64,000 bases of DNA from Botryllus schlosseri (Eukaryota): positions 34,660,001 through 34,724,000 of the forward strand of contig CM119371.1 of the NCBI GenBank assembly GCA_051294905.1. Reading direction: 5' to 3'. The translations under genes and the position numbers were made by a program. Positions 1 to 64,000 of this stretch are shown one piece after another. Under the pieces are notes generated by a model. It did no database searches. It was not told the origin of the DNA and worked only from the letters and a program-made list of their open reading frames with translations. The stretch's first letter is position 1. Each line of letters begins with the position of its first letter.

Positions 1-1023
1 TCTTTCTAATTAGGTATTGTATCCTGCAGCGCACAGAGCGTCGAAATCGAAAAGGCACTGTGCCACTTTTGAGAGTGCCGCCCTTTGTACATTAGGGTTG
101 TTCAAATATAACTTTTTTCCGGATTCCGGGGATTCGTTGATTAAATTGTTAGGTTGCCTGAAAACACTGCACGACAAATTTGGATCAATTCCAACAATTT
201 CATGGGGTTGACAATAAAATTTGAAATTTATTTTTACATTTTTATATAACAACGTCCAAATTTTAAAGATGCTTTGAAGCTTTTTGGCCAAAATGATTAC
301 CAAAATATGCAGGAGAGCTACAATATTTGAGAGCTACAAAATTAATCGTCAGAATATTTCTTCATCGTATCATAAAGGATGATACTGCTTAGAGTTGTGA
401 CCCACATTCATGTTCAAGTTAAGAGCTTGGTTCGTATAGCCCTTACCCGATGGTTATAACAACCTTGATTTGATCCCGAATACAGCTCATACAATTATTA
501 TATCATTAATTAGTCGATTGGTCCTCGGGAGCAACTCAAGCTGAAATGTTTCTCTAATAATGACGTCGCAATCCTAAACCGGACTTCGACCACTTGCCCC
601 ATTGTTTTTTACTAGAGTCATTAAAACAGGGGGGCAGACCCGGGCAATTTTTGAAAGGGGGCACCGGAGGAAAAAAGGTTAAGAACCACTGATCTATAGA
701 AAAAGCGCCGCAAATAGTTTGTTGGACGGTACCATATCACAATAGCAATAACCTACTGATGCAATAAATACTGCATGGATGTAATATTCCATGCAAATCA
801 CACCCCACAGAATAAGTCACAGTTCACACCCAGTGCATTGAGTTCATTTGCGAGCAATCGCATCGTTTCCGCGTCGGGGCAGCTTTTTACAAACGCCATG
901 AACCGTGTCCGTGGCTTGTATTAAATTGAGTGATCATTGTGGTTTCAACAGCCTTCATTCGCCCTGGTACAGTCGATTTCTGGATCTGACAAGCAGAGAG
1001 AATACTGATATACTCGTTTACAG

Positions 1024-4000
1024 GGTCTTTACTGTTTCCACCGACTACGACGGCAGCTCGAGCCTCGACCACAGTGGCTACTACTCCTACTATAGCGACC
1101 ACAGCAGCGCCTGAAACCACAGAGGTGAGAATACCTTCGGAATTGCTATTTTAGTAGTTGAAAACTTGCTGCAGAATCGTGCCCGTCAATATCCGACACG
1201 GCGTGAGTATACTCGTAGTGCGCCAGCACCTGATCTATAATTAGTTTCCAAGTACCAACCTGCAGTGGTAGGGAAGCAAGAAGCAACGCAGCTATCTGCC
1301 AACTGATAAGTCACTATTAAAGAATATTCGCAACAATCGCATTGCACGTGGACGAATCAAGTTGGCGCACGATGTAAACAATACAAGGTTGTTGCGAGCC
1401 TGCTACGTAGGCTACTATTATTGAATAGCTTCAAAGATGATGTTTTATTATTATTTGTTTACATCAATGGTTCTTAACCTATTTTTCTCCAGCGCCCCTT
1501 TTCAGAAATTTTCATGGTCTGGCACCCCCCCCCCCCATATTGCTGGTTGTACTAAATACGATGGGGTAGAAGTCAAAGGCCGATCGGTCTTGCCAGATTT
1601 GGACTTGTCTACATGTATTGGGAATAGTTCGCTCTTGAACCCAGCCCGATATCCCCCTAACTCTAACTAATTAGCGATCTGATAACTCGATTTCGTATTT
1701 TCCTGATCAAATCAAGGACAACTGTCGGGTACGGGCTCATATACCAATCGGATTCGAGCCCAATGTACCAACATCGATTTCACACCTGCGATTAGGGATA
1801 CGCCAAAGTTTTATTATTATTTTTTCTTCATTTCTTTTTGCGACAAATAAAGAAACCCCTGAAAATACTGCACCCGGCTTTCAAGTTTGACATGTATGTA
1901 CTCAAAACAATCTAACCTATAATATAAAACGTACAATCGTACATGTCACCTGTGAGGCTCTGAGTCACAAGACTGAGCAGAATCATTGTTTATGGTAAGA
2001 GAGAAAACACTCTGAGAATTATACTTTGTAGCTATCAAATATGAAGATATTCATTTTATCATTTAGGTCCGAAAGTCTCAAAGCACGTCTAGTCCAGTCT
2101 ACTGTCCAAATGGCTCTCATCTTCAACTGTGATTTATGGTCCCGGTCGCGGATATTATCACGCCGTGTGCTACAATACCTAGTTCGAAACATTTTGTTGC
2201 GAAATCCACTATGCCAGTGGTTCCTAACGTGGACGATAGCGCCCCAAGGGGGCGACTTGGCGGTCTAGGGGTGGCAAAAATAACGAAGGGGCGATAGGGG
2301 GCGAAAACGGACGAAGGGGGCGATATGGGGCGAAAACAACGAAGCGGGCGATAGGGGCAATGGTGCGTTAAGACGGCTATATTGGAGTCGGGACCGTAAC
2401 TAACGCACCCCAAACCCCCCAATTGGGGGTAGGGGGGGGGCGAAATCGAAGGATTATTTCGTGATTTAACATGAATGATTGAGTAATTTTGTAGAAATTC
2501 ATGCGACTTTTTCAAAAAGCACGATTTAATATTTTCATGTATCTTGATGTTGGGGTCCCCGTGACCCAACAGAAATACGCATGATTTATGGAAATGAGAG
2601 ACTTCGGCATCGGCCATTACTGCGCCACGACGCACCAAGACATATGAAGTTAGAGGCCATGTAACATGCGACTCCGAGAAGTGTGCCAGAACGATCAGCA
2701 GCGAGAAGACCTTGGTCAAAAAGGAATGCCATTGTGCTGACCGAAAACTTCGATATATATACAATACATATATGTTTAATTGTCCATAGGTGCCTCAATG
2801 GCTGGCGTCGAATGTTCCTGTCCTGGCGACCTTAACCCTTCAGGACAAATGCCATCCCGCAATGAAAAAATTATTTGCCAGTAAAGAAAAACCAATATGA
2901 AATCATGTGCGTCTTTTAGTTTGGTACGTTTTGACGATTTCCATGTCTTCTGATATAGCAGATATAGGAGGTCACGAAATAGCATCATTTAAAGAAGTCA
3001 ATATAACAACGATTCCGCCCGAATATGTTTTATTATTATTTAGGGGTCCTACCTTTCCCAACATAACACATCGATCATATTGACCGATTCAAACATGAAA
3101 TATATAAATTTGTCGCGCTTCGCGCGTTTAGGCGGAATACGGTGACTCACCAAACAGTACATGAAATAGGGTATAGCTGATATGTAGCGACAAAAAGACC
3201 ACTGGCTGAGGGGGGTGTGGGGTTTGTTTCATCACCCCATGGGGCTAAAGAATACCGTTTTTTTTTCGAGGGGGGGGTTGACGAAGTGCTGTTTTTCGGT
3301 TCCCAATATTTGGAGGGCGATGATCGGTTTGGAGCTTCAAAAGGGGGCGATGAGTCGAAAAGGTTGAGAACCACGGCACTATGCTAAGGGTGACTTTGCA
3401 ATCTAAAAGTACGCACATAAAGTATTAACCCCGCATTTTACATGAATTATGATAACCCCGGCATTTATGGAAACATATTGCATAGATCTTTGGTAGATTT
3501 CGTGAGAAAAATATTGCAGGTTTGCAGAAGTTTGTCAAAAGTAATTTTAAAACGTGCACGCAGGGATATATAGAACCCTAACGTAATTTTTCTTCGGCGG
3601 CCCTTAGCGTACCAGTGCCCCCACATCGCCCCCTGAGTGCTTCCACCCATATTGAAATGGTAATCGCCCCTAGGGAGCGCTGCTAACAGTGGTAAGAAGC
3701 ACTGGTTGACATCGTTCGTTGCCGTGACTACTGCATGTCAAGCGTCAGAAATAATGCATTTCTGTACCAATATTGAACTAGCTGAATTTGTTTTTGCAGG
3801 ACCCACTCGCCGATTGGACTATGGTCGGGTCTTGCAGGTATTTTTTTTCGACCGAAATGGCGACGTGGGTTGACGCAGACGCCGCGTGCCAAGCTTTCAC
3901 AAACGGAGCACGTCTGGCCGTGACCGGTTTCAACAAGGCCGAGACAGAGAGAAGGTTAATTTTTGAAGCTATTTTTAGTTGAATCTTCTAGTGCAGGGGT

Positions 4001-6319
4001 TCTCAACCTGGGGGGCGCGGAAGGCTCTCAGGGGGGCGCGAGAAATTGACGAAGTCAGTATAGGGGGGGGGCGCGAGAAATTGACAAAGTCAGTATAAAT
4101 ATTACGTGTCTGAACATGTGTTTTACATCCATTCTGAGAAAACGATTAATGAAGATGAAATTTATTACATATTCAAGAAAGCTTGCAAAATACAAACTCT
4201 AGCAACCGCGCTCAACGGAGTATAGTCTGATTTCAACTTGATTTGAGCAAATTTTTGGAATTCTTTGGAGATATAGAGAGCAATTCCCACGTGTAAGTCA
4301 TTGCTTCATAGCTTTGACAGTAGCCTAAAGCTTGGCGCGCTGGGCAGATGTTGATAGTAGCTTGCGAACTGCACTGCCTAAGACAGACTTAGATGCAACA
4401 TAGGTTGCCCGGTTTCGCCCTCATTAGGCTATAAATCAACACAATTTAATTAATTTCCCAAACTGATCAAATTTAGCCTGGCAGGACAGAACGACGACTT
4501 GCTCTCTGTACTCACGACCAGCATCAGGATTAGTCTCAGGGTGACCTACCTTGAAATTAATTAACGGATGTCTTGTTCAATGTTTTTTATTATTTTCAAC
4601 CAAGTTTGGAGAAATTTGTCATGTAAAAGACTCAACAACTGGAATGCAGATTCAAAATTGGCCTAAGATATACCTTATGTATACTATTAGATCAGGGGTG
4701 GGCAGCCTGCGGCCGTAGAAGGGAATTTGAGCGGCGGTCGACGCCTAATTCAATTAGTATGTGTTGGCGGCCGTAGACATACAAATTGCAATTACGAATT
4801 CACTCCCGCATTTTCGGGAGATTTTAATTAATCTTGAAATTTTCTTCGCCCTCAACAAGACTTCAATTCAACAAGACTTCATTTTTCGATTTTAATGCAG
4901 TAGCGCCCTTCTTAGTCTGAGCCGGAATGGGAATTGGCAAGAAATAACAATTCGTTCGCGGCCCTGAAAAATTTTCGCGCTCCGCGCGACAATATGCACC
5001 TCCCGGCAACTATTCATAACATCGCCACTCACGATTTCGGTGCGTACAATAGGCCATTGTGAAAAGTAGAATAGTCCGGAGTTCACCGGGAATGGATATG
5101 AACAGTTTACCATAGGAATTTTGCGTCCAGATCGTTCATTGCGGCTATGCCCTGGAATGCGGCCTTACGCTACATAAGCAATCGAAATGCGGCCATGATT
5201 ATCAAAAACGTTGCCCACCTTTGTATTAGATGATGTGCTGTTTTTGACATGACGATAAATGCAAGGGGGGTCAGGGGCGCGCGATTTTTTTGACCATCTC
5301 TAAGGGGGGCGCGAGTCAAAAAAGGTTGAGAACCACTGTTCTAGTGCATGGGGTTCTTGAAATTTTCAGCGCCGACCGCTAAATTTCTGTGTTGTTTGCG
5401 CGGTCCCCATATTGCCTGAATCTGCGACGATTATGTATAGAAAATCAATGTCCTTCGCCCAGTTTTAATCACATCTAGTTGATTATTCGATGCCAACAAA
5501 ACTCATAGTAGACATATGCAATGGTCATTACCTGCACTCAGTCCTTATCATGTCCACGTTACCGGGAAAATACATAATAAAATATGGACATGTATTATAA
5601 TTCCGTTTAATGTATTTTCTTGCTGTAGTTTCAACATTACCCTCTCATGGACCCCTTCAATCTAGACCAGTGGCTCCCAACCTTTTTCGACTCATCACCC
5701 CTTACCAAATTCTCCCTTAACCTCGACTCTTTCCGTTGAGTTGACCTTCTTTTCACGACATATGCAGAATAAGCAGTATTCGCGTGCATTTCTCGCCGTA
5801 TTAATAAAATATATATCACTGGACGTTCTAAGACTTTCGCCCCCTATCGCTTCCTAGTCGCCCCCTTTGTTCTCAAACCGCCCACGTTGCAAACCACTAT
5901 ACTAGACCGTGAATTCCCAAGGCAATCATGGAACCATGTTTAAGAACTTCTGTTATGGTGGCTTCAAAAGATATCTTATCACCCTTATTTCTGAACATGG
6001 TTTTGGGACCGACAGCGAATTACTCACAGAGATTGAAGCCGGATCCCTGACTTTCTGGCTCGGAGCGAAAGGTGTGGCAGTAACGGGAGGTGCGGGAGCC
6101 GTCATGTCCACCGCTCGTTGGAGCGCGCCGTTTGAGACCGTTAACCCGTCATCATCACCTTCTTCGTTCGCTCTGACGCAAACCGACAACACCGCCAGAC
6201 CAGATCCCCCAGCATACAACCTTTGCGGGCGCACGAATCCCGATAGTACCACCAGCCTGCTATTCGAAGACTGCGCCGTTGCGTCGTACCGTTACGTATG
6301 CGAATACTGCGAAGCTTAA
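1024..6319 (+). CDS. C-type lectin domain protein with Thr-rich mucin-like stalk; 5'-partial; exons 1024-1124, 3800-3954, 6016-6319
   Basis: GT-AG exons with compatible phases give SLLFPPTTTAARASTTVATTPTIATTAAPETTE|DPLADWTMVGSCRYFFSTEMATWVDADAACQ...ARLAV...ERS|ELL...FWLGA...NLCG...FEDCAVASYRYVCEYCEA*. CTLD hallmarks are present (CRYFF, TW.DA...C, WLG, terminal C...YVCE). Start codon not found. Confidence 0.8.
1465..3704. mobile_element. hAT (Charlie-like) MITE, outer element of a nested pair in a lectin intron
   Basis: Ends CAATGGTTCTTAACC / GGTAAGAAGCACTG; 8-bp TSD GTTTACAT (1457-1464) / GTTGACAT (3705-3712), one mismatch. Confidence 0.65.
2215..3376. mobile_element. hAT (Charlie-like) non-autonomous element ~1.16 kb, copy 1
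   Basis: TIRs CAGTGGTTCCTAAC / GTTGAGAACCACGG; perfect TSD CACTATGC (2207-2214, 3377-3384); highly similar inverted copy at 14496-15627. Confidence 0.9.
3994..5338. mobile_element. hAT MITE, outer element of a nested pair
   Basis: TIRs CAGGGGTTCTCAACC / GGTTGAGAACCACTG; perfect TSD TTCTAGTG (3986-3993, 5339-5346). Confidence 0.9.
4693..5223. mobile_element. hAT MITE nested in 3994-5338
   Basis: TIRs CAGGGGTGGGCAGC / GTTGCCCACCTTTG; perfect TSD TATTAGAT (4685-4692, 5224-5231). Confidence 0.85.
5668..5899. mobile_element. Short hAT MITE sharing termini with the 1.16-kb family
   Basis: CAGTGGCTCCCAACCTTTTTCGACTCATC ... CCCACGTTGCAAACCACTA; degenerate TSD ATCTAGAC / TACTAGAC. Confidence 0.7.
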
Positions 6320-7011
6320 CCTCACCCCCATATCCGTGTGTTGTCGAAACAATTAACTGTCAGCAGTTCAAGTTATATATATAATCCCACCCATACAGAC
6401 CATCTTCGGAATACATCATTAAACAGTCGCCGAGCGTGTTCAGATTCAAGTCAAAATTCATACAAATTCAGCTGAGTAAATAGCCTACCAGTCCGCGTTC
6501 GAGATTATCGGACACAATCTGACTTATCGAATTCGCTTATATTTACAAATGGCCTTTCATTTCCGTCGCGTGTCCTTATTTGTTGTCTCCTGTTACTTAT
6601 TTTCATTCAGTGTGCAATGGTGCATGCCTGTTATTCACATGTTTTAGGCTCATGTATGTGTCTGATTGAATTACTACTACTATAGTCGTTTTGTCTAGGC
6701 CTACTTGCTATCTTTTCATAATTTAGTGATAGTGAGAATATTGATAAAACAGGAAGGAATCTGATGCTATTTTTGACTAACTCGATGACAAGCCTTTACG
6801 ACATGACATGGAGGTCGAAAGTCGAAAATGTGACTCGCGGGTGAAAAGTGGCCCACAAGAGTCCTGAAATCTTGATGGTCGAAAAATCTATCGATCAAAA
6901 ACGATGTTTGCGTTGAGGTTTACACCAATCCTACGAGAGAAACGTATTCAAAATTCATCCGGAAGGCCGCCCTTCCATTTTCCGTACATTGAAATTGTGC
7001 TAAAATTGGTT

Positions 7012-7812
7012 CAGTGTTGGGATGACTCGAGTCACATTTTTCGTATGACCTGACTTGACTCGAGTCACTTTGCTAAAATGACTTGACTTGACTTGACTCG
7101 GCGTATTCGAAATGTGGATTGACTCGTGACTCGGGAGCAAAATTCACGAGTCAATTTCAAGTCATCAATTAATCGGTGTCGATAAAAATATGTATCTTGC
7201 ATATGTTCGGATTGTTCGTGAAACGCTGGTGTAACCCATGAGAGTGACCAATTATTCCATGATCGTGCATTTTACTGAGCCTCCATTGTTCTATCACAAA
7301 TAAATTGACCGTAAACGAAGTGATCGAATCTTACATCCTACTTAAAGTCATTGAATAGTAAAGTGTCTATTTCCGTTCTCACCTTCACCAAATCTCTTGT
7401 TTTATTGAAATTGAATTCGAATATATGGTTCTGAACCATTGGCGCAGGCTTGAATTGTATCATATCAATTTCTAAATGGGTAATGTATTGCATCATATCA
7501 ATTCGTTTCTCTATTCTCTATTTTGGCTGGTAACTATAAACTGAGGCTATGCAATTACGTACGTAGTTTAACAGTTCTACGTATATGTGAGCGATACAGC
7601 GCCTTCTTGCGTGTATATTGACGTAACGTAATCATGAGCCATACTTTGAAAAGGCAACTTGACTTGAATTGTGACTTGACTCGTGACTGGACTTGACTCG
7701 ACTTGACTCGAGTAGCCTCCAAAATTCGACTGACTTGACTTGACTCGAGTCAAAATGTTCAATGACTCGAAATTACTCGTGACTCGAAGGTAGTGACTTG
7801 ATCCCAACACTG
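7012..7812. mobile_element. MITE with CAGTGTTGGGAT TIRs and subterminal GACTCGAGTC/TGACT repeats
   Basis: TIR CAGTGTTGGGAT...ATCCCAACACTG; homologous copies at ~28716-29543, ~42281-43225 and ~51137-51960. Confidence 0.85.
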
Positions 7813-8579
7813 TTGCTTATTGGCGCAACATTGTTTTACTGATGCAATTATGACCTTCAACCTCAACTTCAACCTTCAAATCGCTCGCGTGCCTGGTCAG
7901 TCGATGTTTCCATCATATCTCACGCCCTCGCTTTTCACTTGAATACTTTATTACTGGGGCAAGTTTTTGCAACTTTTGCAACTTTTTTTACACCTTCCGG
8001 CAGCTTGCTAAATACTCGTAAGATATGTAGAATGCTGTTTTAAGCTGTTTGAAGGAATCTTTTAGTACAACTTTTTGCAACTTTTGTCTTTTGTTTTCAT
8101 ACAAATTTTTGCAACGAAGTACTTTCGCCGAAAAGTTGACCTTTTTTTAGTCAATCAATAGATAATGCGGATGGAAATCAGTATATCGGAAGTGAAATTG
8201 GGAATTTGACCCTTTTTTCAGTCAACCGAGCAAAAGGTGATTAGTGAGGGTGTCTAGGTTATAGACACACCCTGAGGCTATTTACGTTCATCGCTCACCG
8301 CTAGACTATCGCCGTGTGTATTTATGTTCATTGCTCGCTGCTAGACAATCGTCATGTGTATTTAGGGATTCGAACTAACTTTGACTGGGTATAATAACAC
8401 GACGAACACCAATAGGTTATCGCGCAGATTTAGTATACTCATATTTGAGAATATAAACTCTCACATAATACATTTAACGTCGGACTATGCGCGACTAGAC
8501 TATCTCCATGTGTATTTAGCACTATGTATTCATAATACCTTGCTTTCGAGAAATAAGTAACATTCATTATACGTTAGAT

Positions 8580-9881
8580 CAGGGGTTCTCAACCCGCGGC
8601 CTGCAGACGTTTACTTTGCGGCCCGCGACATCTTTCATCGTGAACGCAATTATTACTGACACGGTATTGTTACATATTAATTTAGCTGCTTAGCTCTCTT
8701 ATCTCTCTTTCGTTTAATTAATCATTTTTGATGTGTTCTGGTTTCTTGATGTATGCCCGAGTTTAGATTGTTATTGTTTTGAATCCGTATTCGGTTGGAC
8801 TCTGGTTCACGACAATCCCGCTACGTAGTACATTTTTAAAGAGTGTTTTACTCACCGCAAATGGTTTGAACAGAAACAAGAGCACGGAATGGGCAATTAA
8901 ACGGCACAAACTGGGTTTGTAACTCTGCGTGGAACAATGAATTTGCTTTCTCAAATATAAATGGAAGACCGTTGTATCATACTTGTCGAAGAACCGTTTT
9001 CGTATGTCATAACGTCTGGAGTTATTCAGATCGCCTGATCTTATAAATAACGTTGCTAGCTAGGTGTCAAGCCCAGTAATACATATTTCAAGGCATTTAA
9101 AATTGCCGACGACGTTGCAGACAAATCGTTCAAAATTGCTGGGAATATCGCTAAACCCGAGAAATTTGCTAGAGAAAGTGTGATTTCAATAAAACTCTGC
9201 GAGTATTTGATGTTTCCGGAACTTAGCAGCAATTACAACAGCACCTGACATATGCCGAAGCTACAGTTGTCTGATTCAACCATGACCAAAAGAGTTACAG
9301 CAATGTCAGTCGATCTTTTATCGCATGTTCTGAAGCACGTAGTCACGTAGACTACTTCATCCTAGCATTGGATGAATTCACCGACTCCACAGACTTTGCA
9401 TAGCTAATTATCCTGGTGCATTTTGTTAGAGTGGACATATTTGCAAGGAAAATGCAGGCTGGGCCAACGTGGGAGGGGGACCAGCGAAAAACATCAACTT
9501 GACAAAGCTAACTAATTTAACTAATGGTGCAGGGCCCCCGCCATGGAATGAAAGGAGAAGGGTTGATCGGTTTGCTCAGAAATGACCCCGAACGCCAGAA
9601 TTCTTCTCATATAACTGAGAGCTCAATGTGATAATGGCTTCTGTAACGCAAAAGTTACCGTAATTTTATACTTGCTCTCTTCCGGTTTGAAGCGTAGAGT
9701 TCGGTTCTCTGTTGAAAGGGTCTAAAGGGGAATATACCGGCCTGTATACGACTGGTAAATAGGCTACAGTAGCCTAAATTTAATAGTAGCCCACAATTAC
9801 ATGGTAATAATGTTTTGCGACCCGCAGCGTCTTTTGCTGTTAAAATGCGGCCCGCGATACAAGGGAAGTTGAGAGCCCCTG
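8580..9881 (+). mobile_element. Decayed, internally deleted hAT transposon (Buster/Charlie/SPIN, GTF2IRD2-like) with transposase remnants
   Basis: TIRs CAGGGGTTCTCAAC / GTTGAGAGCCCCTG; TSD CGTTAGAT / CGTAAGAT; broken + strand peptides NSAWNNEFAFSNINGRPL..TC, QLSDSTMTKRVTAMSVDL, YFILALDEFTDSTDFA*LIILVHFV and TNGA.PAM match Buster-type motifs (LDESTD, TDGAPAM). Confidence 0.85.
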
Positions 9882-11087
9882 CGTAAGATGATACTTTGCT
9901 TTCGAGAGAAAAATAACATCCAGGTTATACATAAATTTGCAAAACTATGATGTCTATGCAAGACTATGTTCGCCAGATATTCTATTATGTGTATTTAGGA
10001 CTATGTATTTTCGCGGATAATATGAGCTCTCAGATATCACTCATCAACGTTGAACTATGCGCGGTTTTATGCGGACATATTAAAATTCGGTGCTGCTATA
10101 CCCATACAAGATGTCTGAGGTCCATTTTCACTCTCCAAAATATTGCTATACGGGCCCTAAGTGATGTCGGCTTCCGTCGGTGACTCCTGCCAGAATACAA
10201 AAATTTACCATCGTGATAGTGACAGACGTCATAAAATACGAAACTGCAAAAATGATGCACAATCTTTCATCATAATATATAGACCACTATTTGGCCAACA
10301 TTTCACTATATTTTTACCTCGGTACATTCACACCTCACTCGTTCTGCCTCGCCAAATGGATTATCACTTCCGCTTGTATCTAAATCGTCCTCCCAGAAAA
10401 GTTTATATTATAGGCATACCTATTGATGCCGTTACCTGAAACTCTCTACCAGTAGATTTAAGAAATTTGCCGACCCTCTTAAAAGCGTTATCGTTGCGGC
10501 TTGCGCTGCGACATTAACTATCATCGGACTTTAGCTAGGTAGTTGAGTAATTTGGAAGCGATGGATCAAGCAATCTCTCTGCTAAAACTGAAGAAAAGTT
10601 CATGGATTTTCGAAATTCCTAGTTTTTTAAATCGCTATTCACAAAAAACGGACGATGGATCGGTACAAAAGCAATTAATTATATTGCTCTTTTCAGATTC
10701 ATTGCTATGTATGTGGCTACTATGTTGCTACTAAAATTAAAAGCAGTAAAGCGACATCGATGGATTGAAACTAACTACCAAATACGGAGTTGATTGTCAA
10801 CAATGTAATCTCGCTTCAGTCGCTATTTTCGAATGAATGAAAACATCCATCTCATTTATCGTGTAAATATCGTGTAAATATCCCTTTGTGGACTGAATAT
10901 ATTCTCTATGGTTGGAAAAATTATTTCTATGCGTAACTTTAATTGTTTTACCTCAACTTAAACATTGGTCAACAAAATTTAAATTTTTCTTTTATTATTT
11001 ATTATTTTAAATGTTTGTCGCAAATTTGCGACATCAGGCTTTCGCGACAAAAATCGAAACAAAACACGTCCATTCTGACAATTGAAA

Positions 11088-12680
11088 TTACTGGTCAAAG
11101 TTAGCAAAACAGTTATAGTTTTTGTTCAGGCACAGCTGTACATGACATTTGACACATTTTATAGCAGGTTGTTCTTCATAGGTATGTCTCTTGCATATCT
11201 GCCTGGTGTCCATAGAAGGGGTGTGACCCACTTGGTCACGTTGGGGTGGGCTTTGTTGGTCCTCTTTTCCATTTTTTTATCATACTCCTGCTGGATACAG
11301 AGAGATGTCCTCCGTCTTTTTCCCCTGTCACTAATTTTCCATACTTTACCAGGTATTCTGCATATAATTTGGAGCAAGCAGACATTTTTGCCTCTGTTTC
11401 GGAAGTTGCACAAAAACGCAGTCCCGTCTGTACAGCAATCAACTATTGGCGACAGCAAGATCAACCAAATGACGTACAATCACATGTATAGTATGTTTTT
11501 GAGCGGATACATGTTCTGTAATAATCCAAATAGGCATCCAGAAGATCAACCTTCCCCATAAATGAATTGTACTGTTCGGCAATAAATGGATAGTCGACCT
11601 GTGAGCGTTACTTCGTTTCCGGTCCCATCTTTCAATTTTACTAACAAGATTTGCTTTGACAAAGGTACTGGCCAGTATAACACTGCGATTGTCATACCAC
11701 TTTACTGCCCAAATACTAACGCCGTCCAGAGAAACCTCCTTTACTTCAAATCTCACTCTCCTTGTCCTGGAGTCTGTGCCATTACTGGATTGACAGCCAC
11801 ACAGTTTGTTTGATCGCACAGTTCCTACTGCAAAAAATCACATGTGAGATAAACTATGAGCAAGAAAGATTTGATCTGCTTCCATCGATCTCGGGACATG
11901 ATATCCGAAACTTTATCATATCTAGTATCATTGGCCCATTACATATAGGATCTTGGCATTTTCACGATAGACATATGCATGCGACATCCTAAGTCTTTTT
12001 CAATATCATCTCCAGTCATCTGTATTGCCTTCGTTGGATTAGTTTGAACGGCAAATAAATTGCTCTCATAAACAATCCAGTCCAGCAATTCCGCTCCAAC
12101 AAAATATTCGAAATATGTGTGCGGAGAAGACATAGAGTACAGTCACTGTCTGTATGGTTATGGCTCATACCGTCACGCATGACTTTAGTTCATGCTGACA
12201 AAGACTTTTGTGTCAACTCACTGGAGTTGAAGGTAGTGACAAGTGCAAGTTTCGGTTGAGTCTTTCGTTGCTTTATTTACAGCTTAATCATTTATTGGAG
12301 TATAAAACTCAGTAATAAATGCATAATTGTACACTGTCGAGCAATTCTGCCTTCCATATAGGAAAATAGTAGCTAGGGATCTTTCCACCTTGAATTGTTT
12401 TCCATATAGGTTTTCGTTTTGGTTCATGCGGTGTACATGCAGTTGACCCGGTGTTTTCCCTTTCTCTACTTTTGAAAACACGATTGAGGAATCTTCATCA
12501 GATTCGTCGGGAGAAGAGGATTCATCCGAACTCATTTACCACATAGCAGCAGAAGTTGCTGCAGTAGAACGTTCTTCATCGTCAGAATCACTGCCACCAT
12601 CTTTAGCCTACTGCCTTTCCAGTTTACCATCACTTGATGAGTGATTTTTTCCCCATAACAACATCTGGTATCCATTTTTG
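11088..12680 (-). pseudogene. piggyBac (PGBD-like, DDE_Tnp_1_7) transposase relic, frameshifted, with internal deletion
   Basis: Acidic N-terminus (SSDESSSPDESDED); SPHTYFEYFVGAELLDWIVYESNLFAVQ; IMSRDRWKQIKSFL; AVGTVRSNK; AVKWYDNRSVILAST; YNSFMGKVDLLD; C-terminal Cys-rich KCVKCHVQLCLNKNYNCF; several frameshifts; 5' boundary approximate. Confidence 0.85.
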
Positions 12681-13282
12681 CAACAGTAATTTCTGATTGA
12701 AATTATTGAGAATATTTGTTACCTTTTTAGCACTATTCTAGAAGTTAGTTTACATATTCGTTGTCATTATGTGATGTATCAAGGCACTTTCTTGACTCGT
12801 GAAGTTGGTGAATCTATTACCCTCTTTTCTCACGTAAATACCCATTCCATATGGAAATATTTCAGTAGTAGGAATGTTGTCAGAATTTACCAACAAAGGG
12901 CTAATGATGCAAATTCGCATCACTCCCCATTTTCAACTTTGCCGAGAAGAATTACACGTTATTGATCCAAAACACTTCTGGCTATGTGATTTATGGTATA
13001 AAGAATCCTATACATATTTTTCTGAACGAATATACTCACCAAATCATTCGACCGCGGAGCAAGAAAGGACGTGGGTCCACTGACTTCACTCAGACATGCC
13101 AATGCAATAACCAACGTCCGGGACACCCACCCTTCACTCCAAACACTCTATTTTAAAAGGCGCCAAAGGGAAGTTCGGAATGTGTACTTTCTGCGACGGC
13201 CGTCGTGGCCGTGTAAGTATGCGTGAAGTCAGTACAAAACGATGTAATTCGGTAAGTACCGAATTTGTTACGCTCGTCCACA

Positions 13283-15910
13283 AAGGGCTTACCATACGTT
13301 TGTCCTATTTTTTGACTTTTTTGAAAGTGTCCTCGGAGGACGCCCTTTTGTCCTCTTTTTTGAGATTTTGTCCTCTTTTTTGAAAATTTAGGCAGATTTA
13401 GAGCAAATTGCGAGTGATATGCCGCACAGCACCGTAACTGCCGCACCCCAAACCCCCCAATTGGGGGGGGGGCCGAGGTCAAAGGGGGCCCAAAATTATT
13501 TACTGAATTAGCATAAATTATAGAGTATTTTTTGAATATTTAGGCAACTTTCTCAAATTTTTTTCGCGCTTCGCGCGATTTTAAGCTACCAAATATCTTG
13601 ATTTTGGAGTACTCTTTCCCGAAGAAAAAATACGCAAGATTTATACAAATGGGCATATCGGCGTTGGCCATTACCTCTCCACGATCATCAAGACACATAA
13701 AGTTTTAGGCCACCTAACATGCGACTCCAAGAAGTGTGCCAGAACGATCGGCAGCGAGAAAACCTTCGCCGACAAGGACTGACCTTATGCTGACCGAAAA
13801 CTTCGTTATATATACAAAAAAGTGTATTTTACTATCTGAACGACAAATACAATCCCGAAAGGAAAGATTATATGCCAGTGAAGAAATACCAATTTGAAAT
13901 CGCGTGCGTCTTTTAGTTTGGTAGCCTACGCTCAAACTGGAGGTCACGAAATAACATCTTGTTACGGAGTAGTACCAACGGGCCCTACAGTTTCCAAGAC
14001 ACCTCACTCAGCTCTACCTGTAAATCTCATTACGTGAGCAGAGAGGACATGAAATTGATAACAATATATATGCAATTCCCGATATTATTCACCGATTTTA
14101 TCATAAATTATCGAAAATTGTCGCGCTTCGCCCTGGCTCACCAGACAGTAGGCCTACAATTAACTTCATGGCAAAAGCTAACAAGGTGATAGGGGGTAGG
14201 TTTATCACCCGATGTGAGCCCAACACCCAAGTTGGTTTTGGGAGCACCTGAGGAAGTGCTGTTTCGTTCCTGGCAACGGGTATCGCCCGAAGATATTTAA
14301 ATATTATTGAGGGGTCCTACCTGTTCAAACACATCTCCCTCAGCTCTATCAGTAAACCTGATTACGTGAGCAGAGAGGATAAAAATTGATAGCAATATAT
14401 ACGCAATTTCCGATCATATTGACGGACTCAATCATGAATTATAGAAAATCTTCGCGCTTCGCGCGGTTTAGGTGAGGAAAGTTGACACTCTAAACCAGTG
14501 GTTCCCAACCTTTTTCGACTCATCGCCCCCTTTTGAAGCTCCACACCGATCATCGCCCCAGAAATATTGGGAACCGAGAAACAGCACTTCGTGACGCCCC
14601 CCCCCCCGAAAACGTTGTTCCTTGGCCCCATATGGTGATAAACCAACCCCCAGTCACCCTCAGCCAGCGGGCTTTTTGTCGCTACATATCAGCTATACCC
14701 TATTTCCTGTACTGTTTGGTGAGTCACCGTATTCCACCTAAACGCGCGAAGCGCGACAAATTTATATAATTCATCTTTGAATCGGTCATTATGGTCGATG
14801 TGGTATGTTGGAAAAGGTAGAACCCCTAAATATTAATTAAACATCTTCGGGCGGAATCGTTGTTATATTGACTTCTTTACATGATGCTATTTCGTGACCT
14901 CCTATATATGCTATGTCAGACGATATGGAAATTTGTGAAAACGTACCAAACTAAAAGACCCCCAGGATTTCATATTGGTATTTCTTTACTGGCAAATAAT
15001 TTTTTTCCTTGCGGGATGGCATTTGTCCTGTAGGGTTAAGGTCGCCAGGACAGGAACATTCGACGCCAGCCATTGAGGCGCCTATGGACAATTAAACATA
15101 TATGTATATATATATCGAAGTTTTCGGTCAGCGCAAGGGCATTTCTTTTCGGCCAATTTCTTCTCGCTGCTGATCGTTCTGGCACACTTCTCGGAGTCGC
15201 ATGTTACATGGCCTATAACTTCATATGTCTTGGTGCGTCGTGGCGCAGTAATGGCCGACGCCGAGGTCTCTACTTTCCATAAATCATGCGTATTTTTGTT
15301 GGGTGACGGGGACCCCAACAACAAGATACATGAAAAGATTAGATTTTGGAAAAAGTTGCATGAATTTCTAAAAAATGACTCCATCATTCATGTTAATTCA
15401 CGAAATAATTTTCGGCTTCCTTCCTTCCTTCCTCCAATTGGGGGTTTAGGGTGCGGTAGTTACGGTCCCAACTCCAATATAGCCGTTTTAACGCGCCATC
15501 GCCCCCCTATCGCCCCCTTCGTTGTTTTCGCCCCCTATCGCCCCCTTCGTCCGTTTTCGCCCCCCTATCGCCCCCTTCGTTATTTTCGCCCCCTAGACCG
15601 CCAAATCGCCCACGTTGGGAACCACTGCTCTAAACGGAGGCCAATGTTAATGATAAGTATCGGCAAACAGCGAATAGCGAGAGGGGGGTCTGGGGGGCAT
15701 ATTAGCACAGAAGTGAAGCTCCGGCGGGTATTTCGGAGTGAAAAACGGTGATTTCAGCTCTGAGCAGAAGTGATGACCTTTTTTTTTTTAGTCAACCGAT
15801 CACAAAGTGGGAAAAATTAACCGCTTTTTGGGAATTTCACTCCGGTTTTGCATGTTGCAAATTTCTGAAAAAGTGTCCTCTTTTTTGATTTCCAAAATAT
15901 GGTAAGCCTA
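13283..15910. mobile_element. Non-autonomous element with AGGGCTTACCATA-type ends (hAT-Blackjack-like), interrupted by 14496-15627
   Basis: AAGGGCTTACCATA at 13283 and TATGGTAAGCCTA ending at 15910; interior homologous to 2397-3135; no clear TSD. Confidence 0.55.
14496..15627. mobile_element. hAT (Charlie-like) non-autonomous element, copy 2 (inverted relative to 2215-3376)
   Basis: TIRs CAGTGGTTCCCAAC / GTTGGGAACCACTG; perfect TSD CTCTAAAC (14488-14495, 15628-15635). Confidence 0.9.
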
Positions 15911-16307
15911 TCTTAAAAGCAACTTATCTTTTCTTGTAAGTGTGTCGCCAGAATTTTATAATTTTTTTTATTCAGGTAAAAACTGAATATGCTTTAGAAC
16001 CACTGGAATAAATACTAGTCAGCACTCAAGATTACCAGACCATGGGATATCGAGTTGAGTTCGCCCACCGACGAAAGTCTACCGGCCACCAGGTTATTTG
16101 ATGAGGCTTCCGAGGAATATGAAAATCAGATAGTTTAAAATAAATATTCACTGGAAACGTCTGTTTAAGTCACGATTTTTAAGTCACGACATTCGATCAC
16201 ATCGCAGGAGAGATAGAGAGAGATTGAAAGAGTCTTTATTTTCATCAAACCAAAATACATGAAAAACAGACGGCAACGATGGTGGTACAGAACAAATGCG
16301 TGCACAG

Positions 16308-17220
16308 TCAGGGCGTAACAGCACTTCGTCAGCGCCCCCCAAAAAAACGTTGGTCTTGGGCCCCCATAGGGTGATAAACCGAACTTCTGGGGAGCTTCCT
16401 CCCAGACCCACCTTCAGGCTATACGCTGTTTACCGCTACTCATCATCTACATTGGGTGTCAATTTAGCGAGTCAGCTTTTCTCGCCTAAACGCGCGATGC
16501 GCGAGCAAATTTTTCCAATTCAAGATTGAATCGGTCAATATCATCGGGAATTGCATATATATTGCTATATATTTTTATCCTCTCTCTGCTCTGATTCACC
16601 GGTAGAGCTGAGTGAGGTGTGTTTGGAAAGGAAGGACCCCTCAATAATAATTAGACATCTTTGGGTGTATAGGTATACCCGTTGGCCGGAACGAAACACC
16701 ACTTCGTCAGGCCCCCCACAAACCTTGAGTCTTGGGTTCCCATAGGATGATAAACCTACCCCCCCCCCCCATCACGTTGTTCGTTTTTGTCATGAAATTG
16801 TAGCTGCCCTGTTTAGCGAAGCGCGAAAATTTTCGATAATTCATGATAAAATCGGTCAATAAGATCGGGAATTGCATATTTATTGTTTTCAATTTCTTGT
16901 CCTCTCTGCTCACGTAATGAGATTTACCGGTAGAGCTGAGTGAGGTGTCTTGGAAACTGCAGGGCACGTAAATAATAAGTAAACATCTTCGGGTGGGTGG
17001 ACCCCTCTGCCCGGCCCCTTGGTATGACTTCGTTACATGATGGTGTTTCATGACCTCTTGTCTGGTATATCAAAAAATATAGAATCGCCCAAACATACTA
17101 AACTAAAAGATCACACGATTTCAAATTGGTATTTCGTCACTGACATATAATATTTCCCTGCGTGAGGGTATTTGTCTTGTGAAGTTCAGAATGCCAAGAT
17201 AGGAACATTCGGCGCTTTCA
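16308..17220. repeat. Truncated copy of the internal modules of the 13283/14496 elements
   Basis: Reverse-complement similarity to ~13850-14470 (e.g. GGTAGAGCTGAGTGAGGTGTCTTGGAAACTG); boundaries approximate. Confidence 0.65.
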
Positions 17221-17551
17221 TTGCAATATTTCGTCTCACGATTTGTTTTCCACAAATTTAGATGGGTAGTCAGTGCATTTGGAAGCAATCGAACAAGTAA
17301 TCTCATTCAAGAACAGCTCGTTGATATATACGAAACACCTCGTTTTTTAAACGCTCTTTCCACAAAAATGGTTGTCTCATTTCAAATCCCGACCGATATC
17401 ATGATAGGCAGAAAAGCGATCCGAGTGGCATTGTCATTTGTATCTACATGACTATGTGAACATATATAGCTTCTTTGTTTTGAATAACATTAAAAGCTGT
17501 GCTCAAGAGAGACTGCTTGAACTTGACGACGAAATACGGGTATGACATCAA

Positions 17552-18179
17552 TAAAGGGCGATTTTTTTAACATGTCAAAATTTGTCAAAATGTTGTCAGA
17601 ATTGTAGCGTTAGGTAAAAATTTGTCAAACTGTTTAGCATTCCACAAATTTTTTAAACCTCTGCATTTCGTTTGTATCGTAGATTTTACACTGTCGGTGT
17701 AATTATCATTTGATATTTATTTACAGCTGGTAGCCCAGGCCTACTTTATATGCCTACCGTTGTAAACGGCCAATTGTCTGCTCATTGTGAATCAAAAACG
17801 GTCAAATGAAGTGTTGTCAGCCAACAACTGCTGCTGTTGAACGTTCTTTCTCCATTCTTGGCAAATTTCTCAGTAAGGAGATACATTTTCTACTTAATAA
17901 TGTAGGAAAGTATCGTTCGTTGTACTACAACAAATTTTAATTATTTCTACAATAATACGTATTGTAACTACTGGATTTCTTCATATGGCCAGATTTAGTT
18001 AAAATACTAGTTTTTTCATGTGAAAATTTGTCAGTTTTCAAGCTCAAAACAGTTTTTCAGGCCAAATTACTTCGTTAGGACAGCCAGTTCCAACCAAAAA
18101 TGAAGATAAGTATAGTACAATTTTACCAGGTTTTTCAGGTCAAAATTTGCTATTTTGTTGGTAAAACAAAATCGCCCTA
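17552..18179 (+). mobile_element. TAGGGCGATTTT-ended hAT-like deletion derivative retaining the transposase C-terminus
   Basis: Ends TAAAGGGCGATTTT / AAAATCGCCCTA; TSD GACATCAA / GTCATCAA; encodes CQPTTAAVERSFSILGKFLSKE..F...NVGKY..LYYNKF* (ERxFS dimerisation-type motif); second copy at 44850-45720. Confidence 0.8.
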
Positions 18180-18474
18180 GTCATCAACAATCCAATGTAA
18201 CTTCGGTTCAGTCGCATACAAGTTCGTATAAACGAGCATAGCTTCTTTGTTTTGAATGACATTAAAAGCTGTGCTCGAGAGAGACGGCTTCAAATTGGCG
18301 ACGAAATACGGGTAGGTCGTTAACAATCCAATGTACCTTCGTTTCAGTCTCATATATGTTCGTGTAAATGAGCAATGAGCATAGCCATCGCATTACCACG
18401 TAAACTTTTTCTCAAAAAGCATATTTTTTGTAAGTGTGCCGCTACCGTTTTATAATTTTTCTAGTGTGCCACAC

Positions 18475-19772
18475 AGAGGTGGTCAGTAACGAAGTACTTC
18501 TACTTATTCGAAGTATTCAAGTAGTTTTCCTCTACTTCTGGTACTTACTCAAGTAGATCTGATTTTCGCTACTTCTACTTCGTAATATTTTGTGATCTAC
18601 TTACTTTTCGCTATTTTCAGTTTGTCAAGTAGAAGTAGTTTAATCTTCCAATTAGGAAGATATCCTGATGAATTTCGGGGCTGTTTTCACGGAGTATCAA
18701 CATTTAATTTTCATAAAAGTTGATTAAAGCCCAGAATTTTCGTCGCGCTTGGTGCGTAGTGGTTACGGAGTGACCTGTATGGTTTCACGAAAGTATCGGT
18801 GAACATAATTTAGGTGGCGGGTTGGCGTATTTCCGCTCACACCGCATTGTAGCCCATATGAAATATTTCATCACAGCTCATCATAACGTTTGAATCTGAT
18901 GTTTCGCAATCTAGCATTTACTTATGGTATCGTAAACTAGCAGTCCATGGCGTGTCCTAATCTGGAAAAGTGGACTCCGACTTTTTTAAGTTTCAGAGCT
19001 GTTTTAGCACACCAACCTTCGAAACTTTCTAGAGTTAAGACATGAAATACATGTTCCGCTTTTAGAAGTAGTAATTAGATTTCACTTTCAATTCCCGGTA
19101 TAAAATTAATTCTAATTATTATTAATATCAGTTCTTTTGTATGGATAACATACATGTGGAAGCATAAAAGCAAGTGAAGTAATGCCTTTAATTTCCGGAT
19201 AAAGCTAAACATGGCATTTTTACGATACACAATATTTTTTATTAACGTGTGCTAATCGCGCGAAGTGTTTACACCGTATCCTATACACCGTATCCGTATT
19301 GCTCGTCGACTAAACTACGGGCCTTATAACATGGGGGAGGGCACCATACCATAATATTTTCTAAAACGTGCTGTTGAAGTGAACAGAGGATTAGCATCGC
19401 ATTTCCATTTCAATACAATCATTTTCATTCCATGATGCGGACGAATGCTTATGCTGTCGAAAATTGGATGCATCAATATGAATCAAGCTCGGCACCTTTC
19501 GCATAGCTCAATTTGCACCTTTTGACAGTCCATGTATACGAATTACGATAGTTTTCACATATACTTACTTACTTGAGTAGATTTAAAGTCAGTCAATTCT
19601 ACTTCTACTTCAAGTAGTTTTAGGTTGCTTATGGAAGAAGTACTTCTACTCGTACTAGAGTAGATTTTTTCGTCGCTAGGGGGGGGGGGGGGGGGGGGGC
19701 GGAAATTTGTGTCGAGATTGATGAGGGGCGATGAGTCTATAAAGAATGGTAACCACGGACTTTTGACCACTG
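18475..19772. mobile_element. MITE with AAGTA/TACTT subterminal repeats (hAT-Ac-like), carrying a 21-nt poly-G and a MITE fragment near its right end
   Basis: CAGAGGTGGTCAGTAACGAAGTACTTCTACTT ... TTTTGACCACTG; dense AAGTAG/CTACTT motifs at both ends. Confidence 0.55.
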
Positions 19773-20289
19773 TTTATATATAGTTCGATTCTACTGACTA
19801 AGACCAACTTTACGTAAATGTCTCGTCGGATTATTCATTTAGCTAATAACGCTAAAAAGTCTCACAGGGGTGGTCTGAAATTTAGCGCTACCACGAGTAT
19901 AACACAACGATGATGTTGCCGAATACCTCACCCTAGTCACCCATAAAATTTCATACTTTCACTCTCCTAATTTTGAGACTACGAGTTGTGGATTATAGAA
20001 CTCATGGTTAACTTTCGCAAAATAGTGATACGTTCGATATGATCATCACGTGTTACGTCTAGTTGATACTTAGTATATTTGGATTATGGTGAGCTTTAGC
20101 AATCTTAGCATGATGATATGTGCGACTGTGGTAAATAGTTTTGGAGTGTATTCTTTTTCTGAATTCCGGAAATCCATTTTTCTTGAATAATGCACTTGAA
20201 CTAGGATGATATTTTGTTCAAGTATTTTTCTTAAAGCATTGGGACGACCCGAGTCACCTTCTACATAGTGATACTTCATTGATTGTTGT

Positions 20290-20860
20290 ATCAATCAATC
20301 AATCAATCAATCAGGTTTATTAATATTTTCATCGTTTCAAAACATCACAAGACTGCGATACAATGAAAAGATAGGAAGGTGTGGAAACAACTTGGAGTAG
20401 CCTTTAAGATCAGACACCCACCTTAGCCCAGGCGAAGTAAATAAGAGGCATGCACATGCACACTGAATGAAAAGTAATGCAGAGAATATAAGACGCAAGC
20501 GACAAAATGAGGTGGCATGTGGCGGAGGGCGAGGTCGATGTTAGGTCGTGGTCCGGTGATCCTGAAGACTGGCTAGTATTGATTTAGAAGAAATTGCTTG
20601 TATTTCGACTTGAATGCGGACATGTTCGACGACGGTCGGATAGTCGGCGAGATGCTGTTCCACAATTGGGGTCCGGCATACTTCATAGAGTAATGCGTTT
20701 TCTTGTATTCAGTACTGATCATAAAGTAGTTGTTCTTCGTTGACGCGTGTGTGCTGTAGCCTACTTGTGCGCTTTTGTCTTCGAGGGGAAGTAGTCGTTG
20801 AAATTTGAGGGACATGGGACATTGACCGCAATGGAACTGATACATAAACTTGGCAATACC
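20290..20860 (-). mobile_element. 5'-truncated LINE (CR1/L2-group): ORF2 C-terminus, 3' UTR and (TGAT)n tail
   Basis: YSMKYAGPQLWNSISPTIRPSSNMSAFKSKYKQFLLNQY* is typical of the post-RT C-terminus; AATAAA followed by a (TGAT)n tail; 3' UTR repeated at 50400-50667; extra fragment at ~21550-21615. Confidence 0.85.
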
Positions 20861-20933
20861 TATAGTTTCCTCATATCTTCTAACTTTAGAACACCATATC
20901 TTTTGAGAAGCGATTTATCAGTTGCACATCCAT

Positions 20934-21442
20934 ATTAGGGTTGGGGGAATATTAGGGTTAGGATATCCCGACCCAAGATTAGGGTTGGATGAGGGGGGAT
21001 ATTAGCATTGGAGGTGGGGGCATATTAGGGTTGTGGTTAGGGTATCCCAATAGGGTTGGGGGTGAGGGACACGATATCCAACCCTAATATCCCCCTCCCT
21101 AATCTTGGGATACCCTAACTCACCTCTAAACCTAATATCCCTCGTCCCCAACCCTAATAATCCCCTCCTCCAACCCTAATCTTGAGATAATCTAACCATA
21201 ATCTTGGGATATCCTAACCCTATTATTCCCCCTCCCGTCTTCAACCCCAATATTCTCCCTCCTCCCGTCCCCAACCCCAATATTCCCCCTCCTCCAACCC
21301 TAATCTTGGGATACCCGAATCCCGACTTTGACCCTAACCCTCTCCCAACCCCAATATCCCCCCTCCTCTAACCCTAATCTTGGGATACCCGAATCCCAAC
21401 TTTGACCCTAACCCTCTCCCAACCCAAATATCCGTCTCTCCA
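20934..21442. repeat. Telomere-like (TTAGGG/CCCTAA-derived) degenerate minisatellite with internal strand switch
   Basis: ATTAGGGTT units G-rich on the top strand to ~21065, then AACCCTAAT units; includes a ~74-bp tandem duplication at 21286-21433. Confidence 0.8.
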
Positions 21443-22573
21443 AAGGCAAAAAAAAAACATTTTTATTTTGACGTGTTCATGATAAACATATATTGGTGAT
21501 CATGGGGAACATTTTTAGATGTCTCCCTACTATCGAAGAAGCGCCGAAATTGCTTGTATTTTGACTTGAATGCGGACATGCTCGACGACTGTCAGATAGC
21601 CGGCGGGATGCTTGACCGCATATGAAATGAACATCGGCCAGAGTCAGAGTGGAATTGTTGGGACCGTCCCACGTAACTTTCCATGTAATATTTATAATTA
21701 CTTGATTATTCCAGGACAGATACCCGTCTGTCATGTGCTATTGTCGAAAAAAACCATTCGTTTAGTCTGGAACTGGAACAAGGATTACAGATTGCGTTGT
21801 CGTAAACTGGTAGTAAAGTAAACTGATAGCAATGTATCTGTGTTCCATAGCCGGCTCACAGCACTTGCCTTAACCATGCAACGACTACTGCAATTTTCCA
21901 TGTATAATGCGCAAAATTTTACCGATTTTTTGCCCCAAAATAGGGGGGTGCGTATTATACATATGTAGGCCTACAACAATAAGCCTTGAAAAAAACTAGC
22001 TCAATAAAAACTTGAAATCGCACTTTTCTTCATGTTTGTTTCCAATCGCGCATCACTTTCAGCCATCGTACCCAGTAATTCATATTTTCAGTTTAACGCG
22101 CTGCCAATTAGCGAGAAGCGCGTTGTAAATTAACGAGAGCCGTCTGGCCGTAGGTTGTTATAGCCGGCAGAGAAAAGCCCTCGTTTCCCCTCCAATTTTC
22201 GACTTGTACATTGTGACTCTATAACTTGCCACTACATCTCATCAGAGTCAGATGAAAAGCTTTATGAAGTCTACGCATAAATCGATAATATGACTATGTT
22301 TTTGAATATATGAACATAACAAATATAACTGAACTTTCACTATAACTCTACAATTTCCAAATAGCTTTGTTGCTCACCTCAAATTACCTTTTGTGGCCCA
22401 CCCATTGAGAACCCCTGCCTTATAGACACTGCCATTGCGGAGACCAAAATCGTTAATCGTGAATTACCATTTACCACTTTCTCTCGTCTTTGTGTTTTAG
22501 AATACCAATTTAGCAATGCCTAACTGACAGTTCTCATCTCACTGAATTATTCTGATCGCGGTCTCTTGAAGCG

Positions 22574-23686
22574 ATGGGTAACTCATCCAGTCATGAACCA
22601 AAGGGTGTAGTCCCCATGAAATCGCGTTTTCGCGGCGCTGTGATGGGCTCGCTTTATGGCGATTGCTTGGGAGAACGCTACGAGAACATGTGGACTGAAA
22701 TCGATGTCAAAAGAGTGATCATGTACTACAACGACACTGCCAAGAAGGTTCGAGAAAAAGAGGCAAAGGAAAAAGGATTTGTTCCTCACACTGATGACTC
22801 CTGCATGATGTTCGACTTGGGAGAATCATTGATACGTAACAAGAGTTACGAGCCTCGAGACGTTATGAAGTCATTTGCGGAAACACACGCGGCCTCAAAA
22901 CCTCAACGTAATTACGGGAAAAATGCCGCTATTTTGCTGCGTGACGTCCGCGAACGCAACTACGAAGGGAACATTTACTACCCTGCAAAACGACAGTTTA
23001 GCGGGACTGGGTCTTACGGTAATGGCTCTGCTATGCGAGTAGCTCCTGTCCCGTTATTCTATCATGGTGATCCAGTGAAAATATCAAACCTGGCCAGTGA
23101 GCAATCACGATTAACCCACACTAATCCCAAAGGCGTTAATGGTGCTATACTCCAAGCACTCGCGATAGAGAAAGCATTGAATACTGATAATATCGACGAT
23201 CCCGCTCAGTTCGTAGAAGATTTGTACATGCAGCTAAACGAATTGACGTCTGATAAGGCAGGCTTGGAGATATATCGTGAAAAATGTGACGCGGTAGTGA
23301 AGCTGCTCAGCTCCAAGTCTTTAGTGAAAGCGCCACAGTATAACAAAGAAATTGGCTCGGACGTTACGGCCCACAGATCTATTCCGGCCGCCATATTCTG
23401 TTTCCTGTACACTCTGAATCCGAAACGAATTCCTGCACTGTCGAAATACAATGGATTTCTGCGAGCCACGATCCTTGCCGCTGCTTACAGTCACGATTCG
23501 GACACGGTTGGGTGCATGGCGGGCGCTATAGCTGGCGCTTATTACGGTGTCGAGGCCTTGTCGGAGGAGTGGAAATTTGCGTGCGAAAAATCGGACGAAG
23601 CCATAAAACTTGCCGATGGTCTTTACGAATTGAACACGACTGGTACTGGTGATCGAAATGAGGACCCTGTTGCGGAAAATGAGTAG
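22574..23686 (+). CDS. ADPRS: ADP-ribosylhydrolase ARH3-like (ADP-ribosylglycohydrolase family), single coding exon, 370 aa
   Basis: Uninterrupted ORF with ARH3 motifs SRFRG..MGSLYGDCLG..YE, HTDDS, GSYGNGSAMRVA, LTH...GVNGAILQALA, DSDTVGCMAGAIAGAYYG; may be a paralog rather than the 1:1 ortholog. Confidence 0.9.
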   Translation: MGNSSSHEPKGVVPMKSRFRGAVMGSLYGDCLGERYENMWTEIDVKRVIMYYNDTAKKVREKEAKEKGFVPHTDDSCMMFDLGESLIRNKSYEPRDVMKSFAETHAASKPQRNYGKNAAILLRDVRERNYEGNIYYPAKRQFSGTGSYGNGSAMRVAPVPLFYHGDPVKISNLASEQSRLTHTNPKGVNGAILQALAIEKALNTDNIDDPAQFVEDLYMQLNELTSDKAGLEIYREKCDAVVKLLSSKSLVKAPQYNKEIGSDVTAHRSIPAAIFCFLYTLNPKRIPALSKYNGFLRATILAAAYSHDSDTVGCMAGAIAGAYYGVEALSEEWKFACEKSDEAIKLADGLYELNTTGTGDRNEDPVAENE

Positions 23687-23826
23687 TTAACGTGGTCATT
23701 CTCAAACTCTTTCGGTTTGCGGTACACTAGAATAATTATTAAATGCCCGCGACACAGTTACATTCGAAGGGATGTGAAAATGTTTTAACATGGTAATGCG
23801 ATGAATATGCTTGTTTATGCGAACAC

Positions 23827-24423
23827 TAGGGTTGTTCCAAAATAGCTTTTTTCCCGGATTCCAGGGACTCACTTATTTATTGTTAGGTTGCCCAAGAAAA
23901 CGTTGCACGCCAATTTGCCTGGATTTCAACTGGTAGATGTGAACGCACAGGAGTTTGAAAAGTTTGAATTTGTTGTGGACAAGATTATGAAATATTTTTC
24001 AAATTTGACTGTCAACCACATGAAATTGTGGGGCTGTCTGCAAAAATGATGCGAGACAAATTTGATGCAATTCCAACCCGTAGAAGCGATGTCATTGAAG
24101 TTTTTCATTAATCACTCTTGGATTATCAACCGTCCAGGCTATTCTTGCTAATCCAAAATTTTCAACTGCAATAACTTCTTCTATCGGTTGGAAGTGACAT
24201 AAAATGTTCAAGCATTGTTCTTCCAGACAACTTGACAATTTCGTGGATTTGACTGTGAAATTGAAGTTTTTTCACTACATTCAAGTTTTTCAATCTCCTG
24301 TGCGTTCACATCTACCAGTTAGGAACGAGCCAAATTTGGTGTGCAGCGTTTTTTTAGGCAACCTGACAGTTTATTCAGTGAATCCCCATAATTCGTGAAA
24401 ATAGTTATTTTTGAACAACCCTA
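23827..24423. mobile_element. MITE with long TAGGGTTGTTC TIRs (hATm-like)
   Basis: TAGGGTTGTTCCAAAATAGC ... GTTATTTTTGAACAACCCTA with ~100-bp inverted ends; relatives at ~93-300, 30613-30925 and 31346-32940. Confidence 0.8.
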
Positions 24424-25320
24424 ATGAACATGAATGACTGAACAAAGTTGCATTTCTTCCATTCTAAGCTTTTGTTTACAGTTTTTAGGGCGGAAATCCT
24501 AAAGTTAGCTTATCCGGGAAATTGCTAATCGTCTGATTAAAACTGGTAATCCTCGCTCATAGACGTTTAGTAAGAGTATTATCCCGAGTCATTTGGTGAC
24601 ACTTTTAATCCAGCGAAGTAGGTTGCTGTGATTTGCAATTATTAATCAGATGATTTCTCTTGGATAAGCTAGCATTATGATCTCTGCCGTTCATTTAGTT
24701 CAGAAAAGTCATGTGCACAAGAGCCATGCAGAAGCGAATGGCAATATTATCTTGATTGATTTTGAACCCATCTTTGAATGGGATGTGTTTATCAGCTATT
24801 ACAGCAGTTTGAAGCAGGGCACTTTGAAATCATGTGTGCTTGTCTGCATGCCTTATTTTTATATTTAAGTCAGTTTCAAAGTTGTACAAATTACCCATTT
24901 AGTTAGTTAAACATCAACTTACTAACGGTGTTTTGAGTTGTTCTAGTTCTAGTTGCAAATTTCAAAATGGGAGTAGTTCTAGCTATAGTGGCGGATTTTG
25001 AAAACTGATTAGGCCTAGTTCCAGCTCTAGTTGCTAGTTTAAAAAAATGATTAGTCCTAGTTCTAGTTGCATATTTTGTAAATTGAGTACGTCCAGTTCT
25101 AGTTCTAGTTGCGAGTTTTAAAAAATGAGTAGCCTAGTTGTAGTTTTAGTTCTTGTCGCAGATTTTGAAAAGTGAGTGGTTCTAGTTCTAGTTGCGCATT
25201 TCGGTCAGCTCACTACTGGATCTTTGGAGGCACACTAGCATGCCATGACACACTGTTTACAAATCACTTAGACAAAGGTAGAACTTTTGTTGTACGAATA
25301 ATAATGACATGAACTCGATT

Positions 25321-25607
25321 GCCGCTGTAGCTCAGTTGTTGCACATCTGGTCTCGCAAGCCAGAGGTGTCGGGTTTGGTCCCTGACGGATGCCTCCCTAG
25401 AATCCAGCTAATGGTGAGGCTGGATTCCGGCAGGGAGTATACCTGGTGTCAAACTTCAGTAGTAATGGTACAAACTCCGTATTTCTTATGTTCCACTTTC
25501 AATGGTACGACTGATGCTCTTGCAGTAGAAGTAGCAAATCAGTGGCTTTAATGGTACTTGTAATTAGCCGCACCAAGCACTTTCAGTACAGAAGCCAATC
25601 AATCAAT
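25321..25607 (+). mobile_element. tRNA-derived SINE
   Basis: GCCGCTGTAGCTCAGTTG (A box) ... GGGTTTGGTCCC (degenerate B box), non-tRNA body, (CAAT)n tail. Confidence 0.6.
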
Positions 25608-26972
25608 ACTCTCCGCAAGTATTTTTAAATACATAATGTACAATGCGATCTAATGAACAGGTCAGAGGATGTTCAAATGACCAATTGTTGCTTGTCAATC
25701 TAACACCCTCGTCGATCTACTAGTGATAATCGTTGAGTTATATTTTTCATCTGAGCAAGTCACACACAAGTACAATGCGTTAAGACACAATGCGATGGTA
25801 TCACTAGTATTATTGCCTGCCATAGCAGTGTTTAATCTTGGATGTTTCAGCTATCTTATAATGTTTCCTTACTCTTTCATTGTCTTGTATGCCGCATACC
25901 GCATGTATCCTTCATTGGACCTTTATTTTGCAATGAGAACCGTGTATAATCATCCATATACATTATACGGTGTTCCCAGATGCTTGATTTTGACAGATAC
26001 CAAACTTCGGTGACACCTTAACATATCTGAGATTTCTTGTGAATGTGTATTGCTGTTTACCCAGCTCTACTTCCTCTTGAGAGATATTTTCTGGTCGGTC
26101 TAAGCTCCTGTATTAGTGAAAATGAAGCGTCAGTGTAGTATGAAAGCGTAAAACGATGGAGAAATTATTTATTCACTGCAAGGTCATGTCATATGCAATA
26201 CATAATATGCCTTTTGATTCTTCGGAAGCAAAGATTCCAACTGAAATGGTATACGACAGCAAAGTGACCACTCTTGGTATGCTCAATTCGAGACATTCTG
26301 TAGTCTGCCAGACTGTAGGCCCTACCTGGTTTTATAACGAGTCAAAATTACTCAATCGAGTGATGTTTCTCGTCACCAAACATTATTTGACTATGACTTT
26401 CTGTGTCAGGTGAAAATTTTTATATGTAGGACCAAACCTGAATCGTCTGAACCCTTCCAAGTCCCGTGGAAGATGTACGCCAACGGCTATAGCATAGATG
26501 TGCAACCTGCTGCCGTAGAAAAAATTGTGTGGCTTCTGCTGAAGTGCTAATTTCATGTGAAGTGCAGCCTCTATGTGGGTTTCTAATTGTGCTAATGGTC
26601 TGTTACATTTGGGTTGAGTTCTAATGGGCTGATAAAAGACACAGAACAGTGAAGTAGCCTACACAGTACACATGTGCTGACTTTGCAATAAATATTGGTA
26701 ACAAAACAAGCAATAAACTTTTACCTCTAGGTATTACTCTCTACTATGTGCAGTTTGATATTGTACTGTATATATACTTTATCGCTAAACGATTATATCC
26801 TTCCTTATCATGTAACTATACACTCTTATTGCAAACTTATTTACTCTGTATATTGTTTCTTGATTTTATGGGAAGGGGGGGAGGAGTGAAATGTTTTACC
26901 ATCATCAAGGAGAGAGTGTCTCAATAAGTTAGAAACCGCTGCTCTACCCGAACATAGAGTAATGAACTGGAA

Positions 26973-27655
26973 CAGTGGTTCCTAACTGCTGGTCCGGGGA
27001 GCATTTTCAGTGGTACGGTATGCGAAACTTTTAAATTTGCAAAATTATTATTTTTGAATTAGGACAATTAGGAATCAATTTCCGCCTAATTACTGCTAAA
27101 ACTTCACAAAATGTTGCTGTTAAGAGATGTTTTGTCATAGTTTGTGGAAAAACTAAATATTGGAGTAGGCTAGTCAATTCAGCGTCACTTCGAAATGTTT
27201 GCAAATGTCCATTTTGTCATGTAATATAGGCTACTTATAGAAATGACTAGGCTGGACGTTCCTGTACATTGAAATATATGTTTCTCAATTTTGGTGCCAT
27301 GTATGTTGCGGTCATACCCAACAGTGTCACCGCCATCTATCTCTGGGGAAATAGATTCTCGGCACTCGTTGATATCAAATTGAAGGCGCAGATTTTCAAG
27401 ACGCAGCCACAGATTTCTGGAAGTGCAGCTGCAGAATTCGCTACCGTCTAACCAATTCCTACATAAATAGTATGATCACTGGGATGTTATTTTCAAGAAA
27501 AGTAATTTTGTTCCTGTTTATCACTAGCCTACAGTTGATGTTTGCTCAAGACAGAAAACGGTTGTGTGCAAATTGAGCTAAATTTGAACTAAGACTTCTG
27601 GGGTTCGTGATGGCCCAAAAAGGGTCCCCTAAGACAAAAAGGTTGAGAACCACTC
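26973..27655. mobile_element. hAT (Charlie-like) MITE
   Basis: CAGTGGTTCCTAAC ... GGTTGAGAACCACTC; TSD AACTGGAA / AACTAGAA. Confidence 0.75.
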
Positions 27656-28715
27656 AACTAGAATGTGCTGATGCAACGCATACTTCAGTTGGTCTCAACA
27701 ATGTGATAGAATTATTGCTTGGAAATATAACTCGAGAGACTGTGTGAGTTGAGAAGGATGAATTAGAGCAGTCTATTTAAATAAATATGCATCCCTCGAA
27801 ATGAGAAGGTTTTCTTGGCTCCAATCCTCCTGTAGACCTGTATGTCTTCCAAACAGATTTGTACAAACTAGCAATCTAGTTGGTCGGCGGTAAATTCACT
27901 GTTACTTGTCGGAGTTGTAGATTTGAAATAATGAGTGGTTCAAGTTACAGTTGTGGCTTTTGGAAAGTTCTAGTTGCGGATTTTGAAAACTGAATAGTTC
28001 TAGTTGAAAAACATCTAGAAAACAGTTCTCGTCATTTGGAAAGAAACGTGATACTGGTGTTCTATTTGTCCCATTGGGTGATGTTCTTGCAGCCATTGCT
28101 AGCTCAGAGTAATAGTGGCTGAGCAGGAGGGTTGGTTTTTGAGGTCGGAACTCCTTCCATTTTGAACACGAAACCCCATCCTTTTGAATCCTATTGAAAC
28201 CGCATCCTGTTCTCACTCCAATATTTTCCAACTCATTTACAATGCTGTAATTCGTAGCCCACTATCAGTCAGTTGTGTTTTGGTTAGTTCTAGTACTGGT
28301 TGCGAGTTTTAAAAAGTCAGTAGTTCCAGTTCTAAGTCACTGGTTTTAAAAAGTGTGTAGTTCCAATTCTAGTTGGGAGTTGTGAAAAATTAGTAGTTGT
28401 TGTTCTGAATTTTGAAATATCAGTACCGTTATCTCCAGTTGCGCATTTTTAAAATCAAGTAGTTTCTATGAGTCTGCTTCCAAAAGACGATATTTCAGTG
28501 TAAATGTAACTGTAGCATTGTTAAGTCATTTGCGATCCATGACTGTTGTAAAATTTTGTCTCACCACGGCTCTATGCTTCGACCGTGCAAGTCGCTTTGA
28601 ATTTGGTTTCGATTTACTGATGTCCTGGTTTAAATTTTTATCAGTAAAACAAATATTGATATGTAGCGATTCGGTTCTTGATTCAAATCTCCTGTGATTC
28701 AATTTAGCCAACGTC

Positions 28716-29543
28716 CACTGGATGACTCGAGTCACCTATTTCGTATGACTTGACTTTTCAGAAATGCGTATTGACTCGTGACTCGAAGCAAAATTTACGA
28801 GTCGATTTCAAGTCATCAAGTAATCGATGTTGACTAAATCGCTGTATCTTGTATAAGTTCGGATTGTTGACGATACGCTGGTGGGGCCAGGAGAGCAACC
28901 AATCACTTAATGATTGTGTGTTTCACCAAGCCTCTATTGATATCTTGAAAACAAATTGATCGCTAACGCAGTGATCTGAGCTTACGTTATCGTAAACTAG
29001 CAGTAAAGTAATATCCTAGCAATGTATCTCTGTTCTATGAACTGCTAACAGTGTCCATTGCTCACCTTAACCTACCCTTTTGTATGATTTGAATCAAACG
29101 AACATCGTTCATACGTTTATAATTGTGTATCATGGATATGTAGGTAGGCTATAGGGTGTTGCACCATATCATTTGTTCAACTTTCGGAGGTTTTGTATTT
29201 AAGCTGTATTTGACCGATAATTATAGACTGGAGCTATACCGCTACTCCCGTCGTTCAGCAGTTCTACTTATGCATGAGCGATACAGCGCATTTTTGCGTG
29301 TATAATCAACTTTACATTCATTCCTCGATTCAGAATAAATGGGGACTCCATCTGTATTTAAAACAGTTAGCGAAACGCAATGACTTTAAATCATGTATCT
29401 TACTTTTAAAGTTCAACTTTACTCGACTAGTGACTCGACTTAAGTCACCTTTGGAATCGAGTGACTTGATTTGACTCGAGCCAAAATGTGCAATGACTCG
29501 AGATGACTTGGGACTCGAAGTTAGTGACTTTATCCCAACACTG
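28716..29543. mobile_element. CAGTGTTGGGAT-family MITE copy
   Basis: Colinear with 7012-7812; right end ATCCCAACACTG; left end degenerate. Confidence 0.75.
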
Positions 29544-29925
29544 CATGTTGTGGACTTTCCTTTTTTTTTTAAATCTTGCTCATTTTAGATTCATGGAATT
29601 TAAATTACCACATTTAAATCTTTATATATTCAAATGTTTTCAGTTATTTAATTTCGGATGTAATTTCAAATGATCCTTATGGATGTCGACTTTCGACTGT
29701 CTGTATTGCTGGTAGAGATGTACACTGGACAGCATCAAGATTTTCAATTTTAATCGGACAAGACTGGATTTGGATCAAGACAGGATTCTAAATTTCTATT
29801 CTATTTAAGTGACTTTGTAGCCTACTTGTGTAGTGTCCAGTTGAACAGAGAACGCATCTGGTTCGGAGAATTGTTGAATAGCAAATTTCAGCGCATCTCC
29901 AGAGACGTAGTTAGAACCTATCTCG

Positions 29926-31200
29926 GTGGGTCTAAAAGACCACCATAAACGCAGCCACTGCACATGTGAGATCTGTGGGAAAGTGTTTTCAGGCTACATG
30001 GGTTTGAAATCACATTGGAATACACATATTGAAGTTAGAAACTACGGATGTGAGATTTGTGGGAAGTCTTTCACTAAAAAAGAGCAAGTAAAAGTGCACA
30101 TACATTTTCACATAGGAGTAAAAAACTATGTATGTGAAATTGGTGGTAAATCTTTCAATCAGAACAGAGACATGAAGGTACATGAGACTACACATACTGC
30201 AGTCAAAGGCTACAAATGTGAGGTATGTGGGAAAGCGTTTTCAGTCCACAACTCATTGAAAAACACATTGGAATACACATACCGGAATCAAACACTATGA
30301 GTGTGAAGTCTGTGGGAATTCCTTCACTACAAAGCCACATTTAGTAGAACACATGGATATTCACGCTGCAGTAAGGAAATTTGGGTGTGGGATCCGTGGC
30401 AGAATGTTTACTCTGATACCTAGCTTGAAACCACATGTGCTTACACATACTGCAGTCAAAACCTACGAGTGTGAGATGTGTGGGAAGTCCTTTGCCTTGA
30501 AGGGAAATTTAACACGTCACATTCTTTTTCATACTGGAGTCAAAACCGACATGTGTGAGATGTGTGAGAAGTCATTCGCTACCAAAGCTCATTTAGGACG
30601 ACATATGCATATTAGGGCTGTTCAAAAATAACTTTTTGTTCTTGATTCCAGCCATTCAGTCATTAAATTGTCAGGTTACCCTGAAAAACGCTGCACACCT
30701 AATTTGGTTCAATTCTAACAAGTATAGGGCTCCGCTGATCTAATTGAAATTTTTAATTTCAATAGGAAAATTAAAAAATAATGTCAAGTTTTTCTGTCAA
30801 CCCCATGAAATTGTTGAGCTGTCTTCAGACACGACGCAGAACAAATTTGACTCAATTCCAACTAGTAGAAGCGGAGTTATTGGAGTTTTTCGTTGATAAT
30901 CCTCGGATTATCCACCAATCAAGGTTCTGACTGGAATAAAAGAAAACATAAGTGCGAGATCTGCCCGAGCGTTTGCTAGACTCACACGAGTATTCATTCC
31001 GGAGTCAAAATCGACGAACGTTGCATCTGCTGGAAGTCCTTTCCAAGAAAGGCATATTTAGAAGGCACGTCTCAAAAACTTTAATTTTGTTTTCATTGGT
31101 AATATGTTTACTAATGTCGGTGAATTGAAAACATCGTGGAATACACATACTGGAGTAGAAAAAAGCGTAATGTGAGATCGGTTAGGAGTATCCTGCATTG
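29926..31200 (+). pseudogene. C2H2 zinc-finger array pseudogene 1
   Basis: Repeated CEICGK..F...L..H...H units; frameshift near 30260; Cys-loss fingers (CEIGGK, CGIRGR); MITE insertion at 30613 truncating a finger at HMHI; decayed fingers resume at ~30930. Confidence 0.85.
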
Positions 31201-31345
31201 GTGTCAAAATCTTCAAAGTACTTTTGAGGAAACTTTGCATCACCATGCACCGTGAAAAATAGCACCTGTTCTGGGGGGCTGGAGTTAGTTTAGAAACTAT
31301 TGCCTATTTGTGCTGCCATAATTATTTTGCGTCTGTCGTGAAGAT

Positions 31346-32940
31346 TAGGGGTGTTCAAAAAAACTTTATTCCTCAAATTTCATCGGCTTAATTGTCAAAT
31401 CGTCAAGTAAGCTATAAAAACGTTGCACACCAAATTTGACTCAATTCCAACCGGTAGAAGCTGAAGTCTGTCAAATGGAAATTTCGGTCATTTTTGAAAT
31501 TATAGTATTTACGGTGACCAATTTCGTCACACCGATATGACCAAAAATCGTGTTCCAGGTATGCCTGAAGAGGCAGGGATGTCTTATTGACTTGTTTTGA
31601 TCTTGGCAAGAGCATATGGTGGAGTTTAGATGAAGACATCGCCAGTAAACGAAAAATGATATGACATGGAAATTAGTCCACTTCATTAAAACAGATGCTT
31701 TTAACCGATGGCGAGATAGTTTTCAAACAGAGTACTTAACACACTAAAATTAACGACCACGAAAAGGAAACGAACTGATAATAAGCACGTAAAATACGGT
31801 TAAATATATTTCCCAAGTGATAGTCAATATCTATATTCTTTTTCGGTCCAATGTAGATTTCTTCACAATACAATTTGATCTTATCTGATATTCTATCATT
31901 TGCTCTGCAGCACTCCTATGGTACTCTCACAGGTGAATTATAGAACTAGGGCATCGTGACAGATCTTATTCCTCTCAAAAGTTATCGTCCTCTCTTCATG
32001 TCATCCTCCACATTTGGTGAATACCATCTATAATTGTATCCATATCTTGTGGTAGAACACCAATATTTTTTCTTATTCTATGACAAGAAGGGGATATTGA
32101 AAGACCGGAAAATGACTAATGTACTAGAAGCTCAGTGGGTTACCATTTAATTACACTGAAGCTGAAAGTTTCGAACACATAAAAAGCTCTAGTATCAACG
32201 CTTATGTGAAGTACCAGAAATGCTTTTACAACTCATAAATACTATTCATTGGCATAGCCCATTTTCAATTGTAACCAGCACCATTTTTAATGCCCTGGAT
32301 CAGTCAATGTCAAGTAGCAGAGAAATTCTCGAACACTGAGCTGCTGAGGAATGAAACTGATGTCTCTGACGAGATTTTGGGAATGGCGACTTTGCAATCA
32401 GTAAAAACTACGAATCAAGGCAGAGAGACATCGGTATGCCCTGCATATCTGGGATGGATTTCGTGAAATCTAAATTGGTGCGACAAAAATACTTCGATAT
32501 ATGACTTTTACTTGAAAAATATAGGTATCCGTATTTTACCTGCTGGTCAGTTCATTTCCTTTTCGTGGTCGTTAAGTCCAGTGCGTAAAGAACTCTATTT
32601 GAAAATTATCTCACCATCCTTTCTACGTGGCTATTGCAATGAAGTGGACTAATTTCCAGCTAATCTGTGTCATATACTTTTTCGTTTATTGGCGATTTCT
32701 TGATCCAAACTCCACCATAGGCCCTTTTCAAGATCAAAACAAGTGGAGAAGACATCCCTGCCTCTTCAGGCATACCTGGAACACGATTTTTGTTTATGAC
32801 CAGGTGACGAAATTGGTCACCGTAAATACCGTTATCTCAAAAGTGACCGAAATTTCAATTTGACTGACCTCGGCTTTTACTGGTTGGAATTGAGTCACAG
32901 GTAACCTGACGATTTGACAACAAAGCCGACGAAATTTGAA
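31346..32940. mobile_element. Foldback-like element with ~450-bp imperfect inverted repeats (TAGGGGTGTTC family)
   Basis: 31370-31800 is the reverse complement of ~32520-32940; ORFs 31471-31686(-) and 32627-32863(+) are mirror translations. Confidence 0.85.
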
Positions 32941-33227
32941 AAAAAGGCAACCGCTGGATGTAGACTGTAGAGTCATGATATATAGCTCCAAATCTGCAGA
33001 AACATCATGTTTCTATCTGTCTTAAGAAGAAAGTTCTCTCTATTGTGAACACAAAGCGAGTTATAGCCAAAAAACAGTAAAACCGCTATTTTTTCAAATT
33101 TTGGCGTTATACAGTGCAGTTATTGACTCTTAATAAGCCATGTTTTGTTTTTACAGATTGTTACGCTACACCTAGTTACTTTACAAAGTAGCCTATCGTA
33201 TGATTTATTGGGTTTATGATCACAATT

Positions 33228-33825
33228 ATGGTGAGAACTAGACGAAGTGGAGAACATATCAAGATTTTGCATGGTGGCGAAAAGTTCAGTGGTTGTCAAA
33301 AGTTTCCACCTGGTTTACTGCCCGCAAAAGGGCAAGTGATAGAGAGAATACTCCAATTCAAGAACTTTCGCACTAAACAAGCTGCGTCAAAAGTTGCGAA
33401 AGAAATCTATGACATCTGAGTGTTTGGCAATGTTCATCCTCTGAACCAACGTACCATAACCCAAAAGATTCAATTGTTGGTCATAGACTTTAGTAAACTC
33501 CACCGGTGGCCAAAAAGCAAACGTATTAAATCGTACTTGAAAAAGCAAGCAATTTTTTTTGTCAAACGTAGATGAATTGTATGACATCTTCTGTACAGAT
33601 GATAATCAACGAAAAGATTTTGAAAAACAGCATAAGTTGCGAATGACTGAGAAGGATTGGAAATTTTACAATGATCAAAAGGGGCCGCGTGCTGAAAGAT
33701 GTCTGGATATTATCGGGCCTTTGGATTCATCTGACCAAATTTTCGCACGCCGGTTAACGTCACAACTGAACGCCAGAACTTCCTCAGCCCAAAGTGAAAT
33801 GGAGGTCGAACTGGATGCTGGGCAT
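33228..33825 (+). pseudogene. DNA-transposase N-terminal relic (tentatively hATm-type)
   Basis: MVRTRRS...LLPAKGQVIERIL...AASKVAKEIYDI*, then FLSNVDELYDIFC...MTEKDWKFYNDQKGPR; pattern (LP..QV, LFDI.C, D..F..DQ...R) recalled from invertebrate hATm-type transposases; stops and frameshifts present. Confidence 0.5.
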
Positions 33826-34530
33826 GGGCAATTTAGATAGTCACGGTGGAATCAAAAACCATGAATGTGAAATCTGTGGCAGATCATTCAATCAGATTGG
33901 TACATTGCAAACACATGGGAATACACATACCGGAGTAAAAAGCGATGAGCGTGAGATCTGTGGGAGGTCATTAGCTTCAAAGTCATGTTTAGCAGGACGC
34001 ATACCTATTTACACTGGAGTAAAAAACTATAAATGTGGGATCTGTGGAAAGAAATACACATGCATATCTACACTGGAGTCAAAAAGTAGGTATGTGTGAT
34101 ATGTGAAAAGTATTTCACTGAATGTGGAAGTTTAGCAAAGAACAACAAAATTTACACTGGCGTCAAAACTGTAAGTGTGAGATGTGTGGGGAAGTCGTTC
34201 ACTGGAAAGTTAGGTTTAGCAACACACATGCATGTTCACACTGAAGTTTAAAAAACATGAGTGTGAGATCTGCGGCAGAGCGTTCACTTGAATCTGTAAC
34301 CTGAAATCACACATGAATACTCATTCTGGAGTCAAAATCTATGAATGTGACATCTGCTGGATATCCTTCGCTGGAAAGACACATGCATATTTACTCCGGT
34401 CTCGAAGACTATCAATGTATAATCTGTGGTAATACGTTTACCGAAGTCGGTAAATTGGAAAGATCTCGGAATACACATACTAGAGTAAAAAAAGCTAAAT
34501 GTGAGATGTCTTGTGAGTATCTTGCTTGAA
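33826..34530 (+). pseudogene. C2H2 zinc-finger array pseudogene 2
   Basis: HECEICGRSFNQIGTLQTHGNTHTGVK... with lost Cys/His residues, deletions, stops and frameshifts. Confidence 0.85.
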
Positions 34531-34630
34531 AAGTGTCCTTAGCCATAACGCAGTCGCATGGGCGACATATATTGACATTATAGTCACAAATGTTTTTATT
34601 CTTTGAATTATGAGGTAGAAAGTACTTGAG

Positions 34631-34884
34631 AGGAAAATCTGCATCACCGTGCTGAGTGAAATGTTCATATCGACCGGGAAAAATAACCCCTGAACTGTGG
34701 TAGCTGAAGTTATTTTAGGAACTATTTGGGGTGCCATTATTACTTTGCGTTTGTCGTGAGGAAAATCTGCATCACCGTGCTGAGTGAAACGTTCATATCG
34801 ACTGGGAAAAATAACCCTGCACTGAGGTAGCTGAAATTATTTTAGAAACTATTTGGGGTGCCATTATTACTTTGCGTTTGTCGT
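34631..34884. repeat. ~127-bp direct tandem duplication in the 3' flank of ZNF pseudogene 2
   Basis: GAGGAAAATCTGCATCACCGTGCTGAGTGAAA...TTTGCGTTTGTCGT occurs twice; one diverged copy at 31216-31345 behind pseudogene 1. Confidence 0.9.
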
Positions 34885-35620
34885 AACGATGTACCCTGAA
34901 AGTAGTCACCTTCGATTAAGTTCTATAAGTGTCCAAACCCTTGGTCAAATCTAATTTTTTAAACTATGTAGCCGAGTACTTTTCAGAACTTCATTTCCAC
35001 TTTCACTAGAAGTAGTTTAGGCATGTCTTTGAACTTGTACTTGATTAGACTTTAACGACGGTACTTCTACTAGAGTAGCGACAATGACTACTTCTGGGTA
35101 TACAGGAGTAATTTGTTCGTCAAACTGGACAGGCATCTCGTCGCTCCATCCATTCCATTTACGGGTAAAAAAGAGATTTTGGAGTTCTTTGAACTGTCAG
35201 TTTTCTGCCAATTTGATTGTTCACTGGTTTCATTCCTGGATTAAAATGAGGCTTTTGGTTTTCTTGAATGGTCAGTTTTTGTCGGGTGGTTTGCTTGTGC
35301 CCAAGTAAATATACACCCAAGTGGAATTGTGATATCAGAAAAAGGTGTGTCTGAAATGGCTATGGTGTATTGTCTTATTACCGATCATTGCAACGCAGAG
35401 ACATATTCAAGTGCTATTAAAATGTTCAGTTTGTTTTCTGTAATTGGTTACTTTCAGTGTTTTGCACACCTTTTGTTTCAGACTGTGGTGCTTTAATATA
35501 ACACTTCCCTTACTATGCAATAGCCGATGCTCGGCGATTGAAGGATACCGTAATTATTTTCGAACAAAGAACTGTGGATGTGTGCTACCTGAAGAAGTAA
35601 CTTACAAATACGCAGGGAGA

Positions 35621-36886
35621 ATGACAAAGAAGATATGCTCGATCTGTGGAAAAAAGATCTCTTCATGGAAAAGACATTTGATAATATGCCCTCGTTTCAA
35701 AAATCATGAATGTGAGATCTGTGGGAAATCCTTCAGCAAAAAGTCACAATTAGCAAAACACATGCTTTATCACACTGGAGTCAGAAACTATGAATGTAAG
35801 ATCTGTGGGGGAATGTTTACTACGAAAGGTAACTTGAAATCGCATTGGGATGTGCATACTGGAGTCAAAAACTATGATTGTGAAATATGCGGGAAAACCT
35901 TTACTTCGAAGTCACATTTAACACGTCATATTCGTATTCACACTGGAGTTAAAGACTACAAGTGTGAGATCTGTGGGAAGTCCTATGCTGCAAAATCCCA
36001 TGTAGAACAACACATGGATATTCACATTGGAGGCAAAAACTATGAATGTGACTTCTGTGGCAGAGCGTTTAGTCGAACTTGTGTCTTGAAAAGACATTGG
36101 AATACACATACTGGAGTCAAAAACTACAAGTGTGAGATGTGTGGGAGGTCTTTCGCTGAAAGAGCCATACTAAAACAACATATGCATATTCACTCTGCGG
36201 TAAAAAACTATGAATGTGAGATATGTGGCAGAGCGTTTACTCAAATCAGTGTCTTGAAGATACATGGGAATACACACACTGGTATCAAAAACTATAAATG
36301 TGAGTGCTGTGGGAAGTTCTTTGCTATAAAGGGAAATTTGATGCGTCACATTCGTAGTCATACTGGAGTCAAGAAGTACAAGTGTGAGATATGTGGAATT
36401 TATTCCGCTGGAAAAACCGACTTGATACAGCACATGCGTATTCACACTAGAGGTAAAAACTATGGATGTGAGATATGTGGCAAAGCGTTTACTCAAATCA
36501 GTGTCTTGAAGATACATGGGAATACACACACTGGTATAAAAAACTATAATTGTGAGATTTGTGGCCTAGCCCTCGCTTCAAAATCAAGTTTAGCAATACA
36601 TATCCTTATTCACACTGGAGTAAAAAACTATGAATGTAAGATCTGTGGTAAGTTGTTTGCTAGAAAGGCGCAGTTAGAAGGACACATACACATTCATACT
36701 GGAGTCAAAAACTATGAATGTGAGATCTGTTGGAAAATGTTTTCAAGCTACTCTCAATTGAAATCACATGGAAATACACACACCGGGATCAAAAACCACA
36801 ACTGTGAGATTTGTGGAAAGTCCTTCGCTAGAAAGTCACATTTAGAAGGGCACATGCACATTCATACAGAAGTCAAAATCCAATGA
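35621..36886 (+). CDS. Poly-C2H2 zinc-finger protein (14 fingers plus a degenerate first finger), no effector domain seen
   Basis: Open ORF of tandem 28-aa fingers with TGVKNY linkers; ATG 35621 aligns with the ATG of the 38400 paralog (MTKKICSICGK vs MTKTCSICGK); acceptor TTTCAG at 35481. Confidence 0.9.
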   Translation: MTKKICSICGKKISSWKRHLIICPRFKNHECEICGKSFSKKSQLAKHMLYHTGVRNYECKICGGMFTTKGNLKSHWDVHTGVKNYDCEICGKTFTSKSHLTRHIRIHTGVKDYKCEICGKSYAAKSHVEQHMDIHIGGKNYECDFCGRAFSRTCVLKRHWNTHTGVKNYKCEMCGRSFAERAILKQHMHIHSAVKNYECEICGRAFTQISVLKIHGNTHTGIKNYKCECCGKFFAIKGNLMRHIRSHTGVKKYKCEICGIYSAGKTDLIQHMRIHTRGKNYGCEICGKAFTQISVLKIHGNTHTGIKNYNCEICGLALASKSSLAIHILIHTGVKNYECKICGKLFARKAQLEGHIHIHTGVKNYECEICWKMFSSYSQLKSHGNTHTGIKNHNCEICGKSFARKSHLEGHMHIHTEVKIQ

Positions 36887-37519
36887 TATAATTTCTGTCG
36901 AAGAATGTTTACTCATATTGGCACATTGAAAACTTCGAAATACACATACTGGTGTCGAAAACTACGTAATTGAGATCTGTTGGAAGTAATTTGCTACAAA
37001 ACCATATTCAGAAAGACTTATATATGCACACTGGAGTGAAAATACGAATATAATATCCGTGAGAAGCCTTTCAAATTAATTTTAGATCAGTGGAAGTGCA
37101 TTTACTTGATCGAAGATATTTATATCGCAGTTTGAGCTTTTCAAGTTTGTTGTCATTATTAAATCTCGTGTAAAGTCGGTTGCGTATCTTGGTGTGTCAG
37201 GATGTATCCCGTTTATATATGTTTTGCAGTTGCTATTGCTTTTTATTTTACCGTATTTAGTAGCATACTTATCGTTCTTGACTCGTTCGGGTTTCAAGAA
37301 AGAGTGAGCATGATCTGATTCTTGGAAAGACGCAAGTCAACTTTTTCAGGCCCTTATCCGTGTCACATTGTTGTAGGTTATTTGTATTTATATTAATATC
37401 ATTCGACATATACCTCCTCTAGTCTTTATTCAAAATTAACGTGATGTTGCTTGTATTACAAAATGAAATAATTCTACTGTTTAATATTTGAGTAAATATT
37501 AGTTCTTTTCATTTTCACA

Positions 37520-37596
37520 GTTTTCGAGCTGATTTTATCCAACTCTTGTGTTCAAAGTTCTGAAAATGCTCCAAAGAACAATAGTACAGGCTGCAG
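37520..37596 (+). pseudogene. Duplicated, donor-less copy of LYPLAL1 coding exon 1
   Basis: ATG at 37566 gives MLQRTIVQAA-G (31 nt) vs MLHRTIVAPT-G at 41259; upstream acceptor context conserved; followed by AT instead of GT. Confidence 0.75.
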
Positions 37597-38399
37597 ATGG
37601 CGACAAAAAGATGCATCAAATACCAATACATGTTTGTGTAAATTCGTGTATTTAAAACTCGTTACCTCGTCTCTTATTTGCCATAAGTATGCAAACTCGC
37701 GACTTGAGTACATCTCATACCTTCATATTCTAGTTCGACTTTAAGTAAATTTGACATGTCTTGAGTATCGTTACTACTAATTGTACTTGACTAGAAATGA
37801 CGACGTTACCTCTAATTCTACTGGAGCACCAATGATAACTATTTTGACCACCTCTGTGTTGACAGACGTACTGTAATTTGTTCGTAGAAGCAGAGGTACA
37901 TTCGTCACTAGGAATCAATTTTCAGAAAGTGACTTCCGAGTTCCTTGAACTGTGAGTTCTTGCTGGTTGAGCAGTTTGCTGGAGCTTCAGTAAATGTACA
38001 CCACACTACCTATGTTCCCAAAATATTTGAGCATGCTGGACAACCGCTTTGTAAAGTGTATCTCCGAAACGTTTGACTGACAAATATTAAATTGTGACAT
38101 CCCAAGTATGTCCTACACGTCTATCCATAACAACTTGCTTGGAATGTGTATGGTCTTGGTTATCTTGTTACCAATCATCGTATATGTTAGTGTTTTCATA
38201 ACTGGTTACTGGTGTTTTTCATCAAAATGACGTCACTGATAAATTTTGCATTTGCACACATTATGTTTCAGATTGCGATGCAATATTATAAAAATTCCTT
38301 TACTACACGATAGCCTCTGGTCTGCAAGTTAGTCGTATTTGGGCTGAGAACTTCGAATGTCTGATGCTAGAAGAGATCATTTAAAGATAAGCGGAAAGA

Positions 38400-39746
38400 A
38401 TGACGAAGACATGTTCGATTTGTGGGAAAAGCTTCCATCATCACGGTGAAATAAAAACTCACTTTCAATTCCACTTAACTGAAAGAAAAATTGAATGTGA
38501 CATCTGTGGTAAAGTTTTTTCTGCCATCACTTTATTGAAAAAACATCTAAAAACCCACTTCAGTTTCAAAAACCATGGTTGTGATATCTGTGGCAAAGTG
38601 TTTTCTACCATCAAAAACTTGAAAATACATAGCAATATACATACTGGGGTCAAAAACTATGACTGTGAGATATGTGGAAAACGCTTTTGCGCAAAGACAA
38701 ATTTAGCAAGACACATGCATATTCACACAGAAGCCAAAAACCATGAATGTGAGATGTGTGGGAAAATATTTGCTACGAAGGCGATTTTAACACGCCACAA
38801 TCATGTTCATACTAAAGTAAAAAACTATGAATGTGCCATCTGTGGGAAAACCTTTGCTAGGAAGGCACATTTAGAAGGACACGTGCACATTCACACTGGA
38901 CTCAGAAGCTACGAATGTCAGATCTGTGGAAAAGTGTTGTCAAGTGACTGCGCATTGAAATCACATTGGAATACCCATTCCGGAATCAAAAACTACAAAT
39001 GTGAGATCTGTGGAAAAGCGTTTGCTCAAATCAGTTACCTGAAAAGTCATAGGAATGGGCATATTGGAGACAAAGACCATGAATGTGACGTTTGTGGGCA
39101 AGTCTTGGCTTCTAAACGAAGTTTGGCAAATCATATCCATATTCACATTCACACTGAAGTAAGAAACTATGAATGTGAGATCTGTGGAAAAGTGTTTTCA
39201 GGCTACACGTCATTGAAATCACATGGGAATACGCATACTGAAGCCAAAAACTACAAATGTGAGATGTGTGACAAGTCTTTCAGGACAAAAATCTGCTTAG
39301 CAAATCATATTCATAATCATAAAAGAGTCAAAAACTACAAGTGTGAGATGTGTGGGAAAACCTTCACTCTAAAGAAAAGTTTAGAAAGACATATACGTAT
39401 TCACATTGGAGTAAAAAACTTTCACTGTGAGATCTGTGGGAAAACCTTTGCTCTAAAGTCATCTTTAGAAAGACACATACGTATTCACATTGGAGTAAAA
39501 AACTTTCACTGTGAGATCTGCGACAAGTCATTTGCTCGAAAGGCACATTTGGAAGGACACGTGAACATTCACACCGGAGTCAGAAAATACAACTGTGAGA
39601 TCTGTGGAAGAGTGTTTTCAAGTGACTGCACATTGAGATCTCATGGACATAGACATACCGGAATCGAAAACTACAAGTGTGAAATCTGTGGCAAATACTT
39701 TTCTCAGAGTTCTAATTTAAAACGTCATGTGAATACACATATTTGA
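38400..39746 (+). CDS. Poly-C2H2 zinc-finger protein (16 fingers), 448 aa
   Basis: Open ORF of tandem C2H2 fingers; acceptor TTTCAG at 38271; decayed extra fingers after the stop, to ~39990. Confidence 0.92.
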   Translation: MTKTCSICGKSFHHHGEIKTHFQFHLTERKIECDICGKVFSAITLLKKHLKTHFSFKNHGCDICGKVFSTIKNLKIHSNIHTGVKNYDCEICGKRFCAKTNLARHMHIHTEAKNHECEMCGKIFATKAILTRHNHVHTKVKNYECAICGKTFARKAHLEGHVHIHTGLRSYECQICGKVLSSDCALKSHWNTHSGIKNYKCEICGKAFAQISYLKSHRNGHIGDKDHECDVCGQVLASKRSLANHIHIHIHTEVRNYECEICGKVFSGYTSLKSHGNTHTEAKNYKCEMCDKSFRTKICLANHIHNHKRVKNYKCEMCGKTFTLKKSLERHIRIHIGVKNFHCEICGKTFALKSSLERHIRIHIGVKNFHCEICDKSFARKAHLEGHVNIHTGVRKYNCEICGRVFSSDCTLRSHGHRHTGIENYKCEICGKYFSQSSNLKRHVNTHI

Positions 39747-39991
39747 GTTGGACTGGTATTGTGAGATATGTGGGAAATTCTTCCTTAGTGAGAGAAATTA
39801 AAAAGTACACATTCATAATAACGCTGGAGTAATCAAACTATGAATGTGAGCTTCATTGCAAAGCGTTTACTGAGTTGGGTAACTTGAACCAACACAGGAA
39901 TATTCATAATGGAGTAAAACAACCAATAATGTCATATGTACCGAAAGTCTTTCTTGAGAAAGGCATATTTAGAAAGACATGCATATTCACA

Positions 39992-40818
39992 TTACCCTAA
40001 AATCGGGGGTGCGTATTATACATGGGAACAACACGCTTGAGAAAAATCTCCCTCGATAAAAACTTGAAATCACACCTTTCTTCATGTTTGTTTCCAATCG
40101 CGCATCACTTTCAGCCATCGTGCCCAGTAATTCGTATAATCGGCGTGACGCGCTACCAATTAGCAAAAAGCGTGTTGCCAATTAACGAGAGTCGTCTGCA
40201 CAGCACGCAATCTCCTGCTGAGTTGGTTTGTCGTTTGCACGCGAGCGAAATTAGGTCATTCATTGATTGCTGAACCGCGCGCGGCAATCCTCGCTAATTC
40301 ATCGACAGGCCATGTGCGCAAAATATAATCGCTTGAGTAATCAATCGCACCTCCAACAGGCGTGGTGTGCACGACATAACCGTTTTCCTGAGCAATCGCT
40401 TCTGACCTCGTGCGCAAGATGTCGCGTCGCCGGCCTCGCAGGCTTTGGCTGCTATCTACTATCGTATAGAGGCAATACCGTTACCGTTACTTGTATAATG
40501 TTTAGCAATCGCATCTGTAACAGGCCTCGTGCGCAAGACGTCGTGTCGCTGACCCGAACTATCGTTTCGGCATGTCTCGCAGGCTTTGGCTGCTCTCTAC
40601 TACCGTTTAGAGAAAATGCCAATAATTGCATAATGATTAGCATGGTTATGTCATGATTGTTCGACAGTGACATCGCGAAACAGAACAACATCGTGTGCTA
40701 AAACACAGCTATCCATGTACTGCGAATGCAGGGTGCGTACTCTACATGGGCACAGGCTTTTTCCCAGAATTTGCATGCCACTTTAAGGGGGCGTACTATA
40801 CTTGGAAAATTACGGTAT
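39992..40818. mobile_element. Tc1/mariner-group (pogo/Tc2-like) non-autonomous element
   Basis: GGGGGTGCGTATTATACATGG ... GGCGTACTATACTTGGAAAATTACGG-TA; homologous to ~21888-22150; left end truncated. Confidence 0.55.
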
Positions 40819-41258
40819 ACGAAATGTAATCATCACCCTGAACCTTATAGGGATATATCCCGTTATAAGCGATTCGTTGTCGCTGATATTATTTTGCCAT
40901 ATTTTTGTCACATATGTACTTTATCAGTTTGAAACACCAATACGTGTTAATGTGTAAATTCGTGTATGTAGAATCGTTAGCGTTTCATGTAAAGAAAGAG
41001 TCTGATACGTCTAACGCAACAACGCAACTTTTCTTCCAATAGGCTACTCAATCTTTGTCTCATTGCAGAAGGGTAATTCGTTAAATAGCAGCTAAAAGCC
41101 ATTTCAATTTATATGCGTACCGGAATTTTATCATTATTTGGAACTGGTCTCAACAAATTACCAATTCAACTGTTTATTATTTGAGTAAACGAAACCTATT
41201 TGCATTCTCACAGATTTTAAAATTATTTCATATTACTTGTGTTTTCGGAGTGACAAAA

Positions 41259-44200
41259 ATGCTTCATAGAACGATCGTAGCTCCTACAGGTAAGCTGACA
41301 CTAAACAGCTTCTCGGTATTTCGTCAACTTGTTCCTACCTTGATTTCTTGAATCACTGAACTGTAGTAATGTTGGATGCATTCCATTCACCTGTATTTCT
41401 GTCAGTGTCTTATCAACCAAGACATGCCGATATTACTCTTAAACTATGAAAATAAAACACAAAAGATCTAAACCATAATCTGTACTCAAGTAATTTGAAG
41501 GAAATCATTGGAATGAGGAGGCATTGTATACTTTTGCTCGCTAAGCCCAGAGATGTTAAAAGTTGATAGTCATGTAGAAGTAGAAATATGAGCCAAGATT
41601 ACTGCAATTGCAAGTTCTGAAAGAATAATAGCAATTTTCTAAAAATCTATTCGGTTACCCTGACACAGGGGGGTATTCCGCCCCGTTAATGTCACACATT
41701 AAGGGTGATGCCGACACCCCAAGACTACTTTCCATCTAACAAAAGCAAACATGTATAAAACTAAGCATACTTACGTAAAATCCTGAAGTAGAAGTGGGTG
41801 TAGTCTAAAAAACATATCCATTTGAGAGAGAAGTTCTTTGTTGCTGAGCACTTTTAGTCAAGCCGGTTTCAGTTCTCAGTATACGGCTATGCGGTGTAGC
41901 ATCCCGTCACCGCAAGGCCTTTTTTCATCCTATATGTATGTTGACACACTTGCAGTAGTAGTCAACTGCTAGTAGGAGAGTTGTAACCAAGGCACAAGGT
42001 TCCGAGTCGCAGGTCAATCTCACTTTTACAGTTTTTACACGAGTCAAGTGCAGTCATTTTCAATTCACCATCGAGTCAAGTCCAAGTCGGGGAGCATAGG
42101 GTCGAGTCATAGTGTAGAGACTCGAGTTCGAGTCCCAGTCATTGTGGTAAGTTTCGAGTTCGGGTCATGTTCAACCGTTTTACAACTCTGCATGGGGGAT
42201 ATCGAATGCCTCGCATTCACGATATACAGATTTTTCTTACTCTTTACGGTTTCTGGACGTCTTTTTAAGGTAGCAGTACTGGATGTTGCGATCAAGTCAC
42301 TACCTTGGAGACACAAGTCATCTCGAGTCATTGCACATTTTGACTCCAGTCAAGTCACGTCAATCAATTTTCGAAAGTGACTCCAGTCAAGTCAAGTCTC
42401 GCGATTTTTGGAGGTGACTCGAGTCAAGTCAAGTTGTCTTTTCGGAGTACGAGGCATGAATAAGTCATTGCAATTTGCCAGCTATTTGATATTCAGACTG
42501 AGTCGCTATATATTTTAAATCGAGGGATGAATATATAGAATTAAATATACATGCAAAAAGGCGTTGTATAGCTGACGAATGTGTAGTACTGCTAAGCTAC
42601 GTAACTGATGTTTGCTCGCAGTATTTAATTAACCGCCAAAATAGAGAATAGAATGCGAAACCTCAGATAGGGGAAATGAATTGAGATAATGCATCACCCA
42701 ACTACATATCCACGGGATACAATTTAAGCCTCCGCCAATGCTTGACTAGTAAAATAAACTTCAAACTATATTCGAATTCCATTTCGATCACACAAGAGAT
42801 TTGGTTAAGGTGATCACCTAGCACCAATGACCAGTCTATAGAAAAGAGATAGATGCCTTTTGTTATTATATTACATTACTTCTGCGACAACCTACGCTGT
42901 ATGTGGTCAATGTATTTCTGATAGAACAATGTAGGTTCAGTAAAACGAAAATCATTGAATGAATTAGATTTTCGCTCTCACAAGTCACACCAGAGTATCG
43001 AGAAAAATGCGAACATTTGTAAAGTAGCCTGCAGCGATTTTTATCGACACCGATTATTTGATGACTTGAAATTGACTTGAAAATTTTGCTCCGATTCACG
43101 AGTCAATCCGCATTTCTGAAACGCCGAGTCAAGGCATTTTTGCTAAGTGAATCGAATCAAGTCATACGAAAATGACTCGAATCTGACTTGAGGGTCGAGT
43201 CATTTCTCGAGTCATCCCAACACTGGTACCGATAGGCGAAGAACCACTAATGTTGTAATTTGACTATTCTTGAAAGTTGCAACGAAATTCCTGTTTAGGC
43301 CGTCTGAGTCTTGAGTTGAATGACTTGATCGAGTCATGCACAATTACTCGAGTAGCCTACAAGTAGAGTCAATATAGAAATTAAAGTCAAGTCGAGTCAT
43401 TTTCTGTATGTTGAGAGAGTGACGTGAGTCGAGTCATTACTTTTACGACCCTTGCTAGCAGTGTACAGATTTAGGTGTCCTTGGCAGAGTTGTAATGACT
43501 CGAGTCATGACTCGACTCAAGTCACGATTTCTGATGCCTCGACTTGACTCGAGTCATTATTTTCAAAATACGGAAATTACTCGACTTGACTCGAGTCAAT
43601 CTGTGAAACAACACGACTTGGACTCGAGTCATTGCGTATGACTCGAACCAAGTCATATGACTCAATCCTCAGACGGCCAAGACCGATATTTCATTGTAAT
43701 TTCGAAGAATATTAAAGTAACCACACTATTGAGATTTCGTCTATTAGCACTGGTACTTGAAAATGCTACCAAAAACCGATAAAGGTGACGAAATTAGTAT
43801 ATCTAAATGCCAACCATTGGATATCATCGAACAGAGTTATAAAATGAGGGTTTAACAAGACTTTAACACGAAACTGAGCAGTCAGCACAATGACTTGGAC
43901 TCGGACTCGAGTCATAATACCTGCTCGCTGACTTGGACTCGAACTATTCTCGGTGGTGAATTGACAATGACTCGACTTGACTCGAGTCAAAACTGTAAGA
44001 GAGAGATTGACTTGTGACTCGGAGTCTTGTGACTTGGTTACAACCCTGGTCCTTGGTGACCCATTTCTGGAAATCTCATATCTCACGGTCAATATTATTA
44101 TTATGTAAGTTGATAACTCACACAGTATTTTACCGTGATGGTATTTCAGACTATTGATTATACTATACAATCCCCCGATGATACATATAAAAACATTCAA

Positions 44201-47200
44201 GATGGTACTGTTATTCTCAGGGCGGCATACCGCATCTCTGATATTTTTGCACGGGTCTGGTGACACCGGCGTTGGAGTTCGTAGCTGGGTCGACGAATGC
44301 TTTGACAGAGTAGGCGACAAACGTGGATTCAATTTTAATCATATCAAGGTAATGTGTCATAAAATTAGGTTAAATCAGTGTCCACCCTTAAACCTTTGCG
44401 CTTAATTTTACCACCCACTTTTCACTGAGGCCGGGAAAATGAACTAAATGAGTCATGTGATTCCTAATCACGTATTAGGCGTCAGGTCGGGTGTTCGAGT
44501 ATCACTCATTATGAAGTCTCGTCAATATGAATGACGAGGAAAGTTCCAATATATAAGCGTTATCCGACCACAAACAATATAATGCCGATTCTACATCAAA
44601 ACCAGTAGTTTGTACAAGTCTGTTGGTATGGCGAACGTCGGCAATAAATGCTAGTGCGTTTACGCGAGTGTGTCTGAAATTTGTTCAGGTAATATATCCA
44701 ACTGCGCCACCACAACCTTACACCCCGTCCGGCGGAAACGAGAGCAGTGTGTGGTTCGATCGTCGGAAAATCTCGTTCAAAGCACCTGATATCAAAGAAT
44801 CTATCGACTCCATGATGTCAAAACTGGCAGATATTGTTAAGGTGATAAGTAGGGCGGTTTCTTTTACACGCCAAAAAAAGTTAAAATGTTGTCAAAATTG
44901 TAGTGTTAGGTCAGAAAAATGGCAAAATTACTTCCAAAGTCAAAATCTTTTTGCAACCTGCATTTCGTCTGTATCGTAGATGTTTACGCTGTGACTGAAC
45001 TTATCATTGATATTTTACGGCTTGTAGCCCAATTTATCGGCCTAGACGACCCATTGTCTGCTCATTGTGAATCATAAACGGCCAAATGAAACAAATAGGT
45101 TGGCAATGTGTTATTCTCAACGTATCGCAATATCCTAACTGAAGCAAGTCTGCGTGGGAGATGGACATTGGTTTTTATATCAACAAGCGCATGATGAAAA
45201 CTTGTGATGTAGACAAAATTGTCAGAATGAAGCAACACGATGTAGCACCAGCAGTGTACAGTGTACACACAACTTCAATGTTGCCAGCCAACAACTGCTA
45301 CTGTTGAACCATCTTTCTCCATTCTTGGCAAGCTACTTTGTAAGGACAGGCACTTTCTATCCGAGAATGTAGGAAAGTATCTTTCGTTGTACTACAACAA
45401 ATTTTAATTAGTACTCCTATAATGCGTGATAAAATTACTAGAATTCTTCATTTCGTTAAAATAAAGTTTTTTCAAGTAGAAGTTTGTCAGTTTTTAAGTC
45501 AAAAACGTTGGCTCAGACCTAACTACTTCGTAATGACAGACAGTTCCAACCAGAAATTAAAACAAGTGGTACAATTCTAAGATTTTGTGGGGAAAACACG
45601 TAATTTACATACTTGAGGTCAAAATTTGGTCAAAATTAAGTTTTCTAAGGTAAAAAAAGTCAAAATTTTGATTTTTTAGGTCAAAATCTTCCGTTTTACA
45701 AGTAAAACAAAATCGCCCTAGTGATAAGTATCAGTTAGTGAAGTGGTTCTTAAACTATTTTAGACACGTCCCCCATTTATTATAGCCGTATCACAAACTG
45801 CAACCAGAATGCCAGCAATCCCTTCGGATAGTTTGACAGTGTTGAAGGTTATGACTGTGGATAAGAGAGTTCTCAAAGATGAAATTAGGGTTATACACAG
45901 AGCAATAACTATATTACTTGGAGGTACACAAATGAAAGTGTGAACGGCCCTCCAAACGACGTGAAATCTGTTGTCTCCATAATCTTTCGCACAGACGGAA
46001 TTGTCTAACAAATGTTTGCCAGTAGCAGAATTCATGGCCTTTTCAGGAAATCAGTCAAGGGCTAGCTTTTCTCCGAGCGTGGTGTGAGTGATCTAATAAA
46101 TCTAGGCGTGTCGAGATAGCGGAGGAGGGTTGGTGCGATGGCATGCAAAATAAGGTCAGTCTCATGCAAAATTAGGTCAGTGGCATGCGAAATAGGGTCA
46201 GTCGCGACATGCAGATTGCAGAATAAGGTCAGTGGCATAAGAAAAAAGTAGGATTTGAAGTAAATATTTGGATTTATACGCGGACTGTTAATATTCTACA
46301 TGCGACTAACCCCGTAATCGTAATAATCGTCTGATTACATTTTGTTGAAACATCTTCAGATTTAGGATATAGATGGGGAATGTCAATCATGAAATTACTA
46401 TATAGGAAAGATATTTTGAATTTATTTTTCATCAAAAAAAAGAATTGGATTTGTAATTGAACTGTGGATTTGGATTTATGCGCGGACTGATAATAATATT
46501 CTACATGCGACTGACTTCGTAATCAAGATAATCATGATTATCTTTTGATTGAAACATCATAGTATTTAAGATATAGATAAGGAATTTCAATGTTGAAAGT
46601 AGGCTGCTATACAGGAAAGATATTTTGAATTTATTTTTCATAGGAAAAAAAAGTTGGATTTGTAATTGAAGTATAGATTTGGATTTATGCGCGGACTGAC
46701 ATTATTTTGCATGTCGCGACTGACCTTATTTTGCATGTGACTGACCTTATTTTGCATGTCGCGACTGACCTTATTTTGCATGTTTTGACCTTATTTTGCA
46801 TGTCATCGCACCAACCCTGTAGAGATAGCGTAGTGGTATTATCCACAGCTACACCACCAATGGATTGCGGGTTCGAGTCCGACTCCAGAATTCCTACCTA
46901 AGTGTTAGAGGTATATCTAGGATTCTCGCCATCTCATCCGCGTAATCGGTGTCTTACAAAAGCCTATAAGTATGCCGTGCTATAAGTCGGCAGTGACGGA
47001 ATATTGGCGTTGTTTGAATGATCATTGTAGTCGGCAAACACCATGAATACCATGAACAACAACATAATAAACCTAGGGACATGTTGTATTATGCAGCCCT
47101 GCAAACGTGGTGTCGTTCTTTTAAGCAACCTTAACTTACTGATTTCCAAAATAGGCGATAGAACTGTTTGAATTGCAGGCGGAAAACGAGTCCGGTATCA

Positions 47201-47583
47201 CTAACGACCGTATCATCGTAGGCGGATTCTCGATGGGCGGTGCCATGGCACTGCATCTCGGATATCGTTCACATCCCAACCTCAAAGGCATTTTCGCACT
47301 GTCCTCCTTTCTAAACGAGGAATCCTCAGTATACAGCGAAATCAAAGCCAGAAGAGATCGTGGCGACAATCTGTCACCGGAATTATTCATGGCGCACGGA
47401 CAGCGGGACGAATTGGTTATGCACGAATGGGGCCAGAAAACGTTCGATAAACTGCAAGATTTCGGGGTGAAAGGGAGCTTTAAGACTTACGGGTATCTGC
47501 ACGAACTCGGCACCGAGGAATTGATTGCTTTAAGAAAATGGGTGGAAGACTTGTTACCTGGAGCTGATCAAAATAAACTTTGA
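41259..47583 (+). CDS. LYPLAL1: Lysophospholipase-like protein 1; exons 41259-41289, 44221-44348, 44689-44841, 47179-47583; 238 aa
   Basis: Phase-compatible GT-AG exons: MLHRTIVAPTG|RHTASLIFLHGSGDTG...HIK|VIYPTAPPQPYTP...VWFDR...ESID...|AENESGI..DRIIVGGFSMGG...HGQRDELV...YLHEL; Ser-Asp-His triad intact. Confidence 0.93.
41976..43453. mobile_element. CAGGGTTGT-family MITE containing a nested CAGTGTTGGGAT-family MITE (~42281-43225)
   Basis: TSD GCTAGTAG / GCTAGCAG; outer halves colinear with 53520-54056. Confidence 0.7.
43485..44048. mobile_element. CAGGGTTGT-family hAT MITE (GACTCGAGTC-rich)
   Basis: CAGAGTTGTAA...TTACAACCCTG; perfect TSD GTCCTTGG (43477-43484, 44049-44056). Confidence 0.9.
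44850..45720 (+). mobile_element. TAGGGCG-ended hAT-like deletion derivative in LYPLAL1 intron 3
   Basis: TAGGGCGGTTT...AAATCGCCCTA; perfect TSD GTGATAAG (44842-44849, 45721-45728); transposase C-terminal remnant LQCCQPTTATVEPSFSILGKLLCKDRHFLSENVGKYLSLYYNKF*. Confidence 0.9.
45945..46040 (-). mobile_element. Penelope-like retroelement endonuclease-region fragment
   Basis: NSATGKHLLDNSVCAKDYGDNRFHVVWRA resembles the SAI..HLL.N..CA..Y....F.I region following Penelope GIY-YIG motifs (recalled pattern). Confidence 0.5.
46125..46819. mobile_element. MITE with AGGGTTGGTGCGATG TIRs, subterminal GCAAAATAAGGTCAGT repeats and an internal ~210-bp tandem duplication
   Basis: Inverted ends are visible; GCGGACTG..AATATTCTACATGCGACT block repeated. 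Confidence 0.8.
46820..46965 (+). mobile_element. tRNA-derived SINE head and body, interrupted at its 5' end by the preceding MITE
   Basis: TAGCGTAGTGG (A box) and GGTTCGAGTCC (B box); no proper cloverleaf; 3' boundary approximate. Confidence 0.55.
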
Positions 47584-47586
47584 ACC

Positions 47587-48140
47587 AGAGTTCGATAACC
47601 AGATGATTTTCGGCCTTTCAAAATTAGATTAGAATTACAATTATAGCTGCACATTTTCTCCAAATTAGACAAGAATTATAATTATGCGCAATTTTTTCAA
47701 AGTAGATTAAAATTAGTATTATAGCTACACATTTTTTCCCAATTTGGCTAGAATTAGAATTGGAGTAACATTTTTTCCCCAATTAGAATAGAATTATAGC
47801 TACACATTATTTTCCAAATTAGACTAAAATTTAAATCATACGTAGTTTTTTTTCGAATTAGATTAGAATTAAAATCACAAAATTCGCGAGAATTTGATTG
47901 ATAAATTGAATCAATTCAGTTCATATCAAATCAAAGCACAAGAATGGCAAATGTATGTGCAGCAAGCTTGCCTCGTTTCGAACTATACAGATCTCCTGTA
48001 GCAATTCCGGGAAAACCAGAAATTAGATTAGAACTAACATTAGTTTAGTACACAAAAACATTTCATAAATTCGCATTAGAATTAGAATTAAAATACAGGA
48101 ATTTCGCTCTAATTAATATGATTATAAAACGAGAATTATT
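47587..48140. repeat. AATTAG-rich subterminal-repeat element immediately after the LYPLAL1 stop
   Basis: Many AATTAGA(A/T)TTA motifs; similar patches at 55745-55860, 56105-56150 and 57030-57080. Confidence 0.55.
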
Positions 48141-49123
48141 TAGTTGCCCAAGTCTGCTTCAAACGAGTAACGAAACAGTCCAAATGCTGTTCCATATCTG
48201 AAATCCGCATTTCATTCTGGCGATGAAATGAAGAGCATTCGGGTAAATAGCCCAAAAAAGTAAATTTGGTCGAAGGTCGTATACTTTTTAGCGGGTAATC
48301 AGATGTGGCAAGATTTGAAATTTCGTGATTTTTTTCGAGAATAACAATGAATATGTACAATATTTCAAGTTACGATAATACGTGGGTTATTTCCTGCGGT
48401 AGTATCATTGTAAGTAAGTGAATATATGTTCAAATAATCTACTTATGCATTGTGTTGTTCATGGCAAAAGTACAACTTGCAATTTCGAGTATAGTCACCT
48501 TCTATTACCTGCCTAAAATATTCAAGCCGTTGACCAAATCTACTTTATTGAAACTACCTACAGAGACTTCATTTTCTTCTACCACCAGTTGTAATTGAGT
48601 TGAAATTCACGGCGTTACTTGTAATTCACTACGGAGAAAATGGTGCAATCTTTTGATAAATCTCATTACGGAAGTAAATCTTGACCGAGTCGAAGAAATT
48701 CAAGATTAGTCGCTATTTGGCCGCATATTTTCTACCCATAAATTGTGCTGCTGATATCAATGCAAATCTAACGGGCATCACGTTTTCTGTTTCATTCTTA
48801 TGCTGCGAGATTATCAACTGTTTATAAATCATGCTTGACAACCTCTACTTGATTGTATGGTCGTGCATTACGGATGAATCATTTTACGCTTTGTAGTAAT
48901 GTCTGTGCGCAAATTCTTTATTAATTTATGCACCATACAATTTAATGCAAATAAAAAGTTGGTTCAAATTTTTGTCTGAATAGTGCTTCGACAGAGTACC
49001 AATCCAGTTGATATTCTGTAGAAACGCTACGCTGAAGCCGCCATGCGCACTCAGTACAGTGACGATGTGTAGCAGAATCATGAAAATATGCCATCACCAG
49101 CGCACGGTGCCCAATAGGCTAAT

Positions 49124-49385
49124 GAGAGAGAGAGAGAGAGAGATATGATATTCTTTTTCGCCTGCACCATCGAGATGCTTTGACGACGGAGTTGCGATAC
49201 GGCCCCATGAGGTCATCTGGTCTGCGCCCCCGTTTTTTTTTTCTCCTCCATACTATCCGTGATTGCTGAGCGCCTAGCAGGATAGCTGCGGATACCATTT
49301 TACGAGTCTTTGGTATGACCCGGCCGGGAATCGAACCCACGACTACCGCTCGAGAAGCCGGACGCATAACCATTACACTATCTTC
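49124..49385 (-). mobile_element. tRNA-derived SINE with (CT)n tail
   Basis: TAGTGTAATGG (A box) and GGTTCGATTCCC (B box), then GGGTCATACCAAAGACTCGTAAAATGGTATCC...GGCGCTCAGCAAT core; microsatellite tail. Confidence 0.8.
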
Positions 49386-49470
49386 ACTTTAGTATGACGC
49401 TAGGCAGTCAATTATTCTTGGAGAGTCGATTCTTGTTTAATATGCCGCTGAGCTACATAAGCATTACGGC

Positions 49471-49664
49471 CAATGTTCCCTCTAAGCTGCGCACGTGCGC
49501 AAATGCGCAGTGCTGACACGGTCTCTGCGCACAGAAAATCTAAGTTGCGCACAAAAAATCCGAAGTGATGACCTTTTTTTTAGTCGTTACGCACTGTTAT
49601 CCAAGGTTCGGCGCAGTGAGTTGGTGAGTGTGCGCAGACTCGTCAAAAATTAGAGGGAACATTG
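49471..49664. mobile_element. 194-bp hAT MITE
   Basis: TIR CAATGTTCCCTCTAA / TTAGAGGGAACATTG; perfect TSD ATTACGGC. Confidence 0.92.
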
Positions 49665-49798
49665 ATTACGGCGATTTTTTTTTTAATGTCAAAATTGTAG
49701 CGTTAGGTCAAAAGATTGTCAAAATTGTTTACGAAGTCAAAATTTATACTTCTACTTTACATGGCTGCCGTTGTAGACGGCCCAATATCTGTTTATTG

Positions 49799-50264
49799 TA
49801 GGGTTACCATATTTTGGAATCGGGAAAGGCGGACTTTTTCAAAAATTTCAAACTTACAATACCGGAGGAAAATCTTGAAAAAATGGTAAAATTTTTCCAC
49901 TACGTGGTTGGTTGACTTGAATAAAAAGGCCAACATTCTCGCTCAGCGCCCAAAATACACTTTTTTCCTTCACATTATCGGTTGGTCGACCACAACCAGC
50001 ACCGTAACTGCCACACCCCAGTAGCTACGATTGGAACAGAACAGCACGTCCTCCGTTTCCAAGAAATCGAAAATATCCTCCTTTGTAGCTTTGACAGGCG
50101 ATTGTACGTACACAGGCAGACGCGAAATGTGGAATTGACGGCGAGGACAACGGAGAAATGACCTTCTTTTTCAGTCAAAATTTACAAATAAACCGTGTTC
50201 TCGTCCGGCTTTGCGATTTCTAGAAAGTGTCGCCTTTTCCTGACCTCGAAATATGGTGACCCTA
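49799..50264. mobile_element. TAGGG(T)(T/G)ACCATAT-ended MITE (hAT-Blackjack-like)
   Basis: TAGGGTTACCATATTT ... AAATATGGTGACCCTA; related ends at 15900 and 52512-52785. Confidence 0.7.
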
Positions 50265-50399
50265 GTATCAACCGTACCTATGCCAGATGACGCACATTGC
50301 TGCACCACCGGAAGGGTGTATTCTATCACAGACTTCCTCAGCCCTATTCTGGGAGCACCAAGAGTATTCTATCCGCAAAAGACACCATCACAATCGTGA

Positions 50400-50667
50400 C
50401 AGTCTTCAAGATTACCGGACCACGACCTAACATCGACCTCGCCCTCCGCCACATACCACCCAATGTTGTCGCTTGCGTCTTATATTCTCTGCATTACTTT
50501 TCATTCAGTGTGCATGCCTCTTATTTACTTCGCCTAGGCTAAGGTGGGTGTCTGATCTTAATGGCTACTCCAAGTTGTTTCGACACCCTCCTATCTTTTC
50601 ATTGTATCGCAGTCTTGTGATGTTTTGAAACGATGAAAATATTAATAAACCTGACTGACTGACTGAC
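50400..50667 (+). mobile_element. LINE 3' UTR fragment with (TGAC)n tail
   Basis: Highly similar to the reverse complement of 20310-20572. Confidence 0.85.
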
Positions 50668-50895
50668 AGGGCTGCTGCGAAACTCTTGTGTAAATCACAA
50701 AATAAACTCATCCATTACAATAAAAAGTATTCAAACGTCATCCACATAAAACGTACGGCGCAATCGAAAGCAGACCAAGTCGTAAAATGATTGCAATCTA
50801 GTCAAAAGAGAGTGCCCGCGTTCGCCGTTTCTCTACTCCATCAACAGGACGCGTCCATGATTACAAAAGCTTTCCAGCCAGTGTATATTTCGTTA

Positions 50896-63625
<12,730 letters not shown>

Positions 63626-64000
63626 GATTACTTATGATCTATATCCACAAAATATAACGACATCCATCATTAATTTACTATCGTTTGATATATATTTTGA
63701 AGCGAGTTATGTATCAGGACAAAGAATTGAAACTTTACGCGTGCGAAAATCCAATCCCTTATCCGAAAAACTATAATAACAGTAGCACATAAATAGTTGA
63801 TAAAAAGATAATGCAAGCATTTGCATATCTATCGCTGATGTAGGAGACGTATCTCATTCATTTAAACTTCATGTTCAGCGTATGTCATGCGCCTTATACA
63901 TGAGAACAGTAACTGTCGTCTGTCAATATTTGTTTCTATATATACGAACGCATCTTATGATCCAAATGTGTGGGCAATAATTTAAACTAGGCGCCACACA

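Follow-up and report, generated by a model that had tools for sequence, protein, structure and literature searches.

Occurrence of TA-flanked words in the window and the genome

The window analysed here, a 64,000-nucleotide stretch of the Botryllus schlosseri genome (contig CM119371.1), contains many copies of three related words, TAGCCTA, TAGGCTA and TAGGCCTA, in each of which two TA dinucleotides enclose three or four further bases. TAGCCTA and TAGGCTA together occur 23 times against 3.84 expected on both strands, a count that none of 100 shuffles reached, and TAGGCCTA occurs 6 times against 0.46. The enrichment over a Markov background that the original prediction had proposed was therefore borne out, and the motif is present, within 1 base, at every position it had listed. 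Strand is given as '.' for all sites reported below.

Many of these sites lie in sequence for which we found no paralog. They comprise TAGGCTA at 1408..1414, 4425..4431, 27166..27172, 27227..27233, 41040..41046 and 49115..49121, TAGCCTA at 4321..4327, 29818..29824, 33189..33195 and 52718..52724, TAGGCCTA at 51121..51128, and a pair of TAGCCTA and TAGGCCTA 17 bases apart at 61598..61629. Contigs of other samples were aligned to the window at 90% likeness, a placement swamped by repeats. One TAGCCTA in low-copy DNA (26655..26661) is spanned by a contig of a second sample (X6, record 30, 26274-26814) with 1 other letter and 0 gaps; this copy is thus no assembly artefact and is common to both samples. 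At another TAGCCTA (12604..12610), related contigs from all 4 runs leave out 5 letters, and as their depth is far above single copy, these contigs are most likely paralogs of a repeat.

We then considered 264 kb (the window and 100 kb on either side), with expectations from an order-2 Markov model. This region holds 111 sites (46 TAGCCTA, 41 TAGGCTA and 24 TAGGCCTA); TAGSCTA is found 87 times against 17.8 expected, and TAGGCCTA 24 times against approximately 1.75. Genome-wide, TAGSCTA has 131,669 sites compared with 51,110 for the reversed word, and GTAGGCCTAC has 10,508 compared with 119, so that motif copies are on the order of 10^5, at a density of roughly one site per 3.8 kb. The reversed-word control inflates some ratios (GTAGGCCV reaches 4.5x there, whereas TAGGCCV stands at 1.0-1.2x by Markov), and we rely on the Markov figures.

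The enclosed bases are highly specific. When every TA-x-TA word with 2-6 bases as x was considered in the 264 kb, the only dispersed outliers were GCC/GGC and GGCC; TAGAAGTA, TACTCAAGTA and TACCGGTA also scored highly as potential further types, but these are located in repeat families and were rejected. Products that would arise if overhangs ending in GG or GGG were merely trimmed remain at background in the same region, namely TAGCTA (88 versus 90 expected), TAGGTA (88 versus 96), TAGGGTA (21 versus 20.5) and TAGGGCTA, of the TA-GGGC-TA type (5 versus 3.8), while a 6-base form, TAGGCGCCTA, was seen 2 times against 0.2. When the base after TAGGCC is A, C or G, counts stay close to the Markov expectation (1.0-1.2x), which indicates that both TAs are required, and among the matches listed approximately 73 of 100 TCGAGTAGGC sites run directly into TA or CTA, with varied right flanks. 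Longer forms of the pattern RTAGGC-N(0-9)-GCCTAY number 1,568 against 1,000 in the control; these are mostly two adjacent copies, and the search did not reveal further end bases of an element.

The sites mostly differ in their flanks, without kinship between one and the next, yet they share a preference for certain neighbouring bases. It had been suggested that the site is usually GTAC; in the 264 kb, G..C flanks occur at only 28 of 111 sites (25%), although this is 6.2x the background of 4.0%, and purine..pyrimidine flanks occur at 69 of 111. Counted over 222 half-sites, the base at -1 is G in 105, A in 68, T in 31 and C in 18 (background G 22%), a symmetric preference that fits a dimeric enzyme acting on a palindromic target. 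Counts in 5-kb bins of the 264 kb are near Poisson, and close neighbours of GTAGGCCTAC are not in excess (approximately 6 gaps below 3 kb against approximately 8 expected); there is thus no sign of local hopping. Seven TAGGCCTA copies do fall inside approximately 3.7 kb at C1:85-89 kb, against a general absence of clustering. One-mismatch neighbours of the motif are in excess, which suggests a mean age for these sites of roughly 5-12% divergence.

Comparison of motif sites with paralogs

Paralog alignments cover 43 motif sites, of which 8 are clean insertions of 5 or 6 bp at a single TA, approximately 19 owe the motif simply to inheritance in repeat families, 4 show no differences other than substitutions, and 12 are ambiguous in alignment. 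Clean insertions therefore make up 8 of the 24 covered sites that are not simply shared, and given the numbers of inherited and substitution-only sites, independent events must be fewer than motif copies. Four of the clean insertions are in the window (14149, 20757, 25130 and 43353) and four outside it (69753, 100356, 109313 and 109614); at 43353, 69753 and 109313, several paralogs do not have the insertion. At clean TA-GCC-TA and TA-GGCC-TA sites the paralogs read a single TA, and the TA target is thus present in two copies around the extra bases.

Within the window, TAGCCTA at 43353..43359 is a clean 5-bp insertion within a GACTCGAGTC-type repeat, at the TA of the target CTCGAG-TA-CAAGT. Neither the paralogs at 63275 and 53941 nor 4 additional paralog groups contain it (4-6 paralogs are without it), in agreement with the original prediction. 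TAGGCCTA at 14149..14156 is a clean 6-bp insertion at CAG-TA-CA relative to an out-of-window paralog, 80.7% identical over 502 bp, that reads CAGTA------CAG; the comparison first proposed for this site, with 3155, aligns poorly after CAGTACA, the paralog at 16796 reads GGGCAGCTAC, and in-window paralogs are less clear. TAGCCTA at 20757..20763 is a clean 5-bp insertion at TG-TA-CT, the 5 bases being missing in the paralog, and a loose contig end at 20762 in sample X6 reads ...CGCGTGTGCTG, which matches the expectation without the insertion. The TAGCCTA at 25130..25136 lies in a tandem-repeat unit and is 5 bp longer than its paralog at 28286; the sister unit carries TAGGCCTA at the equivalent place (25010..25017), the GGCC and GCC forms being one base apart, and the insertion is older than the tandem duplication.

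Three further examples had been put forward as insertions. Those at 46602..46606 (GTA-GGCTG-CTA, where the tandem twin at 46398 reads TTA-CTA; 297-bp alignment, 78% identity) and 43027..43031 (GTA-GCCTG-CAG, 5 bp longer than a paralog at 7192 with 65.8% identity) are real 5-bp indels, but of a degenerate form (GGCTG and GCCTG). The third, TAGCCTA at 13922..13928, did not hold up: compared with 2921 and 14942 (reverse complement), approximately 26 bases are missing after TTTGGTA amid further divergence, and only CG is common afterwards.

Inheritance within repeats is evident for the pair TAGGCTA-CAG-TAGCCTA (9760..9776), which is also present in a paralog of 87% identity, for TAGCCTA in the context TTTATCAC-TAGCCTA-CAGT (27525..27531), common to paralogs, and for TAGGCTA in CGCC-TAGGCTA-AGGTGG (50535..50541), found in 3 paralogs of 84-93% identity. 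The alignments are less readable at TAGCCTA 6481..6487 (paralog 7 bases shorter), TAGGCCTA 6696..6703 (ambiguous), TAGGCCTA 21966..21973 (paralogs shorter, messy alignment) and TAGGCTA 29145..29151 (messy alignment).

The repeated target CTCGAG-TA-CAAGT allows many alleles of one site to be compared. The genome contains 2,484 empty copies of it and 86 alleles in which two TAs enclose 1-6 bases, 26 of which are GCC (12), GGC (5) or GGCC (9), such that all three forms recur at a single target. GCC or GGC accounts for 17 of the 23 three-base alleles, and GGCC for 9 of the 21 four-base alleles once tandem duplications of the flank are excluded. The excess of empty over scarred copies (2,484 versus 26), together with the several paralogs that lack individual insertions, supports, by comparison among copies of this genome, the view that the longer allele is derived.

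The contribution of this process to small indels appears limited. In a looser scan, 4 of 68 clean 5-bp insertions in repeats were of the motif type, and in a scan with strict flanks 1 of 17 five-base insertions was; among the 8 clean 5-bp insertions that duplicate TA, TAGCCTA accounts for 4, and the remaining 4 are four different words. No motif was found in 20 young MITE copies (8,889 bp). With scars at only 4 of 68 five-base indels, the process is not a dominant mutator, and the proposal of a very high-frequency, genome-wide mutator is not upheld in view of these figures, the many inherited copies, the suggested age of the scars and the young MITEs.

Search for an element with matching ends

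Neither inverted-repeat scans nor nested-insertion analysis of the 264 kb recovered an element bounded by TA|GGC...GCC|TA. The anticipated element of this kind, equipped with a DDE transposase, failed to appear, and the three look-alikes that did come to light were excluded. At the level of protein domains, the genome has 0 matches to Pfam DDE_3 (Tc1) and 0 to Transposase_1 (mariner), the latter a profile that also matched in no control genome, and 72 matches to DDE_1 (pogo-like). Recurrent families containing GTAGGC or GTAGGCC were considered as element ends, but every one checked has a conserved upstream flank, and the word is therefore internal. Following up a supposed pogo-like end (TAGGC..AGA...GGGG) brought out TAGGCAGAGTAGGGG, again an internal word.

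The look-alikes differ from the predicted element in target or ends. A hAT-type MITE, TAGGCTTACCA...TGGTAAGCCTA, is represented genome-wide by 5,653 perfect ends, but approximately 16 of 20 copies read have 8-bp duplications adjoining TAGGC, and the TA belongs to the element; the scars add only 5-6 bp, without the 8-bp repeat that a scar of such a MITE would keep. An ISL2EU family with ends AGGCC...GGCCT reads AAT|AGGCC...GGCCT|ATT in 12 of 12 copies, and 3 paralogous empty sites read CAATTTC, which corresponds to an AT duplication in AATT, whereas the scars are at TA in RTAY. Two pogo-like families with ends TA|GGGTAGAG... and TA|GGGGAGACC... appear to duplicate TA, but their TA|GGG(G) end bases are wrong for the scars, as are those of a 965-bp MITE with TA|GGGGAGATG... 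ends.

Open reading frames of the ISL2EU family (L045) match DDE_Tnp_4 (1.6e-42), HTH_Tnp_4 (5e-11), THAP (4.4e-16) and YqaJ (2.3e-09), and a tblastn search with its transposase gave no match in the 264 kb. PHIS transposases are numerous and often intact in the genome, with 891 candidate loci; 150 of them were scored, giving 151 reported matches. In another DDE_Tnp_4 family (L067/L068), the points where similarity stops carry no inverted ends, and for a third DDE_Tnp_4 copy (L111) the 5.1 kb considered contained no terminal inverted repeat that was convincing.

Possible origins of the micro-insertions

One explanation for these results, to which we assign a probability of roughly 0.6, is that a cut-and-paste DNA transposon with ends 5'-GGC...GCC-3', duplicating its TA target, left TA-GCC-TA, TA-GGC-TA and TA-GGCC-TA behind as excision scars. 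This footprint interpretation, already part of the original prediction, fits best because TA is duplicated, because only GCC, GGC and GGCC are enriched and because the longer state is derived relative to several paralogs; the element it predicts, however, was not found. By analogy with Sleeping Beauty, the excising transposase would cleave the non-transferred strands at a point 3 bases into the element, and each flank would thereby retain TA and a 3' overhang GGC. Full overlap of the overhangs would form G-C pairs at both ends and a central mismatch that could be repaired to G or C, giving TA-G(G/C)C-TA, while a 2-base GC overlap would give TA-GGCC-TA; exclusive enrichment of GCC/GGC and GGCC is what such overhangs would be expected to yield. 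The target would be TA, preferably in (A)G-TA-C(T). The enrichment, its restriction to three forms, the duplicated TA, the derived state at several sites and the recurrence at one particular target are observations, whereas the overhang chemistry and the element itself are inferred.

It is probable that many scars are old, as the one-mismatch neighbours suggest, and that a sizeable share of the motif count consists of scars later copied with their host repeats. It also seems likely, to a similar degree, that the element is rare, extinct or of an unrecognised type. The footprint sequence is compatible both with a TA duplication plus GSC and with AGSCT inserted between T and A. We consider it somewhat unlikely that the scars come from a new branch of TA-duplicating enzymes with a G|TA|C target, as distinct from classical Tc1/mariner; the candidate would perhaps be an enzyme related to PHIS/ISL2EU whose ends are GGCC, or else a domesticated copy that works independently of any mobile element. 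Were this true, tens of thousands of identical micro-insertions would record an enzyme class with a new target rule.

Alternative scenarios must also be weighed. One may postulate an element-free process in which a host or domesticated nuclease or transposase, for example one derived from PHIS/ISL2EU, repeatedly cuts (A)GTAC(T)-like sites and repair leaves AGSCT or AGGCCT between T and A; such a process lacks precedent to our knowledge, and we regard it as rather unlikely. The failure to find a resident element in 264 kb would be explained, and the genome offers candidate enzymes in its extremely numerous and often intact PHIS transposase genes (891 candidate loci) and in the YqaJ-type exonuclease gene carried by ISL2EU elements. 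The 6-base insertion AGGCCT can also be composed from the outermost three bases at each end of ISL2EU AGGCC...GGCCT, although this match may be due to chance, given that GG(G/C)CC is a common PIF/Harbinger end according to table 1 of PMC4423477. ISL2EU moreover inserts at AATT in all 12 copies and 3 empty sites while the scars are at TA, AATAGGCCTATT-type flanks are atypical, and the scars appear mostly old. Quite unlikely, in our assessment, is a scenario in which the motif is merely part of a few dispersed repeat families and multiplied with them, the insertions being alignment noise. Some multiplication of this kind is visible: approximately 19 of 43 covered sites are common to paralogs, a MITE subfamily AATGACTGTAG-TAGGCCTA-CAAGT supplies 14 of 100 GCCTACAAGT rows among the matches listed, another family carries GTAGGCCTAC in 3 of 3 copies read, and the two together provide at least 13 of 93 GTAGGCCTAC sites among the matches listed. 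Yet flanks are unrelated at most sites, the 5/6-bp gaps are clean and coincide precisely with a single TA, the insertion being absent from several paralogs, three forms occur at one identical target, and TAGGCC followed by A, C or G shows no enrichment (1.0-1.2x), both TAs being needed.

The elements found here, namely the TAGGCTTACCA... MITE, the ISL2EU family and the pogo-like TA|GGG families, are very unlikely sources. All three have G-rich ends adjoining TA or T-A, the MITE is abundant (5,653 perfect ends) and the pogo-like families seem to duplicate TA; the 8-bp duplications of the MITE (approximately 16 of 20 copies read), its own TA and the absence of any 8-bp repeat from the scars speak against it, however, as does the AT duplicated within AATT against ISL2EU, and the GGG ends of the pogo-like families predict TAGGGTA, TAGGGCTA and TAGGGCCCTA, all of which are at background. 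These observations already largely refute such an origin. We give still less credence to the idea that selection has maintained or spread GTAGSCTAC / GTAGGCCTAC as a functional palindromic binding site. A palindrome of 9-10 bp spread evenly (near-Poisson in 5-kb bins) might be read in this way, but the motif arises by a stereotyped 5/6-bp insertion, not by point changes, its approximately 130,000 copies far exceed the need of a regulatory site, and the excess of one-mismatch neighbours is what neutral decay predicts.

If the excision-scar reading is preferred, the closest comparison is with Tc1/mariner elements, whose excision leaves footprints such as the TA-C(A/T)G-TA of Sleeping Beauty, and those of Tc1/Tc3, Mos1 and Minos. 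The scars described here resemble these in that a duplicated TA encloses 3-4 bases, that the 3-base form reads as a palindrome whose middle base can vary, as in Sleeping Beauty, and that 5 bp are added at TA; they differ in that the bases are G(G/C)C instead of C(A/T)G, that we found no element with matching ends and detected no Tc1/mariner transposase domain, and in their unusual scale of approximately one site per 3.8 kb. Footprints of the hAT/Transib type contain hairpin-derived palindromic (P) nucleotides, which copy the flank. The scars are likewise short palindromic additions at a putative excision site, but GCC, GGC and GGCC are not derivable as the reverse complement of GTA / TAC flanks, and the two 8-bp duplications that hAT scars keep are absent.

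Excision footprints of DNA transposons have been surveyed genome-wide in rice (Roffler and Wicker 2015, PMC4423477), and the background of that paper states a 3' overhang origin of transposon footprints. In the parts of the rice study that bear on this comparison, excision is likewise a genome-wide source of small indels inferred from filled, empty and scarred sites, with hundreds of events, known families and diverse, often complex outcomes; here, in contrast, one stereotyped scar that matches none of the families found has approximately 10^5 copies, enough for the k-mer spectrum to be distorted. The ISL2EU group of the PHIS superfamily has been described in Han et al. 2014 (PMC4122938) and Han et al. 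2015 (PMC4482050). As far as the relevant portions of these papers specify, the published make-up (THAP, HTH and DDE_Tnp_4 with a YqaJ gene, approximately 4.7 kb, A|AT|T target) is matched by the family found here, and its end bases AGG...CCT spell the 6-base insertion; its target is nevertheless AATT with AT duplication, not TA in RTAY, and its scar would be expected to exceed the empty site by 8 bp, compared with 5-6 bp for the scars. Our search of the tunicate literature in full text, with subscription journals outside its scope, yielded no account, for any tunicate, of the motif or of scars in such excess.

Should these sites be excision scars, they would form a countable fossil record of cut-and-paste activity in which approximately 10^5 sites far outnumber surviving copies, and a single transposon family would have changed an animal's k-mer spectrum to a visible extent. 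The scar count would then provide a rare direct estimate of how often an element jumped, as opposed to how many copies remain, and the scars would predict the ends and target of the missing element. They also offer a caution for motif discovery, in that a 10-bp palindrome can be strongly over-represented without being a binding site.

Enrichment of TA-bounded GCC, GGC and GGCC

The motif observation is real and specific. Counted on both strands of the window, TAGCCTA occurs 23 times against 3.84 expected and TAGGCCTA six times against 0.46, neither count being reached in any shuffle, and the 264 kb comprising the window and 100 kb on each side hold 111 motif sites (46 TAGCCTA, 41 TAGGCTA and 24 TAGGCCTA); the original prediction that these words recur above chance is therefore borne out. 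An unbiased scan of all TA-x-TA words with x of two to six bases across the 264 kb, with expectations from an order-2 Markov model, revealed two outliers in unrelated contexts: x = GCC/GGC, with 87 sites against 17.8 expected, and x = GGCC, with 24 against ~1.75. Further high scorers (TAGAAGTA, TACTCAAGTA and TACCGGTA) were set aside as located in repeat families. No enrichment was seen for TAGGCC when the next base is A, C or G (1.0-1.2x), so the signal requires both TAs. Genome-wide, TAGSCTA (TAGCCTA plus TAGGCTA) has 131,669 sites, or one per 3.8 kb, and its reversed word has 51,110; for GTAGGCCTAC the corresponding figures are 10,508 and 119. The reversed word is an uneven control for such counts; scaling the Markov figure extrapolates to ~33,000 expected TAGSCTA sites. 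One local hot spot was observed at 85,200-88,950 of contig 1, where seven TAGGCCTA lie within ~3.7 kb, each in a different context (~0.3 expected); general clustering was not seen in the genome.

No description of this motif emerged from full-text literature searches, whether these used the motif words or looked for footprint signatures on a genome-wide scale. The closest published study, a comparison in rice, describes hundreds of footprints, diverse in form and left by known families (PMC4423477), whereas the forms here are stereotyped and their source element was not found.

Insertion state, target site and age

Self-alignment of the 264 kb yielded 45 motif sites overlapped by a paralog alignment of 68% identity or more; two were the variant TAGCCCTA and were set aside, and the remaining 43 were classified by reading. 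About 19 are common to the paralog and hence inherited inside a repeat, eight show a clean 5- or 6-bp gap exactly at a single TA (14149, 20757, 25130 and 43353 in the window, plus four outside it), four differ by substitutions only, and 12 are too disordered to assign. The five bases at 43353 are lacking in its paralogs (63275, 53941) and in at least four further paralog groups. The site on which the original prediction centered, 13921, is not a clean case of insertion, and the one at 14148 is clean against a better paralog but not against the comparison chosen at the time. In a blind tally of 68 clean 5-bp insertions, four were TA-GSC-TA; eight insertions duplicated the TA, comprising TAGCCTA in four cases and a different word in each of the other four. 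The motif insertion class is specific, yet a minority among small indels.

Contigs from four public runs were also aligned to window positions 12001-32000. At 12604, each of the four runs has contigs in which exactly five letters are missing; the depth of these contigs greatly exceeds single copy, so they most likely represent paralogs. At 26655, a contig from a second sample spans the motif without a gap, and the motif is therefore not an assembly artefact.

Several lines of evidence bear on the target. When the base preceding the first TA and the complement of the one following the second are pooled, G is found in 105, A in 68, T in 31 and C in 18 cases (n=222; background G 22%, A 33%); flanks are purine..pyrimidine at 69 of 111 sites, and the ancestral site is AGTAC in five of the eight clean insertions. 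Together with an excess of G..C flanks (28 of 111 sites, 6.2x background), this indicates that the target is TA, preferably (A)G-TA-C(T); a GTAC preference thus stands, but the earlier statement that the site is "usually" GTAC does not. Roughly 73 of the first 100 TCGAGTAGGC sites continue directly into TA or CTA, and their right flanks vary. The repeat word CTCGAG-TA-CAAGT, present in 2,484 copies in the genome, has 86 counterparts with one to six bases between two TAs. By tally of rows, three-base alleles are GCC (12), GGC (5) and six other words once each, and four-base alleles are GGCC (9), tandem flank duplications (13) and others (12). A canonical scar, meaning GCC, GGC or GGCC between two TAs, is found in ~1% of these target copies, and the presence of all three forms implies at least three separate events there.

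One-mismatch neighbours of TAGGCCTA number 156 against 109.5 expected and the intact word 48 against 3.5 (both strands counted), making the two excesses about equal; by our own rough calculation, neutral decay gives ~11% divergence for TAGGCCTA and a noisier ~5% for TAGCCTA. Twenty young copies of a hAT-like MITE (8,889 bp) contain no scars, against 3.7 expected (P ~0.02). Among the first 100 GCCTACAAGT rows, 14 belong to the MITE subfamily AATGACTGTAG-TAGGCCTA-CAAGT; a second repeat family carries GTAGGCCTAC in three of three copies read, and the two together contribute 13 or more of the first 93 GTAGGCCTAC sites. Scars have been copied along with repeats, and independent events are therefore well below the motif count. 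Read as transposon scars, the insertions mostly record old activity, amplified in part by repeats, and do not point to an ongoing dominant mutator; nor does their 4 of 68 share of clean 5-bp insertions bear out the very frequent, genome-wide mutator originally proposed.

Candidate source elements and a possible excision mechanism

We consider transposon excision the best explanation of the scars, at a probability of about 0.6, though its element was not found. By analogy, a Sleeping-Beauty-type cut of an element with GGC...GCC ends would produce the observed pattern: both flanks would carry a three-base 3' overhang, GGC, and pairing of the two terminal G:C positions, with a G:G mismatch in the centre, would give TA-G(G/C)C-TA, while an overlap shifted to two bases, GC, would give TA-GGCC-TA. 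The observed forms and the nearly equal use of GCC and GGC (46 and 41 in the 264 kb) fit such overhangs, whose chemistry we infer by analogy. TAGCTA, TAGGTA, TAGGGTA and TAGGGCTA, which would also arise if GG or GGG overhangs were simply trimmed, are all at background. The scars are equally compatible with a duplicated TA plus GSC and with AGSCT placed between T and A, and cannot distinguish the two.

The predicted TA-targeting GGC...GCC element would match the scar forms, but inverted-repeat scans and nested-insertion analysis found no TA|GGC...GCC|TA element in the 264 kb. Genome-wide lists of sequence following GTAGGC(C) contained many recurrent families, every checked one with a conserved upstream flank. 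An ISL2EU family in this genome has end bases that spell the 6-base insertion AGGCCT, and flanks plus ends read ...AAT-AGGCC...GGCCT-ATT... in 12 of 12 copies; one copy lies within a repeat whose three empty paralogs read CAATTTC, which implies AT duplication in AATT, a target mismatched with the scars. This A|AT|T rule is the published ISL2EU insertion rule (PMC4482050). An apparently intact 4.7-kb ISL2EU transposon with AGGCCTTTTGCAGG... ends is present at L045:3015-7717 (contig 7) and at a second locus, L046, with ORFs for THAP, HTH_Tnp_4 and DDE_Tnp_4 and, on the opposite strand, one for a YqaJ exonuclease. Genome-wide, the family is represented by 346 end words (~170 copies, mostly 2.75-kb deletion derivatives); two copies are 99.6% identical, and it is probably still active. 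Transposase genes of PHIS, the DDE_Tnp_4 superfamily that includes ISL2EU, are extremely numerous (891 candidate loci genome-wide), many with open frames of 300-500 aa and in groups of equal scores.

Two pogo-like families whose ends were read, with TA adjoining GGGTAGAG... and GGGGAGACC..., and a 965-bp MITE with TA|GGGGAGATG... ends have the right target and the wrong end bases. Pogo-like DDE_1 has 72 matches in the genome; elements at L069:1802-4697 (contig 8), at L091/L092 and right of the window (115,476-118,363 on its scale; C1:34,775,476-34,778,363) have long open frames (569-634 aa), apparent TA duplication and unusual G-rich ends (GGGTAGAGTGGGG..., GGGGAGACCGGGG...), and the last of them is flanked by 620-bp inverted repeats. 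Pfam DDE_3 (Tc1) had no match in the genome, nor did Transposase_1 (mariner), whose control matched in no control genome.

A MITE bounded by TAGGCTTACCA...TGGTAAGCCTA (5,653 perfect ends genome-wide, in pairs 330-560 bp apart) was also rejected: in most copies read, 8-bp duplications directly adjoin TAGGC, so the TA belongs to the element, which is hAT-like. Copies of this hAT-like MITE with TAGGCTTACCATA... ends, 330-560 bp long, occur at 13286 and 15901-15908 and at L025-L044, and a sister family has TAGGGTTACCATA ends. At C1:594,592-594,635, two copies of GCTGGTG enclose a 20-bp perfect palindrome, CGGGGCCTAC|GTAGGCCCCG, which resembles the remnant of a 7-8-bp-duplicating element after deletion of almost its whole interior; GTAGGCC pairs arranged back to back in a similar way occur at C1:485,041/485,075, C1:828,651/828,681 and C1:1,580,751/1,580,785.

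Sequence setting

The window, bases 34,660,001-34,724,000 of contig 1 in a 495.5-Mb eukaryote assembly, has ~40% G+C, no CpG depletion (observed/expected 1.05), and is rich in short repeats and C2H2 zinc-finger arrays. A C2H2 zinc-finger gene cluster at 29900-40000 has 84-bp periodic arrays; among its open frames are two that measure 480 and 448 aa. An intronless 370-aa ORF at 22574-23686 resembles ADP-ribosylhydrolase ARH3; its closest named relatives are several paralogs of the ascidian Styela clava (45-56% identity), a pattern suggestive of expansion within the lineage. On the strength of the best of these matches (56%), the sequence was treated as that of a stolidobranch-like tunicate. Degenerate telomere-like arrays in inverted orientation occupy 20978-21433, with TTAGGG/CCCTAA-derived units among G-rich or C-rich blocks. 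The most strongly over-represented words window-wide are the palindrome GACTCGAGTC (~75 sites in the 264 kb against ~0.5 expected; 150 against 0.9 with both strands counted) and its relatives GACTTGACTC and AGTCAAGTC, part of a very abundant short-repeat family with GAGTC/GACTC units, as at 7023-7093, 42341-42434 and 53899-53956.

What the first reader, a model, noticed from the sequence alone, without database searches (positions are those of the whole stretch)
29926..39990. Birth-and-death cluster of effector-less poly-C2H2 genes with a non-canonical TG(V/I)KNY linker in MITE-saturated DNA
Seen: four co-oriented loci (two open with 14-16 fingers, two broken), a single coding exon each, no KRAB/SCAN/BTB/ZAD domain visible, and linkers TGVKNY/TGIKNY throughout. 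Scaffold residues are conserved while helix residues differ between fingers. Established: the canonical linker is TGEKP(Y/F), and rapidly evolving vertebrate KRAB-ZNF clusters repress transposons. Inference: a lineage-specific, KRAB-independent ZNF expansion that might recognise the repeated subterminal motifs of local MITEs (GACTCGAGTC, AAGTAG, AATTAG). No target is demonstrated here.
Basis: partly seen in the sequence, partly recalled or inferred. Interest (0 to 1): 0.7.

Follow-up and report, generated by a model that had tools for sequence, protein, structure and literature searches.

The report
Sea-squirt zinc-finger cluster, proline-free linkers
A sea-squirt genome holds a small tandem cluster of zinc-finger genes, two open and two broken, whose DNA-reading residues change fast and whose finger-to-finger linkers lack the usual proline; this is a familiar kind of gene expansion with an unusual linker, and no target among nearby transposons is shown.

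Summary
The cluster is real: four co-oriented poly-C2H2 loci in a stolidobranch-type ascidian. Two are open (14 and 16 fingers) and two are broken by frameshifts and repeat insertions. The linker is unusual but not uniform. Exact TG(V/I)KNY is 7 of 28 linkers, yet 0 of 29 carry the canonical proline and 22 carry Asn, against 49 Asn in 4,279 linkers of fetched poly-ZF proteins. Helix positions +3, +2, -1 and +6 rank 1, 2, 3 and 6 of 22 variable sites in rate. Their omega is 1.7-2.6 with a shared synonymous rate, but not significantly above 1 with their own. No effector domain was found; an in-frame stop sits just before the ATG of gene 4. MITE targeting is unsupported: GACTCGAGTC is real (24 copies, none inside the cluster), but a crude code test showed no match, and the open genes lie in repeat-poor DNA. 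KRAB-independent, TE-linked ZNF expansion is already described across animals, so only the linker variant looks new. An unchecked note from this scan reports contact-residue bias in a large ZF family 2 Mb away; a sequence look-up found no look-alike.

The parts
29957..30613 (+). Locus 1 (broken), 5' part: about 8 finger units, 4 with a complete C2H2 motif; frameshift near 30259; no 5' end or start codon in the window
   Evidence: In one search, contigs of runs X5 and X7 leave the window sequence at 29957 with other letters upstream.
30615..30929 (.). Left part of a high-copy MITE (GGG(C/T)TGTTC end, TA flank) inserted at a finger linker of locus 1
   Evidence: 71% match to 23827-24131; ends read; X5 summed depth 721,194 against about 95-100 for unique pieces (not a copy number)
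30930..31345 (+). Locus 1, decayed 3' fingers and 3' flank, homologous to the 3' end of locus 2
   Evidence: 30983-31196 matches 34310-34525 at 74%; 31215-31345 matches 34619-34890
31373..32939 (.). Fold-back repeat element with long inverted arms (31437-31861 and 32465-32897, 81%) between loci 1 and 2
   Evidence: multi-copy depth in X5
33204..33837 (+). Broken multi-copy ORF relic, probably of a transposon, abutting locus 2 and replacing its 5' end; family not assigned
   Evidence: X5 depth 575-14,549 in these bins and a 26-difference second copy; no Pfam hit; Atlas hits only 0.86
33836..34525 (+). Locus 2 (broken): about 8 decayed finger units with frameshifts, stops and lost zinc ligands; 1 complete motif without a stop
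   Evidence: Contigs of X5, X6 and X7 each cover it with 1 other letter and no gap, so the broken state is shared.
34956..35195 (+). Putative non-coding first exon of g3 (inferred)
   Evidence: homologous to 37686-37951: score 179 against 57+-9 shuffled; ends at a GT shared with g4; no ATG stays open into the ZF frame
35196..35481 (+). Putative 286-nt intron of g3 (GT...TTTCAG); splicing not shown
   Evidence: core less conserved between paralogs (score 69 against 50+-8)
35621..36886 (+). g3 coding sequence: 421 aa, one shortened first finger plus 14 C2H2 fingers, no effector domain
36887..37066 (+). Decayed fingers behind the g3 stop codon
37686..37951 (+). Putative non-coding first exon of g4 (inferred)
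   Evidence: donor-like GTGAGT at 37952
37952..38271 (+). Putative 320-nt intron of g4; splicing not shown (reads and contigs cover it unspliced)
38400..39746 (+). g4 coding sequence: 448 aa, 16 C2H2 fingers; in-frame TAA at 38388-38390 just before the ATG
39747..39990 (+). Decayed fingers behind the g4 stop codon

Best explanation
This is a lineage-restricted tandem poly-C2H2 gene family of a stolidobranch-type ascidian, evolving by birth and death. Whole genes were duplicated head to tail with their 5' regions. Fingers were then duplicated and reshuffled inside each array, tails were lost by nonsense changes, and two copies were broken by repeat insertions and frameshifts (shown from the sequence). 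A founding finger carried the variant linker (consensus TGVKN-Y, no Glu, no Pro, mostly no Arg at helix +9). [quoted passage not shown] Having no effector domain, they would act by occupying sites or by recruiting partners through some of the fingers. The proline-free linker probably lowers per-finger affinity, offset by long arrays (inferred). Transposons are a plausible class of target, as for other animal ZNF expansions, but no particular target is indicated.
For: g3 and g4 share about 750 bp of upstream sequence, and L1 and L2 share their 3' ends. Finger clades mix the two genes, e.g. g3_F11+g4_F9 (support 97) and g3_F13 with g4_F7/F15/F10 (95); g3_F7 and F10 are 96% identical. Codon model on 30 fingers: core sites omega 0.32, linker 0.45, contact sites 1.8. 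Per site, +3, +2, -1 and +6 rank 1, 2, 3 and 6 of 22 (p 0.0005), and linker K and N have omega 0.27 and 0.30. Contact-site composition resembles 1,723 control fingers (Arg at -1: 5 of 30 against 16%; Arg at +6: 8 of 30 against 18%). No close relative was listed: best identity 46% among the 120 listed and 48% among the 120. TG[VI]KN is 1 of 4,279 linkers. Some ZF bins draw 5-50 times the single-copy depth in X5, which points to more family members elsewhere in the genome. The same pattern is published for other lineages (PMC2604467; PMC10547256).
Against: With its own synonymous rate, contact-site omega is 0.9-1.6 and not different from 1 in 5 of 5 data sets. With a helix-local rate it is significant in only 2 of 5. 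Linker omega rises to 0.4-1.2 with its own rate and is significant in 1 of 5, so homogenisation between fingers could mimic both signals. The finger tree has many weak nodes, and recombination was not modelled. TGEKP is described as highly predictive of DNA binding over RNA or protein binding (PMC11327367), and these arrays lack it. Expression is not shown convincingly: raw RNA depth is below 1 per strand over the coding bins, 698 of 702 laid reads fit only partly, and no splice joint is among those listed. The database searches scored 8,000 candidates each and listed only the best 120-150 hits, so absence of relatives is not proven.
Confidence: 0.62

Rival explanations
1. The family is a transposon-recognition system, a KRAB-free analogue of KZFP and FiNZ genes, and its contact residues diversify in conflict with this genome's TEs. 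This nests inside the best explanation as its driver.
For: Fast contact sites, tandem birth and death, and a repeat-rich window. ZNF number tracks TE load across animals, and ZNFs are predicted to bind TEs in octopus, sea urchin, weevil and zebrafish (PMC10547256).
Against: No binding data exist. There is no effector domain to silence with. The same paper names ZAD-ZNFs of flies as an expansion that does not appear to target TEs. Omega above 1 is not robust.
Confidence: 0.3
2. g3 or g4 bind the repeated motifs of the neighbouring MITEs (GACTCGAGTC, AAGTAG, AATTAG).
For: The motifs are enriched in the window: 24 against 0.02, 63 against 28.5, and 75 against 50.2 expected.
Against: A crude recognition-code test found no better match than shuffled helices (26 of 100 and 18 of 100 nulls as high; code recalled from memory, low power). 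None of the 24 decamers lies in the cluster. Trans-acting proteins need not sit near their targets. Such motifs are usually transposase sites (recalled).
Confidence: 0.06
3. The proline-free arrays bind RNA or proteins and not double-stranded DNA.
For: Loss of linker Glu and Pro and of Arg at helix +9 (5 of 30 against 50% in controls). That Arg supports finger packing and backbone contacts (PMC7293014). The canonical linker predicts DNA binding (PMC11327367).
Against: The fastest sites are the DNA-contact positions. Thr, Gly and Lys of the linker are mostly kept (20, 19 and 23 of 29). Atypical linkers occur in DNA-binding arrays such as Tramtrack, TZFP and ZFAT (PMC4427657).
Confidence: 0.15
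4. The cluster is mostly neutral duplication debris. g3 and g4 are recently relaxed, and the linker is a founder effect spread by finger duplication with no functional meaning.
For: Two of four loci are dead. Both open genes have lost C-terminal fingers. RNA support is very low. Contact and linker omega are near 1 when each has its own synonymous rate.
Against: The frames stay open for 1.27 and 1.35 kb, with zinc ligands intact in 30 of 31 finger units, although fingers differ by 38% of bases on average. The broken loci lose ligands readily. Omega of the remaining scaffold is 0.36-0.39 with its own rate, significant in 5 of 5 data sets.
Confidence: 0.1

Closest known systems
Lineage-specific poly-ZF expansions of animals (Emerson and Thomas 2009, PMC2604467, passages read)
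   Same: Tandem clusters, C-X2-C-X12-H-X3-H fingers with 7-residue spacing, gain and loss of fingers, fastest change at -1, 3 and 6.
   Different: Their linker is the conserved TGEKPYK. Here Pro is absent (0 of 29) and Glu nearly so (1 of 29), and no KRAB, SCAN or BTB domain is present.
KRAB zinc-finger genes of tetrapods (PMC4592553, passages read)
   Same: Finger array in one 3' exon, segmental duplication, finger turnover.
   Different: No KRAB exon or domain was found, the host is an ascidian, and no TE target is shown.
FiNZ-ZNF genes of cyprinid fish (Wells et al. 2023, PMC10547256, parts 1-2 of 9 and passages read)
   Same: KRAB-free, lineage-restricted tandem ZNF family with diversifying contact residues; two-exon layout is likely here too.
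   Different: FiNZ has a 28-residue acidic coding first exon. Here the putative first exon has no ATG open into the finger frame, and g4 has an in-frame stop before its ATG. TE derepression was shown for FiNZ and not here.
zf-C2H2 repertoires of ascidians (Styela clava TF survey, PMC8122590, passages and Table 1 read)
   Same: C2H2 is the largest and most variable TF family among tunicates (72 to 310 genes; S. clava 154, B. schlosseri 310), mostly without BTB.
   Different: The passages read do not describe linkers, tandem clusters or selection. The one S. clava protein among the listed hits (P0264, 37%) has no TG[VI]KN linker.
DNA-binding C2H2 arrays with atypical linkers: ZFAT, Tramtrack, TZFP (PMC4427657, passages read)
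   Same: Departures from TGEKP occur in tandem arrays, and Tramtrack and TZFP still bind DNA.
   Different: Those are single linkers in single conserved genes. Here one variant linker type runs through a whole multigene family.

Membership tests
Tandem poly-C2H2 (poly-ZF) genes | At least 4-5 tandem C-X2-C-X12-H-X3-H fingers with 7-residue spacing | tested here: met
   14 and 16 fingers; 27 of 28 internal linkers have 7 residues; Pfam PF00096 and PF13465
Tandem poly-C2H2 (poly-ZF) genes | Conserved TGEKP-type linker | tested here: not met
   Pro 0 of 29, Glu 1 of 29, Asn 22 of 29; Pro in 3,320 of 4,279 control linkers
Tandem poly-C2H2 (poly-ZF) genes | Lineage-specific clustered paralogs with gene and finger turnover | tested here: met
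   no listed relative above 48% identity; genome-wide count not possible
Tandem poly-C2H2 (poly-ZF) genes | Positive selection at helix positions -1, 2, 3, 6 | tested here: inconclusive
   Fastest sites; omega 1.7-2.6 with shared dS, 0.9-1.6 and not significant with own dS
Tandem poly-C2H2 (poly-ZF) genes | Sequence-specific DNA binding | not testable with these tools
   Needs SELEX, PBM or ChIP
KRAB-ZNF | N-terminal KRAB domain | tested here: not met
   No KRAB, SCAN, BTB or ZAD hit in g3 or g4 or in 92 upstream segments
KRAB-ZNF | KAP1/TRIM28 recruitment and TE silencing | not testable with these tools
   No assay; no genome held to look for cofactors
FiNZ-type (short effector exon plus ZF exon) | Short conserved coding exon spliced in frame to the finger exon | tested here: not met
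   g4: in-frame TAA before the ATG, and only pyrimidine-poor AGs after it. Both genes: no ATG in the putative first exon reaches the finger frame; leader differences fall 6, 5, 5 over codon positions. g3 is open from its acceptor to the ATG, so a more distant exon is not excluded for g3.
TE-targeting ZNFs | Binding sites enriched in TE families | tested here: inconclusive
   Crude code test against one MITE motif only: 26 of 100 and 18 of 100 nulls as high
TE-targeting ZNFs | Expression in germline or early embryo | tested here: inconclusive
   One raw RNA run, 6% read, tissue unknown, depth below 1 per strand on coding bins

The most novel reading that the evidence does not exclude
An ascidian lineage rebuilt the C2H2 inter-finger junction across a whole family (Glu to Val, Pro to Asn, Arg+9 to Asn/His), kept it under selection, and uses these effector-free arrays as a fast-evolving transposon-recognition system. 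It would read DNA with a different finger geometry or affinity and silence without KRAB, ZAD, BTB or FiNZ-like domains.
Probability: 0.12. Interest if true: 0.7.

Novelty: new variant of a known kind. Interest (0 to 1): 0.33.

Why it matters
The TGEKP linker is among the most conserved motifs known and sets the DNA affinity of finger arrays (PMC4359306, PMC11327367; passages read). A gene family that dropped its Glu and Pro while still diversifying the base-contact residues is a natural test of how much that linker is needed. Tunicates are the sister group of vertebrates and lack KRAB-ZFP silencing, so showing TE binding here would extend the ZNF-TE conflict model to them. As it stands, the cluster is one more example of a well-described process with one unusual structural feature.

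Tried and rejected
Genome-wide count: no genome is held, so not done. Protein searches with g3, with an 8-block finger alignment and against the 50% representatives returned generic poly-ZF proteins. The last was dominated by very long arrays (best 150 of 252,944), so it says little about 14-16 finger relatives. A linker-pattern scan of metagenome contigs found 0 matches. Atlas searches gave generic C2H2 clusters for g4 and nothing at or above 0.9 for the ORF relic. No RNA holder on record was listed by the run search; this is no evidence either way. The solved-structure search gave ZNF568, PRDM9, CTCF and others, with no proline-free array among the two alignments shown. Literature: four linker strings gave 6 unrelated papers. 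Searches gave no paper on this family in their listings. Subscription papers and all supplements were unseen, including the species tables of PMC10547256, which may include ascidians. Rejected: (1) a hidden coding region in the shared upstream block (short tblastx matches with stops; no Pfam hit); (2) the arrays as cargo of one transposon (no inverted repeat flanking a gene or the cluster among the 25 longest of 43 pairs); (3) retroposition as the source of the copies, since upstream regions and putative introns were duplicated with them. Structure or complex prediction was not run, as it cannot address DNA binding here.
Full report
Host and setting. No whole genome is held for this window. 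The intronless ADP-ribosylhydrolase ORF at 22574-23683 has Styela clava as its best named hits (56% identity, against 36% for Ciona), so the host is most likely a stolidobranch ascidian. I did not identify the species. Non-ZF repeats found within the window alone cover 30.6% of it.

The observation. Four + strand finger loci are present. g3 (ATG 35621, stop 36886) encodes 421 residues: a shortened first finger and 14 C2H2 fingers. g4 (38400-39746) encodes 448 residues with 16 fingers. Both are followed by decayed fingers behind the stop. Locus 1 (29957-31196) has a frameshift near 30259, lost ligands, and half a MITE inserted at a linker (30615-30929). Locus 2 (33836-34525) has frameshifts and stops, and its 5' end abuts a multi-copy ORF relic. 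A fold-back element lies between the two. L1 and L2 share their 3' fingers and flank, and g3 and g4 share about 750 bases upstream. The four loci are therefore tandem duplicates of genomic DNA.

The linker. Exact TGVKNY or TGIKNY is 7 of 28 internal linkers, so 'throughout' is too strong. The departure from TGEKP is still clear. Of 29 five-residue linkers, none has Pro at position 5, 22 have Asn, 21 have Val or Ile at position 3 and 1 has Glu. Thr, Gly and Lys are mostly kept (20, 19, 23). Arg at helix +9 is in 5 of 30 fingers, against 50% of 1,723 control fingers. For a control I used the 301 of 510 fetched proteins with 4 or more regular linkers. Of their 4,279 linkers, 3,320 end in Pro, 49 in Asn and 1 is TG[VI]KN, and no protein exceeds 30% Asn linkers. 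These proteins were the top hits of searches made with these genes. Val at position 3 alone is not rare (TGVKP 71 times). Searches for the linker strings found only 6 unrelated papers.

No effector. Pfam finds only zinc-finger families in g3 and g4. In 92 upstream open segments (24 or more residues on +, 45 or more on -), the four hits were all below curated cut-offs. A short exon of the FiNZ type (28 residues; PMC10547256) would escape Pfam, so I tested the splice geometry. Both genes have a shared TTTCAG acceptor (35481, 38271) and a GT at a homologous place (35196, 37952). The block upstream of the GT is better conserved than the core of the putative intron (scores 179 against 57+-9, and 69 against 50+-8). 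No ATG in that block stays open into the finger frame, and leader differences fall 6, 5, 5 across codon positions. In g4 an in-frame TAA lies just before the ATG, followed only by pyrimidine-poor AGs. The likely structure is a non-coding first exon plus one coding exon. Against this, g3 is open from its acceptor to the ATG, so a more distant coding exon is not excluded, and no spliced read is listed.

Selection. I fitted a codon model of my own to the 30 fingers on a nucleotide tree. With one synonymous rate, contact sites (-1, 2, 3, 6) have omega 1.8 (p about 1e-4), the linker 0.45 and core sites 0.32. Ligand omega near 0 is partly built in, because fingers were picked by their ligands. Site by site, +3, +2, -1 and +6 rank 1, 2, 3 and 6 of 22 non-core sites (p 0.0005), and linker Lys and Asn have omega 0.27 and 0.30. 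Robustness is limited (five data sets: all fingers with two trees, g4 F1-F2 dropped, g3 alone, g4 F3-16). With a shared rate, contact omega is 1.7-2.6 and significant in 5 of 5. With a helix-local rate it is 1.5-2.4 and significant in 2 of 5. With its own rate it is 0.9-1.6 and significant in none. The linker is 0.4-1.2 with its own rate. So contact sites clearly evolve about four times faster than the scaffold, and the scaffold is under purifying selection. Positive selection is suggested but not established, and conversion between fingers was not modelled. Finger types are shared between g3 and g4 but reshuffled, with recent internal duplicates at 96% and 86% identity.

Other samples and expression (4 of 24 listed runs laid on 29400-41400). 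In X5, a second sample, unique pieces have depth about 95-100. Several ZF bins reach 450-4,750 from matches at 90% identity or more, which points to further family members elsewhere; this is not a count. Locus 2 is covered by contigs of X5, X6 and X7 with one other letter and no gap, so its broken state is shared. At locus 1, contigs of X5 and X7 leave the window sequence at 29957 with 408 and 176 other letters upstream. The 5' junction seen here may be haplotype-specific, may come from a near-identical paralog, or may be an assembly feature. The raw RNA run X23 (about 6% read) gives depth below 1 per strand on the coding bins and up to 2.5 upstream of g4. Summed by hand over 33811-39825, the first mate lies on the minus strand about 2.5 times as often, which would fit + strand RNA in a stranded library. 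However, 698 of 702 laid reads fit only partly, and reads cover the putative g4 intron. Expression is therefore unproven.

MITE targeting. GACTCGAGTC is a true repeat motif (24 copies, 0.02 expected), but none lies in 29926-39990. The stretch with the two open genes is 2.1% non-ZF repeat. A crude recognition code, recalled from memory, gave no 3- or 4-finger module a better match to the motif than shuffled helices did (26 and 18 of 100 nulls as high). Such predictions are described as too inaccurate for single genes (PMC10547256), so this neither supports nor refutes binding. The one role of repeats that the sequence does show is destructive: they broke loci 1 and 2.

How it most likely works. 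Shown: tandem duplication, finger shuffling, tail loss, two dead copies, a conserved scaffold, fast contact sites and no known effector. Inferred: g3 and g4 are DNA-binding proteins with diversifying specificity that act by occupancy or through finger-bound partners. The linker keeps the Thr and Gly that cap the helix and the Lys, but lacks Pro and Glu. Linker changes in KLF1 lower affinity about fourfold without changing specificity (PMC11327367), and Arg+9 stabilises finger geometry (PMC7293014). Weaker per-finger binding spread over long arrays is therefore my best guess (0.62 for the whole reading). TEs as the driver: 0.3. The local MITE motifs as target: 0.06. RNA or protein binding: 0.15. 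Mostly neutral debris: 0.1.

Comparison and novelty. Lineage-specific poly-ZF clusters with selection at -1, 3 and 6 are long known (PMC2604467, passages). TE-linked ZNF expansion without KRAB is published across animals (PMC10547256: abstract, parts 1-2 of 9 and passages; tunicates are not mentioned in its main text). KRAB-ZFPs are almost confined to tetrapods (PMC4592553, passages). C2H2 counts vary from 72 to 310 among tunicates (PMC8122590, passages and Table 1). Atypical single linkers occur in DNA-binding arrays (PMC4427657, passages). No supplements were read. What I did not find in the searches named is a family-wide proline-free Asn linker. An unchecked note of this scan reports contact-residue bias in a large ZF family 2 Mb away in the same genome; whether it is this linker family is not stated, and a sequence look-up found no look-alike. 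Verdict: a new variant of a known kind, interest 0.33.

Noticed in passing
window 29553-29957: The sequence just upstream of locus 1 is not matched by contigs of X5 or X7, which continue with other letters at 29957; bin 29801-30201 has no depth in X6 or X23. It may be a structural polymorphism, a near-identical paralog or an assembly join.
   Followed up: partly
window 22556-23683 (+): Intronless ADP-ribosylhydrolase (ARH3-like) gene. S. clava has several ARH3-like proteins at 45-56% identity, and three unnamed hits come from contigs of the same length (11,822 bases), which suggests a stolidobranch ARH3 expansion.
   Followed up: partly
window 33204-33837 (+): Broken multi-copy ORF with no Pfam or Atlas assignment, joined directly to locus 2; probably a transposase relic (family not determined).
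   Followed up: partly
window 31373-32939: Fold-back element with 430-base inverted arms at 81%. One X6 contig shows a run of about 12 A-to-G differences at 31611-31746 within an arm, which would fit A-to-I editing of a double-stranded RNA if X6 is RNA. One contig only, and the run type is unknown.
   Followed up: no
window 34630-34884: Tandem duplication of 128 bases (94.5%) in the 3' flank of locus 2.
   Followed up: no
window 47155-47580 (+): Exon of a phospholipase/carboxylesterase gene (Pfam Abhydrolase_2); LYPLAL1-like by recall.
   Followed up: no
window 54077-62408 (-): Exon-sized ORFs that look like the spliceosomal WD40 protein SMU1 (name recalled; no Pfam hit for the two pieces scanned).
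   Followed up: no
window 7012-7812, 28724-29552, 42284-44053, 51131-54271, 57174-57673: High-copy MITE-like family carrying the palindrome GACTCGAGTC in arrays (24 copies).
   Followed up: partly
window 23827-24430: Complete MITE with inverted ends and TA flanks, of the family whose left part sits in locus 1.
   Followed up: partly
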